In this document: piece by piece, positions 1 through 63,268 of the stretch
Position numbering within the stretch: the first letter of the stretch is position 1
How the letters are laid out: the number at the start of each line of letters is the position of its first letter
Assembly (NCBI GenBank): GCA_038227875.1
Contig: JBBRPR010000052.1
Coordinates: forward strand, 1-63,268
DNA: 63,268 nucleotides
DNA from: Planctomycetota bacterium
GTDB taxonomy: Bacteria; Planctomycetota; SZUA-567; H5-PLA8
Direction of reading: 5' to 3'
Notes under the pieces: generated by a model
The model's input: the letters and a program-made list of their open reading frames with translations, nothing else
Told to the model about the DNA's origin: nothing
Database searches by the model: none
Made by a program: the position numbers and the translations under genes

Positions 1-140
1 CGCCGCCCAGCACTGGAACCGACTGCAAGGCAGCGAATTGTTAGCGGACATCGTACAGGGCGTCCGCTTTGTGGACGGCATCAAGGAGAAAGTCGCGTGA
101 CTTTTCCTCCCGTCCAATCCACAAGATTTGACAATACCCC
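1..140 (+). mobile_element. Right end of an IS256-family insertion sequence
   Basis: Transposase-like C-terminus followed by an IR-like end CCACAAGATTTGACAATACCCC (119-140); composition switches from GC-rich to AT-rich shortly after 140. Confidence 0.75.
2..100 (+). CDS. IS256-family transposase, C-terminal fragment (5' part outside window)
   Basis: Manual translation AAQHWNRLQGSELLADIVQGVRFVDGIKEKVA* fits the W.RL.G..LL..V..G..F.DG end typical of IS256 transposases. Confidence 0.75.
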   Translation, partial: AAQHWNRLQGSELLADIVQGVRFVDGIKEKVA

Positions 141-351
141 GTAGCCGATGGTAATAAGTAAGGTCGTTAACCAACTTCCTGTTCTTCAAATGTCGCAGTA
201 CTTCAGTAGCAGTTTTTATTTCTAGTCCAAGAGAAAATGAAATAACCTCTAGAGTACAAGAATTATTGCATTCTATAAAAGCCAAAACAGCCTTTTCTTC
301 CATACTTAAATCTTTTCTTTGGAACACGTCACTGGAAAGAGTTGTTTTCAT
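141..351 (-). pseudogene. Winged-helix-like ORF interrupted by the IS
   Basis: Not in the ORF track. ATG at 351 gives MKTTLSSDVFQRKDLSMEEKAVLAFIECNNSCTLEVISFSLGLEIKTATEVLRHLKNRKLVNDLTYYHRL, which runs into the IS end with no stop. Confidence 0.55.
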
Positions 352-409
352 GATTAATTTCCTAAAAAGAGAGAAATGGTATATACGAATTGAGTAAAAT
401 TGAAAAGTC

Positions 410-640
410 TTATTGGTAGTCCCTCATTATGTACTCACTGAAGTATTTGTTTTCAGCCTGTTTATTTTTCCATCGCTTGGTAGTTTTCTTTATTGCTGGA
501 ACATGTTCGCCGATGCATTCCCTGATAAACTCGCTCCTACTCATGTTGTGACTCTTGGCTTCAGCGTCAAGAGCCTGTAGGAACTTATCGTCAACTTTCA
601 TCGTTAATAGTTTTTTCATTTTATCTCCCTTACACAGCAA
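410..640 (-). CDS. Ribbon-helix-helix (CopG-like) DNA-binding protein
   Basis: LLTMKVDDKFLQALDAEAKSHNMSRSEFIRECI is a classic RHH pattern; the real start is probably MKKLL at 619. Confidence 0.8.
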   Translation of the reverse strand: MLCKGDKMKKLLTMKVDDKFLQALDAEAKSHNMSRSEFIRECIGEHVPAIKKTTKRWKNKQAENKYFSEYIMRDYQ

Positions 641-676
641 ATGATTATAAGAAAATTATGAAACTGCTTATTTAGG

Positions 677-756
677 GTTAAAATCCTTTTGGGTGTAATA
701 TTGATAAGGTTCAGCCGTTAAAATCCTTTTTGGTGTAATATTGATAAGGTTCAGCC
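677..756. repeat. 40-bp tandem duplication (2 copies, 1 mismatch)
   Basis: GTTAAAATCCTTTT(G/T)GGTGTAATATTGATAAGGTTCAGCC at 677-716 and 717-756. Confidence 0.95.
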
Positions 757-1151
757 AATTTTTTATAAATATTCCAAAGCTCTTCCAGCAGAGCCTCAGC
801 AGCGGCCGGGTCAGCGAATGCAATGGGTTCTTCTGCATCACCATTGAACGTATGCTGGTAAGCATCTATTCCATAACCGAATCCTTCTATCCACTCCTCA
901 GAATCCTCATCAATTAGGTCCAAGTGATCGTAAAATGTGGTTGAATACGTGTTTTCGCTTATATGCCACGATTTGCCATAGATATAGGTAAACTCTACAT
1001 CAGGAAAGGTAGCTTTAATTAGTGTAACATCTTTTTCGTCGTTAAGGTTCATCTGCATTTCTCCTTGGTTTGAGTTAGTCGTTAAAATACGGGTCTTTCC
1101 CATTGTACATCTCAACTTCGTCTGCTGTAGGCGAATAACAGTTCTTACCAA
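711..1151 (-). CDS. Hypothetical acidic protein (real start probably near MQMNLN, ~1058)
   Basis: ORF track; an AAGGAG SD precedes the internal ATG. Confidence 0.6.
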   Translation of the reverse strand: MVRTVIRLQQTKLRCTMGKTRILTTNSNQGEMQMNLNDEKDVTLIKATFPDVEFTYIYGKSWHISENTYSTTFYDHLDLIDEDSEEWIEGFGYGIDAYQHTFNGDAEEPIAFADPAAAEALLEELWNIYKKLAEPYQYYTKKDFNG

Positions 1152-1410
1152 CCTCTAAATCCGTTTTAACTTTACGAACTGCTTTATCCTGTGTTAGGCC
1201 CCGCAGCATCCATCTACCACAGGAATTTGCTGATTTAATGTCACCCTCGAACTCTGTCAGCAGCTGATTGTAAACGTCTGCTCCAAGAGACATTTTAATA
1301 GCATCGCCTTGGAACCTGCTGTATTGATCTTTACCACCAACTTTAAGCATCGTGAAATCTTTAAACTTTAGCTGCGCATGCGTCTTAGAGTTAATAATAT
1401 TGATGCTCAT
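1075..1410 (-). CDS. Hypothetical protein
   Basis: ORF track; GGAG SD upstream; co-oriented with its neighbours. Confidence 0.6.
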   Translation of the reverse strand: MSINIINSKTHAQLKFKDFTMLKVGGKDQYSRFQGDAIKMSLGADVYNQLLTEFEGDIKSANSCGRWMLRGLTQDKAVRKVKTDLEVGKNCYSPTADEVEMYNGKDPYFND

Positions 1411-1488
1411 TGTCCTAGTGCTCCATCATAGTTTCAAAATAGAGCCTGATTAGTTCAGACTCTTGATAAAGTATAGTTTGTTTGCTTT

Positions 1489-2040
1489 TTAAATGCTGTA
1501 TTCCAGCACCATAGCAAGCTTAGCGTCTGCATAGCTCAAGTTGTTAGTCTTCGCAAAATCTCGTATTTCCTTAATCTTGACGTGACTCTGTTTTGCCCTT
1601 GCGGATTTAATTGGGTCAACAATCTTTTTAGGTGGAATTGGATGAGCTTCGAAAAATAGAGCGTGTTCTAATGCGTAATCATCACCCATATAGTAAGTGC
1701 TATCATAATCACAGCACTTAACGGATAATTGACCCTGTTCCAATATTTCAACATCACTATCAAAAAGCTTGCCCTTAATTGGTCCTCCTGCACAGGCAGC
1801 ATCATAAAAGGCTTGAACCTCATCGTCATCAGGTACAGTAATGTGAACCGTAGGAGCACCATCTTCTTCTAACTTTTGACCCGGTAAGAATACATATTCG
1901 TAATGCTTATAATTAGAAATTAGTCTTTTCCACCCTTCACGCTCTAGATAAGGGTAGGAACCCGTATTTAACCGGAAGACGTTTTCGCCGCATTTGTTCG
2001 ACCGACTCCAATATTCTAATTTCATTGTTAGGTGTATCAT
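1489..2040 (-). CDS. Hypothetical protein, paralog of 2104-2604
   Basis: Shares LPGQKL...APTVHITVPDDDE..AFY.AACAGGP and YALEHAL with the adjacent ORF. Confidence 0.75.
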   Translation of the reverse strand: MIHLTMKLEYWSRSNKCGENVFRLNTGSYPYLEREGWKRLISNYKHYEYVFLPGQKLEEDGAPTVHITVPDDDEVQAFYDAACAGGPIKGKLFDSDVEILEQGQLSVKCCDYDSTYYMGDDYALEHALFFEAHPIPPKKIVDPIKSARAKQSHVKIKEIRDFAKTNNLSYADAKLAMVLEYSI

Positions 2041-2103
2041 GTTCCTTACTCCCTTTTCTTTTCCTGCCCTTGGGAAACAGTCCTATAATGGTATCAGCCA
2101 CTA

Positions 2104-2604
2104 TCAGAGAATGTTTCCGTTTACATCCACGCTAATATTTAATATGCCTGAAGGAGGTTTAGGAGTGTTATCGATTTCCCTTTTCCAATAATTAGGTCCA
2201 GATGGATGTACCTCTTTATATAGAGCGTGTTCTAGTGCGTATTCATCGCCATTAAAATAATGTTTGCTGTAATCGGAGCAAAATACATGCATATTGCCTT
2301 CTTCATGAATGAGGGCACAACAATCACCTAGCTCACCTCTGTTTGGTCCTCCAGCACAGGCAGCATTATAAAAGGCTTTAGCTTCATCGTCATCAGGTAC
2401 AGTAATGTGAACCGTAGGAGCGTCGCCCTTAGCTAACTTTTGACCCGGTAGATAAATATTACAATAGTCATTTCCGGGATTAGTAGCAGCAACCCAACCT
2501 TTCCTGTTAGCGAATGGAACTGAAACGCTAGAAATCTTGAAACAATTCTCATTGTTAATGTTCGACCGTCCATAGTGGCTCAATTTCATTGTTATCTTTT
2601 TCAC
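2104..2604 (-). CDS. Hypothetical protein, paralog of 1489-2040
   Basis: Same conserved blocks; GGGAG SD upstream. Confidence 0.75.
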   Translation of the reverse strand: MKKITMKLSHYGRSNINNENCFKISSVSVPFANRKGWVAATNPGNDYCNIYLPGQKLAKGDAPTVHITVPDDDEAKAFYNAACAGGPNRGELGDCCALIHEEGNMHVFCSDYSKHYFNGDEYALEHALYKEVHPSGPNYWKREIDNTPKPPSGILNISVDVNGNIL

Positions 2605-3058
2605 TTTGTTTCTCCCTTTTTGTTGCCCTAGGTTTTTGTCTCAAGAGGTAAAATCCCCCAGCAGACTAGACCTATTGATTCTTATTAATTTGGCGGTTAA
2701 CTTTACTCGTAATTCTTAAAAATCTTGTAAACCGTATGCGGTATTGTCTTTAGTTGTGTTTTGGCTTAATAGGGTCTGTTCGCATATCCGTTTAGCCGCT
2801 AACTTTTCACACAATTCTTAAACAATTTTTAACTCCTTTCTCTTACAGCCTTTAGCTTATTCGGTGGCTTAATCACTCTTCCCATAAGTATTATCGTGAA
2901 AAACCTAAAAAATTCTAGAGCAATCCAAATCAATTAAAAGTTTTTTGGCTGTTTATTTAACTTCCTTCATTGCAACAACTTATATTTCGTGAACAATTTT
3001 ACTTTCATTATTTAAATGCCTATACTGCTATTTCACCCATTTAATTAGGAGAACAGAC

Positions 3059-3406
3059 ATGGCAAAGAAAAAAGCAGCAACAGCAGTAGCGCCAGATGCA
3101 GCAACGGAAACTCAGTCAGTACATAAGTTTAAGAGAGGCAGGATATCAGAGGTAGAGTTAACGCAGATGAAATCGGAATTAGCTGCCGGAAAAAATTACG
3201 AGCAACTGGAGACCGAATTTAACCGCCCGAAAACCACGATACAAGCTGCCTTGTCAGGTACGCCAAAGCAGAAGAAGGCAGCAGCACCAGCAGTATCAGG
3301 AACAGGAACAGGAACAGGAACAGGAACAGGTCTAGAGGCAGGTCTACGGCAGATGGTTCGTGAGGAAGTCAGGAACCAGCTAAAGCTGATTTTTAGCAAT
3401 CTTTAG
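3059..3406 (+). CDS. Small basic Lys/Ala-rich protein, possibly DNA-binding
   Basis: AGGAG SD; HTH-like middle segment; Gly-Thr linker encoded by (CAGGAA)5 at ~3297-3330. Confidence 0.7.
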   Translation: MAKKKAATAVAPDAATETQSVHKFKRGRISEVELTQMKSELAAGKNYEQLETEFNRPKTTIQAALSGTPKQKKAAAPAVSGTGTGTGTGTGLEAGLRQMVREEVRNQLKLIFSNL

Positions 3407-3816
3407 AGTAAGATTGCGTATTGCCCCATATCTTCTTAGCAGGGGAGAAACAGCTTTGTACTTTCGGCTAGTGGCGAATGCTACAGAGGGGTGTTTGTTG
3501 ATGTTTGGCTAAGCGTTCCTTGGCTATGAGACGACTAAAAAATTCAATTTCTCCTTCTGGTCTACATATCATGGATGCGTCAGCGAGAAATTTTCAAAAA
3601 TTCAGTTTTTGGATTGGCAGGGATTCGAACCCTAGAGAGCGTTGGGGGCTTGAAAAAATGAGACGGTAGCGGTATCGTCATCCGGGTTGGGGGCTTCGAC
3701 ATTTGGAAAATCGACCAGCCTATCAGATTACCCTATCAGATTAGGGTTGTGGGCGGTCGAGAAGTAAAGAGTTGGTGTTTTTATAAGTCAAACAACTGAA
3801 TAGATTTAAGCGAGAC

Positions 3817-3906
3817 GGAGAGGTGCCAGAGTGGTCGATTGGGCTTGTCTCGAAAACAAGTAGGCCAGCAATGGTCTCCAGGGTTCGAATCCCTGCCTCT
3901 CCGCCA
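3817..3906 (+). tRNA. tRNA-Ser(CGA)
   Basis: Acceptor GGAGAGG/CCTCTCC, anticodon arm CTTGT-CTCGAAA-ACAAG, long variable arm, T-loop TTCGAAT, encoded CCA. Confidence 0.97.
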
Positions 3907-3985
3907 GTTTCGTTCTATGAATGTCCAAGCACCGCTTGTGATCTTTAGATTACTTCTGCCGACGCTCGACTAAGCATTGCATTCA

Positions 3986-4540
3986 TCACCGCCCCATCCG
4001 CCGAATCGTGCTTCTTGCGACGATCGTCATGAAATGAAATGCCGCGCCGACGATACAACCGAGGAGCACCTCGCTGCCGCGATAGAATGCGACCATGTAA
4101 ATCGTTTCGTTCGCCGTTCCTGTCAGCAAGACAATGAGCGAGGTCCACATGCATACTCGCAGCGACGGAAATCTGAACGCGATCGCCGCGCAGATCGCCA
4201 CGGCCAGGGCGATTGCCGGCACCGGGCTGGCAGTGATGGGGGTAACGGCCAGATGTACCACCACCGCCGCTACTACTCCGCAGATCGTGCCGAGGATGCG
4301 CCCGCCGACTGAGGCGCGCGTTTCAAACATGCTGCCCTGAGACACAATGACCGATGTGACCGTAGCCCAGACCGGACGTGGCAAGCTCAGCGATGACGCC
4401 ACGAGATACGAGAATGTCGCTGCTCCCGAACAACGCACGACGAAGCCAACTTGGCGGAGGACTATTTTCCGAGTCAAGGTGGGTTGCTTATTGGAATGAG
4501 TGATTCGAAACCAACGGCGAAGGCTCGGCATATACGTCAT
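3986..4540 (-). CDS. FUSC/aromatic acid exporter-like membrane protein
   Basis: PVWATVTSVIVSQ...RILGTICG...RGSEVLLG pattern with several TM helices. Confidence 0.75.
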   Translation of the reverse strand: MTYMPSLRRWFRITHSNKQPTLTRKIVLRQVGFVVRCSGAATFSYLVASSLSLPRPVWATVTSVIVSQGSMFETRASVGGRILGTICGVVAAVVVHLAVTPITASPVPAIALAVAICAAIAFRFPSLRVCMWTSLIVLLTGTANETIYMVAFYRGSEVLLGCIVGAAFHFMTIVARSTIRRMGR

Positions 4541-4621
4541 CTTTCCAATGAAGTAATTGACATTATCCTGCCTGGACTCGCATAAGATTCGAACCTTTCT
4601 TCAGCCATTCTTCTTTCATTC

Positions 4622-6466
4622 CTATTTCGCTTCGCCAACAAATTGCGACAGCAGCAGGATGTACTTCGCCTGATAATAAATCGCCGGCTCGGTGAACGAC
4701 CAGCTGTTTTCATTCTCCTTGTGTTCCGCGTTCCAACCGATGTTCCAATCCTTGAACGCTTTCTCCGGCGGTTGTTGGGCGGGCGGGACGAGCCATTGCG
4801 GCGCGTCGTGGGAATTCGGACCACCGACAAGATATCCGGGCGCGGGGCCGAGCGAATCGGGACCGTCCCAGGGACTCTTTTGGATGAACCAGGTGTGGAA
4901 CGGCGACATGCAGCTCTTGCCCACACCCAGTTTGGCGCCTTTGGCGCCCATGTTGGTCAGGTACATCAGGCAGAGCGGATTGCGGCCGTGAAAGTAGTGC
5001 AGGTATTCTTCAGCAGCGGCGTAGTAGGCGCCATCGCTCGATTTGTCGACGCCAAGTTTCGCGGCGAAGATCGCGCGGTAACCGAGCTCAGCTTTGCTCT
5101 GGTTGCAGCCCCACCAGTACCCGGATAGCCACGCGCGATACGCGTCGGTTTGGGACTTCATCTGACTGACGCGTTCGTCGGCGGATTTCTTGACGGCGGC
5201 GCGGATTTCTCCCGCGAAGGCCGGATCGGCTTTCGGCGAGAGCGCGTACTCAACCAGGCTCGGCGCGAGCTTCTCCTTGTGAAATTTCTTGAAGACGTCG
5301 GCGTACTTCGGTTGCGGATCGAGCAGCCACAATTGCAGCGCGGCCATCAGGCGGCGTTCGAAGTCGCCGTCTTTGCCGTTGTCGCACTGCGCGTCGGCGG
5401 CCTCGCTGGGGCGGCCATGGTCTTTGCCGTCGCCGGGGAGCATCTCCGGATGTTGTTCGAGCCACGCCCACGCTTTTTCGGCGGCCGTGCGGCATTTGCG
5501 CGCGTACTCAGCCTGGCTGGGAAACTTTGCGATCACGCGCGAAAAGCAGGCGAGATCGGCGGCCAGTGTCGCCGTCGCCCAGGTGGTCGGCTGGGTGTAG
5601 TAGCGCGGGTGCTTGTTATCCTGGTCGGGAGAAACGCCGGCCTTGCTGGTGGTTTCCGTGACGCGATTACAGGCGGAGCCGTCCGGTAATTGCATGCGCA
5701 GCAGCCAGTCGCATTCCCATTTCACCTCGTCGAGAAGATCCGGAATGCCGTTGCCCGATTCGGGAATGTTCCAGTCATCGGTGAAGACAGTAGGATTGAA
5801 TTCGTAGGCCATCAGCAGCGGAATAATGACGTCCATGGTGAAGGGCACGTACTTGTTGTAATCGCCGGCGTCGTGCCATCCGCCATGAACATCGCGCGGC
5901 TGTCCCTTGGCCTGTCCGTCGACATACAATTGTGCGGCCTTGTCCTGCCCCTCCGCGCAGTGGCACGCGGGATGGTTCCAGGTGCCGGCGTTCTTTTCGG
6001 GAACATCTCCGCCGCAGCGTTGATAAAAATACATGCGCACGGCGGCTTTCAGCACGGGCAGATAGACATCCTTGTCGATGCGGAAGCTGTACGAGCGCAC
6101 GCGATTTTCCGCGTCGTAAAGATAATACGTTCCTGCATCGTGGAGTGCCGAGATGTCGGCATACCAGACTTTGTCGCCGGAGACGTCTTCGGTTTTGCCT
6201 TCATTCCACGCTTTCAAATCCACGATCAGCACATCGGCATTGTTGTCGGCGCGGCGGACGGTCGTCTTCGCAGGCGGGGAGTACTTGGTGCCGGCATTCT
6301 GGCCGGCTTGAGGACTGGCGAAAATCGCGACTTTGAGACTCGCAGGCCGGAAGCCGATTTGATCGACCATGATCTGTTCGCTGATTGGGATGGCGTCCTG
6401 CGCGTGAATCGCAGGAAGGCGCAGGGCGGCTACAAGCAGCGCGGCGGCGAATCCGATGGATTTCAT
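4622..6466 (-). CDS. Secreted glycoside hydrolase family 9 with N-terminal Ig-like domain
   Basis: Signal peptide; VDQIGF; YFYQRCG; DVHGGWHDAGDYNKY; HGRNP; terminal EPAIYYQA. Confidence 0.9.
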   Translation of the reverse strand: MKSIGFAAALLVAALRLPAIHAQDAIPISEQIMVDQIGFRPASLKVAIFASPQAGQNAGTKYSPPAKTTVRRADNNADVLIVDLKAWNEGKTEDVSGDKVWYADISALHDAGTYYLYDAENRVRSYSFRIDKDVYLPVLKAAVRMYFYQRCGGDVPEKNAGTWNHPACHCAEGQDKAAQLYVDGQAKGQPRDVHGGWHDAGDYNKYVPFTMDVIIPLLMAYEFNPTVFTDDWNIPESGNGIPDLLDEVKWECDWLLRMQLPDGSACNRVTETTSKAGVSPDQDNKHPRYYTQPTTWATATLAADLACFSRVIAKFPSQAEYARKCRTAAEKAWAWLEQHPEMLPGDGKDHGRPSEAADAQCDNGKDGDFERRLMAALQLWLLDPQPKYADVFKKFHKEKLAPSLVEYALSPKADPAFAGEIRAAVKKSADERVSQMKSQTDAYRAWLSGYWWGCNQSKAELGYRAIFAAKLGVDKSSDGAYYAAAEEYLHYFHGRNPLCLMYLTNMGAKGAKLGVGKSCMSPFHTWFIQKSPWDGPDSLGPAPGYLVGGPNSHDAPQWLVPPAQQPPEKAFKDWNIGWNAEHKENENSWSFTEPAIYYQAKYILLLSQFVGEAK

Positions 6467-6504
6467 GGCAATCTCCGCACACTATTGAATTAAGTTGAGC
6501 TGCG

Positions 6505-7293
6505 TTACTTAAAGCTGCGCATCATCGCTATTCCGGACACTGCGACTTCCTTCGGGTCGCCTTTCCCGGAGCAGTGCTCGATTGAAATGTAACCGGCGAA
6601 GCCATCGCGTTTGAGCGCGGTGAGTAGCTGCTGCTGCTCGCCATGCTCTTTGGCGTCTGTGGGCAGCACGTGCGCGTGCATGTGCACGATCCAGGGCTTC
6701 AGTGCTTCGTATACGGCCACGCCGCTGGGCAGTTTTGAATTTTCGGCCAACGTATCGAGTTGGAAATTCACACGCAGACGACCGTCTGCCTCGTCGATTA
6801 AACGCTTCATGCCGGCCACGCTGTCGGCCAGCGTCATGGAGTGCGTTTCGATCGCCAGCGTGCGGCCGTGATTGGCGGCGATCGTCGCCATTTCGCGAAA
6901 TCCTTTCAGGTTGTACTGCCAGTACTCTTCACTCGCCGTCAGGCTGCTGCATTCGCAGGTCCATCCGGCGAAGGCGCGCAGCAACGGCGCACCCAGTTTC
7001 TCCGCCACGGGCGCCGAGGCGCGGGTACGCGCGATCATTTCGTCGTGGTTGGTCATCGGGAGATTGAAGTTGCCGAGATAGGGCGAGAGCATCGGCACCG
7101 CGAGCTTCGCCTCATCAAGCGCGGATTTGATCTCGCGCAGTTCCGCGTCGCTTTTGGATTCCACGTGCGGCCACCAGAGTTCCAGGCCGTCGTAACCCGC
7201 GGCCTTCAGGTCGCCGATCATGCCCGGAATTCCGGCTCCGGCAAGATTGCGGTACGCGATGGAGCAGAAAGACGTTTTCAACGCGGCCTCCAC
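6505..7293 (-). CDS. Sugar phosphate isomerase/epimerase (xylose isomerase-like TIM barrel)
   Basis: GYDGLELW, LAIETH, HMH and GYISIEH motifs. Confidence 0.85.
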   Translation of the reverse strand: MEAALKTSFCSIAYRNLAGAGIPGMIGDLKAAGYDGLELWWPHVESKSDAELREIKSALDEAKLAVPMLSPYLGNFNLPMTNHDEMIARTRASAPVAEKLGAPLLRAFAGWTCECSSLTASEEYWQYNLKGFREMATIAANHGRTLAIETHSMTLADSVAGMKRLIDEADGRLRVNFQLDTLAENSKLPSGVAVYEALKPWIVHMHAHVLPTDAKEHGEQQQLLTALKRDGFAGYISIEHCSGKGDPKEVAVSGIAMMRSFK

Positions 7294-7299
7294 ATGAAT

Positions 7300-8339
7300 T
7301 CAGGATCCGAATTTAAACAGCGGCGCGATGTCGTCGCAGGTGCCGTTCAACATGCGCTCATAGACGGCGGGCGCCTCTTCGATCGGGTAACGCGATCAAT
7401 GAGCGGCGCGACGTCGATGCGTTTTCGGCGCAGCAACTCGAGGTAGACTTCCATGTTCCGCCCCTCGGTGAAGCGGACATATTCGATCGGATAATCCTTG
7501 CCTTCCTGCTCGTACTCCGGAATGCCGCGACCGGGGCCTCCTGCGCGCGAAGTGAGGACGTTCTGCTCGACGCCCGACGTATTGGCGGAACTCAGGCCGA
7601 TGTCCCCGCCGCCCAGCACAATGGAGCCTCGGTTCCGCACGTTCCGGCTGATCTCTGTACCGAGTTCCTGCGCGCCGGTGACGAAGACCACGGCGCAGTC
7701 GAGCTTGCTGGCGCCGAATTCCGCGCGGACGGCGTCGGTGATCGACATCTCCAGCGTGGAGAAAATGCGCGCGCCCGGGACCAGCTTGCGTGCGATCTCG
7801 ATGCGCCGTCGCGCGTCGCGGTCGCAGGCAATCAGGAAGCCGCCGGAATTTTGAACGTACTGGCTGGCCAGAATTCCGAGCACGCCCAATCCGACGATCA
7901 GCACGCGCGAACCGAGCTCGACCTCAGCGCGGCGGACGGCGTGCATGGCGATGACGCCCAACCCGACCGACGAGGCCAGTTCAAGGCTGACGCCTTCGGG
8001 AACTTTGTGGCAGAGCAATTTGGGTACAACGCAGTACTCGCCTTCGAACGTGTAGGGGGAGCCATAAATCGCAACACGATCGCCGACCGCCACGTTCGTG
8101 ACGCCACGCCCGATTTCGCGCACGATTCCGGCGCCGGTGTAACCGAGCGTGTAGCTGAGTCCGGACGGATCGGCCTTCGCGCGCAGATTCCTGAGAATCG
8201 TGCAGTGCGTGCCGGGCGACATCGTGGAGAACTTGTTTTCCACGAGCACAAACTGGTCGCGGCATTCCAGCATCGGGCGTTCTTTGACGATGACTTGGCC
8301 ATCGCAGGTATGCATGACACTTCGAAACGTCGCAGCCAT
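7300..8339 (-). CDS. MDR-family dehydrogenase with an apparent 1-nt deletion near 7389
   Basis: SPGT, GYTGAG, VGDRV, GLGVLG motifs; the alternative frame gives the expected tail YPIEEAPAVYERMLNG...FKFGS* ending at 7300. Confidence 0.8.
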
Positions 8340-8390
8340 CGAGGTTCCTTTATCGAATGAAATGTCGAGGAACTGTTCACGATAGTTTGC

Positions 8391-8507
8391 GTCGAAAAAT
8401 TTACTACATCGAAAATGGCCGAAGCAGGCAACCCTGTCGTAAATTTACGACAGGGTCTGTCGGTTGTATTGTCTTGTTGGATTCTCCCTATGGCAAATTT
8501 GCCATAG
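8391..8507. promoter_or_regulatory. Cluster of palindromic operator-like sites
   Basis: Perfect palindromes ACCCTGTCGTAAATTTACGACAGGGT (8431-8456) and CTATGGCAAATTTGCCATAG (8488-8507), plus a degenerate site at 8391-8407, upstream of the sugar operon. Confidence 0.65.
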
Positions 8508-8572
8508 AGTCCCAAAAAAACTCGCCGCTTTCAGCGGCGAGTGCATTCTCAGCCAGACCTCAGTCCTTCTGT

Positions 8573-10165
8573 TTAAAACCGGAGCGGTTCGAGCACCTGC
8601 CGGCAGAGGCGCTGAATCGGTTCGAAGTAGAAGAAGAGCATCACCAGCGCGCCGCATTTGCACAGCGCCAGCGCGTGGTACGAGAAGGGCGTCGATTCGG
8701 TGGTCGTGATTACTTCTTCGTCAGGCTTGTCGATCACGACAGTCTTCGCCAGCTTCATGTAATAGTAGAGGCTGACGACGGAGTTGATGCCGATGAACAT
8801 GATCATGCCGTAGTGCTTCTGATCGGCGAGTTTCCACATGATCAGGTACTTGCCCATGAATCCACCAAACGGCGGCAGGCCGGTGAGGCTGAAGAGGAAC
8901 GCGCAGAGCGCGGCGCAGAGCACCGGTTCGCGTTGCGCGGCGCCTTTGAGCTGGCGCAGATCCGTGCCGCCGAAGATGTTCTCCAGCGCGACGAGCACCA
9001 CGAACGCGCCCAGATTCATGAAGAGGTAGACGACGAGATAGAAGAGCACCGAGGACGGCCCGTCGGCGGCGCCTTTGCCAACTTCGAGCACGGAAAGTCC
9101 GGCCAGCATGTAACCGGCGTGGGCAATGGACGAATACGCCAGCATGCGCTTGGCATTGGTCTGACCGAGCGCGGCGAGATTGCCGATGGTCATCGTGGCG
9201 ATGGCGATCACGCCGATTACCTGTTCGACGGCGCTGGTCGTCAGCCAGTGGCTCTGGCTGGTGCCGACGGGGAAGAACGCGCAGACGGCGCGGATCAGCA
9301 CGGCAAAGCCGGCGGCTTTCGGTACGACGCTGAAGAAACCCGTCGCAGTGGTCGGCGCGCCTTCGTAGACATCCGGCGACCAGTAGTGAAACGGAACGGC
9401 CGCAATCTTGTAGAGGAACCCGGCGAAGACCATGGCCAGCACCGCGACCAGGCCGCCGCGGGAACCGTGTTCGAGCGTCTGCTGGAATCCGCCGAGTTGC
9501 GCGGCGATGCCGTTCTCGCCGTACATATTGAGCGTGCCGGTCATGCCGTAGAGATACGACATGCCGAAGATCATGATGCCCGAAGCCATCGCGCCGTAGA
9601 TCACGTACTTGATGCCCGCTTCGGCCGATTTGCGGTCGCGGCGCAGGAAGCCGGCCATCGCGTAGCTGACAATCGAGAGCGACTCCAGCGAGAGGTAAAT
9701 CATCAACAGGTTCGTCGAGGAAGCCAGGAACATGCCGCCGACGCAGACGGCGACGAGCAGCAGGTAGAACTCGCCGTGGTTTTTGCCGAAGAGTTCGCGC
9801 GCGTGAATCGAGAGCAGTAGCGAAGCGATGGTGCCGAGGATAACGATGAATTTGAAGAACGTGCCGAAGTGATCGTAGACCACCATGCCCTGGAAAATCG
9901 ACAGTTGCTGCATCGAATGTAATGCGCTTTCGCCGGTCTTGTCCTTGAGCAGGTCGACGAAATGCTGGTTCTGCTGCACGTTCAGCCAGAGCGCCATGAT
10001 CAAGCCAACGATGCAGATGTACGCGGTGCTGCGGCGGCGGTGGTGCGGCACGGCAAAGTCAAAAATCAGCGCCAGGATGAACGTGGCGATCACCATCATC
10101 TCCGGGAGGATGTATTGAAACTGCTGGAGATTCTGGTTCAGTATGCTTTCAAAACCTGCGGGCAT
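8573..10165 (-). CDS. nuoN: NADH-quinone oxidoreductase subunit N
   Basis: SAEAGIKY, KIAAVPFHYWSPDVYEGAPT, KRMLAYSSIAHAGY, GLPPFGGFMGK. Confidence 0.95.
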   Translation of the reverse strand: MPAGFESILNQNLQQFQYILPEMMVIATFILALIFDFAVPHHRRRSTAYICIVGLIMALWLNVQQNQHFVDLLKDKTGESALHSMQQLSIFQGMVVYDHFGTFFKFIVILGTIASLLLSIHARELFGKNHGEFYLLLVAVCVGGMFLASSTNLLMIYLSLESLSIVSYAMAGFLRRDRKSAEAGIKYVIYGAMASGIMIFGMSYLYGMTGTLNMYGENGIAAQLGGFQQTLEHGSRGGLVAVLAMVFAGFLYKIAAVPFHYWSPDVYEGAPTTATGFFSVVPKAAGFAVLIRAVCAFFPVGTSQSHWLTTSAVEQVIGVIAIATMTIGNLAALGQTNAKRMLAYSSIAHAGYMLAGLSVLEVGKGAADGPSSVLFYLVVYLFMNLGAFVVLVALENIFGGTDLRQLKGAAQREPVLCAALCAFLFSLTGLPPFGGFMGKYLIMWKLADQKHYGMIMFIGINSVVSLYYYMKLAKTVVIDKPDEEVITTTESTPFSYHALALCKCGALVMLFFYFEPIQRLCRQVLEPLRF

Positions 10166-10222
10166 TTTCGTTCACCTTGGAGTTCGTAAATCCGCCGTCA
10201 GCGCGTTCCTGTTCCGGACCAT

Positions 10223-12193
10223 TCAACGCGTTGCGGTTTCCTCGATCTTTGCCGGCGCGTCGGCGTGGACTGCTGCCGCAGTCACCGCTGCGGCGGGTAC
10301 GGGCGAAACCTTCACGGCGGCCGACTTCGTCGCCGTGCGTTCGGCATCGTCGATGCCGACGCTGGCCAGCACGTGCTGCTGTGTGGATTCCACGGACTTC
10401 TGCGTCATGTTGATCAGCGGCTTGGGGTACACGCCCAGCGCGATCACCACGATCACCAGCGGGATCAAGGTGAACAGTTCGCGCGAGTTGACGTCGGCGT
10501 AGCCCTTGTACTTTTCGTTCAGCGGTCCGAAGAAAACGCGCTGCATCATCCACAGCAGGTAACCGGCCGTGAGCACCACGCCGAAGGCGGAGATGATCGT
10601 CATCGACTGAAAGGACATTGCGATCATCGACTTGCCCATGCCGCCGATGTTGGAATTGAACGCGCCGAGGAAGACCAGGATTTCGCTGATGAAACCCGAC
10701 AGCCCCGGCAGTCCCATCGACGCGAAGAGCGCGACGGTCATCAGCGCGGTGTAGACGGGCAACTGCGCCGCGAGTCCGCCGAACTTGTTGACGTCGCGAT
10801 GATGCGCGCGGTCGTAAATCACGCCGACCAGCAAGAACATCATGCTCGTCGAGGTGCCGTGGTTGAACATCTGCAGGATCGAACCGGTCATGCCCTGATC
10901 GGTCAGCGAGGCCAGCCCCAGCATGCAGTAACCCATGTGCGAGACGGAGGAGTAGGCGACGATCTTCTTCAAGTCTGTCTGCGCCATCGCGCAACAGGCG
11001 CCGTAGATGATGTTGAGCACGCCCAGCATGGCAATCGGTACAGCGAAGTAAACGGCCGCGGTGGGGAAGATCGGGTACGCGATGCGGAAGAAACCGTAGA
11101 CACCCATCTTCAGCAGGATGCCGGCCAGGATCACGGAGATCGCGGTAGGGGCTTCCACGTGCGCCCAAGGCAACCACGTATGGAAGGGGAAGACCGGCAC
11201 CTTGATCGCAAAGGCGATGTAGAGGAAAACGAACATCAGCCCCGCGAATCCGAATTCGCGGCCAAAGAGCGTGAACTTGCCGAGGTAGAGCGGGTAGCGC
11301 GCCCTTAGTTGCATCAGGTCGAACGTGCGGTCGAGCGGCAGCGCGGCAACCGCGTCGTCGATATTCTGACCGGCATCTTTGAGCTTCTTGACGTCCGAGA
11401 ATTTCTGAATGTACGCGCGCAACGACTTGATCTGCGCCTCCTGGAACGTCGGCGAGTCAAAATTAGGCAAATCGACACTGTGGCTCAGCAGTGACGCTTC
11501 GATTTCCGCTTCCGAAGCGTTGGGCTTGGCCTTCAATTCTTCCAGCACGCCGACGTGCTGTTCGTAAACAGCCAGTTTCGCCTGAGCGACGTGTTCGGGC
11601 ATGTCGCCGGAGTAGCGGCCGTCCGACCAGTACCATCCCGCTAGCAGCGCGACGAGCATCAGCACCGAGCCGGCCATTGTGTAGAGGAAGAACTTGATCG
11701 CCGCGTAGACGCGCTTGGGTCCGCCCCACACGCCGATCAGGAAGTACATCGGCAGCAGCATCACTTCCCAGAAGACGTAGAAGAGGAAGAAGTCAAGCGC
11801 GCAGAAGACGCCGTTCATGCCGGCCAGCAGCATCAGGATCAGTGCGAAGTAGCCCTTGATCTGTTTTTCGATGCCCCAGCTGGCCACGACTGAGATGAAG
11901 CCGACCAACCCGGAGAGCACCACCATCGGAGCCGAGATGCCGTCCATGCCCAGCTTGTAATACACGTTCAGGCTGCGGATCCAGACATGGTTTTCGTAGT
12001 AGTGAATCTTGCCGTCATCGTTGAACGTGAAGAACATGTAGATGCCGATGAACAGCGGCACCGCCGCGGCGGCCGACGCGATGGTCTTGATGATGTCGGC
12101 GCGCTTGGACGGCACGCAGAGGATCGCGAACATCCCCAGCACCGGCGCGAACACAAACAGAGAGAGCAACGGCATGCTACTTACCTGATCCAC
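10223..12193 (-). CDS. nuoM: NADH-quinone oxidoreductase subunit M
   Basis: FWEVMLLPMYFLIGVWG, KVPVFPFHTWLPWAHVEAPT, AYSSVSHMG. Confidence 0.95.
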   Translation of the reverse strand: MDQVSSMPLLSLFVFAPVLGMFAILCVPSKRADIIKTIASAAAAVPLFIGIYMFFTFNDDGKIHYYENHVWIRSLNVYYKLGMDGISAPMVVLSGLVGFISVVASWGIEKQIKGYFALILMLLAGMNGVFCALDFFLFYVFWEVMLLPMYFLIGVWGGPKRVYAAIKFFLYTMAGSVLMLVALLAGWYWSDGRYSGDMPEHVAQAKLAVYEQHVGVLEELKAKPNASEAEIEASLLSHSVDLPNFDSPTFQEAQIKSLRAYIQKFSDVKKLKDAGQNIDDAVAALPLDRTFDLMQLRARYPLYLGKFTLFGREFGFAGLMFVFLYIAFAIKVPVFPFHTWLPWAHVEAPTAISVILAGILLKMGVYGFFRIAYPIFPTAAVYFAVPIAMLGVLNIIYGACCAMAQTDLKKIVAYSSVSHMGYCMLGLASLTDQGMTGSILQMFNHGTSTSMMFLLVGVIYDRAHHRDVNKFGGLAAQLPVYTALMTVALFASMGLPGLSGFISEILVFLGAFNSNIGGMGKSMIAMSFQSMTIISAFGVVLTAGYLLWMMQRVFFGPLNEKYKGYADVNSRELFTLIPLVIVVIALGVYPKPLINMTQKSVESTQQHVLASVGIDDAERTATKSAAVKVSPVPAAAVTAAAVHADAPAKIEETATR

Positions 12194-12252
12194 GATTTTA
12201 CTCCAGTTGAGTGACTGACCGACCTCAAACCTTTTTGAGCTGAACGTCTACT

Positions 12253-14562
12253 TTAAGGGAACGCGAGCATGATTCCGATCAACAACAGTGCAGCCACGCC
12301 AAACGTGACGCAGACGTAAAACTGAATCCGGCCCACTTGCAGCGAACGGGCGATGGCGCCAAAGATCCACGTCACCCATCCGAACGCGTCCACCATCTTG
12401 TCGACGACCCAATTATCCACCGTCGCCGCGCCGCGCGACCAGATCTTGACCACCGTCGCCGTGCTGTCGACCGTCGCGTCGACGACTTTGGAGTCAAACC
12501 ACGAGCAGGCGTTATTGAAAACCTTGAACGCCGGCACGATGCCATCTTGATAGAGCCGGTCGAAGAACCAGAGCTGGCTGAAAAGGCTATACGCCAGCGA
12601 GAGCGGCGCGATCTTCAAGAGATTGTCGGGATTCACCGCGCGCTTGATGTACATCAGGAACGCCGTGCCCAATCCGAGCAGCACCATCAACAGCGACAGA
12701 CCCGTGGCCATCAAATGAGCTTTGTGGTGGCGGTGATGTTCTTCTTCCAGTTCCGCGGCTTCTGGCGGATGCGCAGTACCTTCCGCCGTGCGCGGCAGCA
12801 CGGTTGAGGGCGAAATCATGTACGCGTCGAGCCAGCCTTTTTTCACATCGGCGACTTCGACTTCTTCGCCCTTGGCTTCGAACTGAGTCGTCGTCACGGA
12901 AACGCCCGGCATCGGGACGATGTCGCCGCCGATCAAGTGACCGCTCCACCAGAACCCGAGGCACAGCGTCGCCAGCACCATCAGCGGCACCGTGGCGAGG
13001 GCGGGGGACTCGTGCGCGTGGTCGTAGATTTCCTTGTCGCGCGGTTCGCCGTAGAAGGTCATGAAAATCAGGCGGAACATATAGAAGGTGGTCAGTCCGG
13101 CCGTCACCACGCCGAGGACGAACGGAATCCAGTGCAGTCCGCCCATCTCCATCGCGCGCGCCAGCGAGCCGGCCAGAATCGCGTCCTTGGAATAGAACCC
13201 GCTGAAGAACGGCACGCCGGAAATCGCCAGCGTTCCCACCAGCATCGCCAGATGCGTGATTGGCATCTTCTTGCGCAGTCCGCCGAAGCGGTTCATGTCC
13301 TGCAGATGATGGCAGGCGTGAATCACGGAGCCGGCGCAGAGGAAGAGCATGCATTTGAAAATCGCGTGTGTGTAAAGATGGGCGATGCCAGCCGTGTAAG
13401 CTCCGGCGCCCAGCGCGATCATCATGTAGCCGAGCTGCGAAATCGTCGAGTAGGCGAGGACGGCCTTGATGTCCCATTGCACCAGCGCCATCGTCGCCGC
13501 CAGGAACGCGGTGATGCCGCCGATGATCGCGACGAAGAAGAGCGAACCGTTGGTCAGCAGCGGGGAGATGCGCGCGGTCATGTACACACCGGCGGCCACC
13601 ATCGTTGCGGCATGGATGATCGAAGAACCCGTCGTCGGACCCTGCATGGCGTCGGGCAGCCACGTGTGGAGCGGGAACTGCGCCGACTTACCCATCGCGC
13701 CCATAAAGGTGAACATGCCCGCCAGCGTCAGCAGCGTCGTGCCGCTCATGCCCAGCAGCGTCACCTGGTCGAACACGTGATGCACGCGGACAGCGTCGTA
13801 GAGCGTGGTGAAATTCAGCGGACCGTGCGTCCAATCATACTTCTGGTTGCCCGGCATCTTGGCGGCCGTCAGCATCACGGTGAAGAAGATGCCGATGCCG
13901 ATCGCGAATCCGAAGTCGCCGATGCGGTTCATCACGAACGCTTTTTTCTGCGCGTGAGCCGGGGAAAGCATCCGTTCGTCGATGCCCGTTGCGTACGAGG
14001 CTTTCAGTTCCTGGTAATGATGGTCCTTGGCGACCGGCGGCTTGTAGAACCAGAAGCCGATCAGGAAGTAGCTGCCCAGTCCGACCAGTTCCCAGAAGAC
14101 GTACGTCATCAGCAGATTGTTGGAAAGCACAATGCCGAGCATGGCGAAGCAGAAGAAACACATGAAGCCGAAGTAGCGGCGGTACATCGTGTCGCCGTCC
14201 ATGTAAAACATGGAGTAGATGAGCACCAGCGACGCCAGCCCGGTTACGACCATGCACATGAACGACGAAAGACTGTCGATCAGGAATCCCATCTGCAGAT
14301 CGACGGAGCCCAGTGTAATCCACGAGAACGAGTAGACGATCGGATCGGATGCCGCGGTCACGCCTTTGACGCTGACGCTCATGGTGAAGAGCGCAATCGA
14401 CAGACAGAACGAGACGAACATCGCCATCGTCGCGATCTTGTCGGCCTTCTTGTCGAGGTGCTTGCCGAAGAACAGGATCACGGCAAAGGCGGCCAGCGGG
14501 ATCAGCAGAATCCCCGTGGCAAGCGCGGTACAGATATGCACAGTTTCAATCGATGTCGGCAC
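12253..14562 (-). CDS. nuoL: NADH-quinone oxidoreductase subunit L
   Basis: WELVGLGSYFLIGFW, NRIGD, GKSAQFPLHTWLPDAMQGPT, HAATMVAAG, FYSKDAIL. Confidence 0.95.
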   Translation of the reverse strand: MPTSIETVHICTALATGILLIPLAAFAVILFFGKHLDKKADKIATMAMFVSFCLSIALFTMSVSVKGVTAASDPIVYSFSWITLGSVDLQMGFLIDSLSSFMCMVVTGLASLVLIYSMFYMDGDTMYRRYFGFMCFFCFAMLGIVLSNNLLMTYVFWELVGLGSYFLIGFWFYKPPVAKDHHYQELKASYATGIDERMLSPAHAQKKAFVMNRIGDFGFAIGIGIFFTVMLTAAKMPGNQKYDWTHGPLNFTTLYDAVRVHHVFDQVTLLGMSGTTLLTLAGMFTFMGAMGKSAQFPLHTWLPDAMQGPTTGSSIIHAATMVAAGVYMTARISPLLTNGSLFFVAIIGGITAFLAATMALVQWDIKAVLAYSTISQLGYMMIALGAGAYTAGIAHLYTHAIFKCMLFLCAGSVIHACHHLQDMNRFGGLRKKMPITHLAMLVGTLAISGVPFFSGFYSKDAILAGSLARAMEMGGLHWIPFVLGVVTAGLTTFYMFRLIFMTFYGEPRDKEIYDHAHESPALATVPLMVLATLCLGFWWSGHLIGGDIVPMPGVSVTTTQFEAKGEEVEVADVKKGWLDAYMISPSTVLPRTAEGTAHPPEAAELEEEHHRHHKAHLMATGLSLLMVLLGLGTAFLMYIKRAVNPDNLLKIAPLSLAYSLFSQLWFFDRLYQDGIVPAFKVFNNACSWFDSKVVDATVDSTATVVKIWSRGAATVDNWVVDKMVDAFGWVTWIFGAIARSLQVGRIQFYVCVTFGVAALLLIGIMLAFP

Positions 14563-14613
14563 GTTTCTTCAGGCTCTCGGTTTCTACGCGTCACACACGA
14601 ACAAATCGGTCAA

Positions 14614-14955
14614 CTACATCTGCATTTCGTCGACTTCATCCAGCGAAATCGTGCGATGGGTCTGGAACACCGCCAGCACCAGCGCCAGCGCCACCGCGGC
14701 TTCCGCCGCGGCGAGCACAATGATAAACAGTGTGAAAATCTGGCCGTCCAACTGGTTGCCGCCGACCTTGTCGTGGCCGAAACGGGCGAAGGCCACGAAG
14801 TTGATGCCCGCCGCGTTTAAAATCAGTTCCACGCCCATCAGGATGCCGACCGCGTTGCGGCGGCTGATCATCGCGAAAATCCCGCAGGCAAACAGCAGCG
14901 CAGCGAGAATCAAGTAGTTGGACAGGCCATCGGGGCCCTTGGCAAACTCAAACAT
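14614..14955 (-). CDS. nuoK: NADH-quinone oxidoreductase subunit K
   Basis: RRNAVGILMGVELILNA, AAAEAAVALA. Confidence 0.95.
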   Translation of the reverse strand: MFEFAKGPDGLSNYLILAALLFACGIFAMISRRNAVGILMGVELILNAAGINFVAFARFGHDKVGGNQLDGQIFTLFIIVLAAAEAAVALALVLAVFQTHRTISLDEVDEMQM

Positions 14956-14979
14956 CGCGTGAAACGCCTCCGACCTTCT

Positions 14980-15534
14980 TTAGTTCAACTCTTTACGCAC
15001 GATCACCACCGCGCCGATCAACGCCGCGAGCAGCAGGACCGACACGACTTCAAACGGAAGTAAGTACTGCCCCATCAAGTAATGGCCCAGCCCGTACGCG
15101 GTGCCGTCGATGGTGAAAGCAAACGGGGTGAGCGCATTGACGTTGGCCGTTGCCAGCGGGCCGGTGAAGACGCCGTCCAATTTCGGTCCCGTCAGCCGCA
15201 CGCCGATCAACACAATCGCGCCGAAAATCGCCAGTGCTGCGCCGCCTCCGGCGGCCATTGCCAGCTTGCTGCGTCCCTTTTCGGCCGTGTCTTCCACCAC
15301 ATTGGATGAAAACATCACCGCGAACATGATCAGAACGAGGATGCCGCCGACGTAAACGATCAACTGAACCGCCGCTACAAAGTCTGCGTGCAACAAGACG
15401 TAGATGCCCGCGACGCCTAGAAACGTCAGGCACAATCCGAAGGCTGCGTGCAGGATGTTGCGCGACGTGACCACGAAGATCGAACTACCCGCCGTCAACA
15501 GCGCAACCGCCCAGAAAACGATGTTGGCAATCAT
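14980..15534 (-). CDS. nuoJ: NADH-quinone oxidoreductase subunit J
   Basis: AVQLIVYVGGILVLIMFAVM, YLLPFEVVSVLLLAALIGAV; start moved to MIANIV at 15534. Confidence 0.93.
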   Translation of the reverse strand: MIANIVFWAVALLTAGSSIFVVTSRNILHAAFGLCLTFLGVAGIYVLLHADFVAAVQLIVYVGGILVLIMFAVMFSSNVVEDTAEKGRSKLAMAAGGGAALAIFGAIVLIGVRLTGPKLDGVFTGPLATANVNALTPFAFTIDGTAYGLGHYLMGQYLLPFEVVSVLLLAALIGAVVIVRKELN

Positions 15535-16099
15535 AGGAAACCTGAACCCAAAACAACTCCAGCGCCCGGCTGATTTTGAAAGCCTCAGCGCGAGACTCCT
15601 GCTCGTGGCGAACACGCGAAGGTGGCTACTATACCGACACGTGTGCGTCTGGCAAGGAAGGGTGCGAAATTCCGGGCACTTTGGACATTCCCGTTCGACG
15701 AATCCCACAGCGATACTCAGAATTTGGGCGCAGACCCCGTTGCCTGAACGCCTTTCAATTCAAGGCCAGAACGCTCGATCCCTGCATAAACAAGGTGCAG
15801 CGTGGCTCCAAACTTGCACCACACCTATCGGACCGGTCATACGAGATCGCGCGCCGGGCCAGCGCCGCTGAATCTGGAGCTATTCATCTGTGCATGAATC
15901 ATAATCAGTCAGCTCGCACCAAGCCGGGCATTTGAGGATTGATGAGTAGAAATAGACTTTTCGTAAAGAATCGCTGCCCACGGTCTCGCGCGTCGTGGCT
16001 GATATTTCAGCTCCGCGTGCAGTCTCGTTGATTTTCTCGAACCCGGTTATTTTCGGGGCCACACATTGATTCCCTCACACATCAAGTCAAAGGGCAGGC

Positions 16100-18238
16100 A
16101 TGATTCCAATTCAGCCGTTTGAGTCGAATCCCGAACTCACATCATCGCCCACTGCGCTGGCGCTGACGCCGCACGCCGCTCGAAAAGCCCGCTTCTTCGA
16201 TGTCAATGTCTTCGACAGCGCGGACCAGGGCTTGAGTTTCATCGAAAGCATTCTTGAATCGTCCACCGAGTATTCAATCATCGGCAAGGACCTCGACGGC
16301 AAAATTCAGCTCTGGAACGAAGGAGCCCGGCGCAATTACGGGTACGAGCCGGAAGAAGTTCTGGGCCGCATCAATTCGTCCGTTCTACACACGCCCGAAG
16401 ATGTCGCCGCGGGCAGACATCTGTTGATGTTGAGCCGTGCGATGGATACGGGCAAATGGGAAGGCAATATCGTACGCCTGCGCAAGAACGGTGAGCGTTT
16501 CAACGAACATGTCGTCATCACACCCCGCCGCGATACCAGCCATCAGCCCATTGGTTACTTGCTGATTTCCAAGGACATCACTGCCGACCTTCAAGCCGAT
16601 CAGAAAATCGAAACGCTGGAACAGCAGGCACGCAACCTGGCGCGCAACGTGGAGTCCGTACGCCAGAAGACGCTGATGCAATCCAACGAACGCATCGAAG
16701 CGCTGGAACAGAAAGCGCGCGATATGGCGTGGTTTGTTGAAACGACGCGTCAGCAGACGCTGCTGCAGTCCGACAAGAAGATTGAAGCTCTGGAACAGAA
16801 AGCTCGCGACCTGGCCGACTTCGTGGAAACCCTGCAACACCAGACGCGCGTGCAATCGGAAATTGAAATTGAAGCGCTGGGTCAGAAAGCGCGGGACCTG
16901 GCACTGTTCGTCGAGAACGCGCGCAAAGAAACGCGGCTGCAATCCGAAACGGAAATCGCCGCACTGGGGCAGAAAGCGCGCGACCTGGCCATCTCCGTGG
17001 AGAGCGTGCGCGAAAAAACGCTGCTGCAGTCGGACAATGAAATCGCCACGCTCGGCCAGAAGGCCCGCGACCTGGCGCTCTTCGTCGAAGGTGTGCGCAA
17101 GGAAACCCGCCTGCAATCGGAGAGCGAAATTGCATCGCTGGGCCAGAAAGCGCGGGACCTGGCCGTCTCCGTCGAGACGGTGCGCGAAAAAACGATGCTA
17201 CAGTCGGATTCCGAAATCGCATCACTGGGCCAGCAGGCCCGCGACCTGGCCGTCTCCGTCGAAACCGTGCGCGAAAAGACGCTCCAGGAATCCGACAGCG
17301 AAATCGCCACGCTCGGTCAGCAGGCGCGAGACCTGGCGGTCTCCGTGGAGACCGAACGCGAAGAGACGCTTTTGCAATCGGACACGGAAATCGAAACGCT
17401 CAAACGCCAGGCGCGCAACCTGGCGCTGTCGGTTGAAAAGTCGCGCATCGAGACGCTCCTGGCCTCGGACAAGGTCACCCGCAAACTCAACGAAGAGCTC
17501 GAACAGCGCGTCCTGGAACGCACCGGCCAGCTCGAGGCCGCGAACAAGGAACTCGAAGCCTTTTCCTATTCCGTGTCGCACGATCTGCGCGCGCCGCTGC
17601 GCGCCATTGACGGCTTCTCCCGCATCGTGATGGAAGAGCACGCCGCGTTGCTGCCCAAGGAAGGCAAGGCGTATCTCAAGTTGGTACGCGACAACACCAA
17701 GCAGATGGCGCAGCTGGTCGACGACCTGCTGGCGTTCTCGCGTCTCAGCCGGCTGGCGCTCACGCGTCAGACCATCAACCCGGCCAGGATGGTGCGCCGC
17801 TGCCTGCAGGAACTTCAGGCCGAGCAGACCGGCCGGCAGATTGAAATTCGAGTTGGCGAGATGCCCTCCTGTCAGGGCGACCCAACGCTGCTGAAGCAGG
17901 TCTGGACCAACCTGCTCTCCAACGCTTTGAAATACACGCGCAAGTGCGACGTCGCGCGCATCGAGATTGGCTGCCGCACGCAGCCGCGGACGGAGGCATC
18001 CGGAGCGTGCGTTGATTCGGAGAACGTCTTTTTCATCAAGGACAACGGCGCCGGCTTCGACATGAAGTACGCCCACAAGCTCTTCGGCGTTTTTCAGCGG
18101 CTGCACCGCGCCGCCGATTACGACGGCACCGGTGTCGGGCTGGCGATCGTGCAGCGCATCATTCACCGCCATGGCGGCCGGGTCTGGGGCGAAGCGCAGG
18201 TAAATCAAGGCGCAACTTTTTCTTTCACCCTGGAATGA
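16100..18238 (+). CDS. Soluble PAS sensor histidine kinase with a long repetitive helical linker
   Basis: PAS (WNEGA..YGY..EEVLG, KDIT); H-box ELEAFSYSVSHDLRAPLR; NLLSNALKY, DNGAGF, GTGVGLA. Confidence 0.93.
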   Translation: MIPIQPFESNPELTSSPTALALTPHAARKARFFDVNVFDSADQGLSFIESILESSTEYSIIGKDLDGKIQLWNEGARRNYGYEPEEVLGRINSSVLHTPEDVAAGRHLLMLSRAMDTGKWEGNIVRLRKNGERFNEHVVITPRRDTSHQPIGYLLISKDITADLQADQKIETLEQQARNLARNVESVRQKTLMQSNERIEALEQKARDMAWFVETTRQQTLLQSDKKIEALEQKARDLADFVETLQHQTRVQSEIEIEALGQKARDLALFVENARKETRLQSETEIAALGQKARDLAISVESVREKTLLQSDNEIATLGQKARDLALFVEGVRKETRLQSESEIASLGQKARDLAVSVETVREKTMLQSDSEIASLGQQARDLAVSVETVREKTLQESDSEIATLGQQARDLAVSVETEREETLLQSDTEIETLKRQARNLALSVEKSRIETLLASDKVTRKLNEELEQRVLERTGQLEAANKELEAFSYSVSHDLRAPLRAIDGFSRIVMEEHAALLPKEGKAYLKLVRDNTKQMAQLVDDLLAFSRLSRLALTRQTINPARMVRRCLQELQAEQTGRQIEIRVGEMPSCQGDPTLLKQVWTNLLSNALKYTRKCDVARIEIGCRTQPRTEASGACVDSENVFFIKDNGAGFDMKYAHKLFGVFQRLHRAADYDGTGVGLAIVQRIIHRHGGRVWGEAQVNQGATFSFTLE
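16598..17467 (+). repeat. Ten in-frame 87-bp (29-aa) tandem repeats
   Basis: Unit approximately D.EI..LGQKARDLA.SVE.VRE.TLLQS; 10 x 87 = 870 bp spans 16598-17467 exactly. Confidence 0.95.
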
Positions 18239-18249
18239 GGATCGGTTCG

Positions 18250-18711
18250 ATGAACGACAAGACCATTGAAATTCTGCTCGTCGAGGACAACCCGAACGAC
18301 GAAATGCTGGCGCTTCACGCCTTCAAAAAGCACAACCTCGCCAACCAGATCCACGTCGTCCGCGACGGCGCCGAAGCGCTGGAATTCATCTTCTGCACCG
18401 GCGCTTATGCCACGCGGCAGTTCGAAAATCCGCGCCTGGTGCTGCTGGATAAAAAATTGCCGTTCGTGGACGGCATGGAAGTGCTGCGCCAGCTCCGCGC
18501 CGACCCGCGCACCCATCTTATCCCCGTGGTCATGCTCACGTCCTCGGCTGAAGAGCGCGACATCGTTGAAAGCTACAAGCTGGGCGTCAACAGCTACATC
18601 GTCAAGCCGGTGGACTTCGAACAGTTCAGCGAGACGGCGCGGCAATTGGGCTACTACTGGTTGCTCATCAACAAGCAGCCCGTCAGCACAGTCGAACTTC
18701 CCCCGAATTAG
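18250..18711 (+). CDS. Single-domain response regulator (Rcp1-like)
   Basis: ILLVEDNPND, LVLLD, LTSS, NSYIVKPVDF. Confidence 0.92.
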   Translation: MNDKTIEILLVEDNPNDEMLALHAFKKHNLANQIHVVRDGAEALEFIFCTGAYATRQFENPRLVLLDKKLPFVDGMEVLRQLRADPRTHLIPVVMLTSSAEERDIVESYKLGVNSYIVKPVDFEQFSETARQLGYYWLLINKQPVSTVELPPN

Positions 18712-18734
18712 ACCCGTCACCGAGGCATCTGTCC

Positions 18735-20339
18735 ATGGCCATACCGCTGCGCATTTTAGTCCTTGAGGACAACCCGTCGGACGCCGAGCTGATGTTGAAC
18801 GCGCTCCGCAACTTCGGGTACGCACCATTCTGCGTTCGCGTGGAGTCCGAAAAGGAATTCGAGACTCAACTGAGCCTGACGCCGCTGCCGGACGTCGTTC
18901 TCGCTGATTTCTCCATGCCGGAATTCGATGCGTTGCGCGCGCTGGAAATTCTGAACCAGTTCCCATCGGACATTCCCTTAATCCTGGTCTCGAGCACCAT
19001 CGGTGAAGAACGCGCGGTCGAAGTCATGAAACACGGCGCGGCCGATTACATCATGAAGGATCGTCTGACGCGGCTGGGGCTGGCCGTGGCCCAGGCGCTG
19101 GAACAGAAGCGTCTGCGGGGAGACAAACTCCAGGCCGAAGACGCCTTGATCCAGAGCAACGAGTCCTCCCGGAAGGAGCAGGAAGCCCGCAAACTGGCGG
19201 AGCACGAACGCCGTGTGTTGCAGGATTCCAGCAAGCAGAAGGATGTTTTCCTGGCCATGCTCGGCCATGAATTGCGCAACCCACTGGCGCCCATTCGTTC
19301 GGCGGTTCACGTTCTGCAAGAAGCGCTGAAAGGCGACCCCCGGCTGAAGAAGGCCTGCGATATCATTCAGCGCCAGGCGCAGCACATGACCCGGATAGTC
19401 GAAGACCTGCTTGATCTGTCGCGGATTTCGCAGGGAAAAATTGTCCTGCGCAAGGAACATCTCGATTTGAACGAACTGGTCCGGCAGACCACGGACGACT
19501 ACCGGATAGATGTGGAATCCTCCGGCGCCACGGTGAAGTCGGAGTCCTCGCCCAAGCCCTTGTGGATCATGGCCGACCCCACGCGTATCTGCCAGGTCGT
19601 CGGCAACCTGCTTCAAAACGCCAAGAAGTTCACGCGCGCCGGAGATCGCATCACGGTGAAGGTTTCAGCCCTGTCGGAAGCGCGCGCTGAACTGATCGTC
19701 CGCGATTCCGGACTGGGCATGACGCCGGAAACGCTCGCCACCGTTTTCGAACCGTTCAGACAGGCAGATCAGTCCATTGCGCGGACCAACGGCGGATTGG
19801 GTTTGGGCTTGTCCACGGTGAAAGGAATAGTGGAGATGCATGGTGGCTGCGTGATGGCGAGCAGCAAAGGATTGGGATTGGGTTCGGAGATTACGATTCA
19901 ATTCCCGCTGGATGAAACCGTTCAGCCGGTCAAAGCCTGTCCCGTGCCCGCCCTGAAAGCAAAAGGCCGTCGCGTCCTGATCATCGAGGACAACGTGGAT
20001 TCCGCGGAGATGATGTGCTTCCTGCTGAAGCACGAAGGCCACGACGTTTCGATCGCCTTTACCGGCGCAACAGGTTTGAACGCCGCCAGGACGTTGGATC
20101 CGGAAATCATCGTGTGTGATATTGGTTTGCCGGGCGGTATGGACGGCTACGCGTTTGCCAGGACCTGTCGAACCGATCCTGCGTTTCAGGCCACAGTCCT
20201 TGTGGCGCTGACAGGCTACGGCCAGCCCAGCGACAAGAAACGGGCTACGGATGCCGGTTTCGACCTGCACCTGACCAAGCCCGTGGACCCCGCCGCGCTG
20301 ATCGAAGTTATCGGTTCGCTTTCCGTCCCGGTGGCGTGA
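18735..20339 (+). CDS. Hybrid kinase REC-HisKA-HATPase-REC
   Basis: N-terminal receiver, FLAMLGHELRNPL, GGLGLGL, C-terminal receiver ending HLTKPVD. Confidence 0.92.
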   Translation: MAIPLRILVLEDNPSDAELMLNALRNFGYAPFCVRVESEKEFETQLSLTPLPDVVLADFSMPEFDALRALEILNQFPSDIPLILVSSTIGEERAVEVMKHGAADYIMKDRLTRLGLAVAQALEQKRLRGDKLQAEDALIQSNESSRKEQEARKLAEHERRVLQDSSKQKDVFLAMLGHELRNPLAPIRSAVHVLQEALKGDPRLKKACDIIQRQAQHMTRIVEDLLDLSRISQGKIVLRKEHLDLNELVRQTTDDYRIDVESSGATVKSESSPKPLWIMADPTRICQVVGNLLQNAKKFTRAGDRITVKVSALSEARAELIVRDSGLGMTPETLATVFEPFRQADQSIARTNGGLGLGLSTVKGIVEMHGGCVMASSKGLGLGSEITIQFPLDETVQPVKACPVPALKAKGRRVLIIEDNVDSAEMMCFLLKHEGHDVSIAFTGATGLNAARTLDPEIIVCDIGLPGGMDGYAFARTCRTDPAFQATVLVALTGYGQPSDKKRATDAGFDLHLTKPVDPAALIEVIGSLSVPVA

Positions 20340-20352
20340 TCGAACTTGGGAA

Positions 20353-21207
20353 CTACAACTGCTCGTACGGCATTTCGAAGATCGCTTTAAGTTTGCTCAT
20401 GTCGCCGGTCTTCAGGCCCTCGCTGTACCAGCGCACGCGCTGCGCCGCGGTGCCGTGCGTGTAATTCTGCGGCGAGACCCGGCCCGTGAAGCGCTTCTGC
20501 AATTTATCGTCGCCGATGGCATTGGCCGACTTGATCGCTTCTTCCACATCACCGTTTTCGATGAAGTGAAAATCTTCCTGGCCGTAGTGCGCCCAGACTC
20601 CGGCGAGGTAATCCGCCTGCAACTCCGCGCGTACCGACCAGCGATTGAATTCCGTCTTCGATAACGTGCGCCGCTTTTCATCGATGATCGCGCCATAGCC
20701 GAGCAACGTCTGCACGTGATGCCCGATCTCGTGAGCGATGACGTACGCCTGCGAGAAGTCGGCCTTGGATCCACCGAGCTTCTGCGAAAGCTCCTCGAAG
20801 AAATTGGGGTCGATGTACACGATCTGGTCTTCAGGACAATAGAACGGACCCACCGCGGAATTGGCATCGCCGCAGCCGGTCTGAACCTGCTGTTCGAACA
20901 TGACCAGCTTGGGTTTCTGGTACGACTTGCCCATTTTGCGGAACTGTTCGTCCCATACTTTTTCCGTGTAGCCCAGCACGGTGGCGATGAACTTCCGCGG
21001 CCGGTCTTCCACTCCCGGCGCCGTCTGCGTCACGCGCGTTTGACTGGGCGCGTCCGAGGTTCGATTCAGAATATACGAAGGGTCAATGCCCAGAAAATAG
21101 CCGACGATCAGCAACAGAATCGTGCCGCCGCCAATCACATGCGGCGCCCCGATTGCGCCACGGCGGTCTTCAACGTTCCCGCTCTCTTCTCCACCTTCCC
21201 ATTTCAT
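20353..21207 (-). CDS. Neutral zinc metallopeptidase (YpfJ-like)
   Basis: SGNVEDRR, GPFYCP, AHEIGHHVQ, ELQADYLAG, HGTAAQR; start moved to MKWEG. Confidence 0.9.
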   Translation of the reverse strand: MKWEGGEESGNVEDRRGAIGAPHVIGGGTILLLIVGYFLGIDPSYILNRTSDAPSQTRVTQTAPGVEDRPRKFIATVLGYTEKVWDEQFRKMGKSYQKPKLVMFEQQVQTGCGDANSAVGPFYCPEDQIVYIDPNFFEELSQKLGGSKADFSQAYVIAHEIGHHVQTLLGYGAIIDEKRRTLSKTEFNRWSVRAELQADYLAGVWAHYGQEDFHFIENGDVEEAIKSANAIGDDKLQKRFTGRVSPQNYTHGTAAQRVRWYSEGLKTGDMSKLKAIFEMPYEQL

Positions 21208-21610
21208 CGTGATTTCTCCAATCCAATAGGCACTCCGAGCATGCAAACGTAAGCACATCCCGGACCACGTATCGTAACGGGTGTAATTGAGGAAATGTCG
21301 AAATTGGAAGGCATAAATCAGTGGTCACCCACTGATTTTCAACCTGAAAGTGAATTTGATTGGAGTCGCGTACCAAACCCGCAAGGGGGCCCGGCCCCGC
21401 GGGCCGGGTTGCGTCGGCAATAAGAAGCTCCAGGACAGATTACCCGTGCCAGAAATCCATCCGACTTCGAAGCGCTCGCGGACCGTCGGTGTCGCTCCGT
21501 GAATTCAATCTCCGTCCTGGAGCTTCTTGTCGCAAGCGACCCGGCCCGTTGGCACCGGGCCGCCCCTCGCGGGTGTGTCCCAATCTAATCCGCAATCCGC
21601 AATAGCAACT

Positions 21611-22195
21611 TCAGCCGCAGCCTTCCGCATCCATAAACGCGTACACCAGGATATGTCCCACGATCATCTGCCCATCTTCGATCAGGCCCATATGATCGGA
21701 CTTGATGTGGACGTGGTGCTTGACCATTTCCTTGAGCTTCCCGCCGGCGAAGCCGGAGATGCCGATGGTCTCGCAGCCGATCTGGTTGGCGTACTGCAGG
21801 GCCTTCAGCACGTTCTTGGAATTGCCGCTGCCGGAGATCGCGATCAGCAGGTCGCCTTTTTCGGCGTAATTCTTGAGCTGCTCGACGAACACGTCTTCGT
21901 ACGAAATGTCGTTGGAGAGCGCCGTCATCCACGGCGTGTTGTCGGTCAGCGAGAGCACGCGGAAGCGCTTCTCGCGGTTGCGCGAGCAGCCCTTGCCCAG
22001 GTCGACAGCCAGGTGCGAGGCCGAGGCCGCGCTGCCGCCGTTGCCGAGCAGAAAGACCTGGCGACCTTCTTCGCGTGCGGCGGAGAGGAGCAGGCCGACC
22101 TTCTCGACTTCCTTCGGATCGATGGACTGGAGCAGGGCCGTCAGCTTGGTGATGTACCCGCGGACGTAATCGGTTGTGGCCAGATTTTGAATCAT
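21611..22195 (-). CDS. gmhA: SIS-domain phosphoheptose isomerase (GmhA-like)
   Basis: GNGGSAASASH, TALSND, ISGSGNSKNV. Confidence 0.75.
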   Translation of the reverse strand: MIQNLATTDYVRGYITKLTALLQSIDPKEVEKVGLLLSAAREEGRQVFLLGNGGSAASASHLAVDLGKGCSRNREKRFRVLSLTDNTPWMTALSNDISYEDVFVEQLKNYAEKGDLLIAISGSGNSKNVLKALQYANQIGCETIGISGFAGGKLKEMVKHHVHIKSDHMGLIEDGQMIVGHILVYAFMDAEGCG

Positions 22196-22216
22196 GATGG
22201 TTGTTTGAGTCTCCCG

Positions 22217-22939
22217 TTATTTTGCGTCTTCGGTGACGAAATCCACCTGCTGCTGCACGCCGGTGGGCATGGCGAAGTCGTCGTCCTTGAACTTATCGAC
22301 GGCTTTAATGTCGGAGTAGCGTTCGACAATCTTTCCGGAATCGGGCCGGTACTCAATCTCGTTGAAGAACAGATCCTTCGCGCCGATGCGCGACTGAATG
22401 TACTGGTACGCAAGCGGATTCTTGCCGCCGGCTTTGGGCAGAAAGACCAGCCGCAGGTCGGTCCCCTTGCTGAAGACGCTGATGTCGAAGAGCTCCGCCA
22501 ATCCCTTCACGTCCACCGTCACGGCCGCCTGGAGCAGCTTCAGCGCGCTGGGCGCTTTGGAGAAATCCTTGACCATGTCGAGCTTGCGGCTGGCCGCGTA
22601 TTCGTGCAACTGCGAGCCATTGAGCAGCCGCATCTTCACCTTCGGCTTGGAAAACTTCTGCAGCACCCGGCCGCTGCGGTCGAGCAGCAGTTCGCCTTCG
22701 TCCTTGCGCGTGCCGAGCATAAGGTCTTCGGACTCGGTGATCAGGTGCGCCTTGATCAGCGGGTTGTCTTTGAAGCGTTTGGCCAGATCGCCGAGCGCCT
22801 TTTCCGCGTCCGCGCTTGGAAGTTGGGTTTCACCCTCCGCAGCTTTGTTAACCGTCGGTGCTTCGCTTCCATGGAGAATCGGAGCCAACGCCAAAGCAAA
22901 CACGGCCAGAACACACGCGTACAAATCTTTCAAAACCAA
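22217..22939 (-). CDS. Exported LolA-like protein
   Basis: Signal peptide, beta-rich fold pattern, C-terminal F..P.GV. Confidence 0.6.
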   Translation of the reverse strand: MVLKDLYACVLAVFALALAPILHGSEAPTVNKAAEGETQLPSADAEKALGDLAKRFKDNPLIKAHLITESEDLMLGTRKDEGELLLDRSGRVLQKFSKPKVKMRLLNGSQLHEYAASRKLDMVKDFSKAPSALKLLQAAVTVDVKGLAELFDISVFSKGTDLRLVFLPKAGGKNPLAYQYIQSRIGAKDLFFNEIEYRPDSGKIVERYSDIKAVDKFKDDDFAMPTGVQQQVDFVTEDAK

Positions 22940-23126
22940 CCTCCTCTTTCAGCCAACCAGATTACCCGCTCGAGTCCCCTCGGCAAGCCGAAGCCCGCCG
23001 CTTGTCAGCCTTACCCAGTCCCAGTGTCCCGCCGATGGGCAGGACGTGACGCGTGTATTAAGGTGGAGACGTGCTCCGCCCCTCCGTATTCAACGAAAGC
23101 GAAGCGTCTCGCCGTAACCTCAGTCC

Positions 23127-24239
23127 TCAGTCCTTCAGTATCGTCGCATACAACTCCAAACACTCCCGCGCGGCCTTATCCCACGAGAACAGCTTCGCGC
23201 GCGCGAGCCCCTTCTCAGCGCACGTCCGGTGCAACGCGTCGTCGGTCATCATTCGGGCGATTTGAGCGGCAATCGACTCGACTGACTTGGGATCGGCCAG
23301 CAACCCCGCGTCCTCAATGATCTCCGGAAGGCTGCCGACCGTGGCGCCAATCACCGGACAGCCGCACGCGAACGCTTCGATCGCCGGAATGCCGAAGCCT
23401 TCGTAGAGCGTCGCGAACAGCAGCGCCCGCGCGCCGGTATAGAGCGCCGGGATGTCGTCGTCGGCGACATAGCCAAGCAACTTGATGGCATCCGTGTCTT
23501 TCGAGGCTTCGATCGCCGCGCGAATCTCGTCGCCGCCGAACCCGATGCGCCCGGCGATCGCGAACTGCATGTCGGACTTCGTCTGCGCGCGAGCCATCGC
23601 AAACGCTCTGACCAGTGCAGGCACATTCTTGCGGCGGTTGACACTGCCCACAAAAATAAAGTACGGCCGGTCGAGCCCATGCTTCCGGCGCACCGCCGCG
23701 ACGGTCTCGGGATCGCGTGGCGAAAAGTTCTCGCCACCCGCTTCATGAATCACGTGCAGCTTCGCCGGGTCGGGCTTCAACGTCTGCAGCACATCGCGCT
23801 TGACGCAGTGGCTGACGCAGACGATCGCGTCGGCCTGATGGAGCACTTCCGCGTAGCGCCGGGCCTTCAACGCGCGGAATTCCTCGGTCGCGAATTCCGT
23901 CGACTGCAGCGAGGAGAAGACGTCGTGAATCGTGACGACTTTCTTCGCCTTCATCCAGCGACCCGGTAACCGCGCGTCGAGTCCGTGAAAGACATCCGTC
24001 GCGCGCGCGAAGAGCGGGTGCAATCCTTCGAGCATCAGCTTGTGGCGAAAGTTCGGGCCTGGCAGCGGAATGCGGTGAAAAACGTTCTTCGGCCGCGACG
24101 CGCGCGTCACCAGCGAGAAACGGTGCGGCGGCGACCCGGTGTTGACGCGGTTGAACGCGGCTACCATCCGGCGAATGTACATCGCCACGCCCGTCGACTG
24201 CGGCCGCGCGGCACTGGAGACATCGAGCGCAATTTTCAT
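23127..24239 (-). CDS. GT4-family glycosyltransferase
   Basis: TGVAMY, TIHD, RKNV, YEGFGIPAIEAFACGCPV, FSW. Confidence 0.92.
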   Translation of the reverse strand: MKIALDVSSAARPQSTGVAMYIRRMVAAFNRVNTGSPPHRFSLVTRASRPKNVFHRIPLPGPNFRHKLMLEGLHPLFARATDVFHGLDARLPGRWMKAKKVVTIHDVFSSLQSTEFATEEFRALKARRYAEVLHQADAIVCVSHCVKRDVLQTLKPDPAKLHVIHEAGGENFSPRDPETVAAVRRKHGLDRPYFIFVGSVNRRKNVPALVRAFAMARAQTKSDMQFAIAGRIGFGGDEIRAAIEASKDTDAIKLLGYVADDDIPALYTGARALLFATLYEGFGIPAIEAFACGCPVIGATVGSLPEIIEDAGLLADPKSVESIAAQIARMMTDDALHRTCAEKGLARAKLFSWDKAARECLELYATILKD

Positions 24240-24261
24240 GAACCGGACAGTGTCGGGGAGG

Positions 24262-24290
24262 AATTCAAAATTAAAAATTCAAAATTAAAA
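24262..24290. repeat. Heptamer tandem repeat (ATTCAAA/ATTAAAA) x4
   Basis: Seen directly in the intergenic sequence. Confidence 0.8.
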
Positions 24291-24395
24291 AACGCGCGCA
24301 GAGCCAGTACGCGCATGGAAATGTGATAGAACAGTTCAGCCAATTGTATGCCTTTGTGATGTTCGCGACTGCGCGCCACCAGTTTTGGCGAGGAC

Positions 24396-25613
24396 ATGTC
24401 AGTGCATAAAATCATCATCGACAAGCCTTATCAATTCGTGCCGCCGCTGGACAGCTGGTTCTGGCCGACAGCTCTGGATCTGGTCATGCCGCGCATCTTG
24501 AAGCGCTATCACGGCATGATGCAGGTCGACCTCGTCGGCGTGGAACACCTGCGCAAATCGGTCGCGGAAGGCCACGGCATTGTCCTCGCGCCCAATCACT
24601 CGCGCCCCTGCGATCCGATGGTGCTCTCGCCGCTGGGGCAGAGCGTCGGGCGGCATTTCTTCATCATGGCCAGCTGGCATCTGTTCATGCAGAATCGCAT
24701 CCAGACCTATCTGCTCCGCCGGGCCGGCGTGTTCAGCATCTACCGAGAAGGAATGGACAAGGCGGCGCTCAACGCCGCAATCGAAATTCTCGTCGAGGCC
24801 AAACGGCCGCTGGTGATCTTCCCCGAAGGCGTGATCTCGCGCACCAACGATCATCTCAATCCGCTGATGGAAGGCACGTCATTCATCGCCCGTAATGCGG
24901 CTCGCAAGCGCGCCAAGGCGTCGCCGCAGGCGAAAGTCGTGATTCATCCGGTCGCGATCAACTATTTCTATCGCGGCGACATCCACAAGGCGGTCGACCC
25001 GGTGCTCGAACACATTGAAGGCCGCCTCTCGTGGCGTCCGATCAAGGGCAAGCACGTGATCGAACGCATCTACCGCATCGGCGATGCGTTGCTGGGGCTG
25101 AAAGAAATGGATTACCTCGGCGCGCCCCGCACCGGCGAAATCGCGCCGCGTTTGCGCGACCTGATCGAACACTTGCTTACACCGCTGGAAAAGGAATACC
25201 GCGAAGGGCAGAAGGAATCGCACACCGTCGCGCGCGTAAAGCGGCTGCGCCAATCCATCCTCCCTGACATGACCACCGCCGAACTGCCTGAAGTTGAGCG
25301 CGAACGGCGCTGGCGCCAGCTCGCGGATCTGTATCTCGCGCAGCAGCTCGATTTCTATCCGCCCGACTACATTCGCTCGCGCCCGACGCCCGAACGCATT
25401 CTGGAAACCGTGGAGCGCTTTGAGGAAGACCTGACCGATGTCGCGCGAGTCCATTCCCCTATGGCTGCCGTGGTGCAGGTTGGCGAAGCGATCGAGGTCA
25501 GCCCCGACCGCGAGCGTGGCGCGGCAGATCCGGTGATGCAGAAGCTCGAAGATCAACTCAAAGCCATGCTGGAAAAGACGGCGCAGGAACGCACCGCGCC
25601 CATTGCGCTGTAA
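24396..25613 (+). CDS. PlsC-like phospholipid/glycerol acyltransferase with C-terminal extension
   Basis: HX4D motif NHSRPCD and IFPEG. Confidence 0.88.
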   Translation: MSVHKIIIDKPYQFVPPLDSWFWPTALDLVMPRILKRYHGMMQVDLVGVEHLRKSVAEGHGIVLAPNHSRPCDPMVLSPLGQSVGRHFFIMASWHLFMQNRIQTYLLRRAGVFSIYREGMDKAALNAAIEILVEAKRPLVIFPEGVISRTNDHLNPLMEGTSFIARNAARKRAKASPQAKVVIHPVAINYFYRGDIHKAVDPVLEHIEGRLSWRPIKGKHVIERIYRIGDALLGLKEMDYLGAPRTGEIAPRLRDLIEHLLTPLEKEYREGQKESHTVARVKRLRQSILPDMTTAELPEVERERRWRQLADLYLAQQLDFYPPDYIRSRPTPERILETVERFEEDLTDVARVHSPMAAVVQVGEAIEVSPDRERGAADPVMQKLEDQLKAMLEKTAQERTAPIAL

Positions 25614-25640
25614 AACTTCATATCGAAAAGGAGTTTCTAT

Positions 25641-26300
25641 TTGGCAGACGCGAAGCGCTCGATCTGGCGGGTTCGAATCGGACTGGTGGTGCTGGCTCTC
25701 GGCGCGTGGTTTCTGACGCAGTGGCTGATCTCCGGTCGCACACCGCCGACGGCGGGCATCAACGACGGCATGCACCGCCTGACCGCGCCGCTCCACAATT
25801 GGCTCTGGGACCATGAGCGCGCCGCAAACGCGCTGATGATCGTCAGCTCGGGCTTCATCGATGGCTTCGCGATTTACGTGCTCCTCATGGGCATCTTTGG
25901 AAAAAGCTTCCGCCCGTTCATCGGCCTGTTCATTCTGTTTCTGCTCCGCCAGATCTGCGAGGGCCTGGTCTCGCTACCGACGCCGGAGCACATGATCTGG
26001 CGCTACCCCGGCTGCCCGGCGATTCTCGTCACGTATGGCGTCGCGACGGACCTGTTCTTCTCCGGCCACACTTCCGTCGCCGTCTTCGGCGCGCTGGAAC
26101 TCGGCCGCCGTGGCCGTGGCTGGCTGGCCTTCGGCATCGGCGTCGCGATCTTCGAAGCGCTCACCGTGCTGACGCTGCGCGCCCACTACACGATGGACGT
26201 CTTCGCCGCCGCCACGACCGCGTTGTGCGTCGCAACGCTCGCCGAATACCTCGCGCCCTTCTGCGATAGTTGGATCGCGCGCGTCGCCGGGGCGCGCTAA
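25641..26300 (+). CDS. PAP2-superfamily membrane protein, sphingomyelin-synthase-like
   Basis: DLFFSGHT and AHYTMDVFAA motifs in a multi-TM protein. Confidence 0.75.
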   Translation: MADAKRSIWRVRIGLVVLALGAWFLTQWLISGRTPPTAGINDGMHRLTAPLHNWLWDHERAANALMIVSSGFIDGFAIYVLLMGIFGKSFRPFIGLFILFLLRQICEGLVSLPTPEHMIWRYPGCPAILVTYGVATDLFFSGHTSVAVFGALELGRRGRGWLAFGIGVAIFEALTVLTLRAHYTMDVFAAATTALCVATLAEYLAPFCDSWIARVAGAR

Positions 26301-26519
26301 AGCGCGAGGGGCCTGGGGTCAGGGGCCAGAGCCAAGTCGCGTTAGCGTTTTTGCATCGACGACCTGGTTTAACTTCGAACTTCTCCACGGATTTCCTATA
26401 CATCGCGCTGCAGTTCCTTTCCTTCTTCCGCCCACACGCCGAGCACACACGTCCGCCGAACCTCGCACCCAACTCTGACCCCTGACCCCTAACCCCTGAC
26501 CCCTCGCGCTTTAGCGCGC
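26292..26519. repeat. Inverted-repeat-bounded miniature element with GGGGTCA heptamers
   Basis: Perfect 20-bp IR GCGCGCTAAAGCGCGAGGGG (26292-26311) / CCCCTCGCGCTTTAGCGCGC (26500-26519), extended inward by heptamer arrays. Confidence 0.85.
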
Positions 26520-26602
26520 GCGACAATAAACCGCTTGAGTTTGGCCCGGGCTGATTAAAATGGTCGGTTTTGACCACCAGTCATTCGCCGGGAGGCTGTC
26601 CG

Positions 26603-27238
26603 ATGCGTAAGTACATTATCATGGGCGTGCAGGGGTGCGGTAAGGGCACGCAGGCCAAGCTGCTCAAGGACGACTTCGATCTCGTCCACATCTGCGTCGG
26701 CGACATCTTCCGCTGGAATATCCAGACGCACACCAAGCTCGCCGCCCGCATCAAGCGCATCATGTCGGAAGGCCACCTCGTTCCCGACGACATCGTCGAA
26801 GAGATCGTCCGCGTGCGCCTCGACGAACACGATTGGAATTACGGCTTCATCCTCGACGGCTTCCCCCGCAACCGCCGCCAGGCCGAATTCTTTCTGGAAA
26901 GCTACGACATCGACGCGGTGATCCTGATCGACGTTCCCGACAAGGTCACGAAGGAACGGATCATGGCCCGCGTGCTCTGTTCGCGCTGCGGACTGGACTA
27001 CAATTTGATTTACCATCGTCCGACCAAGAACAATGCCTGCGACGTCTGCGGCGGAGCGTTGGTGCGCCGCGCCGACGACAACGAAGAAGCGATCAACGTC
27101 CGTCTCAAGGATTACCACGAGAAGACCGCGCCGATCATCGACCTCTTCCGCAAGAAGGAACTGGTCCTCGCCGCCGACGGCACGAAGCCGCCCGCGGACG
27201 TGCAGAAGGAGATTCGGCGGTTGCTCAAGCTGGCCTAA
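26603..27238 (+). CDS. adk: Adenylate kinase with four-Cys zinc LID
   Basis: GVQGCGKGTQA, ILDGFPRN, CSRC...CDVC, RRADD. Confidence 0.9.
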   Translation: MRKYIIMGVQGCGKGTQAKLLKDDFDLVHICVGDIFRWNIQTHTKLAARIKRIMSEGHLVPDDIVEEIVRVRLDEHDWNYGFILDGFPRNRRQAEFFLESYDIDAVILIDVPDKVTKERIMARVLCSRCGLDYNLIYHRPTKNNACDVCGGALVRRADDNEEAINVRLKDYHEKTAPIIDLFRKKELVLAADGTKPPADVQKEIRRLLKLA

Positions 27239-27717
27239 TGTCTGAGCCGGTTGAGAGCGCCGCATCCGCGATCCCTGCGAGCACGCACTATCTCGTCATT
27301 CATAATGACGATACGCACTCCGTCTTGTATGTGATCAACATGGCACGAGAGGAACTCAAGTGCGACCAATACGCGGCAGAATGGCTAGCAAAGCAAATTG
27401 ATCAAAAGGGTAAGGTCGCGATTGGCTTCTCGAGTCTGGACGCCGCGGATAAAGTTCGATTGAAAATTCTGAAACACCAAGGCAGGGACACGCCTCCCAC
27501 TATCTCAATAGGCCCATTAAAAGTTACGATTGAAGAAACGATCGAGCTTGGGACGCCAATATTGGGATTTATCGCAGACCAACTGGTTCAATTGTCAGCG
27601 GCAGTAGAAACTGACAAGGATGACGAAAGTTATCACGCTCACCAGGTTGCACTTGGCTGCCTGCTGACAATTCTGGTCTCGGCGTTACTTCTTCTTGGCG
27701 CATGGCGGATATTCTAA
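27238..27717 (+). CDS. ClpS-like domain protein with C-terminal hydrophobic helix
   Basis: Start overlaps the adk stop (TAATG); YLVIHNDDTHSVLYVI...IDQKGKVAI. Confidence 0.65.
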   Translation: MSEPVESAASAIPASTHYLVIHNDDTHSVLYVINMAREELKCDQYAAEWLAKQIDQKGKVAIGFSSLDAADKVRLKILKHQGRDTPPTISIGPLKVTIEETIELGTPILGFIADQLVQLSAAVETDKDDESYHAHQVALGCLLTILVSALLLLGAWRIF

Positions 27718-27744
27718 TTAGTTCGCCCCGCGAATCTGCATTAC

Positions 27745-29031
27745 TTACGGCTCCGGATAATTCACGTGCTTCTCCGTCAGCAGCGGCGCGATCATTTCGC
27801 CGATGATGATGTGGCCCATGTAGTCCGGGTGGTATTGGTTGGCCAACAGCGCCCATGCGTACGGTTCGCCGCGGTACATGCAGAGCTTCGTGATGTCGGC
27901 GACGGCGATGTTGTCTTCGGTGACGAGTTCCTTCACGGCCTTGGTGATCGCTTCGGCGTTCTTGGGGATGGCGCCGCCGGTCGTGGGTGAGAGCACGATG
28001 ATCTGGCTCGTCTTCGTCTTCACCTTTGCGATCAGTTTCTTGACGTCGGCTTTCCAGGCGTCGGGCGTCATGCCGCGGCCGCCGATGTCGTTGGCTCCGA
28101 ATTCGATCAGAACCAGGTCATCGGCGGAGCATTCGGCCACGACTTCCTTGTCGACAACTCCCAGTCCCTGCCCGGCGCTCCAGCCGCCGTGGCCGTGCTG
28201 CACCGGAGTGATGCCCTTGTAACCGAAGTTCTCTTCCAGCAATCGGGCGAGATGCGCGAAGTAAAGGTAGTTGTTTCCTGCGGGAGCTTTGATTCCCGGC
28301 GTGCCGCGATACATCTGCGCGCCGGCGGTCACGGAGTCGCCGAGTGCGATGACCTTGAACGGCTTCTTCGCCTTCAGGTTCTCGACGGTCTTGGCGAGAT
28401 GTTCGGCGCCGTACAGGATGTCCTTGCTGCTGATCGGCGTATCCGGACCGGCCTGAGGCTGAATCTTCGGGTCGGCGATGAACGCGGGGCCTTCGACGCC
28501 GAAGCGGTCGACGATCAGCCAGGTTTTCTCGTTGATCGGACCGTCGACGGCGAATTCGATCTGCCAGTCGAACTTCGGTGCCTTGGCGTCCAGGCCGAGC
28601 TGCTCCCATGTGACGTCGTACTTCTTCCAGTCGGTGCCGATGTCGAGCGGGATTTTGCGGCAGAAAGTGAGCTTCACTGCGCGCGAGGCTTTGGCGTAGA
28701 ACGTGACTCCCGCGAGATTGGCTGGGAAGGGGGTTTCCTGTTCGATCGCGAATTTGCCCGTGCTGCCTTTTTCAAACGAGAGCTTCATGGCGACGCCGTC
28801 GGTGACGGATTCCTTCGTCGCCCAGACGCGGGTCTTGAGCGGCAGAATGGTTTCCACCGTGCCCAGATTCGGCCGGCACCAGAGCGCGGTTTTGGCTTCG
28901 CTGGTGTCTTCGTCGAACTTGATCGGCGTGAACGTGTTCTCGGCCATTGCCCGAAACGAGCAGACGAGCAGCACCAACGCCGTGAGGTTCAGAACGCCCT
29001 TCTGCATGTGGCAACTCCTGATTGAAATCAT
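27745..29031 (-). CDS. Secreted SGNH/GDSL hydrolase with an N-terminal CBM-like domain
   Basis: ALGDSVT, EFGAND, YHP; signal peptide. Confidence 0.85.
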   Translation of the reverse strand: MISIRSCHMQKGVLNLTALVLLVCSFRAMAENTFTPIKFDEDTSEAKTALWCRPNLGTVETILPLKTRVWATKESVTDGVAMKLSFEKGSTGKFAIEQETPFPANLAGVTFYAKASRAVKLTFCRKIPLDIGTDWKKYDVTWEQLGLDAKAPKFDWQIEFAVDGPINEKTWLIVDRFGVEGPAFIADPKIQPQAGPDTPISSKDILYGAEHLAKTVENLKAKKPFKVIALGDSVTAGAQMYRGTPGIKAPAGNNYLYFAHLARLLEENFGYKGITPVQHGHGGWSAGQGLGVVDKEVVAECSADDLVLIEFGANDIGGRGMTPDAWKADVKKLIAKVKTKTSQIIVLSPTTGGAIPKNAEAITKAVKELVTEDNIAVADITKLCMYRGEPYAWALLANQYHPDYMGHIIIGEMIAPLLTEKHVNYPEP

Positions 29032-29134
29032 GGTTGTGTTGTATCTTGACCATGGGATAAATTTGTCCCAAGGTGTACCACACGTACACCACTACCATTA
29101 GTTGTGGTACCTGAATTCTACGCGATAAAATGAA

Positions 29135-29160
29135 GCGGCCCGGCATGAAAGCCGGGCCGC
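29135..29160 (-). terminator. Intrinsic terminator
   Basis: 10-bp GC stem GCGGCCCGGC/GCCGGGCCGC followed on the minus strand by TTCATTTT, just downstream of the stop at 29189. Confidence 0.75.
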
Positions 29161-29188
29161 GTCTTGGACAACTGGTGGAGCGTATCGC

Positions 29189-31717
29189 TTACTTTTCCTT
29201 CTTGTCCTTGTCGATGCGTTCCTGGTGGACGAAGTCGCTGATCAGCTTGGAATCGCGGGAGATCTGGCCGAAGGCTTCGGCTCCGATGTCCTTGATTTCC
29301 TGATCGGCGTCGGCCTGGGCCTTGAGGTACAGGTCCATCAGGTTTTCAGCACCAACTGAGCCTTCTTTCTGGACGCGGCCGAGGGCACGGAGGGCAACGC
29401 GGCGGAGTTCCACGGCGTTGTTGGTGTCCTTGTACGCGGCCAGCAGCTTCTCGGCGGCCAGAGCCTTGTTCGCACCGCCCTCGATCTTGCCGAGGAAGAT
29501 GGCCGACGGGATGCGGACCTGGTCGGCGCGGTTGATCAGGGCTTCGGCGCAGTTCTGCACGGCGTCGTTGAGCAGGATGTTCGTGCCGTTGACGCAGAGC
29601 TTCGACAGGCGCACGGCGCAGGCTTCGGCGACTTCGCCGGCCTTGCGCTTGTTGACGGATTCCGCGGGGCGCTTGGCGACCACGGCTTCGACGGCGTTCT
29701 TCAGGTCGGCTCCGGCCATCTCGCGTTCAACCAGCGGGAGTTCGGTGCCGAGGCGGGACTTGACCAGATCGCGGTCCTTCTGAGCGTGGAGGATGCCCAC
29801 CGGGACGTAGCGCGTACGTGGATCGGCCTTGAGTTCTTCGAGCACCTGATCGACGGTCAGATCGCGGCGCAGCGTATCGGCGACGATGATGATGTCTTTC
29901 GGCGGGAAGGACTTGGCTTCGACCAGCGCGTGACGGCCGCTGATGGCGGTGCTGACGCTGTAGTTGAGGCCAGCGGCGGCATCACCGAGCTTGCCGCGCA
30001 TTTCGTTGAGCGCATCCTGGCTTTCGTCGACCAGGAGGATCTGGACGCTCTTGTTTTCACTGACGCCGCGGCCGAGGATCTTGGCGACCTTCTCGCTGCC
30101 GATCCACTTGATCGGGAAGCGGTTGATGTCGGCCAGGGCGATGGCGCAGGCGTACTGGACGGAAAGGTCGGCGCATTCCAGGCCCTTGATCAGAGCGGAC
30201 TGGGAGACGGCCGGGGCTGTGCCAGCGCTTTCTTCGGGTTCGACGGAAACGGGCGCGGCATTCTTATCCTTCTTCTTCTTGTCGTCTTTGACTTCCAGCG
30301 CGGCGACGTCGACGGAGGTCGGATTGACGGTCACCTTCACCGGCACCTGCTGGGTCGTGATCGTGACGGGGGTGAGGTTGGTCACCTGAACCGTGGCGCT
30401 GCCACCCTGGCGGAGCGTGCTGACTTCCGGCGGGGGAGGGGTGAGGAGGTCGCCGCTCGGATCGAGCAGAGCCAGCGTGCGGGCCAGGAAGACACCGACC
30501 TGCGGCAGACGGCCGTGGCCGGGATAGTGGGCCAGGTCGCCGAGGGTCTTGCGCAGCGCGGCGTTGACGTGTTCCTTGCCAACGGCGGAGGCCAGGCGGC
30601 GGGTCTGGATCAGCTTCTTATCCCAGGTTTCGATGTCCTTCTTTTCTTCGGCCGAGAACGTGTTCTGAGCCGACTGTTCGCTGACGATGTCCATCAGGTC
30701 CTTGACCTTCGTGTACTGCGCGGCCTGGATGCAGGACCACAGCGGGTAGAACGCGGCGTCGCCGGTCATGCCCTGCAGACAGATGTCTTCGGCCATCTGG
30801 TCGTTCCACGCCCAGAGCGGATAGGCGACGGGAACCAGCTCGCCTTCGGGGCTCAAGTGCCAGACGTAGCTGTCGACTTCTTCGGCTTCTTCAGCCACGC
30901 CCGCGCGGTCCAGGTAGTAGCGGTTGGCGAGGTCGTAGTAGTATTCCGAGGAGGACTTGAAGGCGGCGGTGTCCAGACCGGTGATGCGCTTGATGGTCTT
31001 CTCGGCGTAGTTCTTGACGGTCGGCTGTTCGTTGGCGTCTTCCATGCGGGCCTTGAGGGCCGGAATGGCGCGCGGGTCGAGCGGGGTGATGTCGGAGAGA
31101 ACCAGCACCGCGTTTTCGCGCATCAGCACATCTTTGTGGCTCAGCAGCGCGACGACCGGCAGCACGGCGCGTGAACCCATGCGGGCGATGGCGATGCGGG
31201 CGTAGGTACGCTGGTCTTCGTGGGTCGCGTCTTTCAGGTACGGGGCAAGAGCGGGAACGCCGTAGTGTCCGAGTTCGGCGAACTCGCGGTAGAGCAGCGC
31301 GCGTTCGTCTTCGGAGGTACCGGCATCCACCAGGCGCGCGGCCATCTTGGTCATGCGCTCTTTGTTGGCCTTCTTGGCCGTATTGTACTGGCGGTAGTAC
31401 TGCCAGATGTACGTGGGTTCGTTACCCATGCGCACATCGGCCATCATCTTGGCCATGATCTTGACGCCGGCTTCGTCGACCAGTCGCGCGGCGAGTTCCT
31501 TGCGCGGGTCGAGGGCCAGCAGGTCGCGAAGTTTCTTCTGCGACTCGGAATACTTCCCCTGCTGATACAGGTCAACGGCGTCGCGGAAGAGGCTCTCGAT
31601 CTGCGCGGTCTTGTCTTCTTCCGCGCGGACTGTCGTGCACAGACTGCCGGCACAGCAGAATACCACGCCGAGCACCGCGAGGACGCGCAGAGCGCTTCCG
31701 AATCTACCTTCCATCAT
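29189..31717 (-). CDS. Exported HEAT-repeat protein with a receiver-like domain
   Basis: Signal peptide; HEAT-like units; QILLVDES...DIIIVAD...LKADPRTRYVPV; GGAGG SD near 31727. Confidence 0.75.
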   Translation of the reverse strand: MMEGRFGSALRVLAVLGVVFCCAGSLCTTVRAEEDKTAQIESLFRDAVDLYQQGKYSESQKKLRDLLALDPRKELAARLVDEAGVKIMAKMMADVRMGNEPTYIWQYYRQYNTAKKANKERMTKMAARLVDAGTSEDERALLYREFAELGHYGVPALAPYLKDATHEDQRTYARIAIARMGSRAVLPVVALLSHKDVLMRENAVLVLSDITPLDPRAIPALKARMEDANEQPTVKNYAEKTIKRITGLDTAAFKSSSEYYYDLANRYYLDRAGVAEEAEEVDSYVWHLSPEGELVPVAYPLWAWNDQMAEDICLQGMTGDAAFYPLWSCIQAAQYTKVKDLMDIVSEQSAQNTFSAEEKKDIETWDKKLIQTRRLASAVGKEHVNAALRKTLGDLAHYPGHGRLPQVGVFLARTLALLDPSGDLLTPPPPEVSTLRQGGSATVQVTNLTPVTITTQQVPVKVTVNPTSVDVAALEVKDDKKKKDKNAAPVSVEPEESAGTAPAVSQSALIKGLECADLSVQYACAIALADINRFPIKWIGSEKVAKILGRGVSENKSVQILLVDESQDALNEMRGKLGDAAAGLNYSVSTAISGRHALVEAKSFPPKDIIIVADTLRRDLTVDQVLEELKADPRTRYVPVGILHAQKDRDLVKSRLGTELPLVEREMAGADLKNAVEAVVAKRPAESVNKRKAGEVAEACAVRLSKLCVNGTNILLNDAVQNCAEALINRADQVRIPSAIFLGKIEGGANKALAAEKLLAAYKDTNNAVELRRVALRALGRVQKEGSVGAENLMDLYLKAQADADQEIKDIGAEAFGQISRDSKLISDFVHQERIDKDKKEK

Positions 31718-32030
31718 TACCATTCCTCCAAAGACGCCGTTCGCGCCTCGAAAAAAGAGCTCACCGCTTACTTCACCCGGACAAAGCAGGACGGCCAACT
31801 GCAATTGAACGCCGCAAGCCACGCCGGCGAGTTCGTTTAACTTCAATCACTTCTAGATTTAGCGTGGAATGCTAACGATCTGGGCTGACCTGTCAAGGTT
31901 GAAAAACTTGCCCACACCTGTTTTGGACATAAGTGCAATTACATAAATGCCGATACTGCAATGCACTTAGCTCGATACCGTATACTGCACTAATATGAAG
32001 TGCAAGAGTGCAAACTTAACGTGTACCTAA

Positions 32031-32177
32031 AAAAACGGATGGGATCGGGGATCGGGCATCTGCTTTTTGGAAGGTCCGTCCGTAATACTCACCAGAAGCG
32101 AAAACTCATTTTTGGAACGCGGGGCGTGTACAAACTGACCGATGCCCGATGCCTGATCCCCGATGCCATCTGTTTTT
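32031..32177. repeat. Inverted heptamer (GGGATCG/GGCATCG) repeat element
   Basis: 32031-32060 is imperfectly complementary to 32141-32177. Confidence 0.75.
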
Positions 32178-32219
32178 ACACGACCGCACCTTGAACTCAC
32201 GACCGCCAAGCACATTTCC

Positions 32220-35200
32220 TTATTGTCCGCCGGAGCGTCCGCTGATCGAGCCGCTGTCGCCTTTCGCGGAGACTTTGAATTGGACGGGGGCCTGCACTTC
32301 CCACGTTTGGCCGGCGAAGGTCATCGCAACTTGAATCGTGCGCGAAAGCGTGCTCTTGGCCGTTTCACCTGACTTCAGCGTGCCGGTGATGCCGTCGGCA
32401 TCGAAGCCCGCCGCGGAGAGACCGGCCTGACTGTACGAAATGGTGAACTTGGCGATCTGGCCGGCAGTGGTCAGCGTGGAACCTTTGGCCAGCTTCGGGT
32501 ACTTGATCGACAGCGCCTTGATGCGTTTGAGCGCGCTGGGCAGCACGGCCTTACCTTTACTGGTCACGCTGACCTGGTCGATGATGTTGCCGATGCCGAA
32601 GGAGAAATCCTGCGTCTGCGACAGGTCGAGGCCTTCGGGGAGTTCAATGCTGCCGGTCATCGTCACGACGTCGGGCTTGGCAGAGGCGGCGCGCGCGACG
32701 GCGACGGAATCGGCGAGCACTTGCGGCGTCGAGCCATCGGAGTTGCGGTTGAAGAGGAAGTTACCTTTGATCGCGGTGACGCCGATGACGGTCTTCAACG
32801 GTTTTTTCGTGAACTTCGGCGGCGTACCGGTCTCCAGGGAACTGATCGCGACGGTCTTGCGCGCCTTGCCCTTCAAGGTCTGTGTCGCAGTCTCGGTGGC
32901 GGTGCTGGTCGCGACGTAAACTCCCGGGTCGGTGAACTTGTGGACGACCGTCGTGCCGGTGACTGCATCGCTGCGTCCGCCGATGCTCTGGAAATCGGTG
33001 GAGACACTGAAGGCGTCGCGGGTCAGCGAATTCACATCGATGGTGAACGTCAGCACGCCGCCGTCGCTGTTGGTGACGTCGATGGTGAGGCCGGACAAGG
33101 GATCGACGACTGGTGTGGTTCCCTGCGTGATGTTGGGCACTCCACCGCCGCCGGAACTGGGCGCGAGCACCTGCTGGCTGAGCGTGCTCTGCACGGAGTT
33201 GACGCCATCGGAGACGGTGCAGATGACGCCGAAGGTGTTCTCGATCGTGAAGATATGTTGGACGGGATTGCCCGTCGCCGTCGCGGAGCCGTCCTGGAAA
33301 TCCCAGGTGAAGGTTAACGCTGCGCCATCGGGATGCGTGGCCACGGCGGTGAAGGTGACGCTCGATCCCGTCTGAGAGGGATTGAGCGACGACGCCAGCG
33401 AGACGATCACCGGCGGGCCGCTGGTCGTGCTGGTGAATTGGAAGGATTGCGTGTCCGCACCGACGCTATTGGAGGCTTGCAGCGAAATGGTCGTCACACC
33501 GGCGGTGGTGGGCGTGCCGCTGAGGGTGTTGCCGGAAAGCATCAACCCGGCGGGCAGCGCGGACAGTGCGGCGAAAACCGGCGTGGGGAAACCGGTGGCG
33601 GCGAGGGTGATCGAAACGGGCTGGTTGACGGTGCTCGTCGCGGTGGCGGCGCTGGTGAACGCGGGGATGCGATTGATGGTGAGCACCAGCGTTTTGGTGT
33701 CGAAGCCGGCGGTGTTGGTCGCCGTGAGCGTGATGTTGGAGACGCCTTCGGTTCCGGCGGCTGGCGTGCCGGTGATCATGCCGCTGTTCAAGGTCAGGCC
33801 GCTGGGCAGCGGACTGGACGAGACGACGATCGTCGGCGAACCGCTGGTGAGCACAGAGTACCCGGAGAACGCCTGGCCGACCTGCGCGGTGGCGGTGAGC
33901 GTCGGGTTGGTGATCTGGGGTTTCTGAAGTACGAGGAGCTGCACGTTGCCGATGGTGTATTGAGTGCTGAAGGCGTACGCCGCGTTGATGTTGGTGCCGT
34001 TGACCGTGGTGAATGTGCCGCTGACGGAACCCGCGACGATGTGGAAGACGTCGATGACATTGGGGACGTAGCCATCGACGGCGATGTTCAGTGTTCCCGC
34101 GAGATTGGCCGACGAGGCGCTCAGTTGGTCGAATGTGCCCGGCGCGTTGACACGGACGTTGAGCGAACCGCCGGCACCTTGAACGTAGGAAGTCATGGAC
34201 AGCGTGCCTTCATTGGTCGAGCCGCTAAGTCCCGGCGTGATCGTGCCGCCGGTGTTGTTGACCGCCGCGTTGATGCTGCCGATGCCGCCGACCGTTCCGC
34301 CGAAGATGGAGACAGGCGCCGTGGAGCTGATTTGACTGGAACTATTGAGCACGAGCGATCCGGCGGCCTGGCCGTAGCCATCTGAATTGATGGTCAACGT
34401 CTTCCCGCCGGCGAGCGTGAACGATCCGTTCAGCAGCTTGACTCCGCCGGTAACGGTGGCGTCGCTGGTGAGCGTGACGCTGGTGGACGCGCCGTTGATT
34501 TCGAGATTCTGGAATGCCTCGGTCGCGACGAAGAAATTGACAGTCTGCGGTGTTGTGCCATCCAAGGTGACGACGTGAACCAGATCGGCATTGAAGGCTG
34601 CTCCTTCGCCATTGTCCAAGGTGAGGAAGTCGTGTTTGACGCGGATGCGTCCAGCCAGAAGTTGACCCTTTTCGTCGCCTCCGCTGAATTTGACGTCGTG
34701 GAGGACGGAAAGCTCGCCGGCCTGATTGAACGATTGCAGGGAACCCGTTCCGGTCGTCAAAAAATCGTTTCCAACGACGACGAGGTTGCCGTTGAGATCG
34801 AGCATGCCGGAGACGACCGTCAGGTTGTTGGTTCCGGTGATTGTGAATCCCAGTGGCAGCACTGCCGTGCCCGCGCCCGACGGCGCGAACATGACGTTGG
34901 ATAGAATCGTGGGTGGGAGCGTGGGTGTCTGGCTGGTGAAGACGGTGTTGGCCGCCTGCCAGTTGCCGCCGGGCGGATCGAAGAGGTTGCCATCGATCGT
35001 GGCGGTGACCGTGCCGGAACTGGTGGTGACGATGCCCTTGGTCAGAAAGACGTCGCCGGTGACGTGCGAATCGGCATTGAATTGCAGATTTGCGCTGGTG
35101 CTTCCTGTGCCGATTTCCAGATTGCCGTAGAACTGATTGAACGTGGGATTGGAGACCGACGATGCGCCGGTGAAGCGCGTGGTGTGGGGTGCGGTGGCGT

Positions 35201-37355
35201 CGAAGGAATGAGCCGGGGCGCCGGTGGTCAGCGAGCCTTGGATTTCCAGCAGGCCGGCGGTGAGCAGGCCGGTTTGGTTGCCGCCACCAAATGAGGCGTT
35301 GCCGACGATGGTCAGGCCGTCGGCGGAATTCTGCATGATCAGCAATCCACTTCCAGTTTGCGCGTAGTCGCCGTTGACGGTGACTTTGGCGTTGTTGAGG
35401 ATCAACCTGGCGGTGCCGCCACTTACGGTCACGGGACCGTTGAAGACCGTATTGGCGTTGTTCGCGACGGTGTAGGCCGCGGTGATGCTAGTGCGGCAGA
35501 TGGAACCATTGGCGCCGAGGGATTCCAGCGAATTGTTTTCCACACCAGCCAGGATCAGGTTGCCACCGCCGGTCGAAGCAATCGCGCTGGACGTTTGTAG
35601 ATTGCCGTTGACGGTGAGATTAAACGTGGCCATGTCCAGATGCGTACCGGTGCCACCGTCGATCAAGAGGTCTCTGCACACGGACGGGCCAACGAGCACT
35701 GGGAAGTTGGGAGCGGTCGCCGGAATGTGAACGTTGTCTGCAGACGTTGGTACAAGGGACGTGGACCAGTTGGCTGTGGTGTTCCACGAAGTGCTGGTGG
35801 TGCCCAGCCATAGGGCTTGGGAAGCGGCGTTAAAGGTCAGTTGCAAATTGTTACTGCTGATGCCCTGACTCAGCGAGACCAACGCCGCGCCGGCCAATGT
35901 GGTGGTGGGAAACGAGCCGCTGGTCGTCGGGGCTCCGGTCACCACGGTGATCGTGTCGCCGTTGCCGGGTTTGTAGCCATTGACCAGCGTCACGTTCAGA
36001 GTTCCGTTCAGCGTGGACGCGCCGACGCTCAGGGAATCGAACTGGGACATGCTTTTGACTTTCACCGCGACCGTGCCAGCGGTATTGGAAAGAGCGCCGG
36101 TGATGGCAATCGTGCCGAGATTGCTGGGCGCGCTGCCTGGGCTGATCAGCCCGGTGTTGGTCACAGCGCCTTGCAGAGTACCGTTGCCAGAGATAAAGCC
36201 GCCATTGGTGAAACTGGAGGCAATAATTGTTCCGCTGTTGAGTACTGTCGCTGCCGAGGATGTCTGGGAGTACGGAGACGTGCTCAGGTTCAAGGTGGAA
36301 CTACTAAAGATCGCCACTTTGCCATCGTTGTTCAATGCGCCGGCACAGGAGAGCGATGCGCCGTTCTTCAACGTCAGCGAGGAACCCCCGTCCAATTGGG
36401 CCAACCCCGCCAGCGCATTGGCAGGCGTTTGGTTGTTGATGACCGCGCCGGCGCCGTCGAGCGTCACGTTGGCACCGTTGTTGAATGTGCCAATGTTCGC
36501 GCTATTGAGGCGCAATTCCGATTTGACGATGTACGTGCCGTGCAGGAGCGTCGTGCCGCCGGGAAGGATGGGATTGATTTTGGTGGTGAAGTAGAGCGTA
36601 CCCGTATCGACTTCCAGGACACCGTTGACGTCGAAGAGGATCTTGTCGACGGTTGTCATCAGTGATCCCACCAGTTTCTTCATCGTACCGTTGACGGTGA
36701 TGACGCCTTCAAAGCCTGGGGTGGTCGTGGTGACGGTGGCGTTGCCTGTGATGTTGAACTGACCTGCGCTTAAGATGTTGGAATCGTTCCGCATGTCGAA
36801 GTCGCCACCGCCGGCCGTATCGCCGCTCCAGGTGATCGTGCCGTCGTTGGTGATTTGAAGGCTGCTGGCGAGGACTTTGGCGGTGGCGCTGGGCAGGATG
36901 TTGAACGCGCCACGGTTTTCGATAAAGCCGGTGCTAATCGTGCCGCCGGACCAGTCGATCGTCCCCTTGTTCTCCAGGAAGGTGTTTTGGAAGGTCGTGA
37001 TATCGAACGTTGAGCCGCTCTGTGCAATCCTGCCGTTGGAGTCAACGAGGCTGGGGCCGTTCAGCGTCAGGGTGTTGGAGGAGATGGCCAGCGTTTGTGT
37101 GCCGGAACTTCCGCCGATGCAAAGACCGAGCACCGTGGTGTTGACGTCGAGCGTCACGGAGTACGTGCCGGGGAAGTTGATCACGGCGATGTCGCTGGCG
37201 CCGGGGACTTGCGCGGGGCTCCAGTTGGCGGCGGTATTCCAATTGCCGCTGGTGGCTGAGTTCCACTTAATGGTGGCCGCGCTCGCGTGGGCGCTGAGCA
37301 GCAGCGCAATAACCGCGAATGAGGCGAGCGCAAGGCGTGGTGATTTGATAAGCAT
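32220..37355 (-). CDS. Large secreted beta-helix/passenger-like protein with Ig-like and PKD domains
   Basis: Signal peptide; two W.....W....NWS...VP units; G/T/S/N-rich repeats; LPSGLTL..G.ITGTP Ig repeats; FTWDFQDGS PKD motif. Confidence 0.85.
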   Translation of the reverse strand: MLIKSPRLALASFAVIALLLSAHASAATIKWNSATSGNWNTAANWSPAQVPGASDIAVINFPGTYSVTLDVNTTVLGLCIGGSSGTQTLAISSNTLTLNGPSLVDSNGRIAQSGSTFDITTFQNTFLENKGTIDWSGGTISTGFIENRGAFNILPSATAKVLASSLQITNDGTITWSGDTAGGGDFDMRNDSNILSAGQFNITGNATVTTTTPGFEGVITVNGTMKKLVGSLMTTVDKILFDVNGVLEVDTGTLYFTTKINPILPGGTTLLHGTYIVKSELRLNSANIGTFNNGANVTLDGAGAVINNQTPANALAGLAQLDGGSSLTLKNGASLSCAGALNNDGKVAIFSSSTLNLSTSPYSQTSSAATVLNSGTIIASSFTNGGFISGNGTLQGAVTNTGLISPGSAPSNLGTIAITGALSNTAGTVAVKVKSMSQFDSLSVGASTLNGTLNVTLVNGYKPGNGDTITVVTGAPTTSGSFPTTTLAGAALVSLSQGISSNNLQLTFNAASQALWLGTTSTSWNTTANWSTSLVPTSADNVHIPATAPNFPVLVGPSVCRDLLIDGGTGTHLDMATFNLTVNGNLQTSSAIASTGGGNLILAGVENNSLESLGANGSICRTSITAAYTVANNANTVFNGPVTVSGGTARLILNNAKVTVNGDYAQTGSGLLIMQNSADGLTIVGNASFGGGNQTGLLTAGLLEIQGSLTTGAPAHSFDATAPHTTRFTGASSVSNPTFNQFYGNLEIGTGSTSANLQFNADSHVTGDVFLTKGIVTTSSGTVTATIDGNLFDPPGGNWQAANTVFTSQTPTLPPTILSNVMFAPSGAGTAVLPLGFTITGTNNLTVVSGMLDLNGNLVVVGNDFLTTGTGSLQSFNQAGELSVLHDVKFSGGDEKGQLLAGRIRVKHDFLTLDNGEGAAFNADLVHVVTLDGTTPQTVNFFVATEAFQNLEINGASTSVTLTSDATVTGGVKLLNGSFTLAGGKTLTINSDGYGQAAGSLVLNSSSQISSTAPVSIFGGTVGGIGSINAAVNNTGGTITPGLSGSTNEGTLSMTSYVQGAGGSLNVRVNAPGTFDQLSASSANLAGTLNIAVDGYVPNVIDVFHIVAGSVSGTFTTVNGTNINAAYAFSTQYTIGNVQLLVLQKPQITNPTLTATAQVGQAFSGYSVLTSGSPTIVVSSSPLPSGLTLNSGMITGTPAAGTEGVSNITLTATNTAGFDTKTLVLTINRIPAFTSAATATSTVNQPVSITLAATGFPTPVFAALSALPAGLMLSGNTLSGTPTTAGVTTISLQASNSVGADTQSFQFTSTTSGPPVIVSLASSLNPSQTGSSVTFTAVATHPDGAALTFTWDFQDGSATATGNPVQHIFTIENTFGVICTVSDGVNSVQSTLSQQVLAPSSGGGGVPNITQGTTPVVDPLSGLTIDVTNSDGGVLTFTIDVNSLTRDAFSVSTDFQSIGGRSDAVTGTTVVHKFTDPGVYVATSTATETATQTLKGKARKTVAISSLETGTPPKFTKKPLKTVIGVTAIKGNFLFNRNSDGSTPQVLADSVAVARAASAKPDVVTMTGSIELPEGLDLSQTQDFSFGIGNIIDQVSVTSKGKAVLPSALKRIKALSIKYPKLAKGSTLTTAGQIAKFTISYSQAGLSAAGFDADGITGTLKSGETAKSTLSRTIQVAMTFAGQTWEVQAPVQFKVSAKGDSGSISGRSGGQ

Positions 37356-37815
37356 GGTTGGTGGACCTCCAGATTTTAAAACGGACAAGCGAGCCCGTGT
37401 ACACTGCCTTCCTGCTGAATTTGTTCGATTCGTCGAAGGATGTCCTGGTGAATTGCCATCACAGTATGTGTCGATCCGCGCGAAAGAGTTCGCCTTACTG
37501 CTCATTTTGTGATGCATTTTGTGGAACTCGGCAAGTGTAACATTAGGCTGTTTTTTCGGCTTTGAAGTACAACACTGGCTTCATAGGTAAATGTGACCGA
37601 ATGTTGCATTCTCGGACACGAAAAGTGTAAGTGGTGAATTGTTCAGTCTTTACAAATTCAAATCCTTGCGCCTGCGGGACTTGAATCTGATAACGACATC
37701 CAAGAACTGGACCTTATTGCTATCTGTTACCACGAAGCTGTGACAAAATTCGACAAAGAGACGGGGAACAGTGTTGATGATCGACTCGCCACGACGGAGT
37801 GTGTAAACTGCGGTA

Positions 37816-38628
37816 ATGGACTACAAAGAATTGCTGAAACTTGCTGCGGAGCAAGGCGTCGCGGTGGAACGATTGGCGCAGTGGCGGCCCCATCTCACAC
37901 AGGCCGTTCAGCGGGAACACTCAAAAACCGATAGTCGTCGGCGCAATGTAACATTTAGTCCCAGCATGATCGCGCTGCTTGGAAAGCGTCCTGACAAGAA
38001 GCTGGTACGCAGTTTCATGCTTACGGCCTACCAGATTGTCAAGAAGCGCCGGGAACTGGGCATTCCTTCTCAGTGGGAACTGCGGCTGCATCACTGGACA
38101 CCTGCCGAAATCGCGTTGCTGGGGACGATGCCAGACCGCACCCTCGCCAAGAAACTTGGCGTATCGGTTCACTTGGTATGCGCGTCCCGAAGAAAGTTTG
38201 GAATCCTATCGTTTAAATCGAAGCAGCCAGAGACTTGGACAAAGAAAGCCATCTCGCTGCTGGGCACTGACCGGGATTGCGAAGTAGCCAAGAAGATTGG
38301 CCTCACCAAGCAGTCGATCTATTTGATGCGCAAGAAACTGGGCATCCCATCCTTTCGACGCGGGTGGTGGACAAAGGAACGGAACGCGCTGTTGGGGACG
38401 GAATCCGACTCCATTCTCGGAAAGAAGTGGGGCATAAACTACAAGGCCGTGAAATACCAACGGATCAAATTGGGCCTTGTCCAATTCAGGCTACGGCACC
38501 GATGGACAGCCGCGGAGCTCAATCTTTTGGGTAGGATGTCAGATGCGGATGTGGCGCGGCAAGTTGGCGTAACAGAGCACTCCGTCAAATCTATAAGAGG
38601 CAGGCGCAAGGTTCCCAAGTTCCAGTGA
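37816..38628 (+). CDS. Basic protein with five tandem HTH-like repeats
   Basis: Repeated WT..EIALLGT.PD..LA..LG......R..LGI. Confidence 0.75.
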   Translation: MDYKELLKLAAEQGVAVERLAQWRPHLTQAVQREHSKTDSRRRNVTFSPSMIALLGKRPDKKLVRSFMLTAYQIVKKRRELGIPSQWELRLHHWTPAEIALLGTMPDRTLAKKLGVSVHLVCASRRKFGILSFKSKQPETWTKKAISLLGTDRDCEVAKKIGLTKQSIYLMRKKLGIPSFRRGWWTKERNALLGTESDSILGKKWGINYKAVKYQRIKLGLVQFRLRHRWTAAELNLLGRMSDADVARQVGVTEHSVKSIRGRRKVPKFQ

Positions 38629-39308
38629 TTGCTCACATTCAACGCGTTTCCGGGTATCTGGTTTTCTTCGCCGCGTTGACGTGCGTTTTCTCCTCTCCTG
38701 CGAAAGAGGAGGTTGAATCGCATCAATTGTGGAACGGAGAGAAGATCGATGAATATGCGAAGGCGCACAACCTGCCTGAGAAGTTAACCGTTACCAATGG
38801 CACCGGCATGCAGATGGAGTTGCGACTGGTTCCTTCGGCGCGATTTCTGATGGGCACTCGCCTTCCCGAGCCGCCGCCCGACACGGTGTTGCAAGAAAAG
38901 TGGATCACTGCCGTGGGCGTTCTTCTCCTGGTGTTAATTGCCTTACCCATATTCGTGAAGGCGATCAGACGTCGTGGACGCCCTCAGATTTCACTGGCCC
39001 GGTTCCTTGCCGCTACGATTGCGTGCTCAGTCATACTTCTGGGCATTGTTCGCTGGAGGGCGGCGAATGAACAATTGGCTCGCTACCAGGTGGAACTGAG
39101 CAGGTTCAATACCGCCACCGCAGACGAACGGCCGGCCCACGAGGTAACGTTGGCCCATCCGTTTTATCTTGGGACATATCTGGTGGCGCAGGAGCAGTTT
39201 GCCGCGGTGACGGCTAAGAATCCCAGCAAGTTCAACGGTAAGCGGCTACCGGTAGAAAGCATCACACTCCAAGACGCTCGCGATTTCTGTTTCCGAATAG
39301 TCCGATAG
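38625..39308 (+). pseudogene. Truncated formylglycine-generating-enzyme-family membrane protein
   Basis: FLMG, DERPAHEVTL, FYLGTY.V.Q.QF, NPSKF...LPVE....DA..FC, then a stop before the expected RLPTEAEWE motif. Confidence 0.75.
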
Positions 39309-39324
39309 AGGATGGGGATGCTTT

Positions 39325-39465
39325 ATGGCTGAACCGAAGAAGGATGTAAAACCAATAAAGGCTCCGGCGCAATCGAAGCCTACGCCGCAAAAGCCAGCGC
39401 CGTTAAAAGCCCAGTTGATAAAGCAACTGGATGTGGGGAAAACGGAAAAGCGAATGGAGAAGTAA
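39325..39465 (+). CDS. 46-aa Pro/Lys-rich microprotein
   Basis: Manual translation MAEPKKDVKPIKAPAQSKPTPQKPAPLKAQLIKQLDVGKTEKRMEK. Confidence 0.55.
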   Translation: MAEPKKDVKPIKAPAQSKPTPQKPAPLKAQLIKQLDVGKTEKRMEK

Positions 39466-39466
39466 A

Positions 39467-39601
39467 ATGGAAGCTAACAGCAAGCCATCGAAACCAGCAG
39501 CACCGCAGCCAGCGCCACGCCCTTCTCCGCAGAAGCCAGCACCGTTGGAACCACAAAAAATACGGACTGACGACCCGAAGAAAGTCAGGACTATTAAGTA
39601 G
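39467..39601 (+). CDS. 44-aa Pro/Lys-rich microprotein, paralog of the previous ORF
   Basis: Manual translation MEANSKPSKPAAPQPAPRPSPQKPAPLEPQKIRTDDPKKVRTIK; GGAG SD; starts 1 nt after the upstream stop. Confidence 0.6.
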   Translation: MEANSKPSKPAAPQPAPRPSPQKPAPLEPQKIRTDDPKKVRTIK

Positions 39602-39802
39602 CAACGGTTTCCTGAGCCTGTGGCGCGCTTGACCCCTCAAACCATGACTTCATACCAGCCGAGCCGCCAGACACGCGGAGAAACGCTCAGGAACGGGGCA
39701 GGCGGATTTAAAAGGGACGCTTTGGGGCTGGATGGCGATTTCGGACGGGTTTGGAAACGGTTGGCCGTCTTCGATGCGCCATTCAACCACCCGCACCACG
39801 GA

Positions 39803-40270
39803 CTACGACAGCGCCTTTTCCAACGCTTCTGTTGCCTTTGCTAACGCTGATGCAAGCCGCCGCGCCACTTCCGCGCGCACTATCTGTTGAATTTCATCGA
39901 GCGGCGACGAAGCGCTGACTGGCATCGTAGTGCGGTTTGGACGGCCTACCTTCGGCGCGTTCTTCGAACCCATCGGACGCCCCATCTTCTTCTTGTTTTT
40001 AGAGCCTGCTGGACGACCACGCTTCTTTGGCGGAGTAATTGTTTCAGGCGCGGTTTTGATGCCCTTGGGTCTTCCCCTCTTCTTCGGCTGCGTTGGAGAA
40101 ACTGGTTCCTGTGCGGGCGTGGGTTCTGGTGGGGAAACGTCCACAGGAGCTACGGCAGACGGCGCGCTGTTCACCTTCTTGGGTCTGCCCCGGCGCTTGG
40201 CTTCGGGAGCAGTGGTGGCGGCTGACATTTCATCTTTAACTGCAACTTTTTTTGACTTGGGCACGAACAT
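39803..40270 (-). CDS. Multi-AT-hook DNA-binding protein
   Basis: KRRGRPKK, KKRGRPKG, KKRGRPAGSKNK, GRPMGSKN, GRPNR, then an amphipathic C-terminal helix. Confidence 0.8.
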   Translation of the reverse strand: MFVPKSKKVAVKDEMSAATTAPEAKRRGRPKKVNSAPSAVAPVDVSPPEPTPAQEPVSPTQPKKRGRPKGIKTAPETITPPKKRGRPAGSKNKKKMGRPMGSKNAPKVGRPNRTTMPVSASSPLDEIQQIVRAEVARRLASALAKATEALEKALS

Positions 40271-40369
40271 TCTCCGTTTGAGTAATTTGAGTCGAGGCGG
40301 AATTGAATATCATTTTGCAAATTTTGCAAGAACGGATTGGTTTTGAATATTATGGAGTACGTATCAGCC

Positions 40370-40561
40370 TCAATTTTTGAGGTGGTCAGGCGCTTCGGGT
40401 TTCCACATCAAAATATACGACCCACGATGAATTTCGCCGTCATTTTTCGCCAGTCGTTTGCGCTCGAACGCTTCAATCGCCGCTTCGAGTTCTTCTTTGG
40501 TGAGTTTCCATGAGCACTTATTCTGCTTGGGCATTTTGTGATAGCCATAGTTCATCCTCAT
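40370..40561 (-). CDS. Small hypothetical protein
   Basis: ORF track; AGGAG SD upstream. Confidence 0.5.
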   Translation of the reverse strand: MRMNYGYHKMPKQNKCSWKLTKEELEAAIEAFERKRLAKNDGEIHRGSYILMWKPEAPDHLKN

Positions 40562-40815
40562 AAAAGACGCTCCTGAAAGTTATACGAGAAATGGAATTCA
40601 ATATACCGACCGAAGAATATCCCTTAATTTTAACTTTGCGTCAACAGTATTCCTAAAGTCTCACGGCAATTCCGTGTCGCCGCTACGACCGTCATTCCAA
40701 GCCGTCTGTTCCCACCCCGGCGCGGAATAAAACGTATTTCCATCCATCGCAAATTCAAAACATCTTCCATATTTTTATCATCCACGAATTGCGGGATTTG
40801 GCGGTTGCAGGAAAT

Positions 40816-41817
40816 TCACACTGCGGCAATATTGCCAACTTGACCAGTTGCCCAAGTGGCCCAAGCCATTTCGTCCTGGCAAACGCGTTTGGCCATGTTG
40901 AGGTAGTTGTTCGTAGTCGAGATGTTCGTGTGGCCGGCAGCATCCCTCACCCAAACGATGTCATTCTTTCCGCCGTCGAAATTCTTAAAGTACGTCATAC
41001 TGCAATAAAAGTGCCGGAGGGAGTGCGGCTTCATGCGCAGTCCTTCGGGCTGGATCTGGTGCAGGATTTTGCGGATGACCGAATCGGAAACCTTGAACAT
41101 AGGTTCCTCTTGATCACTGGGGTGCTCCTTCAGAAATGCTGAGAGCAAGGCTGCGCAATAGGGACTGATCGGAACTTGGCCGGCAATCTTGCCTTTGCAC
41201 GACATGGTTCTGTGTTCAACGAGGATGTGGGGACGAACGCCCAGATGCAGGTGCCGCGGCCGCAGTGTGAGTAACGCTTCAATTCGAAGTCCGCTTCCGG
41301 CCAGCGTTTCGATCAGGGTTTTGCGTACGTCCGTTGCCAGCGCGCGGGTATCTATAATCGGGCGCTCCAGCGCCTCGCGCATCTGGAGGAATTGATGTAC
41401 GGTCGGAACATCAGCGGGCTCTTGCCGCTTGATCTTGATGCGCATGGTTTCCGGGAAAGGATTGGTTGGCAGGAACTTGCAGTAAGTTGTGATGGTATAA
41501 AACCCACGGAGCGCGGTCGCTGCTACACCAATTCCACAAGGCTTGCGTCGGGTAGAAATCCATTCACGCCAGTCGAGAAACGTATCGCGCTCTACTGTTA
41601 GCAGCGTAAGTCCACGCGTTGCAAGCCATTTCTGAAACATCTTCAACTCGCCAAGGTAAGAGACGATCGATCGGTCCTGAAGTCCCCACGCATGCCGGAG
41701 CTCGCGTTCGAATCTGGTCAATGCTTCCGAGTCATCCACCACGGTCTCAATCCTTTCTGAAATGGATTCGCCATCATCAATTGCTGCCCATGGAGGCGAT
41801 GACATTGCTGATAGCAA
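40816..41817 (-). CDS. Tyrosine recombinase/integrase
   Basis: SGLRIEALL (R), K, HSLRH, GH.NISTT..Y; N-terminal core-binding-like domain. Confidence 0.92.
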   Translation of the reverse strand: MLSAMSSPPWAAIDDGESISERIETVVDDSEALTRFERELRHAWGLQDRSIVSYLGELKMFQKWLATRGLTLLTVERDTFLDWREWISTRRKPCGIGVAATALRGFYTITTYCKFLPTNPFPETMRIKIKRQEPADVPTVHQFLQMREALERPIIDTRALATDVRKTLIETLAGSGLRIEALLTLRPRHLHLGVRPHILVEHRTMSCKGKIAGQVPISPYCAALLSAFLKEHPSDQEEPMFKVSDSVIRKILHQIQPEGLRMKPHSLRHFYCSMTYFKNFDGGKNDIVWVRDAAGHTNISTTNNYLNMAKRVCQDEMAWATWATGQVGNIAAV

Positions 41818-41884
41818 TGAGTGGTCCCGATCCGCTGTTGCGGATCTCTTGGGCCGATTTTGTTTTGGATGGACAATCAGCGTC

Positions 41885-44092
41885 TTATGAGATTGCGAAC
41901 AGCGTAGGATGGGACTCTTGAATCAAGTCGAAAAGGGAAAGTGCGATATTGGATTCTGGCTCGATTTTTTTGGTTTCAGCACCTACTACTGACCAAACTG
42001 CTCGGACGTCGATGAGTCGTTCCATTGAATGCGCCAACGTAGCCATGATGTCGTCGTTCTCGCCGCCGTTCATCATTGCCTTTAGAGCGCGGGTGTCGAA
42101 TGTGCCCTCCAATGCCTGGCTCGCCGCCTCTTTCTCCCCCATGAGACCGAGGGCCTTTTCCTGAATCGTTCCCTGATAGTAGAGGAAGAAGACTTTGCAC
42201 GGGAGCTTCTGAATCGGCCGGCGCGCTCGGGCGCTGGCCTGCCGCAGCACGTGCGTCGAGTAGCCCACCTGGTACCATATCAGGCTGGGAAACTGGACAA
42301 GGTCGAGCCCCGTCATGACACGCTTGGGGTTGGTGATCAGTACGTCCATCTCGCCGAGGTGATTGTTGATCCAGTCCTCGCGCGCGGCGGGCTGTACGTT
42401 GTCCGGCAACTCCACTGGCCGGAGCCCCGCCTGCTGGAGCGCGAGCACGATCTTCGGGCGGATGTTGTGCTTGCCGGTGTACTGCACGAAGATGCAGCAC
42501 TTGCGGCCCTGCGCGAGTTCCTCCTTGCAGATCTCGACGAGCTTCGCGTCCTTCGAATCCATCCGCATCGGCTCGAAGTTCTTCGGCTGGACCACAAACT
42601 CACTGCCGTTGCGCTTGCCGTTGTCGTCGAACGTTGGGCACATGACGGGATCCCAGCCCCACGGTTTGTCAATGTATTCGTCGAGCACCTGAATGCGGAT
42701 CGTGGAGAGGACCGGCGGACCCTTGCCGCCGTGGCTCCGTTCTTTGATCGCATCCTCAATCGCCGAGTCAACATGGCGATAGGCGATGCGCAACTCTTCC
42801 GACGGCTGGCACCCGATCAGTATGCGCTCGATCGTGGGCAGTTCCGGTCCGAGTTCGGCCAGCGACATGAAGACGGCGCGGCCGATCAGGAAGTGGTTGT
42901 AGAGATCGGGGGAGATGCCCGGGCGGGGGCGGCTGGTTGTCTTGTAGTCTTTTTTCCTGCCGCACGAACCGCGCTTCACGTAGCCGGAGTAGTCGTCGGC
43001 GACCCCGCGAACGATCTGCTTTTCGATCACGCCGTATCGATCGATGAAGCCGCGTTCGTTGCGGGCGATCGGACTGAGCCGGCCGTCACAGAGCGCCGAG
43101 AGATCGAAGCCGCGCTTGCGGAGAAGGTCTGCGCTCATGCGCCACAGCGGCGCGTGGAGATCGCGGGCGTGTCCGCCGATCAGCGTTCCCGTCAGTGCGA
43201 TCGTGTAGCGGCAAGCGCCCGCGAGTGTTCCAAAACAGTTCCCCTGAATGGTGTCCGACCCGGCCAGCTCGTGCACCTCATCGGCAATCAGGACGTCGAA
43301 CACCCCCTTCATCTTGCGCTGGATGTAGCGGTCGATGTGAGGGTTTTTGCGGAACCCGCGTGCGTTCGTCGAAAGTTTGTCGCCACACTCCACGCACTTC
43401 ATTGGCGAGTTGCCGAGAATGTACTCGTCGTAGCGGAGCATCGTCTTCTCGTCGCCGTCCAATTCGTACTGCAGCGCATTGCATTTCGGGCAGGCGGCGA
43501 TCGTGCGCACTATGTTCCCGCCGAAGTCATCTACGTCACTCACCCGGCGCTTGATCGCGCACGGCTTATCCACGTCGAACCCCAGCTTGGCCGTCTCCTT
43601 CGAGATCACGGCGACCGCGGGTCCCGCGTGTTTCGCGGCGGCGTCGCGCCAGGCGGTCAGTTCACCGAAGGAACGGATCACGCGGACCATCACGCCGGGG
43701 ATCGCCCACTCCACTTCGCGCCGCCACTTGCGGACGAGATGGCCCGGGCAGATCACGAGAGCGCGGAAGTCTTTCTTCTTTCGGAATAACACCCACGCCG
43801 CACCTAGTGCCATTACTGTCTTGCCGCTGCCGGGTTCTGCGATCAGCCAGGTGCGACCATAGTGCTTGAATCCCTCCAGCAGCGCCCCGACCTTTTCAAT
43901 CTGTGACGGAAAGAATGCAAACCGTGCGCCCGAGCGCTTGGTGCGATTACGCTCTATCGCAGATAGATCTGGAAGTAGAGTGACGCCCGGAATGAAGCGC
44001 GGCTTTAGCACGCGCTCGGCGGCCTCGCCCATGGACTTGCCGTACTTGGTAATGAGTTCGTTAAGATCAGAGGCTAAGGCAACCACGTTCAT
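41885..44092 (-). CDS. SF2 (SNF2-like) helicase
   Basis: EPGSGKT, DEVH, LTGT, TGLDL, QASARARR; two CxxC pairs. Confidence 0.88.
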   Translation of the reverse strand: MNVVALASDLNELITKYGKSMGEAAERVLKPRFIPGVTLLPDLSAIERNRTKRSGARFAFFPSQIEKVGALLEGFKHYGRTWLIAEPGSGKTVMALGAAWVLFRKKKDFRALVICPGHLVRKWRREVEWAIPGVMVRVIRSFGELTAWRDAAAKHAGPAVAVISKETAKLGFDVDKPCAIKRRVSDVDDFGGNIVRTIAACPKCNALQYELDGDEKTMLRYDEYILGNSPMKCVECGDKLSTNARGFRKNPHIDRYIQRKMKGVFDVLIADEVHELAGSDTIQGNCFGTLAGACRYTIALTGTLIGGHARDLHAPLWRMSADLLRKRGFDLSALCDGRLSPIARNERGFIDRYGVIEKQIVRGVADDYSGYVKRGSCGRKKDYKTTSRPRPGISPDLYNHFLIGRAVFMSLAELGPELPTIERILIGCQPSEELRIAYRHVDSAIEDAIKERSHGGKGPPVLSTIRIQVLDEYIDKPWGWDPVMCPTFDDNGKRNGSEFVVQPKNFEPMRMDSKDAKLVEICKEELAQGRKCCIFVQYTGKHNIRPKIVLALQQAGLRPVELPDNVQPAAREDWINNHLGEMDVLITNPKRVMTGLDLVQFPSLIWYQVGYSTHVLRQASARARRPIQKLPCKVFFLYYQGTIQEKALGLMGEKEAASQALEGTFDTRALKAMMNGGENDDIMATLAHSMERLIDVRAVWSVVGAETKKIEPESNIALSLFDLIQESHPTLFAIS

Positions 44093-44606
44093 TCTCCTTT
44101 GGAAAATTCAGCGCCGCGAATTGGCCGAATAGCTCCCGCGCTTTGGCGTCGTAGCAAAGGGCGGCTTGTTCCTCAGAATCGAACATTCCGAGGTGGATTG
44201 TTTTATTTTTTAAAGTGATAGAGGAGCGCCATCTTTCCGTAGGCTTGTGCCAAGATGCTCCCTTGAACCTTGAACTGCTCGGTGTTTTCATTCTATTTCT
44301 ATTGTTGCCGGTCTTATCAGTCTTGCGAAGGTTGCTGCGCCTGTCGTCTAAGGTGTTTCCATTAATATGATCCACAACCTCGCCAGGGGATGCGACTAAA
44401 ATAGACCTGTGTAGAGAAATCATCCCTCTCTTTTCGCCACGCGACACAAGACCGTTTCTTACTGCGTAACAAAGGTTACGATTTCTAATGTATGCGAAGA
44501 GATACCATTTGAATCGTGACACCCACTCGTAGTCTTCGTCGTCAACGATCGCATGTTTGCCCTGAGTCAGCGGTATTAATTTCATCCATGATCTAAAGTG
44601 CGGCAT
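44067..44606 (-). CDS. HNH endonuclease with C-terminal AP2 domain
   Basis: LHR.I, VDHINGNTLDDRRSNLR, SSRFKG, HLG.F..EEQAA..YD..A..LFG.FA.LNF. Confidence 0.9.
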   Translation of the reverse strand: MPHFRSWMKLIPLTQGKHAIVDDEDYEWVSRFKWYLFAYIRNRNLCYAVRNGLVSRGEKRGMISLHRSILVASPGEVVDHINGNTLDDRRSNLRKTDKTGNNRNRMKTPSSSRFKGASWHKPTERWRSSITLKNKTIHLGMFDSEEQAALCYDAKARELFGQFAALNFPKENERGCLSL

Positions 44607-44625
44607 CGATTGGTGCCGCTAAGTC

Positions 44626-45780
44626 CTAGAAAAGTAGTAGCTGTCCGCCCGGTTCGTGATCGGGGGCGGTTTCAGCGGTGATTCCGGCGCGTTCTTTCAT
44701 GATCTCGCGGCCGGCGATTCCGAAGTAGCTTTCGTATTCCGCGAGGATGATGAGGATGGCCTGTGGAATTTCGACCAGCGCTTTCTCGATGTTCTCTTTC
44801 TGGGTTTTGGAGAATGGTTTCCCGGTCTCGGGGTTGTTGGCGTTCGGATCGACCTCCCGAAGCGCGTCGACGGTCTCCGCGAAATGTTGAAGCTCGTGGA
44901 GTGTTTCGTCGTGCGCGACATCGAGAACCTTATCACCCAAATGCTCGTAGGCTTCGCGGGTCGGGTTCGGCCAGCCGTCGGCGCGCACGCCGCCGAATTC
45001 AATCTTCGGTCCACCGACGGTGGCGAGCAGGGCGTTCTGTCGTTCGATGGTCCAGTCGTCCATGAAGTAGCCCATCGCCTTGACGAGCGTGTCGCGTTCG
45101 CAATCGGGCGGGAAGAATGAGTCGGCGATCGCGCCAGTCGGATCCACCAGCACCGCGGCGACCAGGCCGTCCCGGAACTGATACAGTGGCTTCCAGCCGA
45201 GCTTCTTGAAGTCGGCGAAGCTGGCGCGGGCCAGGGCTTCGTCGCGAGAATTGAACGGGCGGGTCCAACTCGTGCCGCTCATGTGATCCTGCACCCAGAC
45301 GTCCCACTCGGGACACCCGGCGTCCATCCATTCCTGATGCGCGGCAGCGGCCGCTTCGTACCCTTTGGTCTGGATGAAGATGCGATCGGCTTCGGCACCG
45401 ACGCGGAAGACGTTGCGCCCTTGGCTGACGCGGAGCCCGCAGTAGGCGCCATGCCACTTGTCCTTGTCGTCGTCCGATTCCCAGTTGGGACTGGGGAGAT
45501 CGCCGTAGCGTTCGTAGAGCGTGTAGTCCGGGTAGCGCTGGCTGAACTCCTCCTCGGTGAACAGGCGGAGCATTTCCCAGCGGCGTTCGTCCCCGCCGAA
45601 GTGGCCGCGCCCGGCGTCGAAGTACAACCCGTCGCAGATCTTGACCGCGCCGCGCACCTTATTACTCATGCCGATCGTGTCACAGCTATACGTGTCTTCG
45701 ATCTGCTTGGCGTCGAGGCCGAGTTCTTCGAGCATGAACAGGGTTTGCGCGGCTTCGGGTGGGATCAGTTCGAGTTGCAT
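44626..45780 (-). CDS. Hypothetical acidic multidomain protein
   Basis: Long co-oriented ORF tightly packed in the operon. Confidence 0.7.
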   Translation of the reverse strand: MQLELIPPEAAQTLFMLEELGLDAKQIEDTYSCDTIGMSNKVRGAVKICDGLYFDAGRGHFGGDERRWEMLRLFTEEEFSQRYPDYTLYERYGDLPSPNWESDDDKDKWHGAYCGLRVSQGRNVFRVGAEADRIFIQTKGYEAAAAAHQEWMDAGCPEWDVWVQDHMSGTSWTRPFNSRDEALARASFADFKKLGWKPLYQFRDGLVAAVLVDPTGAIADSFFPPDCERDTLVKAMGYFMDDWTIERQNALLATVGGPKIEFGGVRADGWPNPTREAYEHLGDKVLDVAHDETLHELQHFAETVDALREVDPNANNPETGKPFSKTQKENIEKALVEIPQAILIILAEYESYFGIAGREIMKERAGITAETAPDHEPGGQLLLF

Positions 45781-46769
45781 GACGCCTCCGATTTGGCCTT
45801 GAACACCTCATGCATCGGCCCGATGTACTCCCAGACCATGAGGGCGCGGGCGTGGTTATTGCCGCGCGTGGATTTCTTGTGGGTTCCGGTGTTCTTCCAG
45901 TTCTTGCCCTTAAAGCAGCCGACGACCGCATTCCCGAGTTCGCGCGTGTCGCACCCGAGGCGGCGCAGTTCGGCGAACACGTCATCGCTATTGCAGTGGT
46001 GTTGCGGATGCTTGATGGCGAGTTCGATCGCGAGTCCCTTGGCGATCTTGAGGATGGCCTTCCGCTTCTCGGGATCGATCGGTGCGGCGATTCCCTTTTC
46101 CAGCTTGGCGAGGCGGGCCTTATACTCTTCGTTCTCCCGCTTCAACACGCTCATCGGGTGCTGGTCGCACTGTTCGATGTGTTCCTTTAGCGCGTCCGCC
46201 ATTGCGACCGGCGTCGTTTCTTTCGGGCCGTAGCGGTGGCCGCAGTACACGCAGTTGACGTACATTCCGGACTGGAGATCGGCAACCCAGGCCGTCAGTC
46301 TGGCGACTTCCACCTCGGCGGCGACGCGGAGCTCGTGGGGTGTCTTGCCGTCTTTGTTGCGTACGGTGACAGTGAAGCGCCTGCCGCTGGATTGCATGAC
46401 GACTTCGGACTCGGTATAGTTATTCGCCTTCTCGTTCATCTTGGCGAAGCTATCGACCATGATGAGCAGCAGGTGCTTGGCGAACGAGATGCTCACCTCC
46501 ATCTTGCCAGGCCGCACGTCCATGTAGTCGAGCTTTGGCTCGAACGGCGTGAGCTGGGCGACCCGCGCGGCGAGACGCGTAATGCCAGGCCCCACCAGAT
46601 TTGTGCCGTAGTGCTCGACCATCCAGTGCCACCACTTGTCGCCGAACGCCTTGACGAAGTGCTCCAAGTCGGCGCGCCATTTATCCGGATTGGACATGCC
46701 TGGCGGCGGGAGGAGGTGATCGATGACTGCTTGTAGTTCGGGTTTGATTTCGATCTCGTCCGTTTTCAT
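45765..46769 (-). CDS. Hypothetical phage-like protein with a CxxC...HxxxC zinc site
   Basis: CVYCGHRYGP...HIEQC; start overlaps the upstream stop (ATGA). Confidence 0.7.
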   Translation of the reverse strand: MKTDEIEIKPELQAVIDHLLPPPGMSNPDKWRADLEHFVKAFGDKWWHWMVEHYGTNLVGPGITRLAARVAQLTPFEPKLDYMDVRPGKMEVSISFAKHLLLIMVDSFAKMNEKANNYTESEVVMQSSGRRFTVTVRNKDGKTPHELRVAAEVEVARLTAWVADLQSGMYVNCVYCGHRYGPKETTPVAMADALKEHIEQCDQHPMSVLKRENEEYKARLAKLEKGIAAPIDPEKRKAILKIAKGLAIELAIKHPQHHCNSDDVFAELRRLGCDTRELGNAVVGCFKGKNWKNTGTHKKSTRGNNHARALMVWEYIGPMHEVFKAKSEASCNSN

Positions 46770-48843
46770 GCTGCGTTGGCCCTCGCCAGAACCTCTGCCA
46801 TTACCGGGGAGACAGAATTTCCGATGCGGGCGGTCTGGTTGGCTTTGGATCCGGTCAAAAAATACGAATCCGGAAAACCCTGAGCCCGAGCCAACTCGCG
46901 GGGTTCGAGCATGCGCATGCCGATGTCCACGATCTGGTAATCGACCTGATCAATTGTGACCAAGCCGAACCGAGCCTTGCCAACGATTGTCCGAAGCGGC
47001 TCGTCCAGCACTTGTCCGGCGTGCTCGCTGCCATAGTAAACCTGTAAAAACGCACGCACCTCGGCGATGTGATTGCCGCCCGATGTCACCGTGGGCATCG
47101 GCTGCTCTACCGACTGGCCATGCTGGCAGGTGCCGTACATCTTCGAGAGGAAGGAGGTGACTAGCGCGGTCTTGCGCTGGGCTGTCTGAGTCGGCGCTGG
47201 CTCACTGGGCTCCGATCCGATGCTCTCGCCGTTGTATTGAGACAGGAATGCCGTAGCGACTGCGGTGCCGCGCTTCGAGGTGATCGTCTGCAGCGGTTCC
47301 TTGACGTCCTGGCCCCGGAACTGATCGTAGGCGTGGTTGCATTTCACGAGGATCGGGGCGGCGATCGCGTGCTTGCCCGTCGCGACCACGGTTCCGAGCG
47401 GCTTCTCGACGTCAAGCGAGCGTGGCGCCTGACCATCTCGTTCGCCGTACCCGGTCTGCACCAGTACGGGGGTGACGAGCAGGTCTTCGTTCTTGCTGAC
47501 CACCGTACCCAGCGGGGACTCCAGCGAGCTACAGCGATCGCCGTTGCTTCCGGTCTGGCCGATGCGGGTCAGGTACGCGGTCGCCACGGCCTTGTCGTTC
47601 TTGGCGGTCACGGTGGAGAGCGGGGAGTCCACGGAGATCGGCGGGGTGCAGGCTTGACGTCCGCCCACTCCGGCGATCACTGCCGTTACCAGCGCGCGGC
47701 GGTCGTGCGGCATGCAGGCTCGGGCAGGTTTGTCAATCCCGGTCGGTCGACCAGAACCCTCTTGGCCACCGGCCCCAGCCAGGTAAGGGGCGAGGCGGGT
47801 GTGCACCACGCTATGATATGATCCTTCGCGGTGATGGTTCCGAGCGGCCGATCCGGTCCGTGGCCGTCGACGCCGGTGTAGTGCTTGGCGATGTGGACGG
47901 CGGCGAGATGCTTGGTCTTACCGGGCATGACAGTGTCGAGCGGGACGTCGACCGAGCGCGGTTCAATCGAACCCGTCGGGCCGCGCAACCCCACAATGAA
48001 TGGTCGTTGTGATTCAATCACGAACTTGCGCAGCCCGTTGGCGATGCGGCGCAACGTGTTCTCGGCGAGCGGCTTCTTGCGTTCGAAGATGGACGGGCAG
48101 GGGATCGACCAGTCGATGCACTGTGCCGCGGTGCGGTACGGCCGGCGTCCCTTGCCGTGCGTCGGTTCGGGCCAGACGATTTTCTTGCCGTCGTTGCGGG
48201 CGATGAGGAACAGGCGGCGGCGATTGGTCGGAGCACCGTAGTCGGCGGCGTTGAGTTCGCGCCACTGGACTTCGTAACCCAGTCCGCGCAGCCGTCCGAC
48301 CCAGCGCTTGAAGGTGATGCCCTTCTTCGTGGAGTCGGGGATCCAGACGGGCTCGCCGTCCTTGAAGACCGGGCGGCCGAAGTCGTCAGTCATCTGAATC
48401 ACTGGACCCCAGTCCTGAAACTCGCGGACGTTCTCCATAAGGATGAGCTTGGGGGCGACGCGCTTGGCCCATTTGATCACGACCCATGCCAGGCATCGGA
48501 TGTTTTTCTTGACCGGCGTCGCGCCCTTCGCTCTCGAAAACTGCGTGCAATCCGGACTCGCCCACATGACATCCACGGGCATGCCTTGCGTGACCTGCTC
48601 GGGCTCCACCTGCCACACCGACTCGCACAGATGGTGCGTGTTTGGGTGGTTCATGGCGTGCATCTCGATCGCATCGGTGTCATGGTTGATGGCGATATCA
48701 GGATCGCGCCCCAACGCACGGCGCAGGCCCAGCGAGGCGCCGCCGCCTCCGGCGAAGTTGTCGATGATCAGACCGGAGATCGGCTTTTTGCGGCGCGGTC
48801 GTATGATTTCTTGGAGAAGTTCAGGGGTTTCGCATGAGATCAT
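46766..48843 (-). pseudogene. C5 DNA cytosine methyltransferase split by a frameshift at ~47815
   Basis: The N-half has DNFAGGGG, SPDC, ENV, RRRLF; the C-half has RMLEPRELARAQGFP and IGNSV. Confidence 0.88.
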
Positions 48844-48869
48844 GGAGTGTTCTCCAGAGTGAGCTGGTT

Positions 48870-49565
48870 TTATTTCAGGCCGAATTCAAGCACGTGGTCA
48901 CTGACAATGCGGTCGAACAGGTCTTGGGCATCCGGGGCGAATATGTACGCTTTGGTTTCGTCGCCGATCCCCCACGTCTCGGCATCCATCAGGATCCCGG
49001 AACTCTTGATCGTGGGCATCATGGCTTCGCCCCAATGAACCATGGTCGGGCAGGTGCAGCGTTCGCGGATCTTGCGCCACAGCACGTCGTCGTTGTCGGC
49101 GATGATCAGGTCCGCATCCTTGGCCAGCGCGGCAACGTGGTGAATGGAACCGGAGTGCCAACCTTGAATAGCCATGCGGGTGTCGCGGATATGGAACCCG
49201 GTCGGGAGTTCGAGGTTCTTCCACTTCGGTCCGAAGATTTCACCGCGCGCTTCCCACGTTCGCTCCTTCGACTTGTCAACCAGCGCCGCCATGAACGCGT
49301 GGGCGGTAGCGTCCGATGAGCAGGTGATCTCGAAGTAGTAGAGCGAACCGTCGCTCGTGACCGCGGCGGTCAGGTTGGCGCGCAGATCGGCGAGCATCTT
49401 CTCCTCGCCGTACACCATGAGGTGGAGTTCGGGGAGAGGCGCGTCGTCGGGCTGCGTCTCCTGCTTAAGTGCTTCAGCGGCGAGATCGTCGGGCAATTCC
49501 TTCCCGCCTGTCACCTGAGCGTAGATGGTGGCAAGGCGGTCGGCCTGGGTGGCAGTGGCGCTCAC
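48870..49565 (-). CDS. Hypothetical protein translationally coupled to the MTase
   Basis: GTGA start/stop overlap with the upstream gene. Confidence 0.7.
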   Translation of the reverse strand: MSATATQADRLATIYAQVTGGKELPDDLAAEALKQETQPDDAPLPELHLMVYGEEKMLADLRANLTAAVTSDGSLYYFEITCSSDATAHAFMAALVDKSKERTWEARGEIFGPKWKNLELPTGFHIRDTRMAIQGWHSGSIHHVAALAKDADLIIADNDDVLWRKIRERCTCPTMVHWGEAMMPTIKSSGILMDAETWGIGDETKAYIFAPDAQDLFDRIVSDHVLEFGLK

Positions 49566-50665
49566 GCTTCGATCTCCTCCTCCTCGGCCTTGGTGTCGAT
49601 CACCATCTCTTCACCTTCGGCTGACGTGTACTCCTCGATGTCGCCGCTCTCACGGAGACAGCGGACGTTCATCACGTAGTTCGTTTTCCAGTGCTCGACG
49701 TCGGCTGTCTTGTCACCCATCGCGTTGAACCGTTCGGTGTTCTTGGTATTCAGGATCTTGGCTTCCAACGTGCCCTTCATCAGGAAGCGATCGTCGCCCT
49801 GTTCGATCACGCCGTCGCACAGTCCGCCGGCCAGAGCCAAAGCCAGATGGCCCTCGCGCAACGGGAGTAGCGGCGGTTCAACCTTCAGCGCCTCACCCAT
49901 CGCCTCGCGCAGCAGACAGCCGCGCAGCGGCGAGCGGGAGACGGCGTCTAGGATCACGTCCTTACTGAGCGCGATGCGGCGGACCTTCGGGATGTTCAGG
50001 CTGGGCGGGATTTCGATCTTGGGTTGCAGCCAGTCGTCGGGCAGGGCGGGCCAGGTCGTTGGCTTGGCCCAGTCCGGCATGGCGATCGAGCCCTTCGACT
50101 TGGCTCGTTCGCGCCGCTTGCCGACCAGCACAACCTGCTTGAACATCGCGTAGTCGGGCTCGGGGAAGTGATGGACGGAGAGTACTTCGTATTCCCGTTC
50201 GATCGCCAGCGCGATCCCGGCCTTGGCATCGCCGAGCACGTAGTCGGGAAGGATGAAGATCAGGATGCCGCCGCGGCGCGCCCATTCCTTGACTCGGTTG
50301 AAGAGCAGGAGTTCGAGACGACCCTGACCGCGCGTGCGGTCGTATGGCGGGTTGAACCAGATCAGCGGGAAGTCGCCCGTGATCCCCGTGTCTTCGATCG
50401 AAGCCCACAGGCAATCGCCGTTCGTCGGAGTGAACCGTTCCCGGGCGGTACGCGCGCGGCCCTGATCGGATTCGATCCCGAAGCAGCGCACGTCCCGCCC
50501 ACCCACTTCGTTCCGGAACTGTTCGAGCGCGGCGCCTTCACCACTTCCGGGATCGATGGTGCAGGTCACGTACTTGTCGGACGGCGTAAACATCTTGGCC
50601 AACGCGGACACGACACGCGGCGGTGTTGCAAAAAATCCTTGCTGTATGCGGCCAATTTCACGCAC
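49562..50665 (-). CDS. Amino (N6A/N4C) DNA methyltransferase-like protein, DUF6094-like
   Basis: GFFATP, DPGSGEG, GIE, NPPY, FKQVVLVG, PPLLPL..GHLAL; GTG start at 50665 with AGGAGG SD. Confidence 0.8.
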   Translation of the reverse strand: MREIGRIQQGFFATPPRVVSALAKMFTPSDKYVTCTIDPGSGEGAALEQFRNEVGGRDVRCFGIESDQGRARTARERFTPTNGDCLWASIEDTGITGDFPLIWFNPPYDRTRGQGRLELLLFNRVKEWARRGGILIFILPDYVLGDAKAGIALAIEREYEVLSVHHFPEPDYAMFKQVVLVGKRRERAKSKGSIAMPDWAKPTTWPALPDDWLQPKIEIPPSLNIPKVRRIALSKDVILDAVSRSPLRGCLLREAMGEALKVEPPLLPLREGHLALALAGGLCDGVIEQGDDRFLMKGTLEAKILNTKNTERFNAMGDKTADVEHWKTNYVMNVRCLRESGDIEEYTSAEGEEMVIDTKAEEEEIEA

Positions 50666-50831
50666 TGGTAGCCCTCCTGGCTGCGCGTTCACCACTGACT
50701 GGGAAGTTGAGAGAAGCGAATTCGCCGAAATTGGATCGCGCCGCTGCGAACGCACTCAGTGCCGCGACGTCCGTAGCGTCGACGACCGCCATCGTTTGTT
50801 TGTCGCAGCCATAAAGATGAATGCATTCCAT
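50658..50831 (-). pseudogene. Internally deleted HNH-AP2 remnant (57 aa)
   Basis: N- and C-termini resemble those of 44067-44606, but the core is missing. Confidence 0.55.
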
Positions 50832-50847
50832 TGCGTCTCTCCATGTA

Positions 50848-50925
50848 AGTAGCGCCCGGGATTCGAACCCGGTCAGTGGGACGGTTCCATGCCCGCCCAG
50901 CGTTTCGCCAGTACGCCCGCGCCAC
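50848..50925 (-). ncRNA. tRNA-like RNA with a non-canonical anticodon arm
   Basis: Acceptor GTGGCGC/GCGCTAC, D-stem GCGT/ACGC, T-arm CCGGG-TTCGAAT-CCCGG; 8-nt central loop; no encoded CCA. Confidence 0.7.
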
Positions 50926-50960
50926 AACCCGACGCAAGACGCGCCGGGTACTGAGCTATA

Positions 50961-51006
50961 GGTTTCGTTTAGAACTTGAGGATTTTTCAGGGAACTGTGC
51001 GGTTAA
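50961..51006 (-). promoter_or_regulatory. Element-specific bipartite motif, copy 1
   Basis: TTAACCGCACAGTT-N22-AAACGAAACC on the minus strand; recurs at 56612 and 57775. Confidence 0.65.
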
Positions 51007-51066
51007 GAATTCAGACGACTTTTTTGACAGCGCTTGTACAATTGCCATCACTATACGGGGATCGTT

Positions 51067-51978
51067 ATGAGCACATTGACGTTGGCGCAGACGCAAGCAC
51101 TTGTTGAGCTATCCAAACTTTTCTATACTTTTTTGCCAGGATCCGGCGCTATTTTTACTTGGCAAAATGTTGCCGAGAACAATAGCGTGGGATCTTTTTG
51201 GAGAGGCGGCAGTAAACAGCCGGCAATTACGCATCTAATGGAAGCTACCTACGAACATAGACCGGATCGTTTTTGCCCGCTAATAGTGATGGCCGTCCGA
51301 GAAGGAATGAAATACAGGAGCAAGAGAAACGAACCCGTTACACTCCAAGAGATCCAGCGCGTTAATGAACTTTTAAAGAAGCTTAAATTCCAAATACCCG
51401 ATTTGAACGATCCAGTCTTTCTTCGGGACCTACCGACCTCCGCCACCCCGACAGGCGCAACGAACACACCATCCAATGAAATCAAGCGAGCTGACATAGC
51501 TCGATTGCATGCGCAATTTCTTAACGTCCTTTCGATAGCGGATGCACGAGCGAGGGGATTTGCACTTGAGAAATTCCTGAACGATTTTTTTTCCGAACAC
51601 GGCATGAATCCCAAGGCCTCATTTAAGCTAGGTGGAGAGCAGATTGACGGATCCTTCACCTTGAACGGGGATGTTTACCTGTTGGAGGCACGGTGGCGAG
51701 AGGAGCCAGCCAACGCTGCCGATCTTATGGTTTTGCGCGGAAAGTCAGAGAAAAGTGAATGGACGCGAGGTTTATTTCTATCGATGAATGGGTTTTCGGC
51801 GCTCGCAATTGACTCTCTAAAAACTGGGAAGAAGGCCAATCTAATAGGCATCGACGGAGAGGATCTCATTCTCGTCCTAGAGCGTCGGTGGACACTTCAA
51901 GATGCAATTCTGGCCAAACTCAGACACACGGGCGAGACGGGAGAATTTTTCATCCGTCTCGCCGTCATTCCCAGATAG
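51067..51978 (+). CDS. Restriction-endonuclease-fold (Mrr-cat-like) protein
   Basis: RGFALEKFL, GEQIDG, YLLEARW, GLFLSMNGFS; lower GC and opposite strand to its neighbours. Confidence 0.8.
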   Translation: MSTLTLAQTQALVELSKLFYTFLPGSGAIFTWQNVAENNSVGSFWRGGSKQPAITHLMEATYEHRPDRFCPLIVMAVREGMKYRSKRNEPVTLQEIQRVNELLKKLKFQIPDLNDPVFLRDLPTSATPTGATNTPSNEIKRADIARLHAQFLNVLSIADARARGFALEKFLNDFFSEHGMNPKASFKLGGEQIDGSFTLNGDVYLLEARWREEPANAADLMVLRGKSEKSEWTRGLFLSMNGFSALAIDSLKTGKKANLIGIDGEDLILVLERRWTLQDAILAKLRHTGETGEFFIRLAVIPR

Positions 51979-51984
51979 GGCCGC

Positions 51985-52341
51985 TCAACGCACCTTTACT
52001 GAGTACTCTTCACCAACGGCCAGCACAGCCTTGAAGACCGGATTGCTGCGATAGTCGTCCTCATCCAAACCCAACTCAATCGCGATAATCCGATCAGCAT
52101 TGCCCGCCGGCTCCAACGCTTCAATCAGCGCCAGCGGGGCCAGAACTTCCGGGTGAGCGTCTTCTGGAAGCCCGTGGACGGCCTTCATCCGATTAATTAT
52201 ATCGTCACGCTGACCCGGGTACTTAAAGTGCGCGACCTTCATGTCTTCACTGCTCGTGCTGACGAACCATCCGTAATACTTGGATGGCTCATCGGGGTTG
52301 AAATGAATTGTTTCTTCCAAGTCATACACGTTGGTGGACAT
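51985..52341 (-). CDS. Hypothetical protein
   Basis: Start moved to MSTNVY, just after the stop at 52346. Confidence 0.6.
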   Translation of the reverse strand: MSTNVYDLEETIHFNPDEPSKYYGWFVSTSSEDMKVAHFKYPGQRDDIINRMKAVHGLPEDAHPEVLAPLALIEALEPAGNADRIIAIELGLDEDDYRSNPVFKAVLAVGEEYSVKVR

Positions 52342-52345
52342 GGGC

Positions 52346-54748
52346 CTACTTGACCAGCGTGAGGACGGGCTGCGATCGTGGCAACGTTGCCAGCAGTTCA
52401 TCGCAGTCGTCGACGAGACCGATCGTGATGGGGATGGGCGACCGCGGTGTGGGCGGCGCTTCGGGCTCTTCGTCGTGGTGGATGGACGGCATCGGCAGGG
52501 GGTTGACCGGATCGTCCTTCGCGCGGATGTCGGCGATGGTCTTGGGGGTCCAGTAGAAATCCAGTTCACCGTTGTTGGCGATGATTTCTGCGATGGAGAT
52601 GTAGCCCATCTCCCCGCCGTCACCGAATAGGTCCGCCAGTCCGAATGCCTGACTCTGGAACTGTTCGGGCGAATCGTCCGCCGAACCCTTGTCCTTCTCG
52701 GTGATGTACCAGCTCGCCCGACCGCCGGCGAAGTAGTGCAGGCGCACCATCGCTTGATCGTTCTGGCCGTTGGTCTGTCCCGTCGACGCCATGTTCTCGA
52801 CGATGCGGGCCAGTTCGATCATCTTCTCGACGAAGAATTCTTTCTCCTCGCCGCGCAATCCCTCGCGCACCGCATCGAGTTGCCGCTCGCTGATGAACCC
52901 CTTGAGCTTATTGATCGCGACCGTCGCATCGTGGCGCTTCTGCGCCCACGTCTTGACCGGGGCTACTGCACCCAGCGGCGCCATGCCCTTGATCGGCGCT
53001 ACTTGCGGCGTCCCCTTCGCGACGGAGTGATAACCGCCCTTCGGTTCGCACGGCTGCCCCGCGGTGATCATGTCCGGCGGCGCGGCGATATCGACTTTCT
53101 TGCGGGCTTCTACCGGCTGCTCGACGAACACCGGACCCGGGCTGCTTTGGACCACGCGGCGCAACGCTTCCTGCGGGGTTTCGGGATCGTCGATCGCTCT
53201 CGCTTTTCCATCCGTCCAACGATGGGTCACGGCGTCTGCCGACTCGTGGACCTCGTAGCTGTGCAGCGCGGTCCAACGCCAGGAGAGATCCTTGCCCCAC
53301 GCTTCCGCTTCCTCTTTCGTGGCAAAGCGGAGCCCGTTGTAGGTCCAGTTCTCTTTCTCGGCGGTCTTGCAGCCAATCTTCCAACTGACCGGACCTTGCG
53401 GCTTGGACTTCGGCGCGGAAGCGCGAGCCACGTAGTCGGCGACCTTGGCCTTGAGGCTGGCGTCCTGCATCACGGGCATGAGGACGGCGACCAGTTCATT
53501 GCCCACATAGAACGCGATCGGGCGATCGTGACTCTCGACGTGGATCGCGAGCGCCTTGGTCGCGCGCAGGATCAGGCGGACCTTGTGTGCGTTGGCAAGC
53601 ACAATGATATCGCCTGCGGTCAGCACCAAGAATTCGACTTCTTCTTTGTAAGCGAACTCGCGGGAGTGGATGTAGCCCGCGATCGAGGCTTCGGGGTGCT
53701 CCCCGCCCGGGACTTTCGCGAGCACGCTGCCGACCTGCTTGTCCTTGAACTTGGCGTAAGTATTGTAGGGCAGGTCCGGGATGCCCATCAGCTCGAAGAT
53801 CGCATTGCTGTTCGTGTGCTTGGCGATCAGCAGGAGCTTGCCATCGGTGATGTACTCGCTCTCGCGGGTGCCGACTAGCGGGTCGAGCGCCATCTCTGGC
53901 TTGAACGTCAAGTCCTCGAACCGCATCAGCACGGCCGGCGTTTCGGGCGTTTTCAATGGCTCCTCCTGCGTTGGGGTTTCTTCCGATCCGGTATTAATAA
54001 ACCCGCCGAACTTGTACTTCGCTTTTTCGGGGGCGATGCCTTGGTCCTTGTCGCTCTTGCGGATCGGATAGCGTTCGTGCCATTCGAAGTCAGCGATCTC
54101 GCGGAGCGTGCAGAACGAAACCCGATTGACCTTGCCGTAACCTCTGATGCCGTGGATCTGCTCGGTGTGAATGTCCACCATGAAGCGGCCGCTTCGGTTG
54201 ACGTCCACGTTCGCGTACTTCTTCTTCACCGAGACCTTCACCTCGTGGAATAACGGGCCGCCCTTGTGGTAGTGGTCCTTGTCCGCATCGTCCGGATTGA
54301 CGCGGAGATAGTCCTCGCGGAGCTTGGCGTTGACATCCGTCTCGACGACTTCGCGGAAGTGTTCGAGCCGCTGCTGGAGACCTATGGCCCGTCGGCGGAC
54401 CGCTTCGTCGCTCACGCCGTGTATAGCCGAGACGAAGTCGATCTTGCGTCCGTCCGGCATCTCAGTCGTGTGGTGGACGTCAGGGGTTGCAGATGTCGCA
54501 CCCGCTGTCGACGGCTCCGTCGCAGGCGCAGATGAGGTTGCGTCCACCGGCTGGATCGGCAGCGATCGGTACTGCTCCGGCAGCGACGTCTTCCTCCCAT
54601 ACCAGCATTTGTTGCGGATCGCCCACCGGAAACGGTTCTCCTTTAGTTCCTCGAGGATCTCCCGCTCCGGTTTGGTCTCGAACAAGATCTCCACGAAGTC
54701 CGGCTTGATCGCCGATTGGCGCAGGCTCGGCATGATGTCGTTCTCCAT
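52346..54748 (-). CDS. Large multidomain (polyvalent-type) protein with a C-terminal DUF2958-like domain
   Basis: Several small domains joined by Pro/Thr/Glu linkers; C-terminal HYF.GG..WYITE...FGL..L...E.GYISI.E....ELDFYW.PK. Confidence 0.75.
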   Translation of the reverse strand: MENDIMPSLRQSAIKPDFVEILFETKPEREILEELKENRFRWAIRNKCWYGRKTSLPEQYRSLPIQPVDATSSAPATEPSTAGATSATPDVHHTTEMPDGRKIDFVSAIHGVSDEAVRRRAIGLQQRLEHFREVVETDVNAKLREDYLRVNPDDADKDHYHKGGPLFHEVKVSVKKKYANVDVNRSGRFMVDIHTEQIHGIRGYGKVNRVSFCTLREIADFEWHERYPIRKSDKDQGIAPEKAKYKFGGFINTGSEETPTQEEPLKTPETPAVLMRFEDLTFKPEMALDPLVGTRESEYITDGKLLLIAKHTNSNAIFELMGIPDLPYNTYAKFKDKQVGSVLAKVPGGEHPEASIAGYIHSREFAYKEEVEFLVLTAGDIIVLANAHKVRLILRATKALAIHVESHDRPIAFYVGNELVAVLMPVMQDASLKAKVADYVARASAPKSKPQGPVSWKIGCKTAEKENWTYNGLRFATKEEAEAWGKDLSWRWTALHSYEVHESADAVTHRWTDGKARAIDDPETPQEALRRVVQSSPGPVFVEQPVEARKKVDIAAPPDMITAGQPCEPKGGYHSVAKGTPQVAPIKGMAPLGAVAPVKTWAQKRHDATVAINKLKGFISERQLDAVREGLRGEEKEFFVEKMIELARIVENMASTGQTNGQNDQAMVRLHYFAGGRASWYITEKDKGSADDSPEQFQSQAFGLADLFGDGGEMGYISIAEIIANNGELDFYWTPKTIADIRAKDDPVNPLPMPSIHHDEEPEAPPTPRSPIPITIGLVDDCDELLATLPRSQPVLTLVK

Positions 54749-55019
54749 TCAACGAGGCACGGAAAGTTTCAGCCGCCGCGGTGAACCCGCAGGCGAGACA
54801 GCGACACGGTGAGGTGCTTTGGTACATGCAGCCGGAGATGCCAGATACCCCCGGGGCTTTCGCGTAATCGACATGGGCGATGCAGGTGATCTCCAGGCTG
54901 AAGCGCTCGCTGGCGAAACAGACCGGGCAACTCAACCCTGCATCGCCGCCGCTGTCGTCAAGCAGCTCGCACTTGGTGACCGGATACTCCGGGGTTGGGG
55001 TGTTCGATGGGGCGTCCAT
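54480..55019 (-). CDS. Zinc-ribbon protein (3' end doubtful)
   Basis: CPVC...CLAC; as sequenced it overlaps the next gene by ~270 nt. Confidence 0.5.
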   Translation of the reverse strand: MDAPSNTPTPEYPVTKCELLDDSGGDAGLSCPVCFASERFSLEITCIAHVDYAKAPGVSGISGCMYQSTSPCRCLACGFTAAAETFRASLNGERHHAEPAPIGDQAGLRGDLVRDQTGAGDPRGTKGEPFPVGDPQQMLVWEEDVAAGAVPIAADPAGGRNLICACDGAVDSGCDICNP

Positions 55020-55294
55020 GTTGGCTCCAGTGGATGACCGCGATGGCGGTGGCAACGAAGACGAACAGGCCGATCAGGAAGCACAGGCCGACGACTTTGG
55101 CGTCGTCTTCAATCGATTCGGATTCGCGGCCTTGACCGCCTTGGGTGCAGCGCATGGGTCTACTCCGAGAATGGCGAGCATGTAGGGCGAGAGTTCGACT
55201 CCGGCGGCCAGACCGCGCTGGACGATCGTGTCGACATCGCACTGCTCGGGTTTGGTGTTCGTATTCATGGCTCGGGTAACACGGTCGACGGGGG

Positions 55295-55513
55295 TCATGA
55301 GTTGAGCCGCTCGCAAAGCTCATCGATCTTGTTGGGCGACAGCGGCTGCTCTTCGAGGAAGAATCCCGCGTAGCGCCCCCCTTCGATGTGCTTCGGGTCG
55401 GGCGACTCGTTCTGGTCTGAGTCGCGATCAGGGCCGGCGATAGCAGCCTGCCAGTGCCTGAGCGCTGCCAGCATTGTGGCGCGCTCGCTTTCATTGAAGC
55501 GGACTAGTGGCAT
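55295..55513 (-). CDS. Small hypothetical protein
   Basis: ATMLAALRHWQ...IDELCERLN; AAGGAG SD. Confidence 0.65.
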   Translation of the reverse strand: MPLVRFNESERATMLAALRHWQAAIAGPDRDSDQNESPDPKHIEGGRYAGFFLEEQPLSPNKIDELCERLNS

Positions 55514-55559
55514 ATCTCTCTCCTTCTCCCCCACTACAGACTGCGGTGTTCACTTCCGA

Positions 55560-55835
55560 TCAGGCGGGTGCGATCATGGCTTCGTGCGGGGTGGCGTATC
55601 CGGTCTGGTCACCGACGCGGATCCACGCTTTCGGAACGATCAGCGCGTTCTTGCCCTGGCGGGACACGCGGCCGTTGCGCGGCGTGTTGAAGGCGAACCA
55701 GCGGCCGGTCATCTCGCGCTGCGGCGACGAGGGCGGACGGACGAAGGCGTGCGACGGGGCCTTGACGACCTTGATGCGCGGGTTCGTGAGCGTCTTGCCC
55801 TCGAGCGCGGTGTTGAGCAGTGCGGCCATGGTCAT
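55560..55835 (-). CDS. Small hypothetical protein
   Basis: AAGGAG SD before MTMAAL. Confidence 0.55.
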   Translation of the reverse strand: MTMAALLNTALEGKTLTNPRIKVVKAPSHAFVRPPSSPQREMTGRWFAFNTPRNGRVSRQGKNALIVPKAWIRVGDQTGYATPHEAMIAPA

Positions 55836-56043
55836 GGGTGTGTCTCCTTGCGAATGCCGAGACCGAAACACTTCACATGAAGTGTTCGATCAGATCGGCG
55901 ATTGGGTTGAAAGTCAGAGCCCGAAGGCTGACATGCCGAGCAGGGTGCGATGGGCGCGGATGCGGGCTTTCGCCTCGCTGATACGCCGACCTTTCGTGCC
56001 GGCCGACTTGCGTTTCTTGCGGCGTTCGGATTTGTTGCGGCGG

Positions 56044-56433
56044 TTACCCATTGGAGGCTACCGCCTCTCCGGCGCGCACGCGGCCCTCCTCCTGCAGCAC
56101 GTGGGCGATCGCTTTTAGATAGCGCTCGTCGGTCTTGATCTTGCTGGCCCAGAGTTCGAGGCGCTTGCGGTTGAAGCGCGGCGCGGGTTCGAGCATGTAG
56201 GCGATACCCTTGCCAATCACGCAGGAGTAGCAGCCGTCGCCCTTGTGAATCAGGCTGGCGACCAACTTGATGCAGCGCGGATTTTTGCCGCCGCTATACC
56301 AGTTGTGCCCGCCCTCGTCGTACGAGACACGCAGGCGGATGCAGGGCGTCCGGTCTTTATTCACGATGTCGCGGCGGTCGGCCTCGTTTTGCTCCACCGG
56401 AATGTCGGCGACATCGATCGATCGATCTGACAT
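56044..56433 (-). CDS. Hypothetical protein
   Basis: GGAGG SD; ORF track. Confidence 0.7.
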   Translation of the reverse strand: MSDRSIDVADIPVEQNEADRRDIVNKDRTPCIRLRVSYDEGGHNWYSGGKNPRCIKLVASLIHKGDGCYSCVIGKGIAYMLEPAPRFNRKRLELWASKIKTDERYLKAIAHVLQEEGRVRAGEAVASNG

Positions 56434-56611
56434 GGCTCGTCCTCCAAAGGGTTGCTGTTCGAATGAACAGACCGACGCGCTCGCCCTGTCGACAGGGGTC
56501 CCATTAGAGGGAGAGCGAGCGCGATAGGCGCGTCCACGCGGTAGCGGATTTCACATGATTCACCTCGCTAGAAGGAAAGTTGCTCGCTCAGCGAACGTTG
56601 ATCACTGATGA

Positions 56612-56657
56612 GGTTTCGTTTGGATCTTGAGTCGAATTGAAAAAACCGTGCGGTTAA
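56612..56657 (-). promoter_or_regulatory. Element-specific bipartite motif, copy 2
   Basis: TTAACCGCACGGTT-N22-AAACGAAACC with the same spacing as copy 1. Confidence 0.65.
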
Positions 56658-57070
56658 AGAAAAAGACCGGACCATTGCTGGTCCGGCCTGAGTCTCAGGT
56701 CGTAGGGAATGACATCTTAAAAGACAGCATGCCGTCGATCATGGGATCGAGTAGAGGGTTTATGGTTGCGTCTGTATGCGTCACGGCGCCCCGTTCTTGG
56801 CCGATCCCAATCGGCTGCATGCCATCTTTCATTTATAGTCGCGCCGTAGAGGGCAAGAAGGCGCGCCAGACAGCGGGAGCTGCCCAGCCAGAGCACGTAC
56901 CACGGTAAACACCAAGGCATGAAGTTTTTCCTCGTATCGTCCGGTTAACGCTCCGGTGCGCGTGCGAATGAATTTGTAGCTGCGCCCAGTTCGCAAAGGC
57001 GCGCGGTACTCAGGACAGTTGCGATCACGTTGGAATCCTCTGGTTGGAATTCATCCACTGCGTGGTTGAT

Positions 57071-57241
57071 TTACACGAGCGCCACCATGCATAGGCCGCG
57101 CATGTGGTTGAACTGAGTGATCGTGATGCGCGATTCCTCCCACGCCCACGCGCCGTAGTCCGCCAGCGCGAAGGCGTCGGCGATGTAGATCCGTTCGCCG
57201 TGGACCATGTAAAGCGCGTCGTTGAAGAGATTGAAATACAT
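57071..57241 (-). CDS. 56-aa microprotein, paralog of 57245-57454
   Basis: Manual translation MYFNLFNDALYMVHGERIYIADAFALADYGAWAWEESRITITQFNHMRGLCMVALV. Confidence 0.6.
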   Translation of the reverse strand: MYFNLFNDALYMVHGERIYIADAFALADYGAWAWEESRITITQFNHMRGLCMVALV

Positions 57242-57244
57242 GCG

Positions 57245-57454
57245 CTACTCGATGGGTTGCAGCGCGCGCTCGCCGCCGATCAGCGGGACGAGTTCAACGC
57301 CGCGTAGTTTATTGAACGCGCAGATGTCGAGATCGCAGACAACCCATTGCTCTTCGTCCTTGTCGAGCGGGGTCGCGAGATCGTCGGGGTGCGTGGTGAA
57401 AACAAGCTCAGCCCAGATGCGGTAGACCCAACCGTTCAGAAGACTTAGATACAT
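57245..57454 (-). CDS. Small hypothetical protein
   Basis: ORF track; AAGGA SD; adjacent paralog. Confidence 0.65.
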   Translation of the reverse strand: MYLSLLNGWVYRIWAELVFTTHPDDLATPLDKDEEQWVVCDLDICAFNKLRGVELVPLIGGERALQPIE

Positions 57455-57487
57455 AGGCGATCCTTTTTCGGGCGATCTTTTGAGCGT

Positions 57488-57739
57488 TCACGCCTGCGCG
57501 CAAGCGGTGGAATTGGTATGGAGCGCGGACGGAATGCGGAAGCCATTGTTCACGCAGCGCTCGACGGCCTGATCGATCCACGTCTGCATGCCGGGTTCGT
57601 CGTGGCGCTTGGCGCAGTTGGCGGCCATCGCGACGGCGTCGGAAAGTTCGAGGTAGAGTCGGGCGATCGCTTCGTTCGTCTCGCGCCTGGCGCGGCGGAC
57701 GTAGCGGGAAGCGATGTGCGTCAGTTCGGCATGGTGCAT
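57488..57739 (-). CDS. Small hypothetical protein
   Basis: GGGAG SD; first gene after motif copy 3. Confidence 0.6.
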   Translation of the reverse strand: MHHAELTHIASRYVRRARRETNEAIARLYLELSDAVAMAANCAKRHDEPGMQTWIDQAVERCVNNGFRIPSALHTNSTACAQA

Positions 57740-57774
57740 GGGACAACTCCCTCTGTGGCAATGCCACGAATGTG

Positions 57775-57820
57775 AGATCGGTTTGAGGTGAATGGGCTGT
57801 TGAGAAAACTGTGCGGTTAA
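57775..57820 (-). promoter_or_regulatory. Element-specific bipartite motif, copy 3 (second half degenerate)
   Basis: TTAACCGCACAGTT-N22-AAACCGATCT. Confidence 0.55.
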
Positions 57821-57862
57821 GACTTAGTTTTCGTAAATACTACGCTTTATGCGCTGTTTCGA

Positions 57863-57890
57863 TTGACAAGGATATAGATCGAGATAGAAA
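57863..57890 (+). promoter_or_regulatory. Candidate sigma70 promoter for the RHS locus
   Basis: TTGACA-N16-TAGAAA upstream of 57973. Confidence 0.4.
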
Positions 57891-57972
57891 CGCCTCGATA
57901 TTGTTTTCTAGGTAGCGTTTTTAGCACGTTGCGCCCGAGTGTTTTGCTTGGGCGTTATGGGAACGGTGTTCA

Positions 57973-58791
57973 ATGCAGCGCGTCCGAACTCCCCTTCTAA
58001 TAGCAGCGATCGCCATGGCGTTGATGGCCGGGGTCCTCCTGTGGTTGTCAAGGGGCAACGGCACGAATACGGCGGGATCGCAAGCCTCCAGGCAGCCCGC
58101 TGGCTCGACTGGAACAACGACCTCAACAGACGTTGACAACAATCGCTCGGCCGAAAAACCGAAGATCTCTGGTTCGGCGGCGGCTGCTGATGCTGAGAAG
58201 CCCAAGTCTGCGGACGCGAAGAATTCCAAGGACGTCAAGGCGGAGCCGCAGAATTTTGGGCGCGCGGAGCCTGTTCCGGGCAATCTAAACCCGCAAACGA
58301 AGTCGGTGCAGGAAGCTCTAAAAACCCATGCGTATCCCGAGCGTTTGACGGCGATGATTCAACCGACTTCTAAGTTTGATAAGGCAAAATTTGATGCAAG
58401 CCCCACCGATTTCTTGAACTTGGTGGAACCCGGACGGGTCTTTTTAACAGCGGAGCCCGGCAGCAATGTGCCGCAGCTCAAACCCTCCACGCCAACGTAT
58501 GTTCAAATCAAGCAGGGTGAGTCAACGAAACTGACGGTAGTCAGTGCGCCGAACTATCCGGTCACCTTCACATCTTTCGACATGGGAAAATTTCTAGAGA
58601 ATGAGTTAAACAGCGTCACGGTTAAAGCGGATAAGGACGGGGTTGCCAGCGCGACATTTTCAGGCTCCAGCGGCACGCTCAACGACGTTCGTGTGCTGGC
58701 GGGATCGCCTATGGCGTCCGGGCAAGTTCGGTTTGTAGTTGATGTACAAGATAAAGGCGAACTCGGAACTGGATCGACATTGAAAAAGTAA
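57973..58791 (+). CDS. Membrane-anchored or exported protein with a C-terminal Ig-like domain
   Basis: N-terminal hydrophobic helix, low-complexity linker, beta-rich end (ADKDGVASATF). Confidence 0.75.
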   Translation: MQRVRTPLLIAAIAMALMAGVLLWLSRGNGTNTAGSQASRQPAGSTGTTTSTDVDNNRSAEKPKISGSAAAADAEKPKSADAKNSKDVKAEPQNFGRAEPVPGNLNPQTKSVQEALKTHAYPERLTAMIQPTSKFDKAKFDASPTDFLNLVEPGRVFLTAEPGSNVPQLKPSTPTYVQIKQGESTKLTVVSAPNYPVTFTSFDMGKFLENELNSVTVKADKDGVASATFSGSSGTLNDVRVLAGSPMASGQVRFVVDVQDKGELGTGSTLKK

Positions 58792-58828
58792 ATCAATTCA
58801 GTAATACCTATTCTCGAAGGAGAGAAGT

Positions 58829-61800
58829 ATGAAGAAATATACAGTTCTGGCGGTGATGCTGTTCGCTTGCGCAGGCAGTGCTTGGGCGCTGGACAGCACG
58901 AGTGGCGGCTTCATGGAGTCTCAGGGGCAGCAAGGACTGAGCGGCTCGTCGGTCGTCAAATGCCAGAATTACTTTACCGTTCCAACCTGTTATTGCTGCT
59001 ATGCCGGCACATGGGGCTGGTTTTATGCCTCACTCTGCGGGGATGGGGCTTCCAGTTCGGGTACGTCTGCTGGTGGAGATGGCAAGTCCGGCGGCTCGGG
59101 CGGCGGAAGTGGTGTGGGGTCGCCCTCTGCGGACAATCGTTCGGTTCTTACATCTGTCGTAGATAACCAGAGTTACAGCCATTTGCACTACGGTTTCGAC
59201 TATGTTCCAGACGCGACTCGACCCGGGTGCTCGACGTGTGGCGGCGGCAATGCCAACGGGATTGGGCCGGAGTTGGGCGATCTGGGCGTCATCCGGGTGC
59301 ATCGCTATCGCGACGTAAGCACCGACAGTTCATGGGGTCCCGGAGTATTTTCCAATTTCGACGCGAAGCTTTACCTGAATTCGAGTGCAGGGAATACCAT
59401 CGACTTTTTCGACCCATTGATTTTCAACATTCAGCGGTTTATCGACGGTCCGTATAGCTCACCGTTGAATCCCAATGACGCGCTCGATGGCGTCTATCAC
59501 GCCTATAAAACCAATTCGCACAAAGAAATTCGACTGCTGGATGGCAACGGAAACCTGACCACAACGCAGGCTAATGCGGCCACGGCCGTGCTCACGACCT
59601 GGGCGGGAAAGAAGTTTACCTTTCAAATTGTAACCATCAGCGGCTCGCGTGTCGGACGGTTGACGCGCATCGAGGACCGCAATGGCTATGCAGTGACGGT
59701 CTCCTATCAATATCAGGTGGGAGACAACCTCAATGGCTCCGACGCGCGGCTTTGGGAAATAGACACCGTAACCGACGCGCACGCAAAACAGGCTCACTTC
59801 TCGTATTTGGCGCAGCAGGTATCCGGTCGCTGGGTCGTGAGTCAGATTGCGTTGCCCAATGGCTCGGTGGTGTCTTATAGCTACACAACCGGCTACCTTT
59901 CCGGAGTGCAGTTGCCGGATGGCACACAGTCCACGTTCACGCGCGCGGTCGAGCCGATTTCAGGCTGCACGGTGGTCAGCTATTTTGACGCCGCGGCCGA
60001 AGGCATGCACCGGACGAAAAAAGTTTACCTGACCACGAACTACACGTTGCAGAACGATCTCCCCGACGACATTGCGCCACAGGCCGCCCAATTGGTGCGA
60101 ATGGTTGTCAACGGCGATGGCGAAGTCGCGTATTTCAACATTTCGCATCCACAATATTCTTACGATTGGATTTTTGAAGGAAAAGGGCTGTTAAAGCAGA
60201 TGTATTGCGGTTGGGACTTCAAATATGCCACCAACTGGCAAATCAGTGGAGCGACGGGTTGGACTTTTGCTTCGGTGCAGGCGAATCTTGAGTCGAAGTT
60301 CGAGCACTTAAATTTCAGCAGCGCCAACAACTACGCAGCGTGGTACACACAAACGCCTTCATCCAGAATCGATCCCACAGGGCGCCAATACAATTACACG
60401 TACGACGCGGGCAGCCAGGTTGCAAGCATTGGATATAGCGACGGCACTACGGAATCGTGGACGCGGAATCTATTTGAGCAGCCCACCCAATACGTTGATC
60501 GAATTGGACGCGTGACTCAGTGGACCTACGATACCAATGGAAATCAACTGACAAAGAAAGTAGGGTTGCTGCTGCAAGGCGGCAATGTTGTGACCACTCC
60601 AGAGACGGCCACGTGGTCTTGGACTTATTATCCGGCCGGAGACGCGAACCAGTTTTTGCTTAAGACAGCGGTCGATGCAAACGGGAACACGACAACCTAC
60701 GCATATGATACCAATCATTTTCTGGTGTCTGTGCAGGAAGCGCCGGACAATCCAGGTGATCCGCAGGCGGTGCGGACGTTTGCCTATGATTCAACAGGCC
60801 GAATGCAGTCCGCCACAGATGCCGTAGGCCGCACGACTGTCTACTCGTTCGATACGCGCAACCGGGTGGTTTCGGTGCTCTACCCGGATTCAAGCACGGA
60901 CCAGTATGCCTTCGGCACGGGAATAAATGCGAACCTGATGGTGAACACCACGGATCGAAGCGGTGACGTGACGTCATTTTTCTATGACAATTCGGGACGA
61001 AGAAATCGGATCGTGTCGGCGTCGAATGCCCCCTCTGTCAGCGTCGAAAAAACGTGTTCGTTTGCGCTGGGTAATGATCTTCGCCTAAGCTGCACGGACA
61101 AGGGTAACACGACCGCGTACGGCTACGATTATCGCAATCGCAATGTCACCACGAAAAGTCAGCCGAACACCGGAATCCAGTTGACCAGCACGACGACATA
61201 CACCAACAACGAAGTCACCTCCGTGGCTGACGCCTATGGTCGCAAGGGATACTTCAAGTACGCATCGGCCAGCCCGTACCTGCTGAGAAAAGTTCAGGAG
61301 ACGGTGCCGGGCGCAGTTCCAGCCGGGACGGACATTGGGACGCTGGCGAGGGTCTTGACGAACAACGCTCCGTACCTTGTCGAAGATACGAGTTATGACG
61401 CTGACGGAGTAATGCTGAGCAAGACGGACGGCCGAACGTTTGTCGGTCAGATGAGCTACGATTCCCGCCGCCGCCTGACGCAAACCGTCGAGGCATTCGG
61501 CACGGCGATCGCCGCGCAGACCCAGTTCCAGTACGACCTTCAAGGCAACCGCACGCTGTACATCAGGCCCCGCCAGTTCACGGAAGGCAGCGCGTTTCAG
61601 ACGGCGTACGCGTACACCGGGCGGAATTTGATGAAATCGAAGACTGAAGCGCTCGGGAAACCCGAAGCGGCGACGGAAAGTTATTCGTACTATCTGGACC
61701 GCAGACCAAAAGATACGACAGATGGCCGTGGCAACGTCTGGACGAAGGTTTGGAAACAGTGCTGTGCTCGCCTGGGTGTGGTGGCAGACCCCAGTATTCC

Positions 61801-63268
61801 GGATTATCTAGGCGGCCCGAATCCGATCCGGCCGGTTTCGCTTTATGAATATAACTTTTACGGCGACGCCACCCATGTCTCCCGGGCGCGCAATGTCAGT
61901 CCCCTGCCGACGTGCTGTCTCGATGACGTGCCGGACGCGGACACCATCAACGAAACCACCACGAAGTATGACGCGCGTCATCGCCCTGTCGCCCAGACCG
62001 TGTGGTTGACGCCGTTACCGTCGGTGGACGAGCAGAATCCGTTCATCTATGGCGACGCGGGCTCTCCGGCAGGTGCCGTGGGTTTGACAACCCGTTGGGT
62101 CTACGACGATAACATGACTGACGGCGTGGGCTTGGACGCCACCTATGCGGCTCAGTTGGCGGGACTGAATTTGGGAGTCGGCTCCGTCGGCAGTGCCGTC
62201 GAGACGACCAACCCTAACGGCGAAAAGTCGGTCACGATTTACGACGGAGTGGGCCGCGCGGTCAAGTCGATCGATGGAAACAGCAATGCGACAAAAATGA
62301 CCTACGATACGTTGGTTGCTAACATTGCCGGTGCACCGGGAACATTGCTGGAAACGTCGATGACCGACGCGCTCGGGCACATCACCAAGTCTGAAACGGA
62401 CGGCGCTGGACGAGCCTTGGCGGCGATTGATGCACTGGCGAACGTCTCCACCTTCTCTTTCGATGCGACCAGCAACCGCGTCTCATGGCGTGATCCAAAC
62501 GGCGTTGGGCAGGATTGCGTCTTTGACGCTCGCAGCCGAGATATTCAGTGCAGTGACACGCTGGCGACACCGTCGGTGACTAAGAAATCATTCGATGCCG
62601 ACAACAATGTCGTGGGCATGACCGATGCGTTGAACCACGTCACCACTTGCGTTTTTGACGCACGCGACCGGAAAATTTCCTGCACCGACCGCAACAACGG
62701 AATCACCGCGTATCAATTCGACCAGAACAATAACCTCACCCGCATCACTGACGCGCAAGGCGGACCGACTGTTTATTCTTATGAACCGCGTAATCTGTTG
62801 TTCACTGAAACTTTCCCCGACCTCGGCAGTCGCAGCTATGCGTATGACGGCGCGAACCGATTGATTTCTCGCCTGGATCAGGCCAATGTTTCGACCACCT
62901 ACCTGTACGATTTGGCGAACCGTTTGAAAGTTCGTGGATATCCCGACAGCCTCAACGACACATTCGCTTACGATTTGGCTTCGCGGTTGACTTCGGCCAC
63001 GAGCCAGCGCTACAACAATGTCGTGGGACGTGCGTACGACGCGGGTTCGCGGTTGACCAGCGAGGTGCAGACCATCAACAGCGTCAACTATACCGTGGGC
63101 TATGCGTATGATGCCGCTAACCGCCAAAACGGGGTCACGTACCCAAATGGCAGCGTGGTAAGCCGCGTCTTCACGAACCGAAACCAGTTGGACACCGTTA
63201 ACTACGCAGGAAATCTGGTCGCCTCGTTCGGCTACGACAGCGGCATGAGAAAGTCCGCCGCGAACTTC
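58829..63268 (+). CDS. RHS/YD-repeat protein with Sec signal peptide (3' end outside window)
   Basis: Absent from the ORF track, consistent with no stop in the window. AAGGAG SD; MKKYTVLAVMLFACAGSAWA; many YD units (YTYDAG, WTYDTNGN, FAYDSTGR, YAYDGANR); start and window end are in the same frame (1480 codons). Confidence 0.92.
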   Translation, partial: MKKYTVLAVMLFACAGSAWALDSTSGGFMESQGQQGLSGSSVVKCQNYFTVPTCYCCYAGTWGWFYASLCGDGASSSGTSAGGDGKSGGSGGGSGVGSPSADNRSVLTSVVDNQSYSHLHYGFDYVPDATRPGCSTCGGGNANGIGPELGDLGVIRVHRYRDVSTDSSWGPGVFSNFDAKLYLNSSAGNTIDFFDPLIFNIQRFIDGPYSSPLNPNDALDGVYHAYKTNSHKEIRLLDGNGNLTTTQANAATAVLTTWAGKKFTFQIVTISGSRVGRLTRIEDRNGYAVTVSYQYQVGDNLNGSDARLWEIDTVTDAHAKQAHFSYLAQQVSGRWVVSQIALPNGSVVSYSYTTGYLSGVQLPDGTQSTFTRAVEPISGCTVVSYFDAAAEGMHRTKKVYLTTNYTLQNDLPDDIAPQAAQLVRMVVNGDGEVAYFNISHPQYSYDWIFEGKGLLKQMYCGWDFKYATNWQISGATGWTFASVQANLESKFEHLNFSSANNYAAWYTQTPSSRIDPTGRQYNYTYDAGSQVASIGYSDGTTESWTRNLFEQPTQYVDRIGRVTQWTYDTNGNQLTKKVGLLLQGGNVVTTPETATWSWTYYPAGDANQFLLKTAVDANGNTTTYAYDTNHFLVSVQEAPDNPGDPQAVRTFAYDSTGRMQSATDAVGRTTVYSFDTRNRVVSVLYPDSSTDQYAFGTGINANLMVNTTDRSGDVTSFFYDNSGRRNRIVSASNAPSVSVEKTCSFALGNDLRLSCTDKGNTTAYGYDYRNRNVTTKSQPNTGIQLTSTTTYTNNEVTSVADAYGRKGYFKYASASPYLLRKVQETVPGAVPAGTDIGTLARVLTNNAPYLVEDTSYDADGVMLSKTDGRTFVGQMSYDSRRRLTQTVEAFGTAIAAQTQFQYDLQGNRTLYIRPRQFTEGSAFQTAYAYTGRNLMKSKTEALGKPEAATESYSYYLDRRPKDTTDGRGNVWTKVWKQCCARLGVVADPSIPDYLGGPNPIRPVSLYEYNFYGDATHVSRARNVSPLPTCCLDDVPDADTINETTTKYDARHRPVAQTVWLTPLPSVDEQNPFIYGDAGSPAGAVGLTTRWVYDDNMTDGVGLDATYAAQLAGLNLGVGSVGSAVETTNPNGEKSVTIYDGVGRAVKSIDGNSNATKMTYDTLVANIAGAPGTLLETSMTDALGHITKSETDGAGRALAAIDALANVSTFSFDATSNRVSWRDPNGVGQDCVFDARSRDIQCSDTLATPSVTKKSFDADNNVVGMTDALNHVTTCVFDARDRKISCTDRNNGITAYQFDQNNNLTRITDAQGGPTVYSYEPRNLLFTETFPDLGSRSYAYDGANRLISRLDQANVSTTYLYDLANRLKVRGYPDSLNDTFAYDLASRLTSATSQRYNNVVGRAYDAGSRLTSEVQTINSVNYTVGYAYDAANRQNGVTYPNGSVVSRVFTNRNQLDTVNYAGNLVASFGYDSGMRKSAANF

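Follow-up and report, generated by a model that had tools for sequence, protein, structure and literature searches.

A 78-nt stretch of a Planctomycetota contig takes the shape of a tRNA and lies upstream of a run of methyltransferase, nuclease and integrase genes. This locus raises the question of whether such an RNA is a tRNA mimic that a mobile element keeps for its own use or a tRNA gene that has lost its function. The window, meaning the whole stretch of DNA that was analyzed (63,268 nt), is the entire contig C52 of a 9.3-Mb genome, which is in 176 contigs and is 88% complete. An earlier sequence-only reading of the window had interpreted the cloverleaf mainly as a mimic and had listed a decayed tRNA among other options.

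Structure and authenticity of the cloverleaf

The position of the element is as follows.

50848..50925, minus strand (5' end at 50925, 3' end at 50848): tRNA-like cloverleaf of 78 nt including discriminator U73, defined by its sequence and its minimum free energy (MFE) fold.

The acceptor stem consists of 7 bp (GTGGCGC x GCGCTAC) with a single G.U pair at 3:70, in which U70 is sequence position 75, and positions 8 and 9 are G8 and G9. The D-arm is formed by a GCGT/ACGC stem and the loop ACTGGCGAA, which contains the GG. T27 precedes a 6-bp anticodon-arm stem (GGGCGG/CCGTCC, one G.U), and this stem closes an 8-nt loop, GCATGGAA (GCAUGGAA), without U33 ahead of any possible anticodon. After a variable region of 6 nt comes a canonical T-arm (CCGGG-TTCGAAT-CCCGG), whose loop fits the consensus GGTTCGAATCC perfectly. 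The 3' end has the discriminator U73 (T in the DNA) and then TAC instead of CCA. All stem pairs (22/22) are intact.

The MFE fold of the 78 nt is the cloverleaf, at -36.4 kcal/mol and 0.30 of the ensemble. Its z-score is -1.72, with 10 of 200 shuffles folding equally well or better; the fold energy by itself is unremarkable in GC-rich DNA. When 306 nt of context were folded, long-range pairs displaced the acceptor stem, which sits uneasily with a cloverleaf that tRNA-processing enzymes could cut, although this MFE arrangement makes up only 0.001 of the ensemble.

Measured against a canonical tRNA, the 7-bp acceptor, the D-arm with G18G19 and the GTTCRANYC T-loop are present in the sequence and the MFE fold, and the 5-bp anticodon stem, the 7-nt loop with U33 and U8 are absent. 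The elbow (acceptor, T-arm and D-loop GG) is intact, but the anticodon arm does not have the form of a normal decoder. These results agree with the sequence-only reading, which had described an intact 7-bp acceptor, a D-arm with GG, a perfect T-arm, G8, a 6-bp stem, an 8-nt loop and no CCA, and had proposed that the elbow was kept while decoding features were lost. All of these features were found at 50848-50925, where they read on the minus strand.

A contig from the probable source run covers 49697-52296 with zero differences, and a 163-nt metagenome contig from another study matches 50874-51036 exactly. Because both contigs are identical to the window, the tRNA-like sequence is real and is not an assembly artefact. 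The small ORFs that overlap it gave no family match better than E 0.18.

Descent from a tRNA

ARAGORN did not call the tRNA-like in the window, where its single call was tRNA-Ser(cga) at 3817-3906. This tRNA-Ser scores 54.2 bits on the general tRNA model RF00005 (gathering 29), and a permissive Rfam scan found no match of RF00005 at the tRNA-like. The same scan of the locus gave 20.3 bits for mascRNA (RF01684), below its gathering value of 42.5, and 15.6 bits for tRNA-Sec (RF01852), below 47. With ARAGORN and Rfam, the element does not score as a normal tRNA, which upholds its earlier description as non-canonical.

Special tRNA identities were also considered and rejected. A tRNA-Sec has a 13-bp acceptor plus T helix (8/5 or 9/4), a long variable arm and a UCA anticodon; the tRNA-like has 7/5 helices, a 6-nt variable region, no UCA and the low score given above. 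A tRNA-Pyl combines a 6-bp anticodon stem and a 3-nt variable loop with a CUA anticodon and a small D-loop that lacks GG. The 6-bp stem is the sole trait in common, as the tRNA-like has GG in its D-loop, a 6-nt variable region and no CUA. An initiator-tRNA identity was ruled out by the paired G1-C72.

The 9.3-Mb genome was then screened for a 5-bp T-stem with a TTCRANN loop together with a 7-bp closing helix at tRNA spacing. This screen returned 87 matches, comprising 57 tRNAs called by ARAGORN and 30 uncalled sites. Cloverleaf folds with three hairpins were obtained at two of the 30 uncalled sites, namely the tRNA-like and a 100-nt stretch on contig C3, whose geometry is poor and whose 'D-loop' has 17 nt. 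The tRNA-like is the sole convincing uncalled cloverleaf in the genome. Because of this, and because of its perfect T-loop, the sequence is taken to be derived from a tRNA and not to have arisen by chance.

The tRNA complement of the host genome

ARAGORN found 81 tRNAs in the genome, in which CCA is encoded in 27 and missing in 54. By rough indexing, G at position 8 occurs in 13 of the 81 and C33 in four of the 81, and odd anticodon loops such as C33 are present in the tRNA array of the genome. Because missing CCA and G8 are common among these tRNAs, they are ordinary in this genome and are no sign of mimicry; the anticodon arm is the true anomaly. The features counted earlier as non-canonical have thus been reduced to this arm. 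G3.U70 is the identity rule for alanine, found in tRNA-Ala and in the tmRNA-like acceptor. The pair is present in the tRNA-like and in all three tRNA-Ala genes of the genome, but these genes have A73 and the tRNA-like has U73.

A 30-gene tRNA array is located on contig C25, and arrays or clusters also occur in the relatives G001 and G008. A covariance model built from the tRNA-like (R1, self-score 112.8 bits) detects array members that ARAGORN missed, none of which has the 6-bp/8-nt arm. The tRNA-like itself does not belong to an array; it is solitary, and the nearest tRNA is 47 kb away. The genome also contains 3' halves of CAT-anticodon tRNAs on contigs C108 and C35, and an inverted 18-nt fragment of tRNA-Ser lies in the window at ~3617-3640. 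These halves and the fragment are footprints of tRNA-targeted integration, and mobile DNA and tRNA remnants abound in the genome. The host encodes RNase Z (310.7 bits), an enzyme of the CCA-adding family (122.2 bits) and RNase P RNA (268.2 bits), and it also encodes CsrA (79.5 bits).

The island, the operon and the promoter-like motif

The features around the tRNA-like are listed below from upstream to downstream along the minus strand, with the divergent plus-strand gene in its place.

57809..57821, minus: promoter-like motif copy 3, the CTTAACCGCACAG part alone, heading an 83-aa ORF at 57488-57739.
56611..56658, minus: promoter-like motif copy 2, upstream of the minus-strand ORF 56044-56433.
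51034..51978, plus: restriction-endonuclease-like gene with an Mrr_cat domain (Pfam PF04471, E 1.1e-5), divergent from the tRNA-like.
50960..51007, minus: promoter-like motif copy 1 (CTTAACCGCACAG ... CTCAAGTTCTAAACGAAACCT), from repeat family D3, 12-mer matches and a three-way alignment.
50926..50959, minus: 34-nt spacer from motif copy 1 to the 5' end of the tRNA-like, by coordinates; a 5' leader if the motif is a promoter.
50666..50847, minus: 182-nt leader from the 3' end of the tRNA-like to the likely methyltransferase start, with a GGAGGG ribosome-binding site at 50672-50677.
49562..50665, minus: DUF6094 methyltransferase, first gene of the operon (Pfam PF19587, E 5.6e-15; PADLOC mad2).
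48870..49565, minus: p231 (231 aa), conserved second gene of the module, of no known family, with tblastn matches to 8 of 13 related loci and to contig C120.
47686..48843 and 46766..47809, minus: C5 cytosine methyltransferase in two pieces, from the ORF list.
41885..44092, minus: SNF2/ResIII-type helicase, conserved last gene of the module (Pfam; PHROG 62).
40816..41817, minus: tyrosine recombinase/integrase at the far end of the operon (Pfam Phage_integrase; PHROG integrase).

The motif consists of CTTAACCGCACAG followed ~20 nt later by CTCAAGnTCnAAACGAAACCT, and all three copies are on the minus strand. At copy 3, GAGGGAG and the ATG of the 83-aa ORF come 70 nt further on. A genome-wide search found the full motif only on this contig; elsewhere in the genome, its 12-mer has one exact copy (C61) and scattered copies with one mismatch, none of them accompanied by the second half. 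The motif resembles a promoter or operator that belongs to this element alone, and it may act as one. The gap between motif copy 1 and the tRNA-like had previously been given as 36 nt; the gap is indeed short, but its length is 34 nt by the motif boundary used here. A fixed place, 34 nt downstream of a motif found at the head of three transcription units and on the strand of the operon, looks organized and not accidental, which contrasts with what would be expected of a relic.

The 182-nt leader contains the word AUGGA at 50840-50844 and 50827-50831, and a scan of 50500-51200 found no terminator-like site. The listed methyltransferase ORF begins at 50755. Its likely start is the GTG at 50665 after GGAGGG, because VREIGRIQQG at this point matches the MREIARVQQG start of the relatives. 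From 50665 to 40816, the minus strand carries a packed run of genes: the DUF6094 methyltransferase, p231, both C5 methyltransferase pieces, two proteins of unknown family, an HNH/AP2 nuclease, the SNF2/ResIII helicase and the tyrosine integrase. The earlier placement of the tRNA-like at the head of the main operon was borne out, as it shares the strand of the operon, follows the motif and precedes the methyltransferase start by 182 nt, and the scan found no terminator-like site along the way.

The region from 4 to 40 kb of the window contains ordinary chromosomal genes, such as those for complex I subunits and histidine kinases. On the other side, the 51-58 kb segment encodes an 800-aa protein that has a match in one of 400 other genomes of the phylum, through its C-terminal DUF2958-like domain only. 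Plasmid and phage proteins match the same domain and nothing more. With this protein as the query, the segment was not traced elsewhere among the 400 genomes, the plasmids or the phages.

The tRNA-like is not a conserved part of the operon

Relatives of the methyltransferase were found at 13 loci with 40-52% identity, 12 labelled as Planctomycetota metagenome-assembled genomes (MAGs) and one as Terriglobales, with up to six copies per MAG. The genome of the window holds two further copies of the module, on contigs C120 and C126. The conserved module is composed of the methyltransferase, p231 and the helicase, with variable cargo between them, and the helicase has 54-64% identity in six related loci and C120.

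ARAGORN and R1 found no tRNA-like in the 13 related loci. Ten of these have upstream DNA, which differs from that of the window in every case, although two pairs are near-identical to each other. The copies on C120 and C126 have neither the tRNA-like nor the motif. A tRNA-like is therefore carried by none of the 12 related modules with upstream sequence (10 related loci plus C120 and C126), so it is not a conserved part of the operon. In L015, L016 and C126, the methyltransferase follows ~90-300 nt after what reads like unrelated coding DNA. This places the module edge just upstream of the methyltransferase, which is the site of the tRNA-like in the window. From what the relatives conserve, the tRNA-like probably marks a seam between two modules. 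No att-type direct repeat marks it as a junction.

Search for relatives of the tRNA-like

The genome contains one copy of the tRNA-like. When it was searched by BLAST against 60 relatives, none of the matches listed, which leave aside 26 weaker ones, covered more than ~36 of the 78 nt, and the best of those listed was 24 nt of T-arm and acceptor in G008. R1 matched 21 of 150 related genomes at E <= 0.05, with a best score of 37.1 bits against 112.8 for the tRNA-like itself, and another 150 genomes of the phylum, a sample that overlaps the first, gave at most 33.7 bits. The unpublished genome G017 is counted among the relatives in both the BLAST of 60 genomes and the R1 scan of 150 relatives, and it enters no other result. 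At each of the top R1 loci that were checked (n=10) there is an ordinary tRNA, with six isotypes represented (Thr, Gln, Cys, Ser, Leu and Ile); therefore, no isotype can be assigned to the ancestor. No homologue of the tRNA-like was found in the two overlapping samples of 150 Planctomycetota genomes each.

A pattern scan of metagenome contigs gave one match (L026), which is not a tRNA-like, and a pattern scan of viral contigs gave six, four of which are copies of one AT-rich sequence. The viral match L029 resembled part of a long-arm tRNA. Another, L027, agrees at ~30 of the 37 positions that run from the anticodon loop to the T-loop, but it lies inside a 717-aa ORF and was taken as chance. 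The exact 3' end of the tRNA-like had no match in the viral scan, and the single match to acceptor plus D-arm was in GC-rich coding DNA without a T-arm. BLAST found no match among phages and one 21-nt T-arm match (E 0.6) among plasmids. The matches from metagenome, viral and plasmid sequences were all attributed to chance. A tRNA of the G008 array was considered as the ancestor and rejected; its acceptor and T-arm are alike, but pair 3:70 is C-G there and G.U here. Its likeness is estimated to be within chance, given how common this T-arm is, and its locus has no proteins in common with the island. In the literature searches, no bacterial mobile-element tRNA-like with a 6-bp/8-nt arm surfaced. 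By these searches, the tRNA-like appears to be an orphan.

Origin and possible function

The leading explanation, held at about even probability, is that the tRNA-like is a degenerate tRNA gene associated with a mobile element, which lies in the operon leader where modules meet and could still be cut by RNase P and RNase Z. It is favored because the tRNA-like is an orphan and is absent from related operons. This pseudo-tRNA keeps the acceptor/T-arm helix and the D/T elbow, by which RNase P, RNase Z and the CCA-adding enzyme recognize their substrates, and the remodeling of the anticodon arm to 6 bp with an 8-nt loop lacking U33 would have abolished normal decoding. It would be situated where two mobile modules meet, the motif-marked segment (~50.9-57.8 kb) and the methyltransferase-p231-helicase module (~41.9-50.7 kb), and the juxtaposition of these modules would have put it into the 5' leader of the operon that starts with the methyltransferase. 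Should the motif act as a promoter, the cloverleaf would be co-transcribed with the operon. The host tRNA-processing enzymes could then cut it out, as in tRNA-mRNA co-transcripts, and leave a processed 5' end on the operon mRNA, which would be a by-product and not a conserved design.

A decayed tRNA, one of several options in the sequence-only reading, thus becomes the leading one, but the perfect stems do not fit a long decay. In a simulation that assumes a canonical ancestor, every pair was kept in 4.7% of the copies with five random substitutions and in 1.4% of those with seven. Because 22/22 pairs are intact, long neutral decay is unlikely, and the copy is probably young or structurally constrained.

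Selection for a tRNA-shaped RNA is an unlikely explanation that nevertheless has to be taken seriously. Under this explanation, the elbow and the acceptor/T helix are retained because they serve the element, in one of three ways. The RNA could be an RNase P/RNase Z signal that sets the 5' end of an anti-restriction methyltransferase mRNA, it could act as a decoy that misleads defences which sense tRNAs or cleave anticodons, or a protein such as CsrA could bind to a platform made of its loop and the AUGGA words of the leader. This explanation is consistent with perfect stems and with deviations that are located at position 8 and in the anticodon arm. It is also consistent with a location 34 nt below the promoter-like motif on the strand of the operon, with no terminator-like site between, and with a host that has RNase Z, the CCA-adding family and RNase P RNA. 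One AUGGA is in the 8-nt loop and two more follow within 64 nt of leader, where the background is ~1 per 1.3 kb on each strand (98 in the window, counting both strands; 108 +/- 10 in shuffles), and the genome encodes CsrA. The word may be a CsrA-binding motif and serves as a candidate lead, but the cluster is a post-hoc observation of a 5-mer. Phage tRNAs have been proposed or shown to counter defences that target tRNAs (PMC10264068, PMC11555353). Against selection, no homologue was found in the relatives or the phylum samples, so there is no covariation and no sign of retention, and the tRNA-like is carried by 0/12 related modules with upstream sequence. The earlier proposal of a tRNA mimic has consequently gained no support as a selected function.

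It is quite improbable that the tRNA-like is an attachment site, where the integrase at 40816-41817 would have put the ~10-kb methyltransferase island into its 3' end and left the cloverleaf as attL or attR. The 3' end of the tRNA-like does face the island, which ends in a tyrosine integrase. L015, L016 and C126 place the module edge just upstream of the methyltransferase, and the genome has other 3'-half tRNA fragments. A 20-nt copy of the stretch from the T-loop to the 3' end is present on contig C142 (19/20 identical) and ends exactly at the tRNA 3' end, but the match has an E of ~0.1 and adjoins a repeat common to C91 and C127. No part of the tRNA-like recurs as a direct repeat past the integrase, at either outer end of the island or elsewhere in the window. 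Moreover, the integrase is at the end far from the tRNA-like and has no close homologue in five genomes that carry the module. A search for an empty site gave no reliable junction, as the joints had short sides (20-75 letters) at 80% likeness.

A little less probable again is a purpose-built RNA heading the operon that would combine all of the kept features, namely the elbow, the helix for RNase P/Z, the alanine-type G3.U70 and a 6-bp hairpin with AUGGA. Once cut out, it would act in trans as a decoy or sponge, and its removal would set the 5' end of the mRNA. Its targets in trans may be anticodon nucleases, other tRNA-sensing defences or a GGA-binding regulator such as CsrA.

A working non-canonical decoder is very doubtful. 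Such a molecule would read four-base codons through its 8-nt loop or would be a nuclease-resistant tRNA, perhaps charged with alanine through G3.U70, a pair that the three tRNA-Ala genes of the genome also have. Otherwise, the molecule is intact, odd anticodon loops (C33) occur in the tRNA array of the genome, and the 8-nt loop matches that of known +1 frameshift suppressors (PMC4238358). However, there is no U33 before any possible anticodon, the discriminator is U73 where the tRNA-Ala genes of the genome have A73, and no relatives of the tRNA-like were found. The only split gene of the operon is the C5 methyltransferase, whose pieces start 1034 nt apart (remainder 2), so that the second piece is in the -1 frame. 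Four-base decoding would not join these pieces because it gives +1 and they need -1. Compared with a +1 suppressor, the tRNA-like has the 8-nt anticodon loop, and both U33 and a +1-frameshifted gene are absent.

A chance cloverleaf in GC-rich DNA is hardly credible: the fold z-score of just -1.72 and the 29 other genome sites at which a T-arm-like hairpin and a 7-bp closing helix coincide by chance would allow it, but the perfect T-loop consensus, the D-loop GG and four helices in tRNA geometry speak against it, and it is close to refuted by the fold test, in which just two of the 30 uncalled matches gave a cloverleaf and the second had poor geometry.

Relation to known systems

Pseudogenes and fragments of tRNAs occur at genomic-island junctions as a result of integration into tRNA genes. 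The degenerate tRNA gene proposed here resembles them, as it is tRNA-derived, no longer scores as a tRNA and borders an island that bears an integrase, in a genome where further tRNA fragments occur. Unlike such fragments, it is full-length and has all of its stems intact, and the searches detected no att direct repeat. Should it prove a relic and nothing more, it would add another case to the tRNA pseudogenes of mobile DNA, and its main value would be the caution that an intact-looking cloverleaf heading an operon need not be a conserved regulatory part.

Transcripts that join tRNAs and mRNAs are cut by RNase P and RNase Z, for example, in the thrU-tyrU-glyT-thrT-tufB operon of E. coli. The arrangement in the window is similar in that a tRNA-shaped unit lies upstream of protein genes on one strand with no terminator-like site between. 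The tRNAs of the E. coli operon type are functional and conserved, whereas the unit described here is non-canonical and absent from related operons.

Long tRNA arrays that are transferred horizontally are known as L-arrays (Santamaria-Gomez et al. 2021, PMC8421152). This genome and its relatives have arrays of this kind, which include members without CCA, with G8 or C33, and some that ARAGORN missed. The sequence nearest to the tRNA-like, at 37 bits, belongs to a cluster of five tRNAs in G008. In contrast to L-array members, the tRNA-like is solitary, and no array member has the 6-bp/8-nt arm; its likeness to array tRNAs goes no further than the common T-arm and an acceptor rich in GC, and it may be due to chance.

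Phage tRNAs are now linked to escape from tRNA-targeting defences, which is an active topic (PMC10264068, PMC11555353). The tRNA-like shares with these anti-defence tRNAs of phages and mobile elements an unusual anticodon loop and a setting in a mobile element rich in anti-restriction-type genes. Those tRNAs are decoding-competent with 7-nt loops, whereas the tRNA-like cannot be read as a normal decoder and has no known nuclease partner. Should selection be maintaining its stems, it would exemplify in bacteria a tRNA mimic that serves a mobile element, either in mRNA processing or as a decoy against immunity that targets tRNAs. With suppressors of the SufJ type (PMC4238358), it has in common an 8-nt anticodon loop on an otherwise tRNA-like body; it differs from them in the missing U33, the 6-bp stem and the lack of a +1-frameshifted gene nearby.

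The best Rfam match of the locus is mascRNA/MALAT1 (RF01684). This family is eukaryotic, and at 20.3 versus 42.5 bits the match is a generic one to acceptor and T-arm only. These two parts align with the tRNA-like, and the idea of a mimic that is cut by RNase P and RNase Z is common to both.

Methyltransferase–helicase module and its cargo

The DNA downstream of the tRNA-like gene is occupied by a three-gene module, and a second methyltransferase gene lies within its span.

41885-50665, minus strand: three-gene module (DUF6094 methyltransferase; 231-aa protein with no recognised family; SNF2-like helicase)
46766-48843, minus strand: C5 cytosine methyltransferase, split over two overlapping ORFs

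The module was also found at the 13 related loci L013–L025 and on contigs C120 and C126 of the same genome (G000), and up to six copies per genome occur among Planctomycetota MAGs. The cargo and surroundings differ between copies. The module is either a putative mobile cassette or a putative defence/anti-defence cassette. In the C5 methyltransferase, ORF 47686-48843 carries the N-terminal motifs and ORF 46766-47809 carries the C-terminal motifs; the latter is read in the -1 frame relative to the former and overlaps it by 124 nt. The gene could be frameshifted, the shift could be programmed, or the assembly could be in error here.

Possible signals around the tRNA-like gene

A promoter- or operator-like motif stands at the head of three minus-strand transcription units, and no full copy of it was seen in the rest of the genome.

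50960-51007, minus strand: motif copy
56611-56658, minus strand: motif copy
57809-57821, minus strand: motif copy

The word AUGGA occurs three times inside 64 nt (50827-50890, minus strand), once in the 8-nt loop of the tRNA-like RNA and twice in the leader between it and the likely methyltransferase start. One of the two leader words is able to occupy the loop of a small hairpin. CsrA is encoded on contig C22 of G000, and these words may be linked to it through the CsrA binding motif.

tRNA-Ser and the start of the window

A scan of the whole window against Rfam at the gathering threshold listed no matches. This blank need not mean absence, because in a scan of 3400-4000 tRNA-Ser scores 54.2 bits and so exceeds its gathering score (29). 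The GC content of the first 4 kb (1-4000) is about 40%, compared with about 60% in the remainder, and this low-GC segment ends at tRNA-Ser(cga) (3817-3906). An inverted fragment of this gene lies about 200 nt ahead of it, on the opposite strand.

3617-3640, minus strand: 18-nt copy of the T-arm and 3' part of tRNA-Ser(cga) (AGGGTTCGAATCCCTGCC)

This copy may be the footprint of an earlier integration or rearrangement.

Other tRNA genes and fragments in the genome

Further tRNA features are located on other contigs of G000.

C25:15900-21900 (locus L056): array of 30 tRNA genes
C67:21469-21544, minus strand: ARAGORN tRNA call with anticodon CTA, of the amber-suppressor type, labelled tRNA-Pyl
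C13:840-935 and C47:42458-42548: two tRNAs with a TCA anticodon, labelled tRNA-SeC by ARAGORN
C108 near 12889 and C35 near 83696, both minus strand: apparent 3' halves of tRNAs with a CAT anticodon, running from the anticodon loop to the 3' end

Most genes of the array do not encode CCA, and the covariance model built from the tRNA-like RNA found additional members missed by ARAGORN (e.g., L056:8806-8876). Similar clusters are present in relatives, with 16 genes in G001 and 5 in G008. In the 88%-complete G000 assembly, ARAGORN called just two tRNAs with a CAT anticodon, and an obvious initiator tRNA is lacking among its calls. The two CAT-tRNA 3' halves, which are without matching 5' halves, resemble remnants of elements that integrate into tRNA genes.
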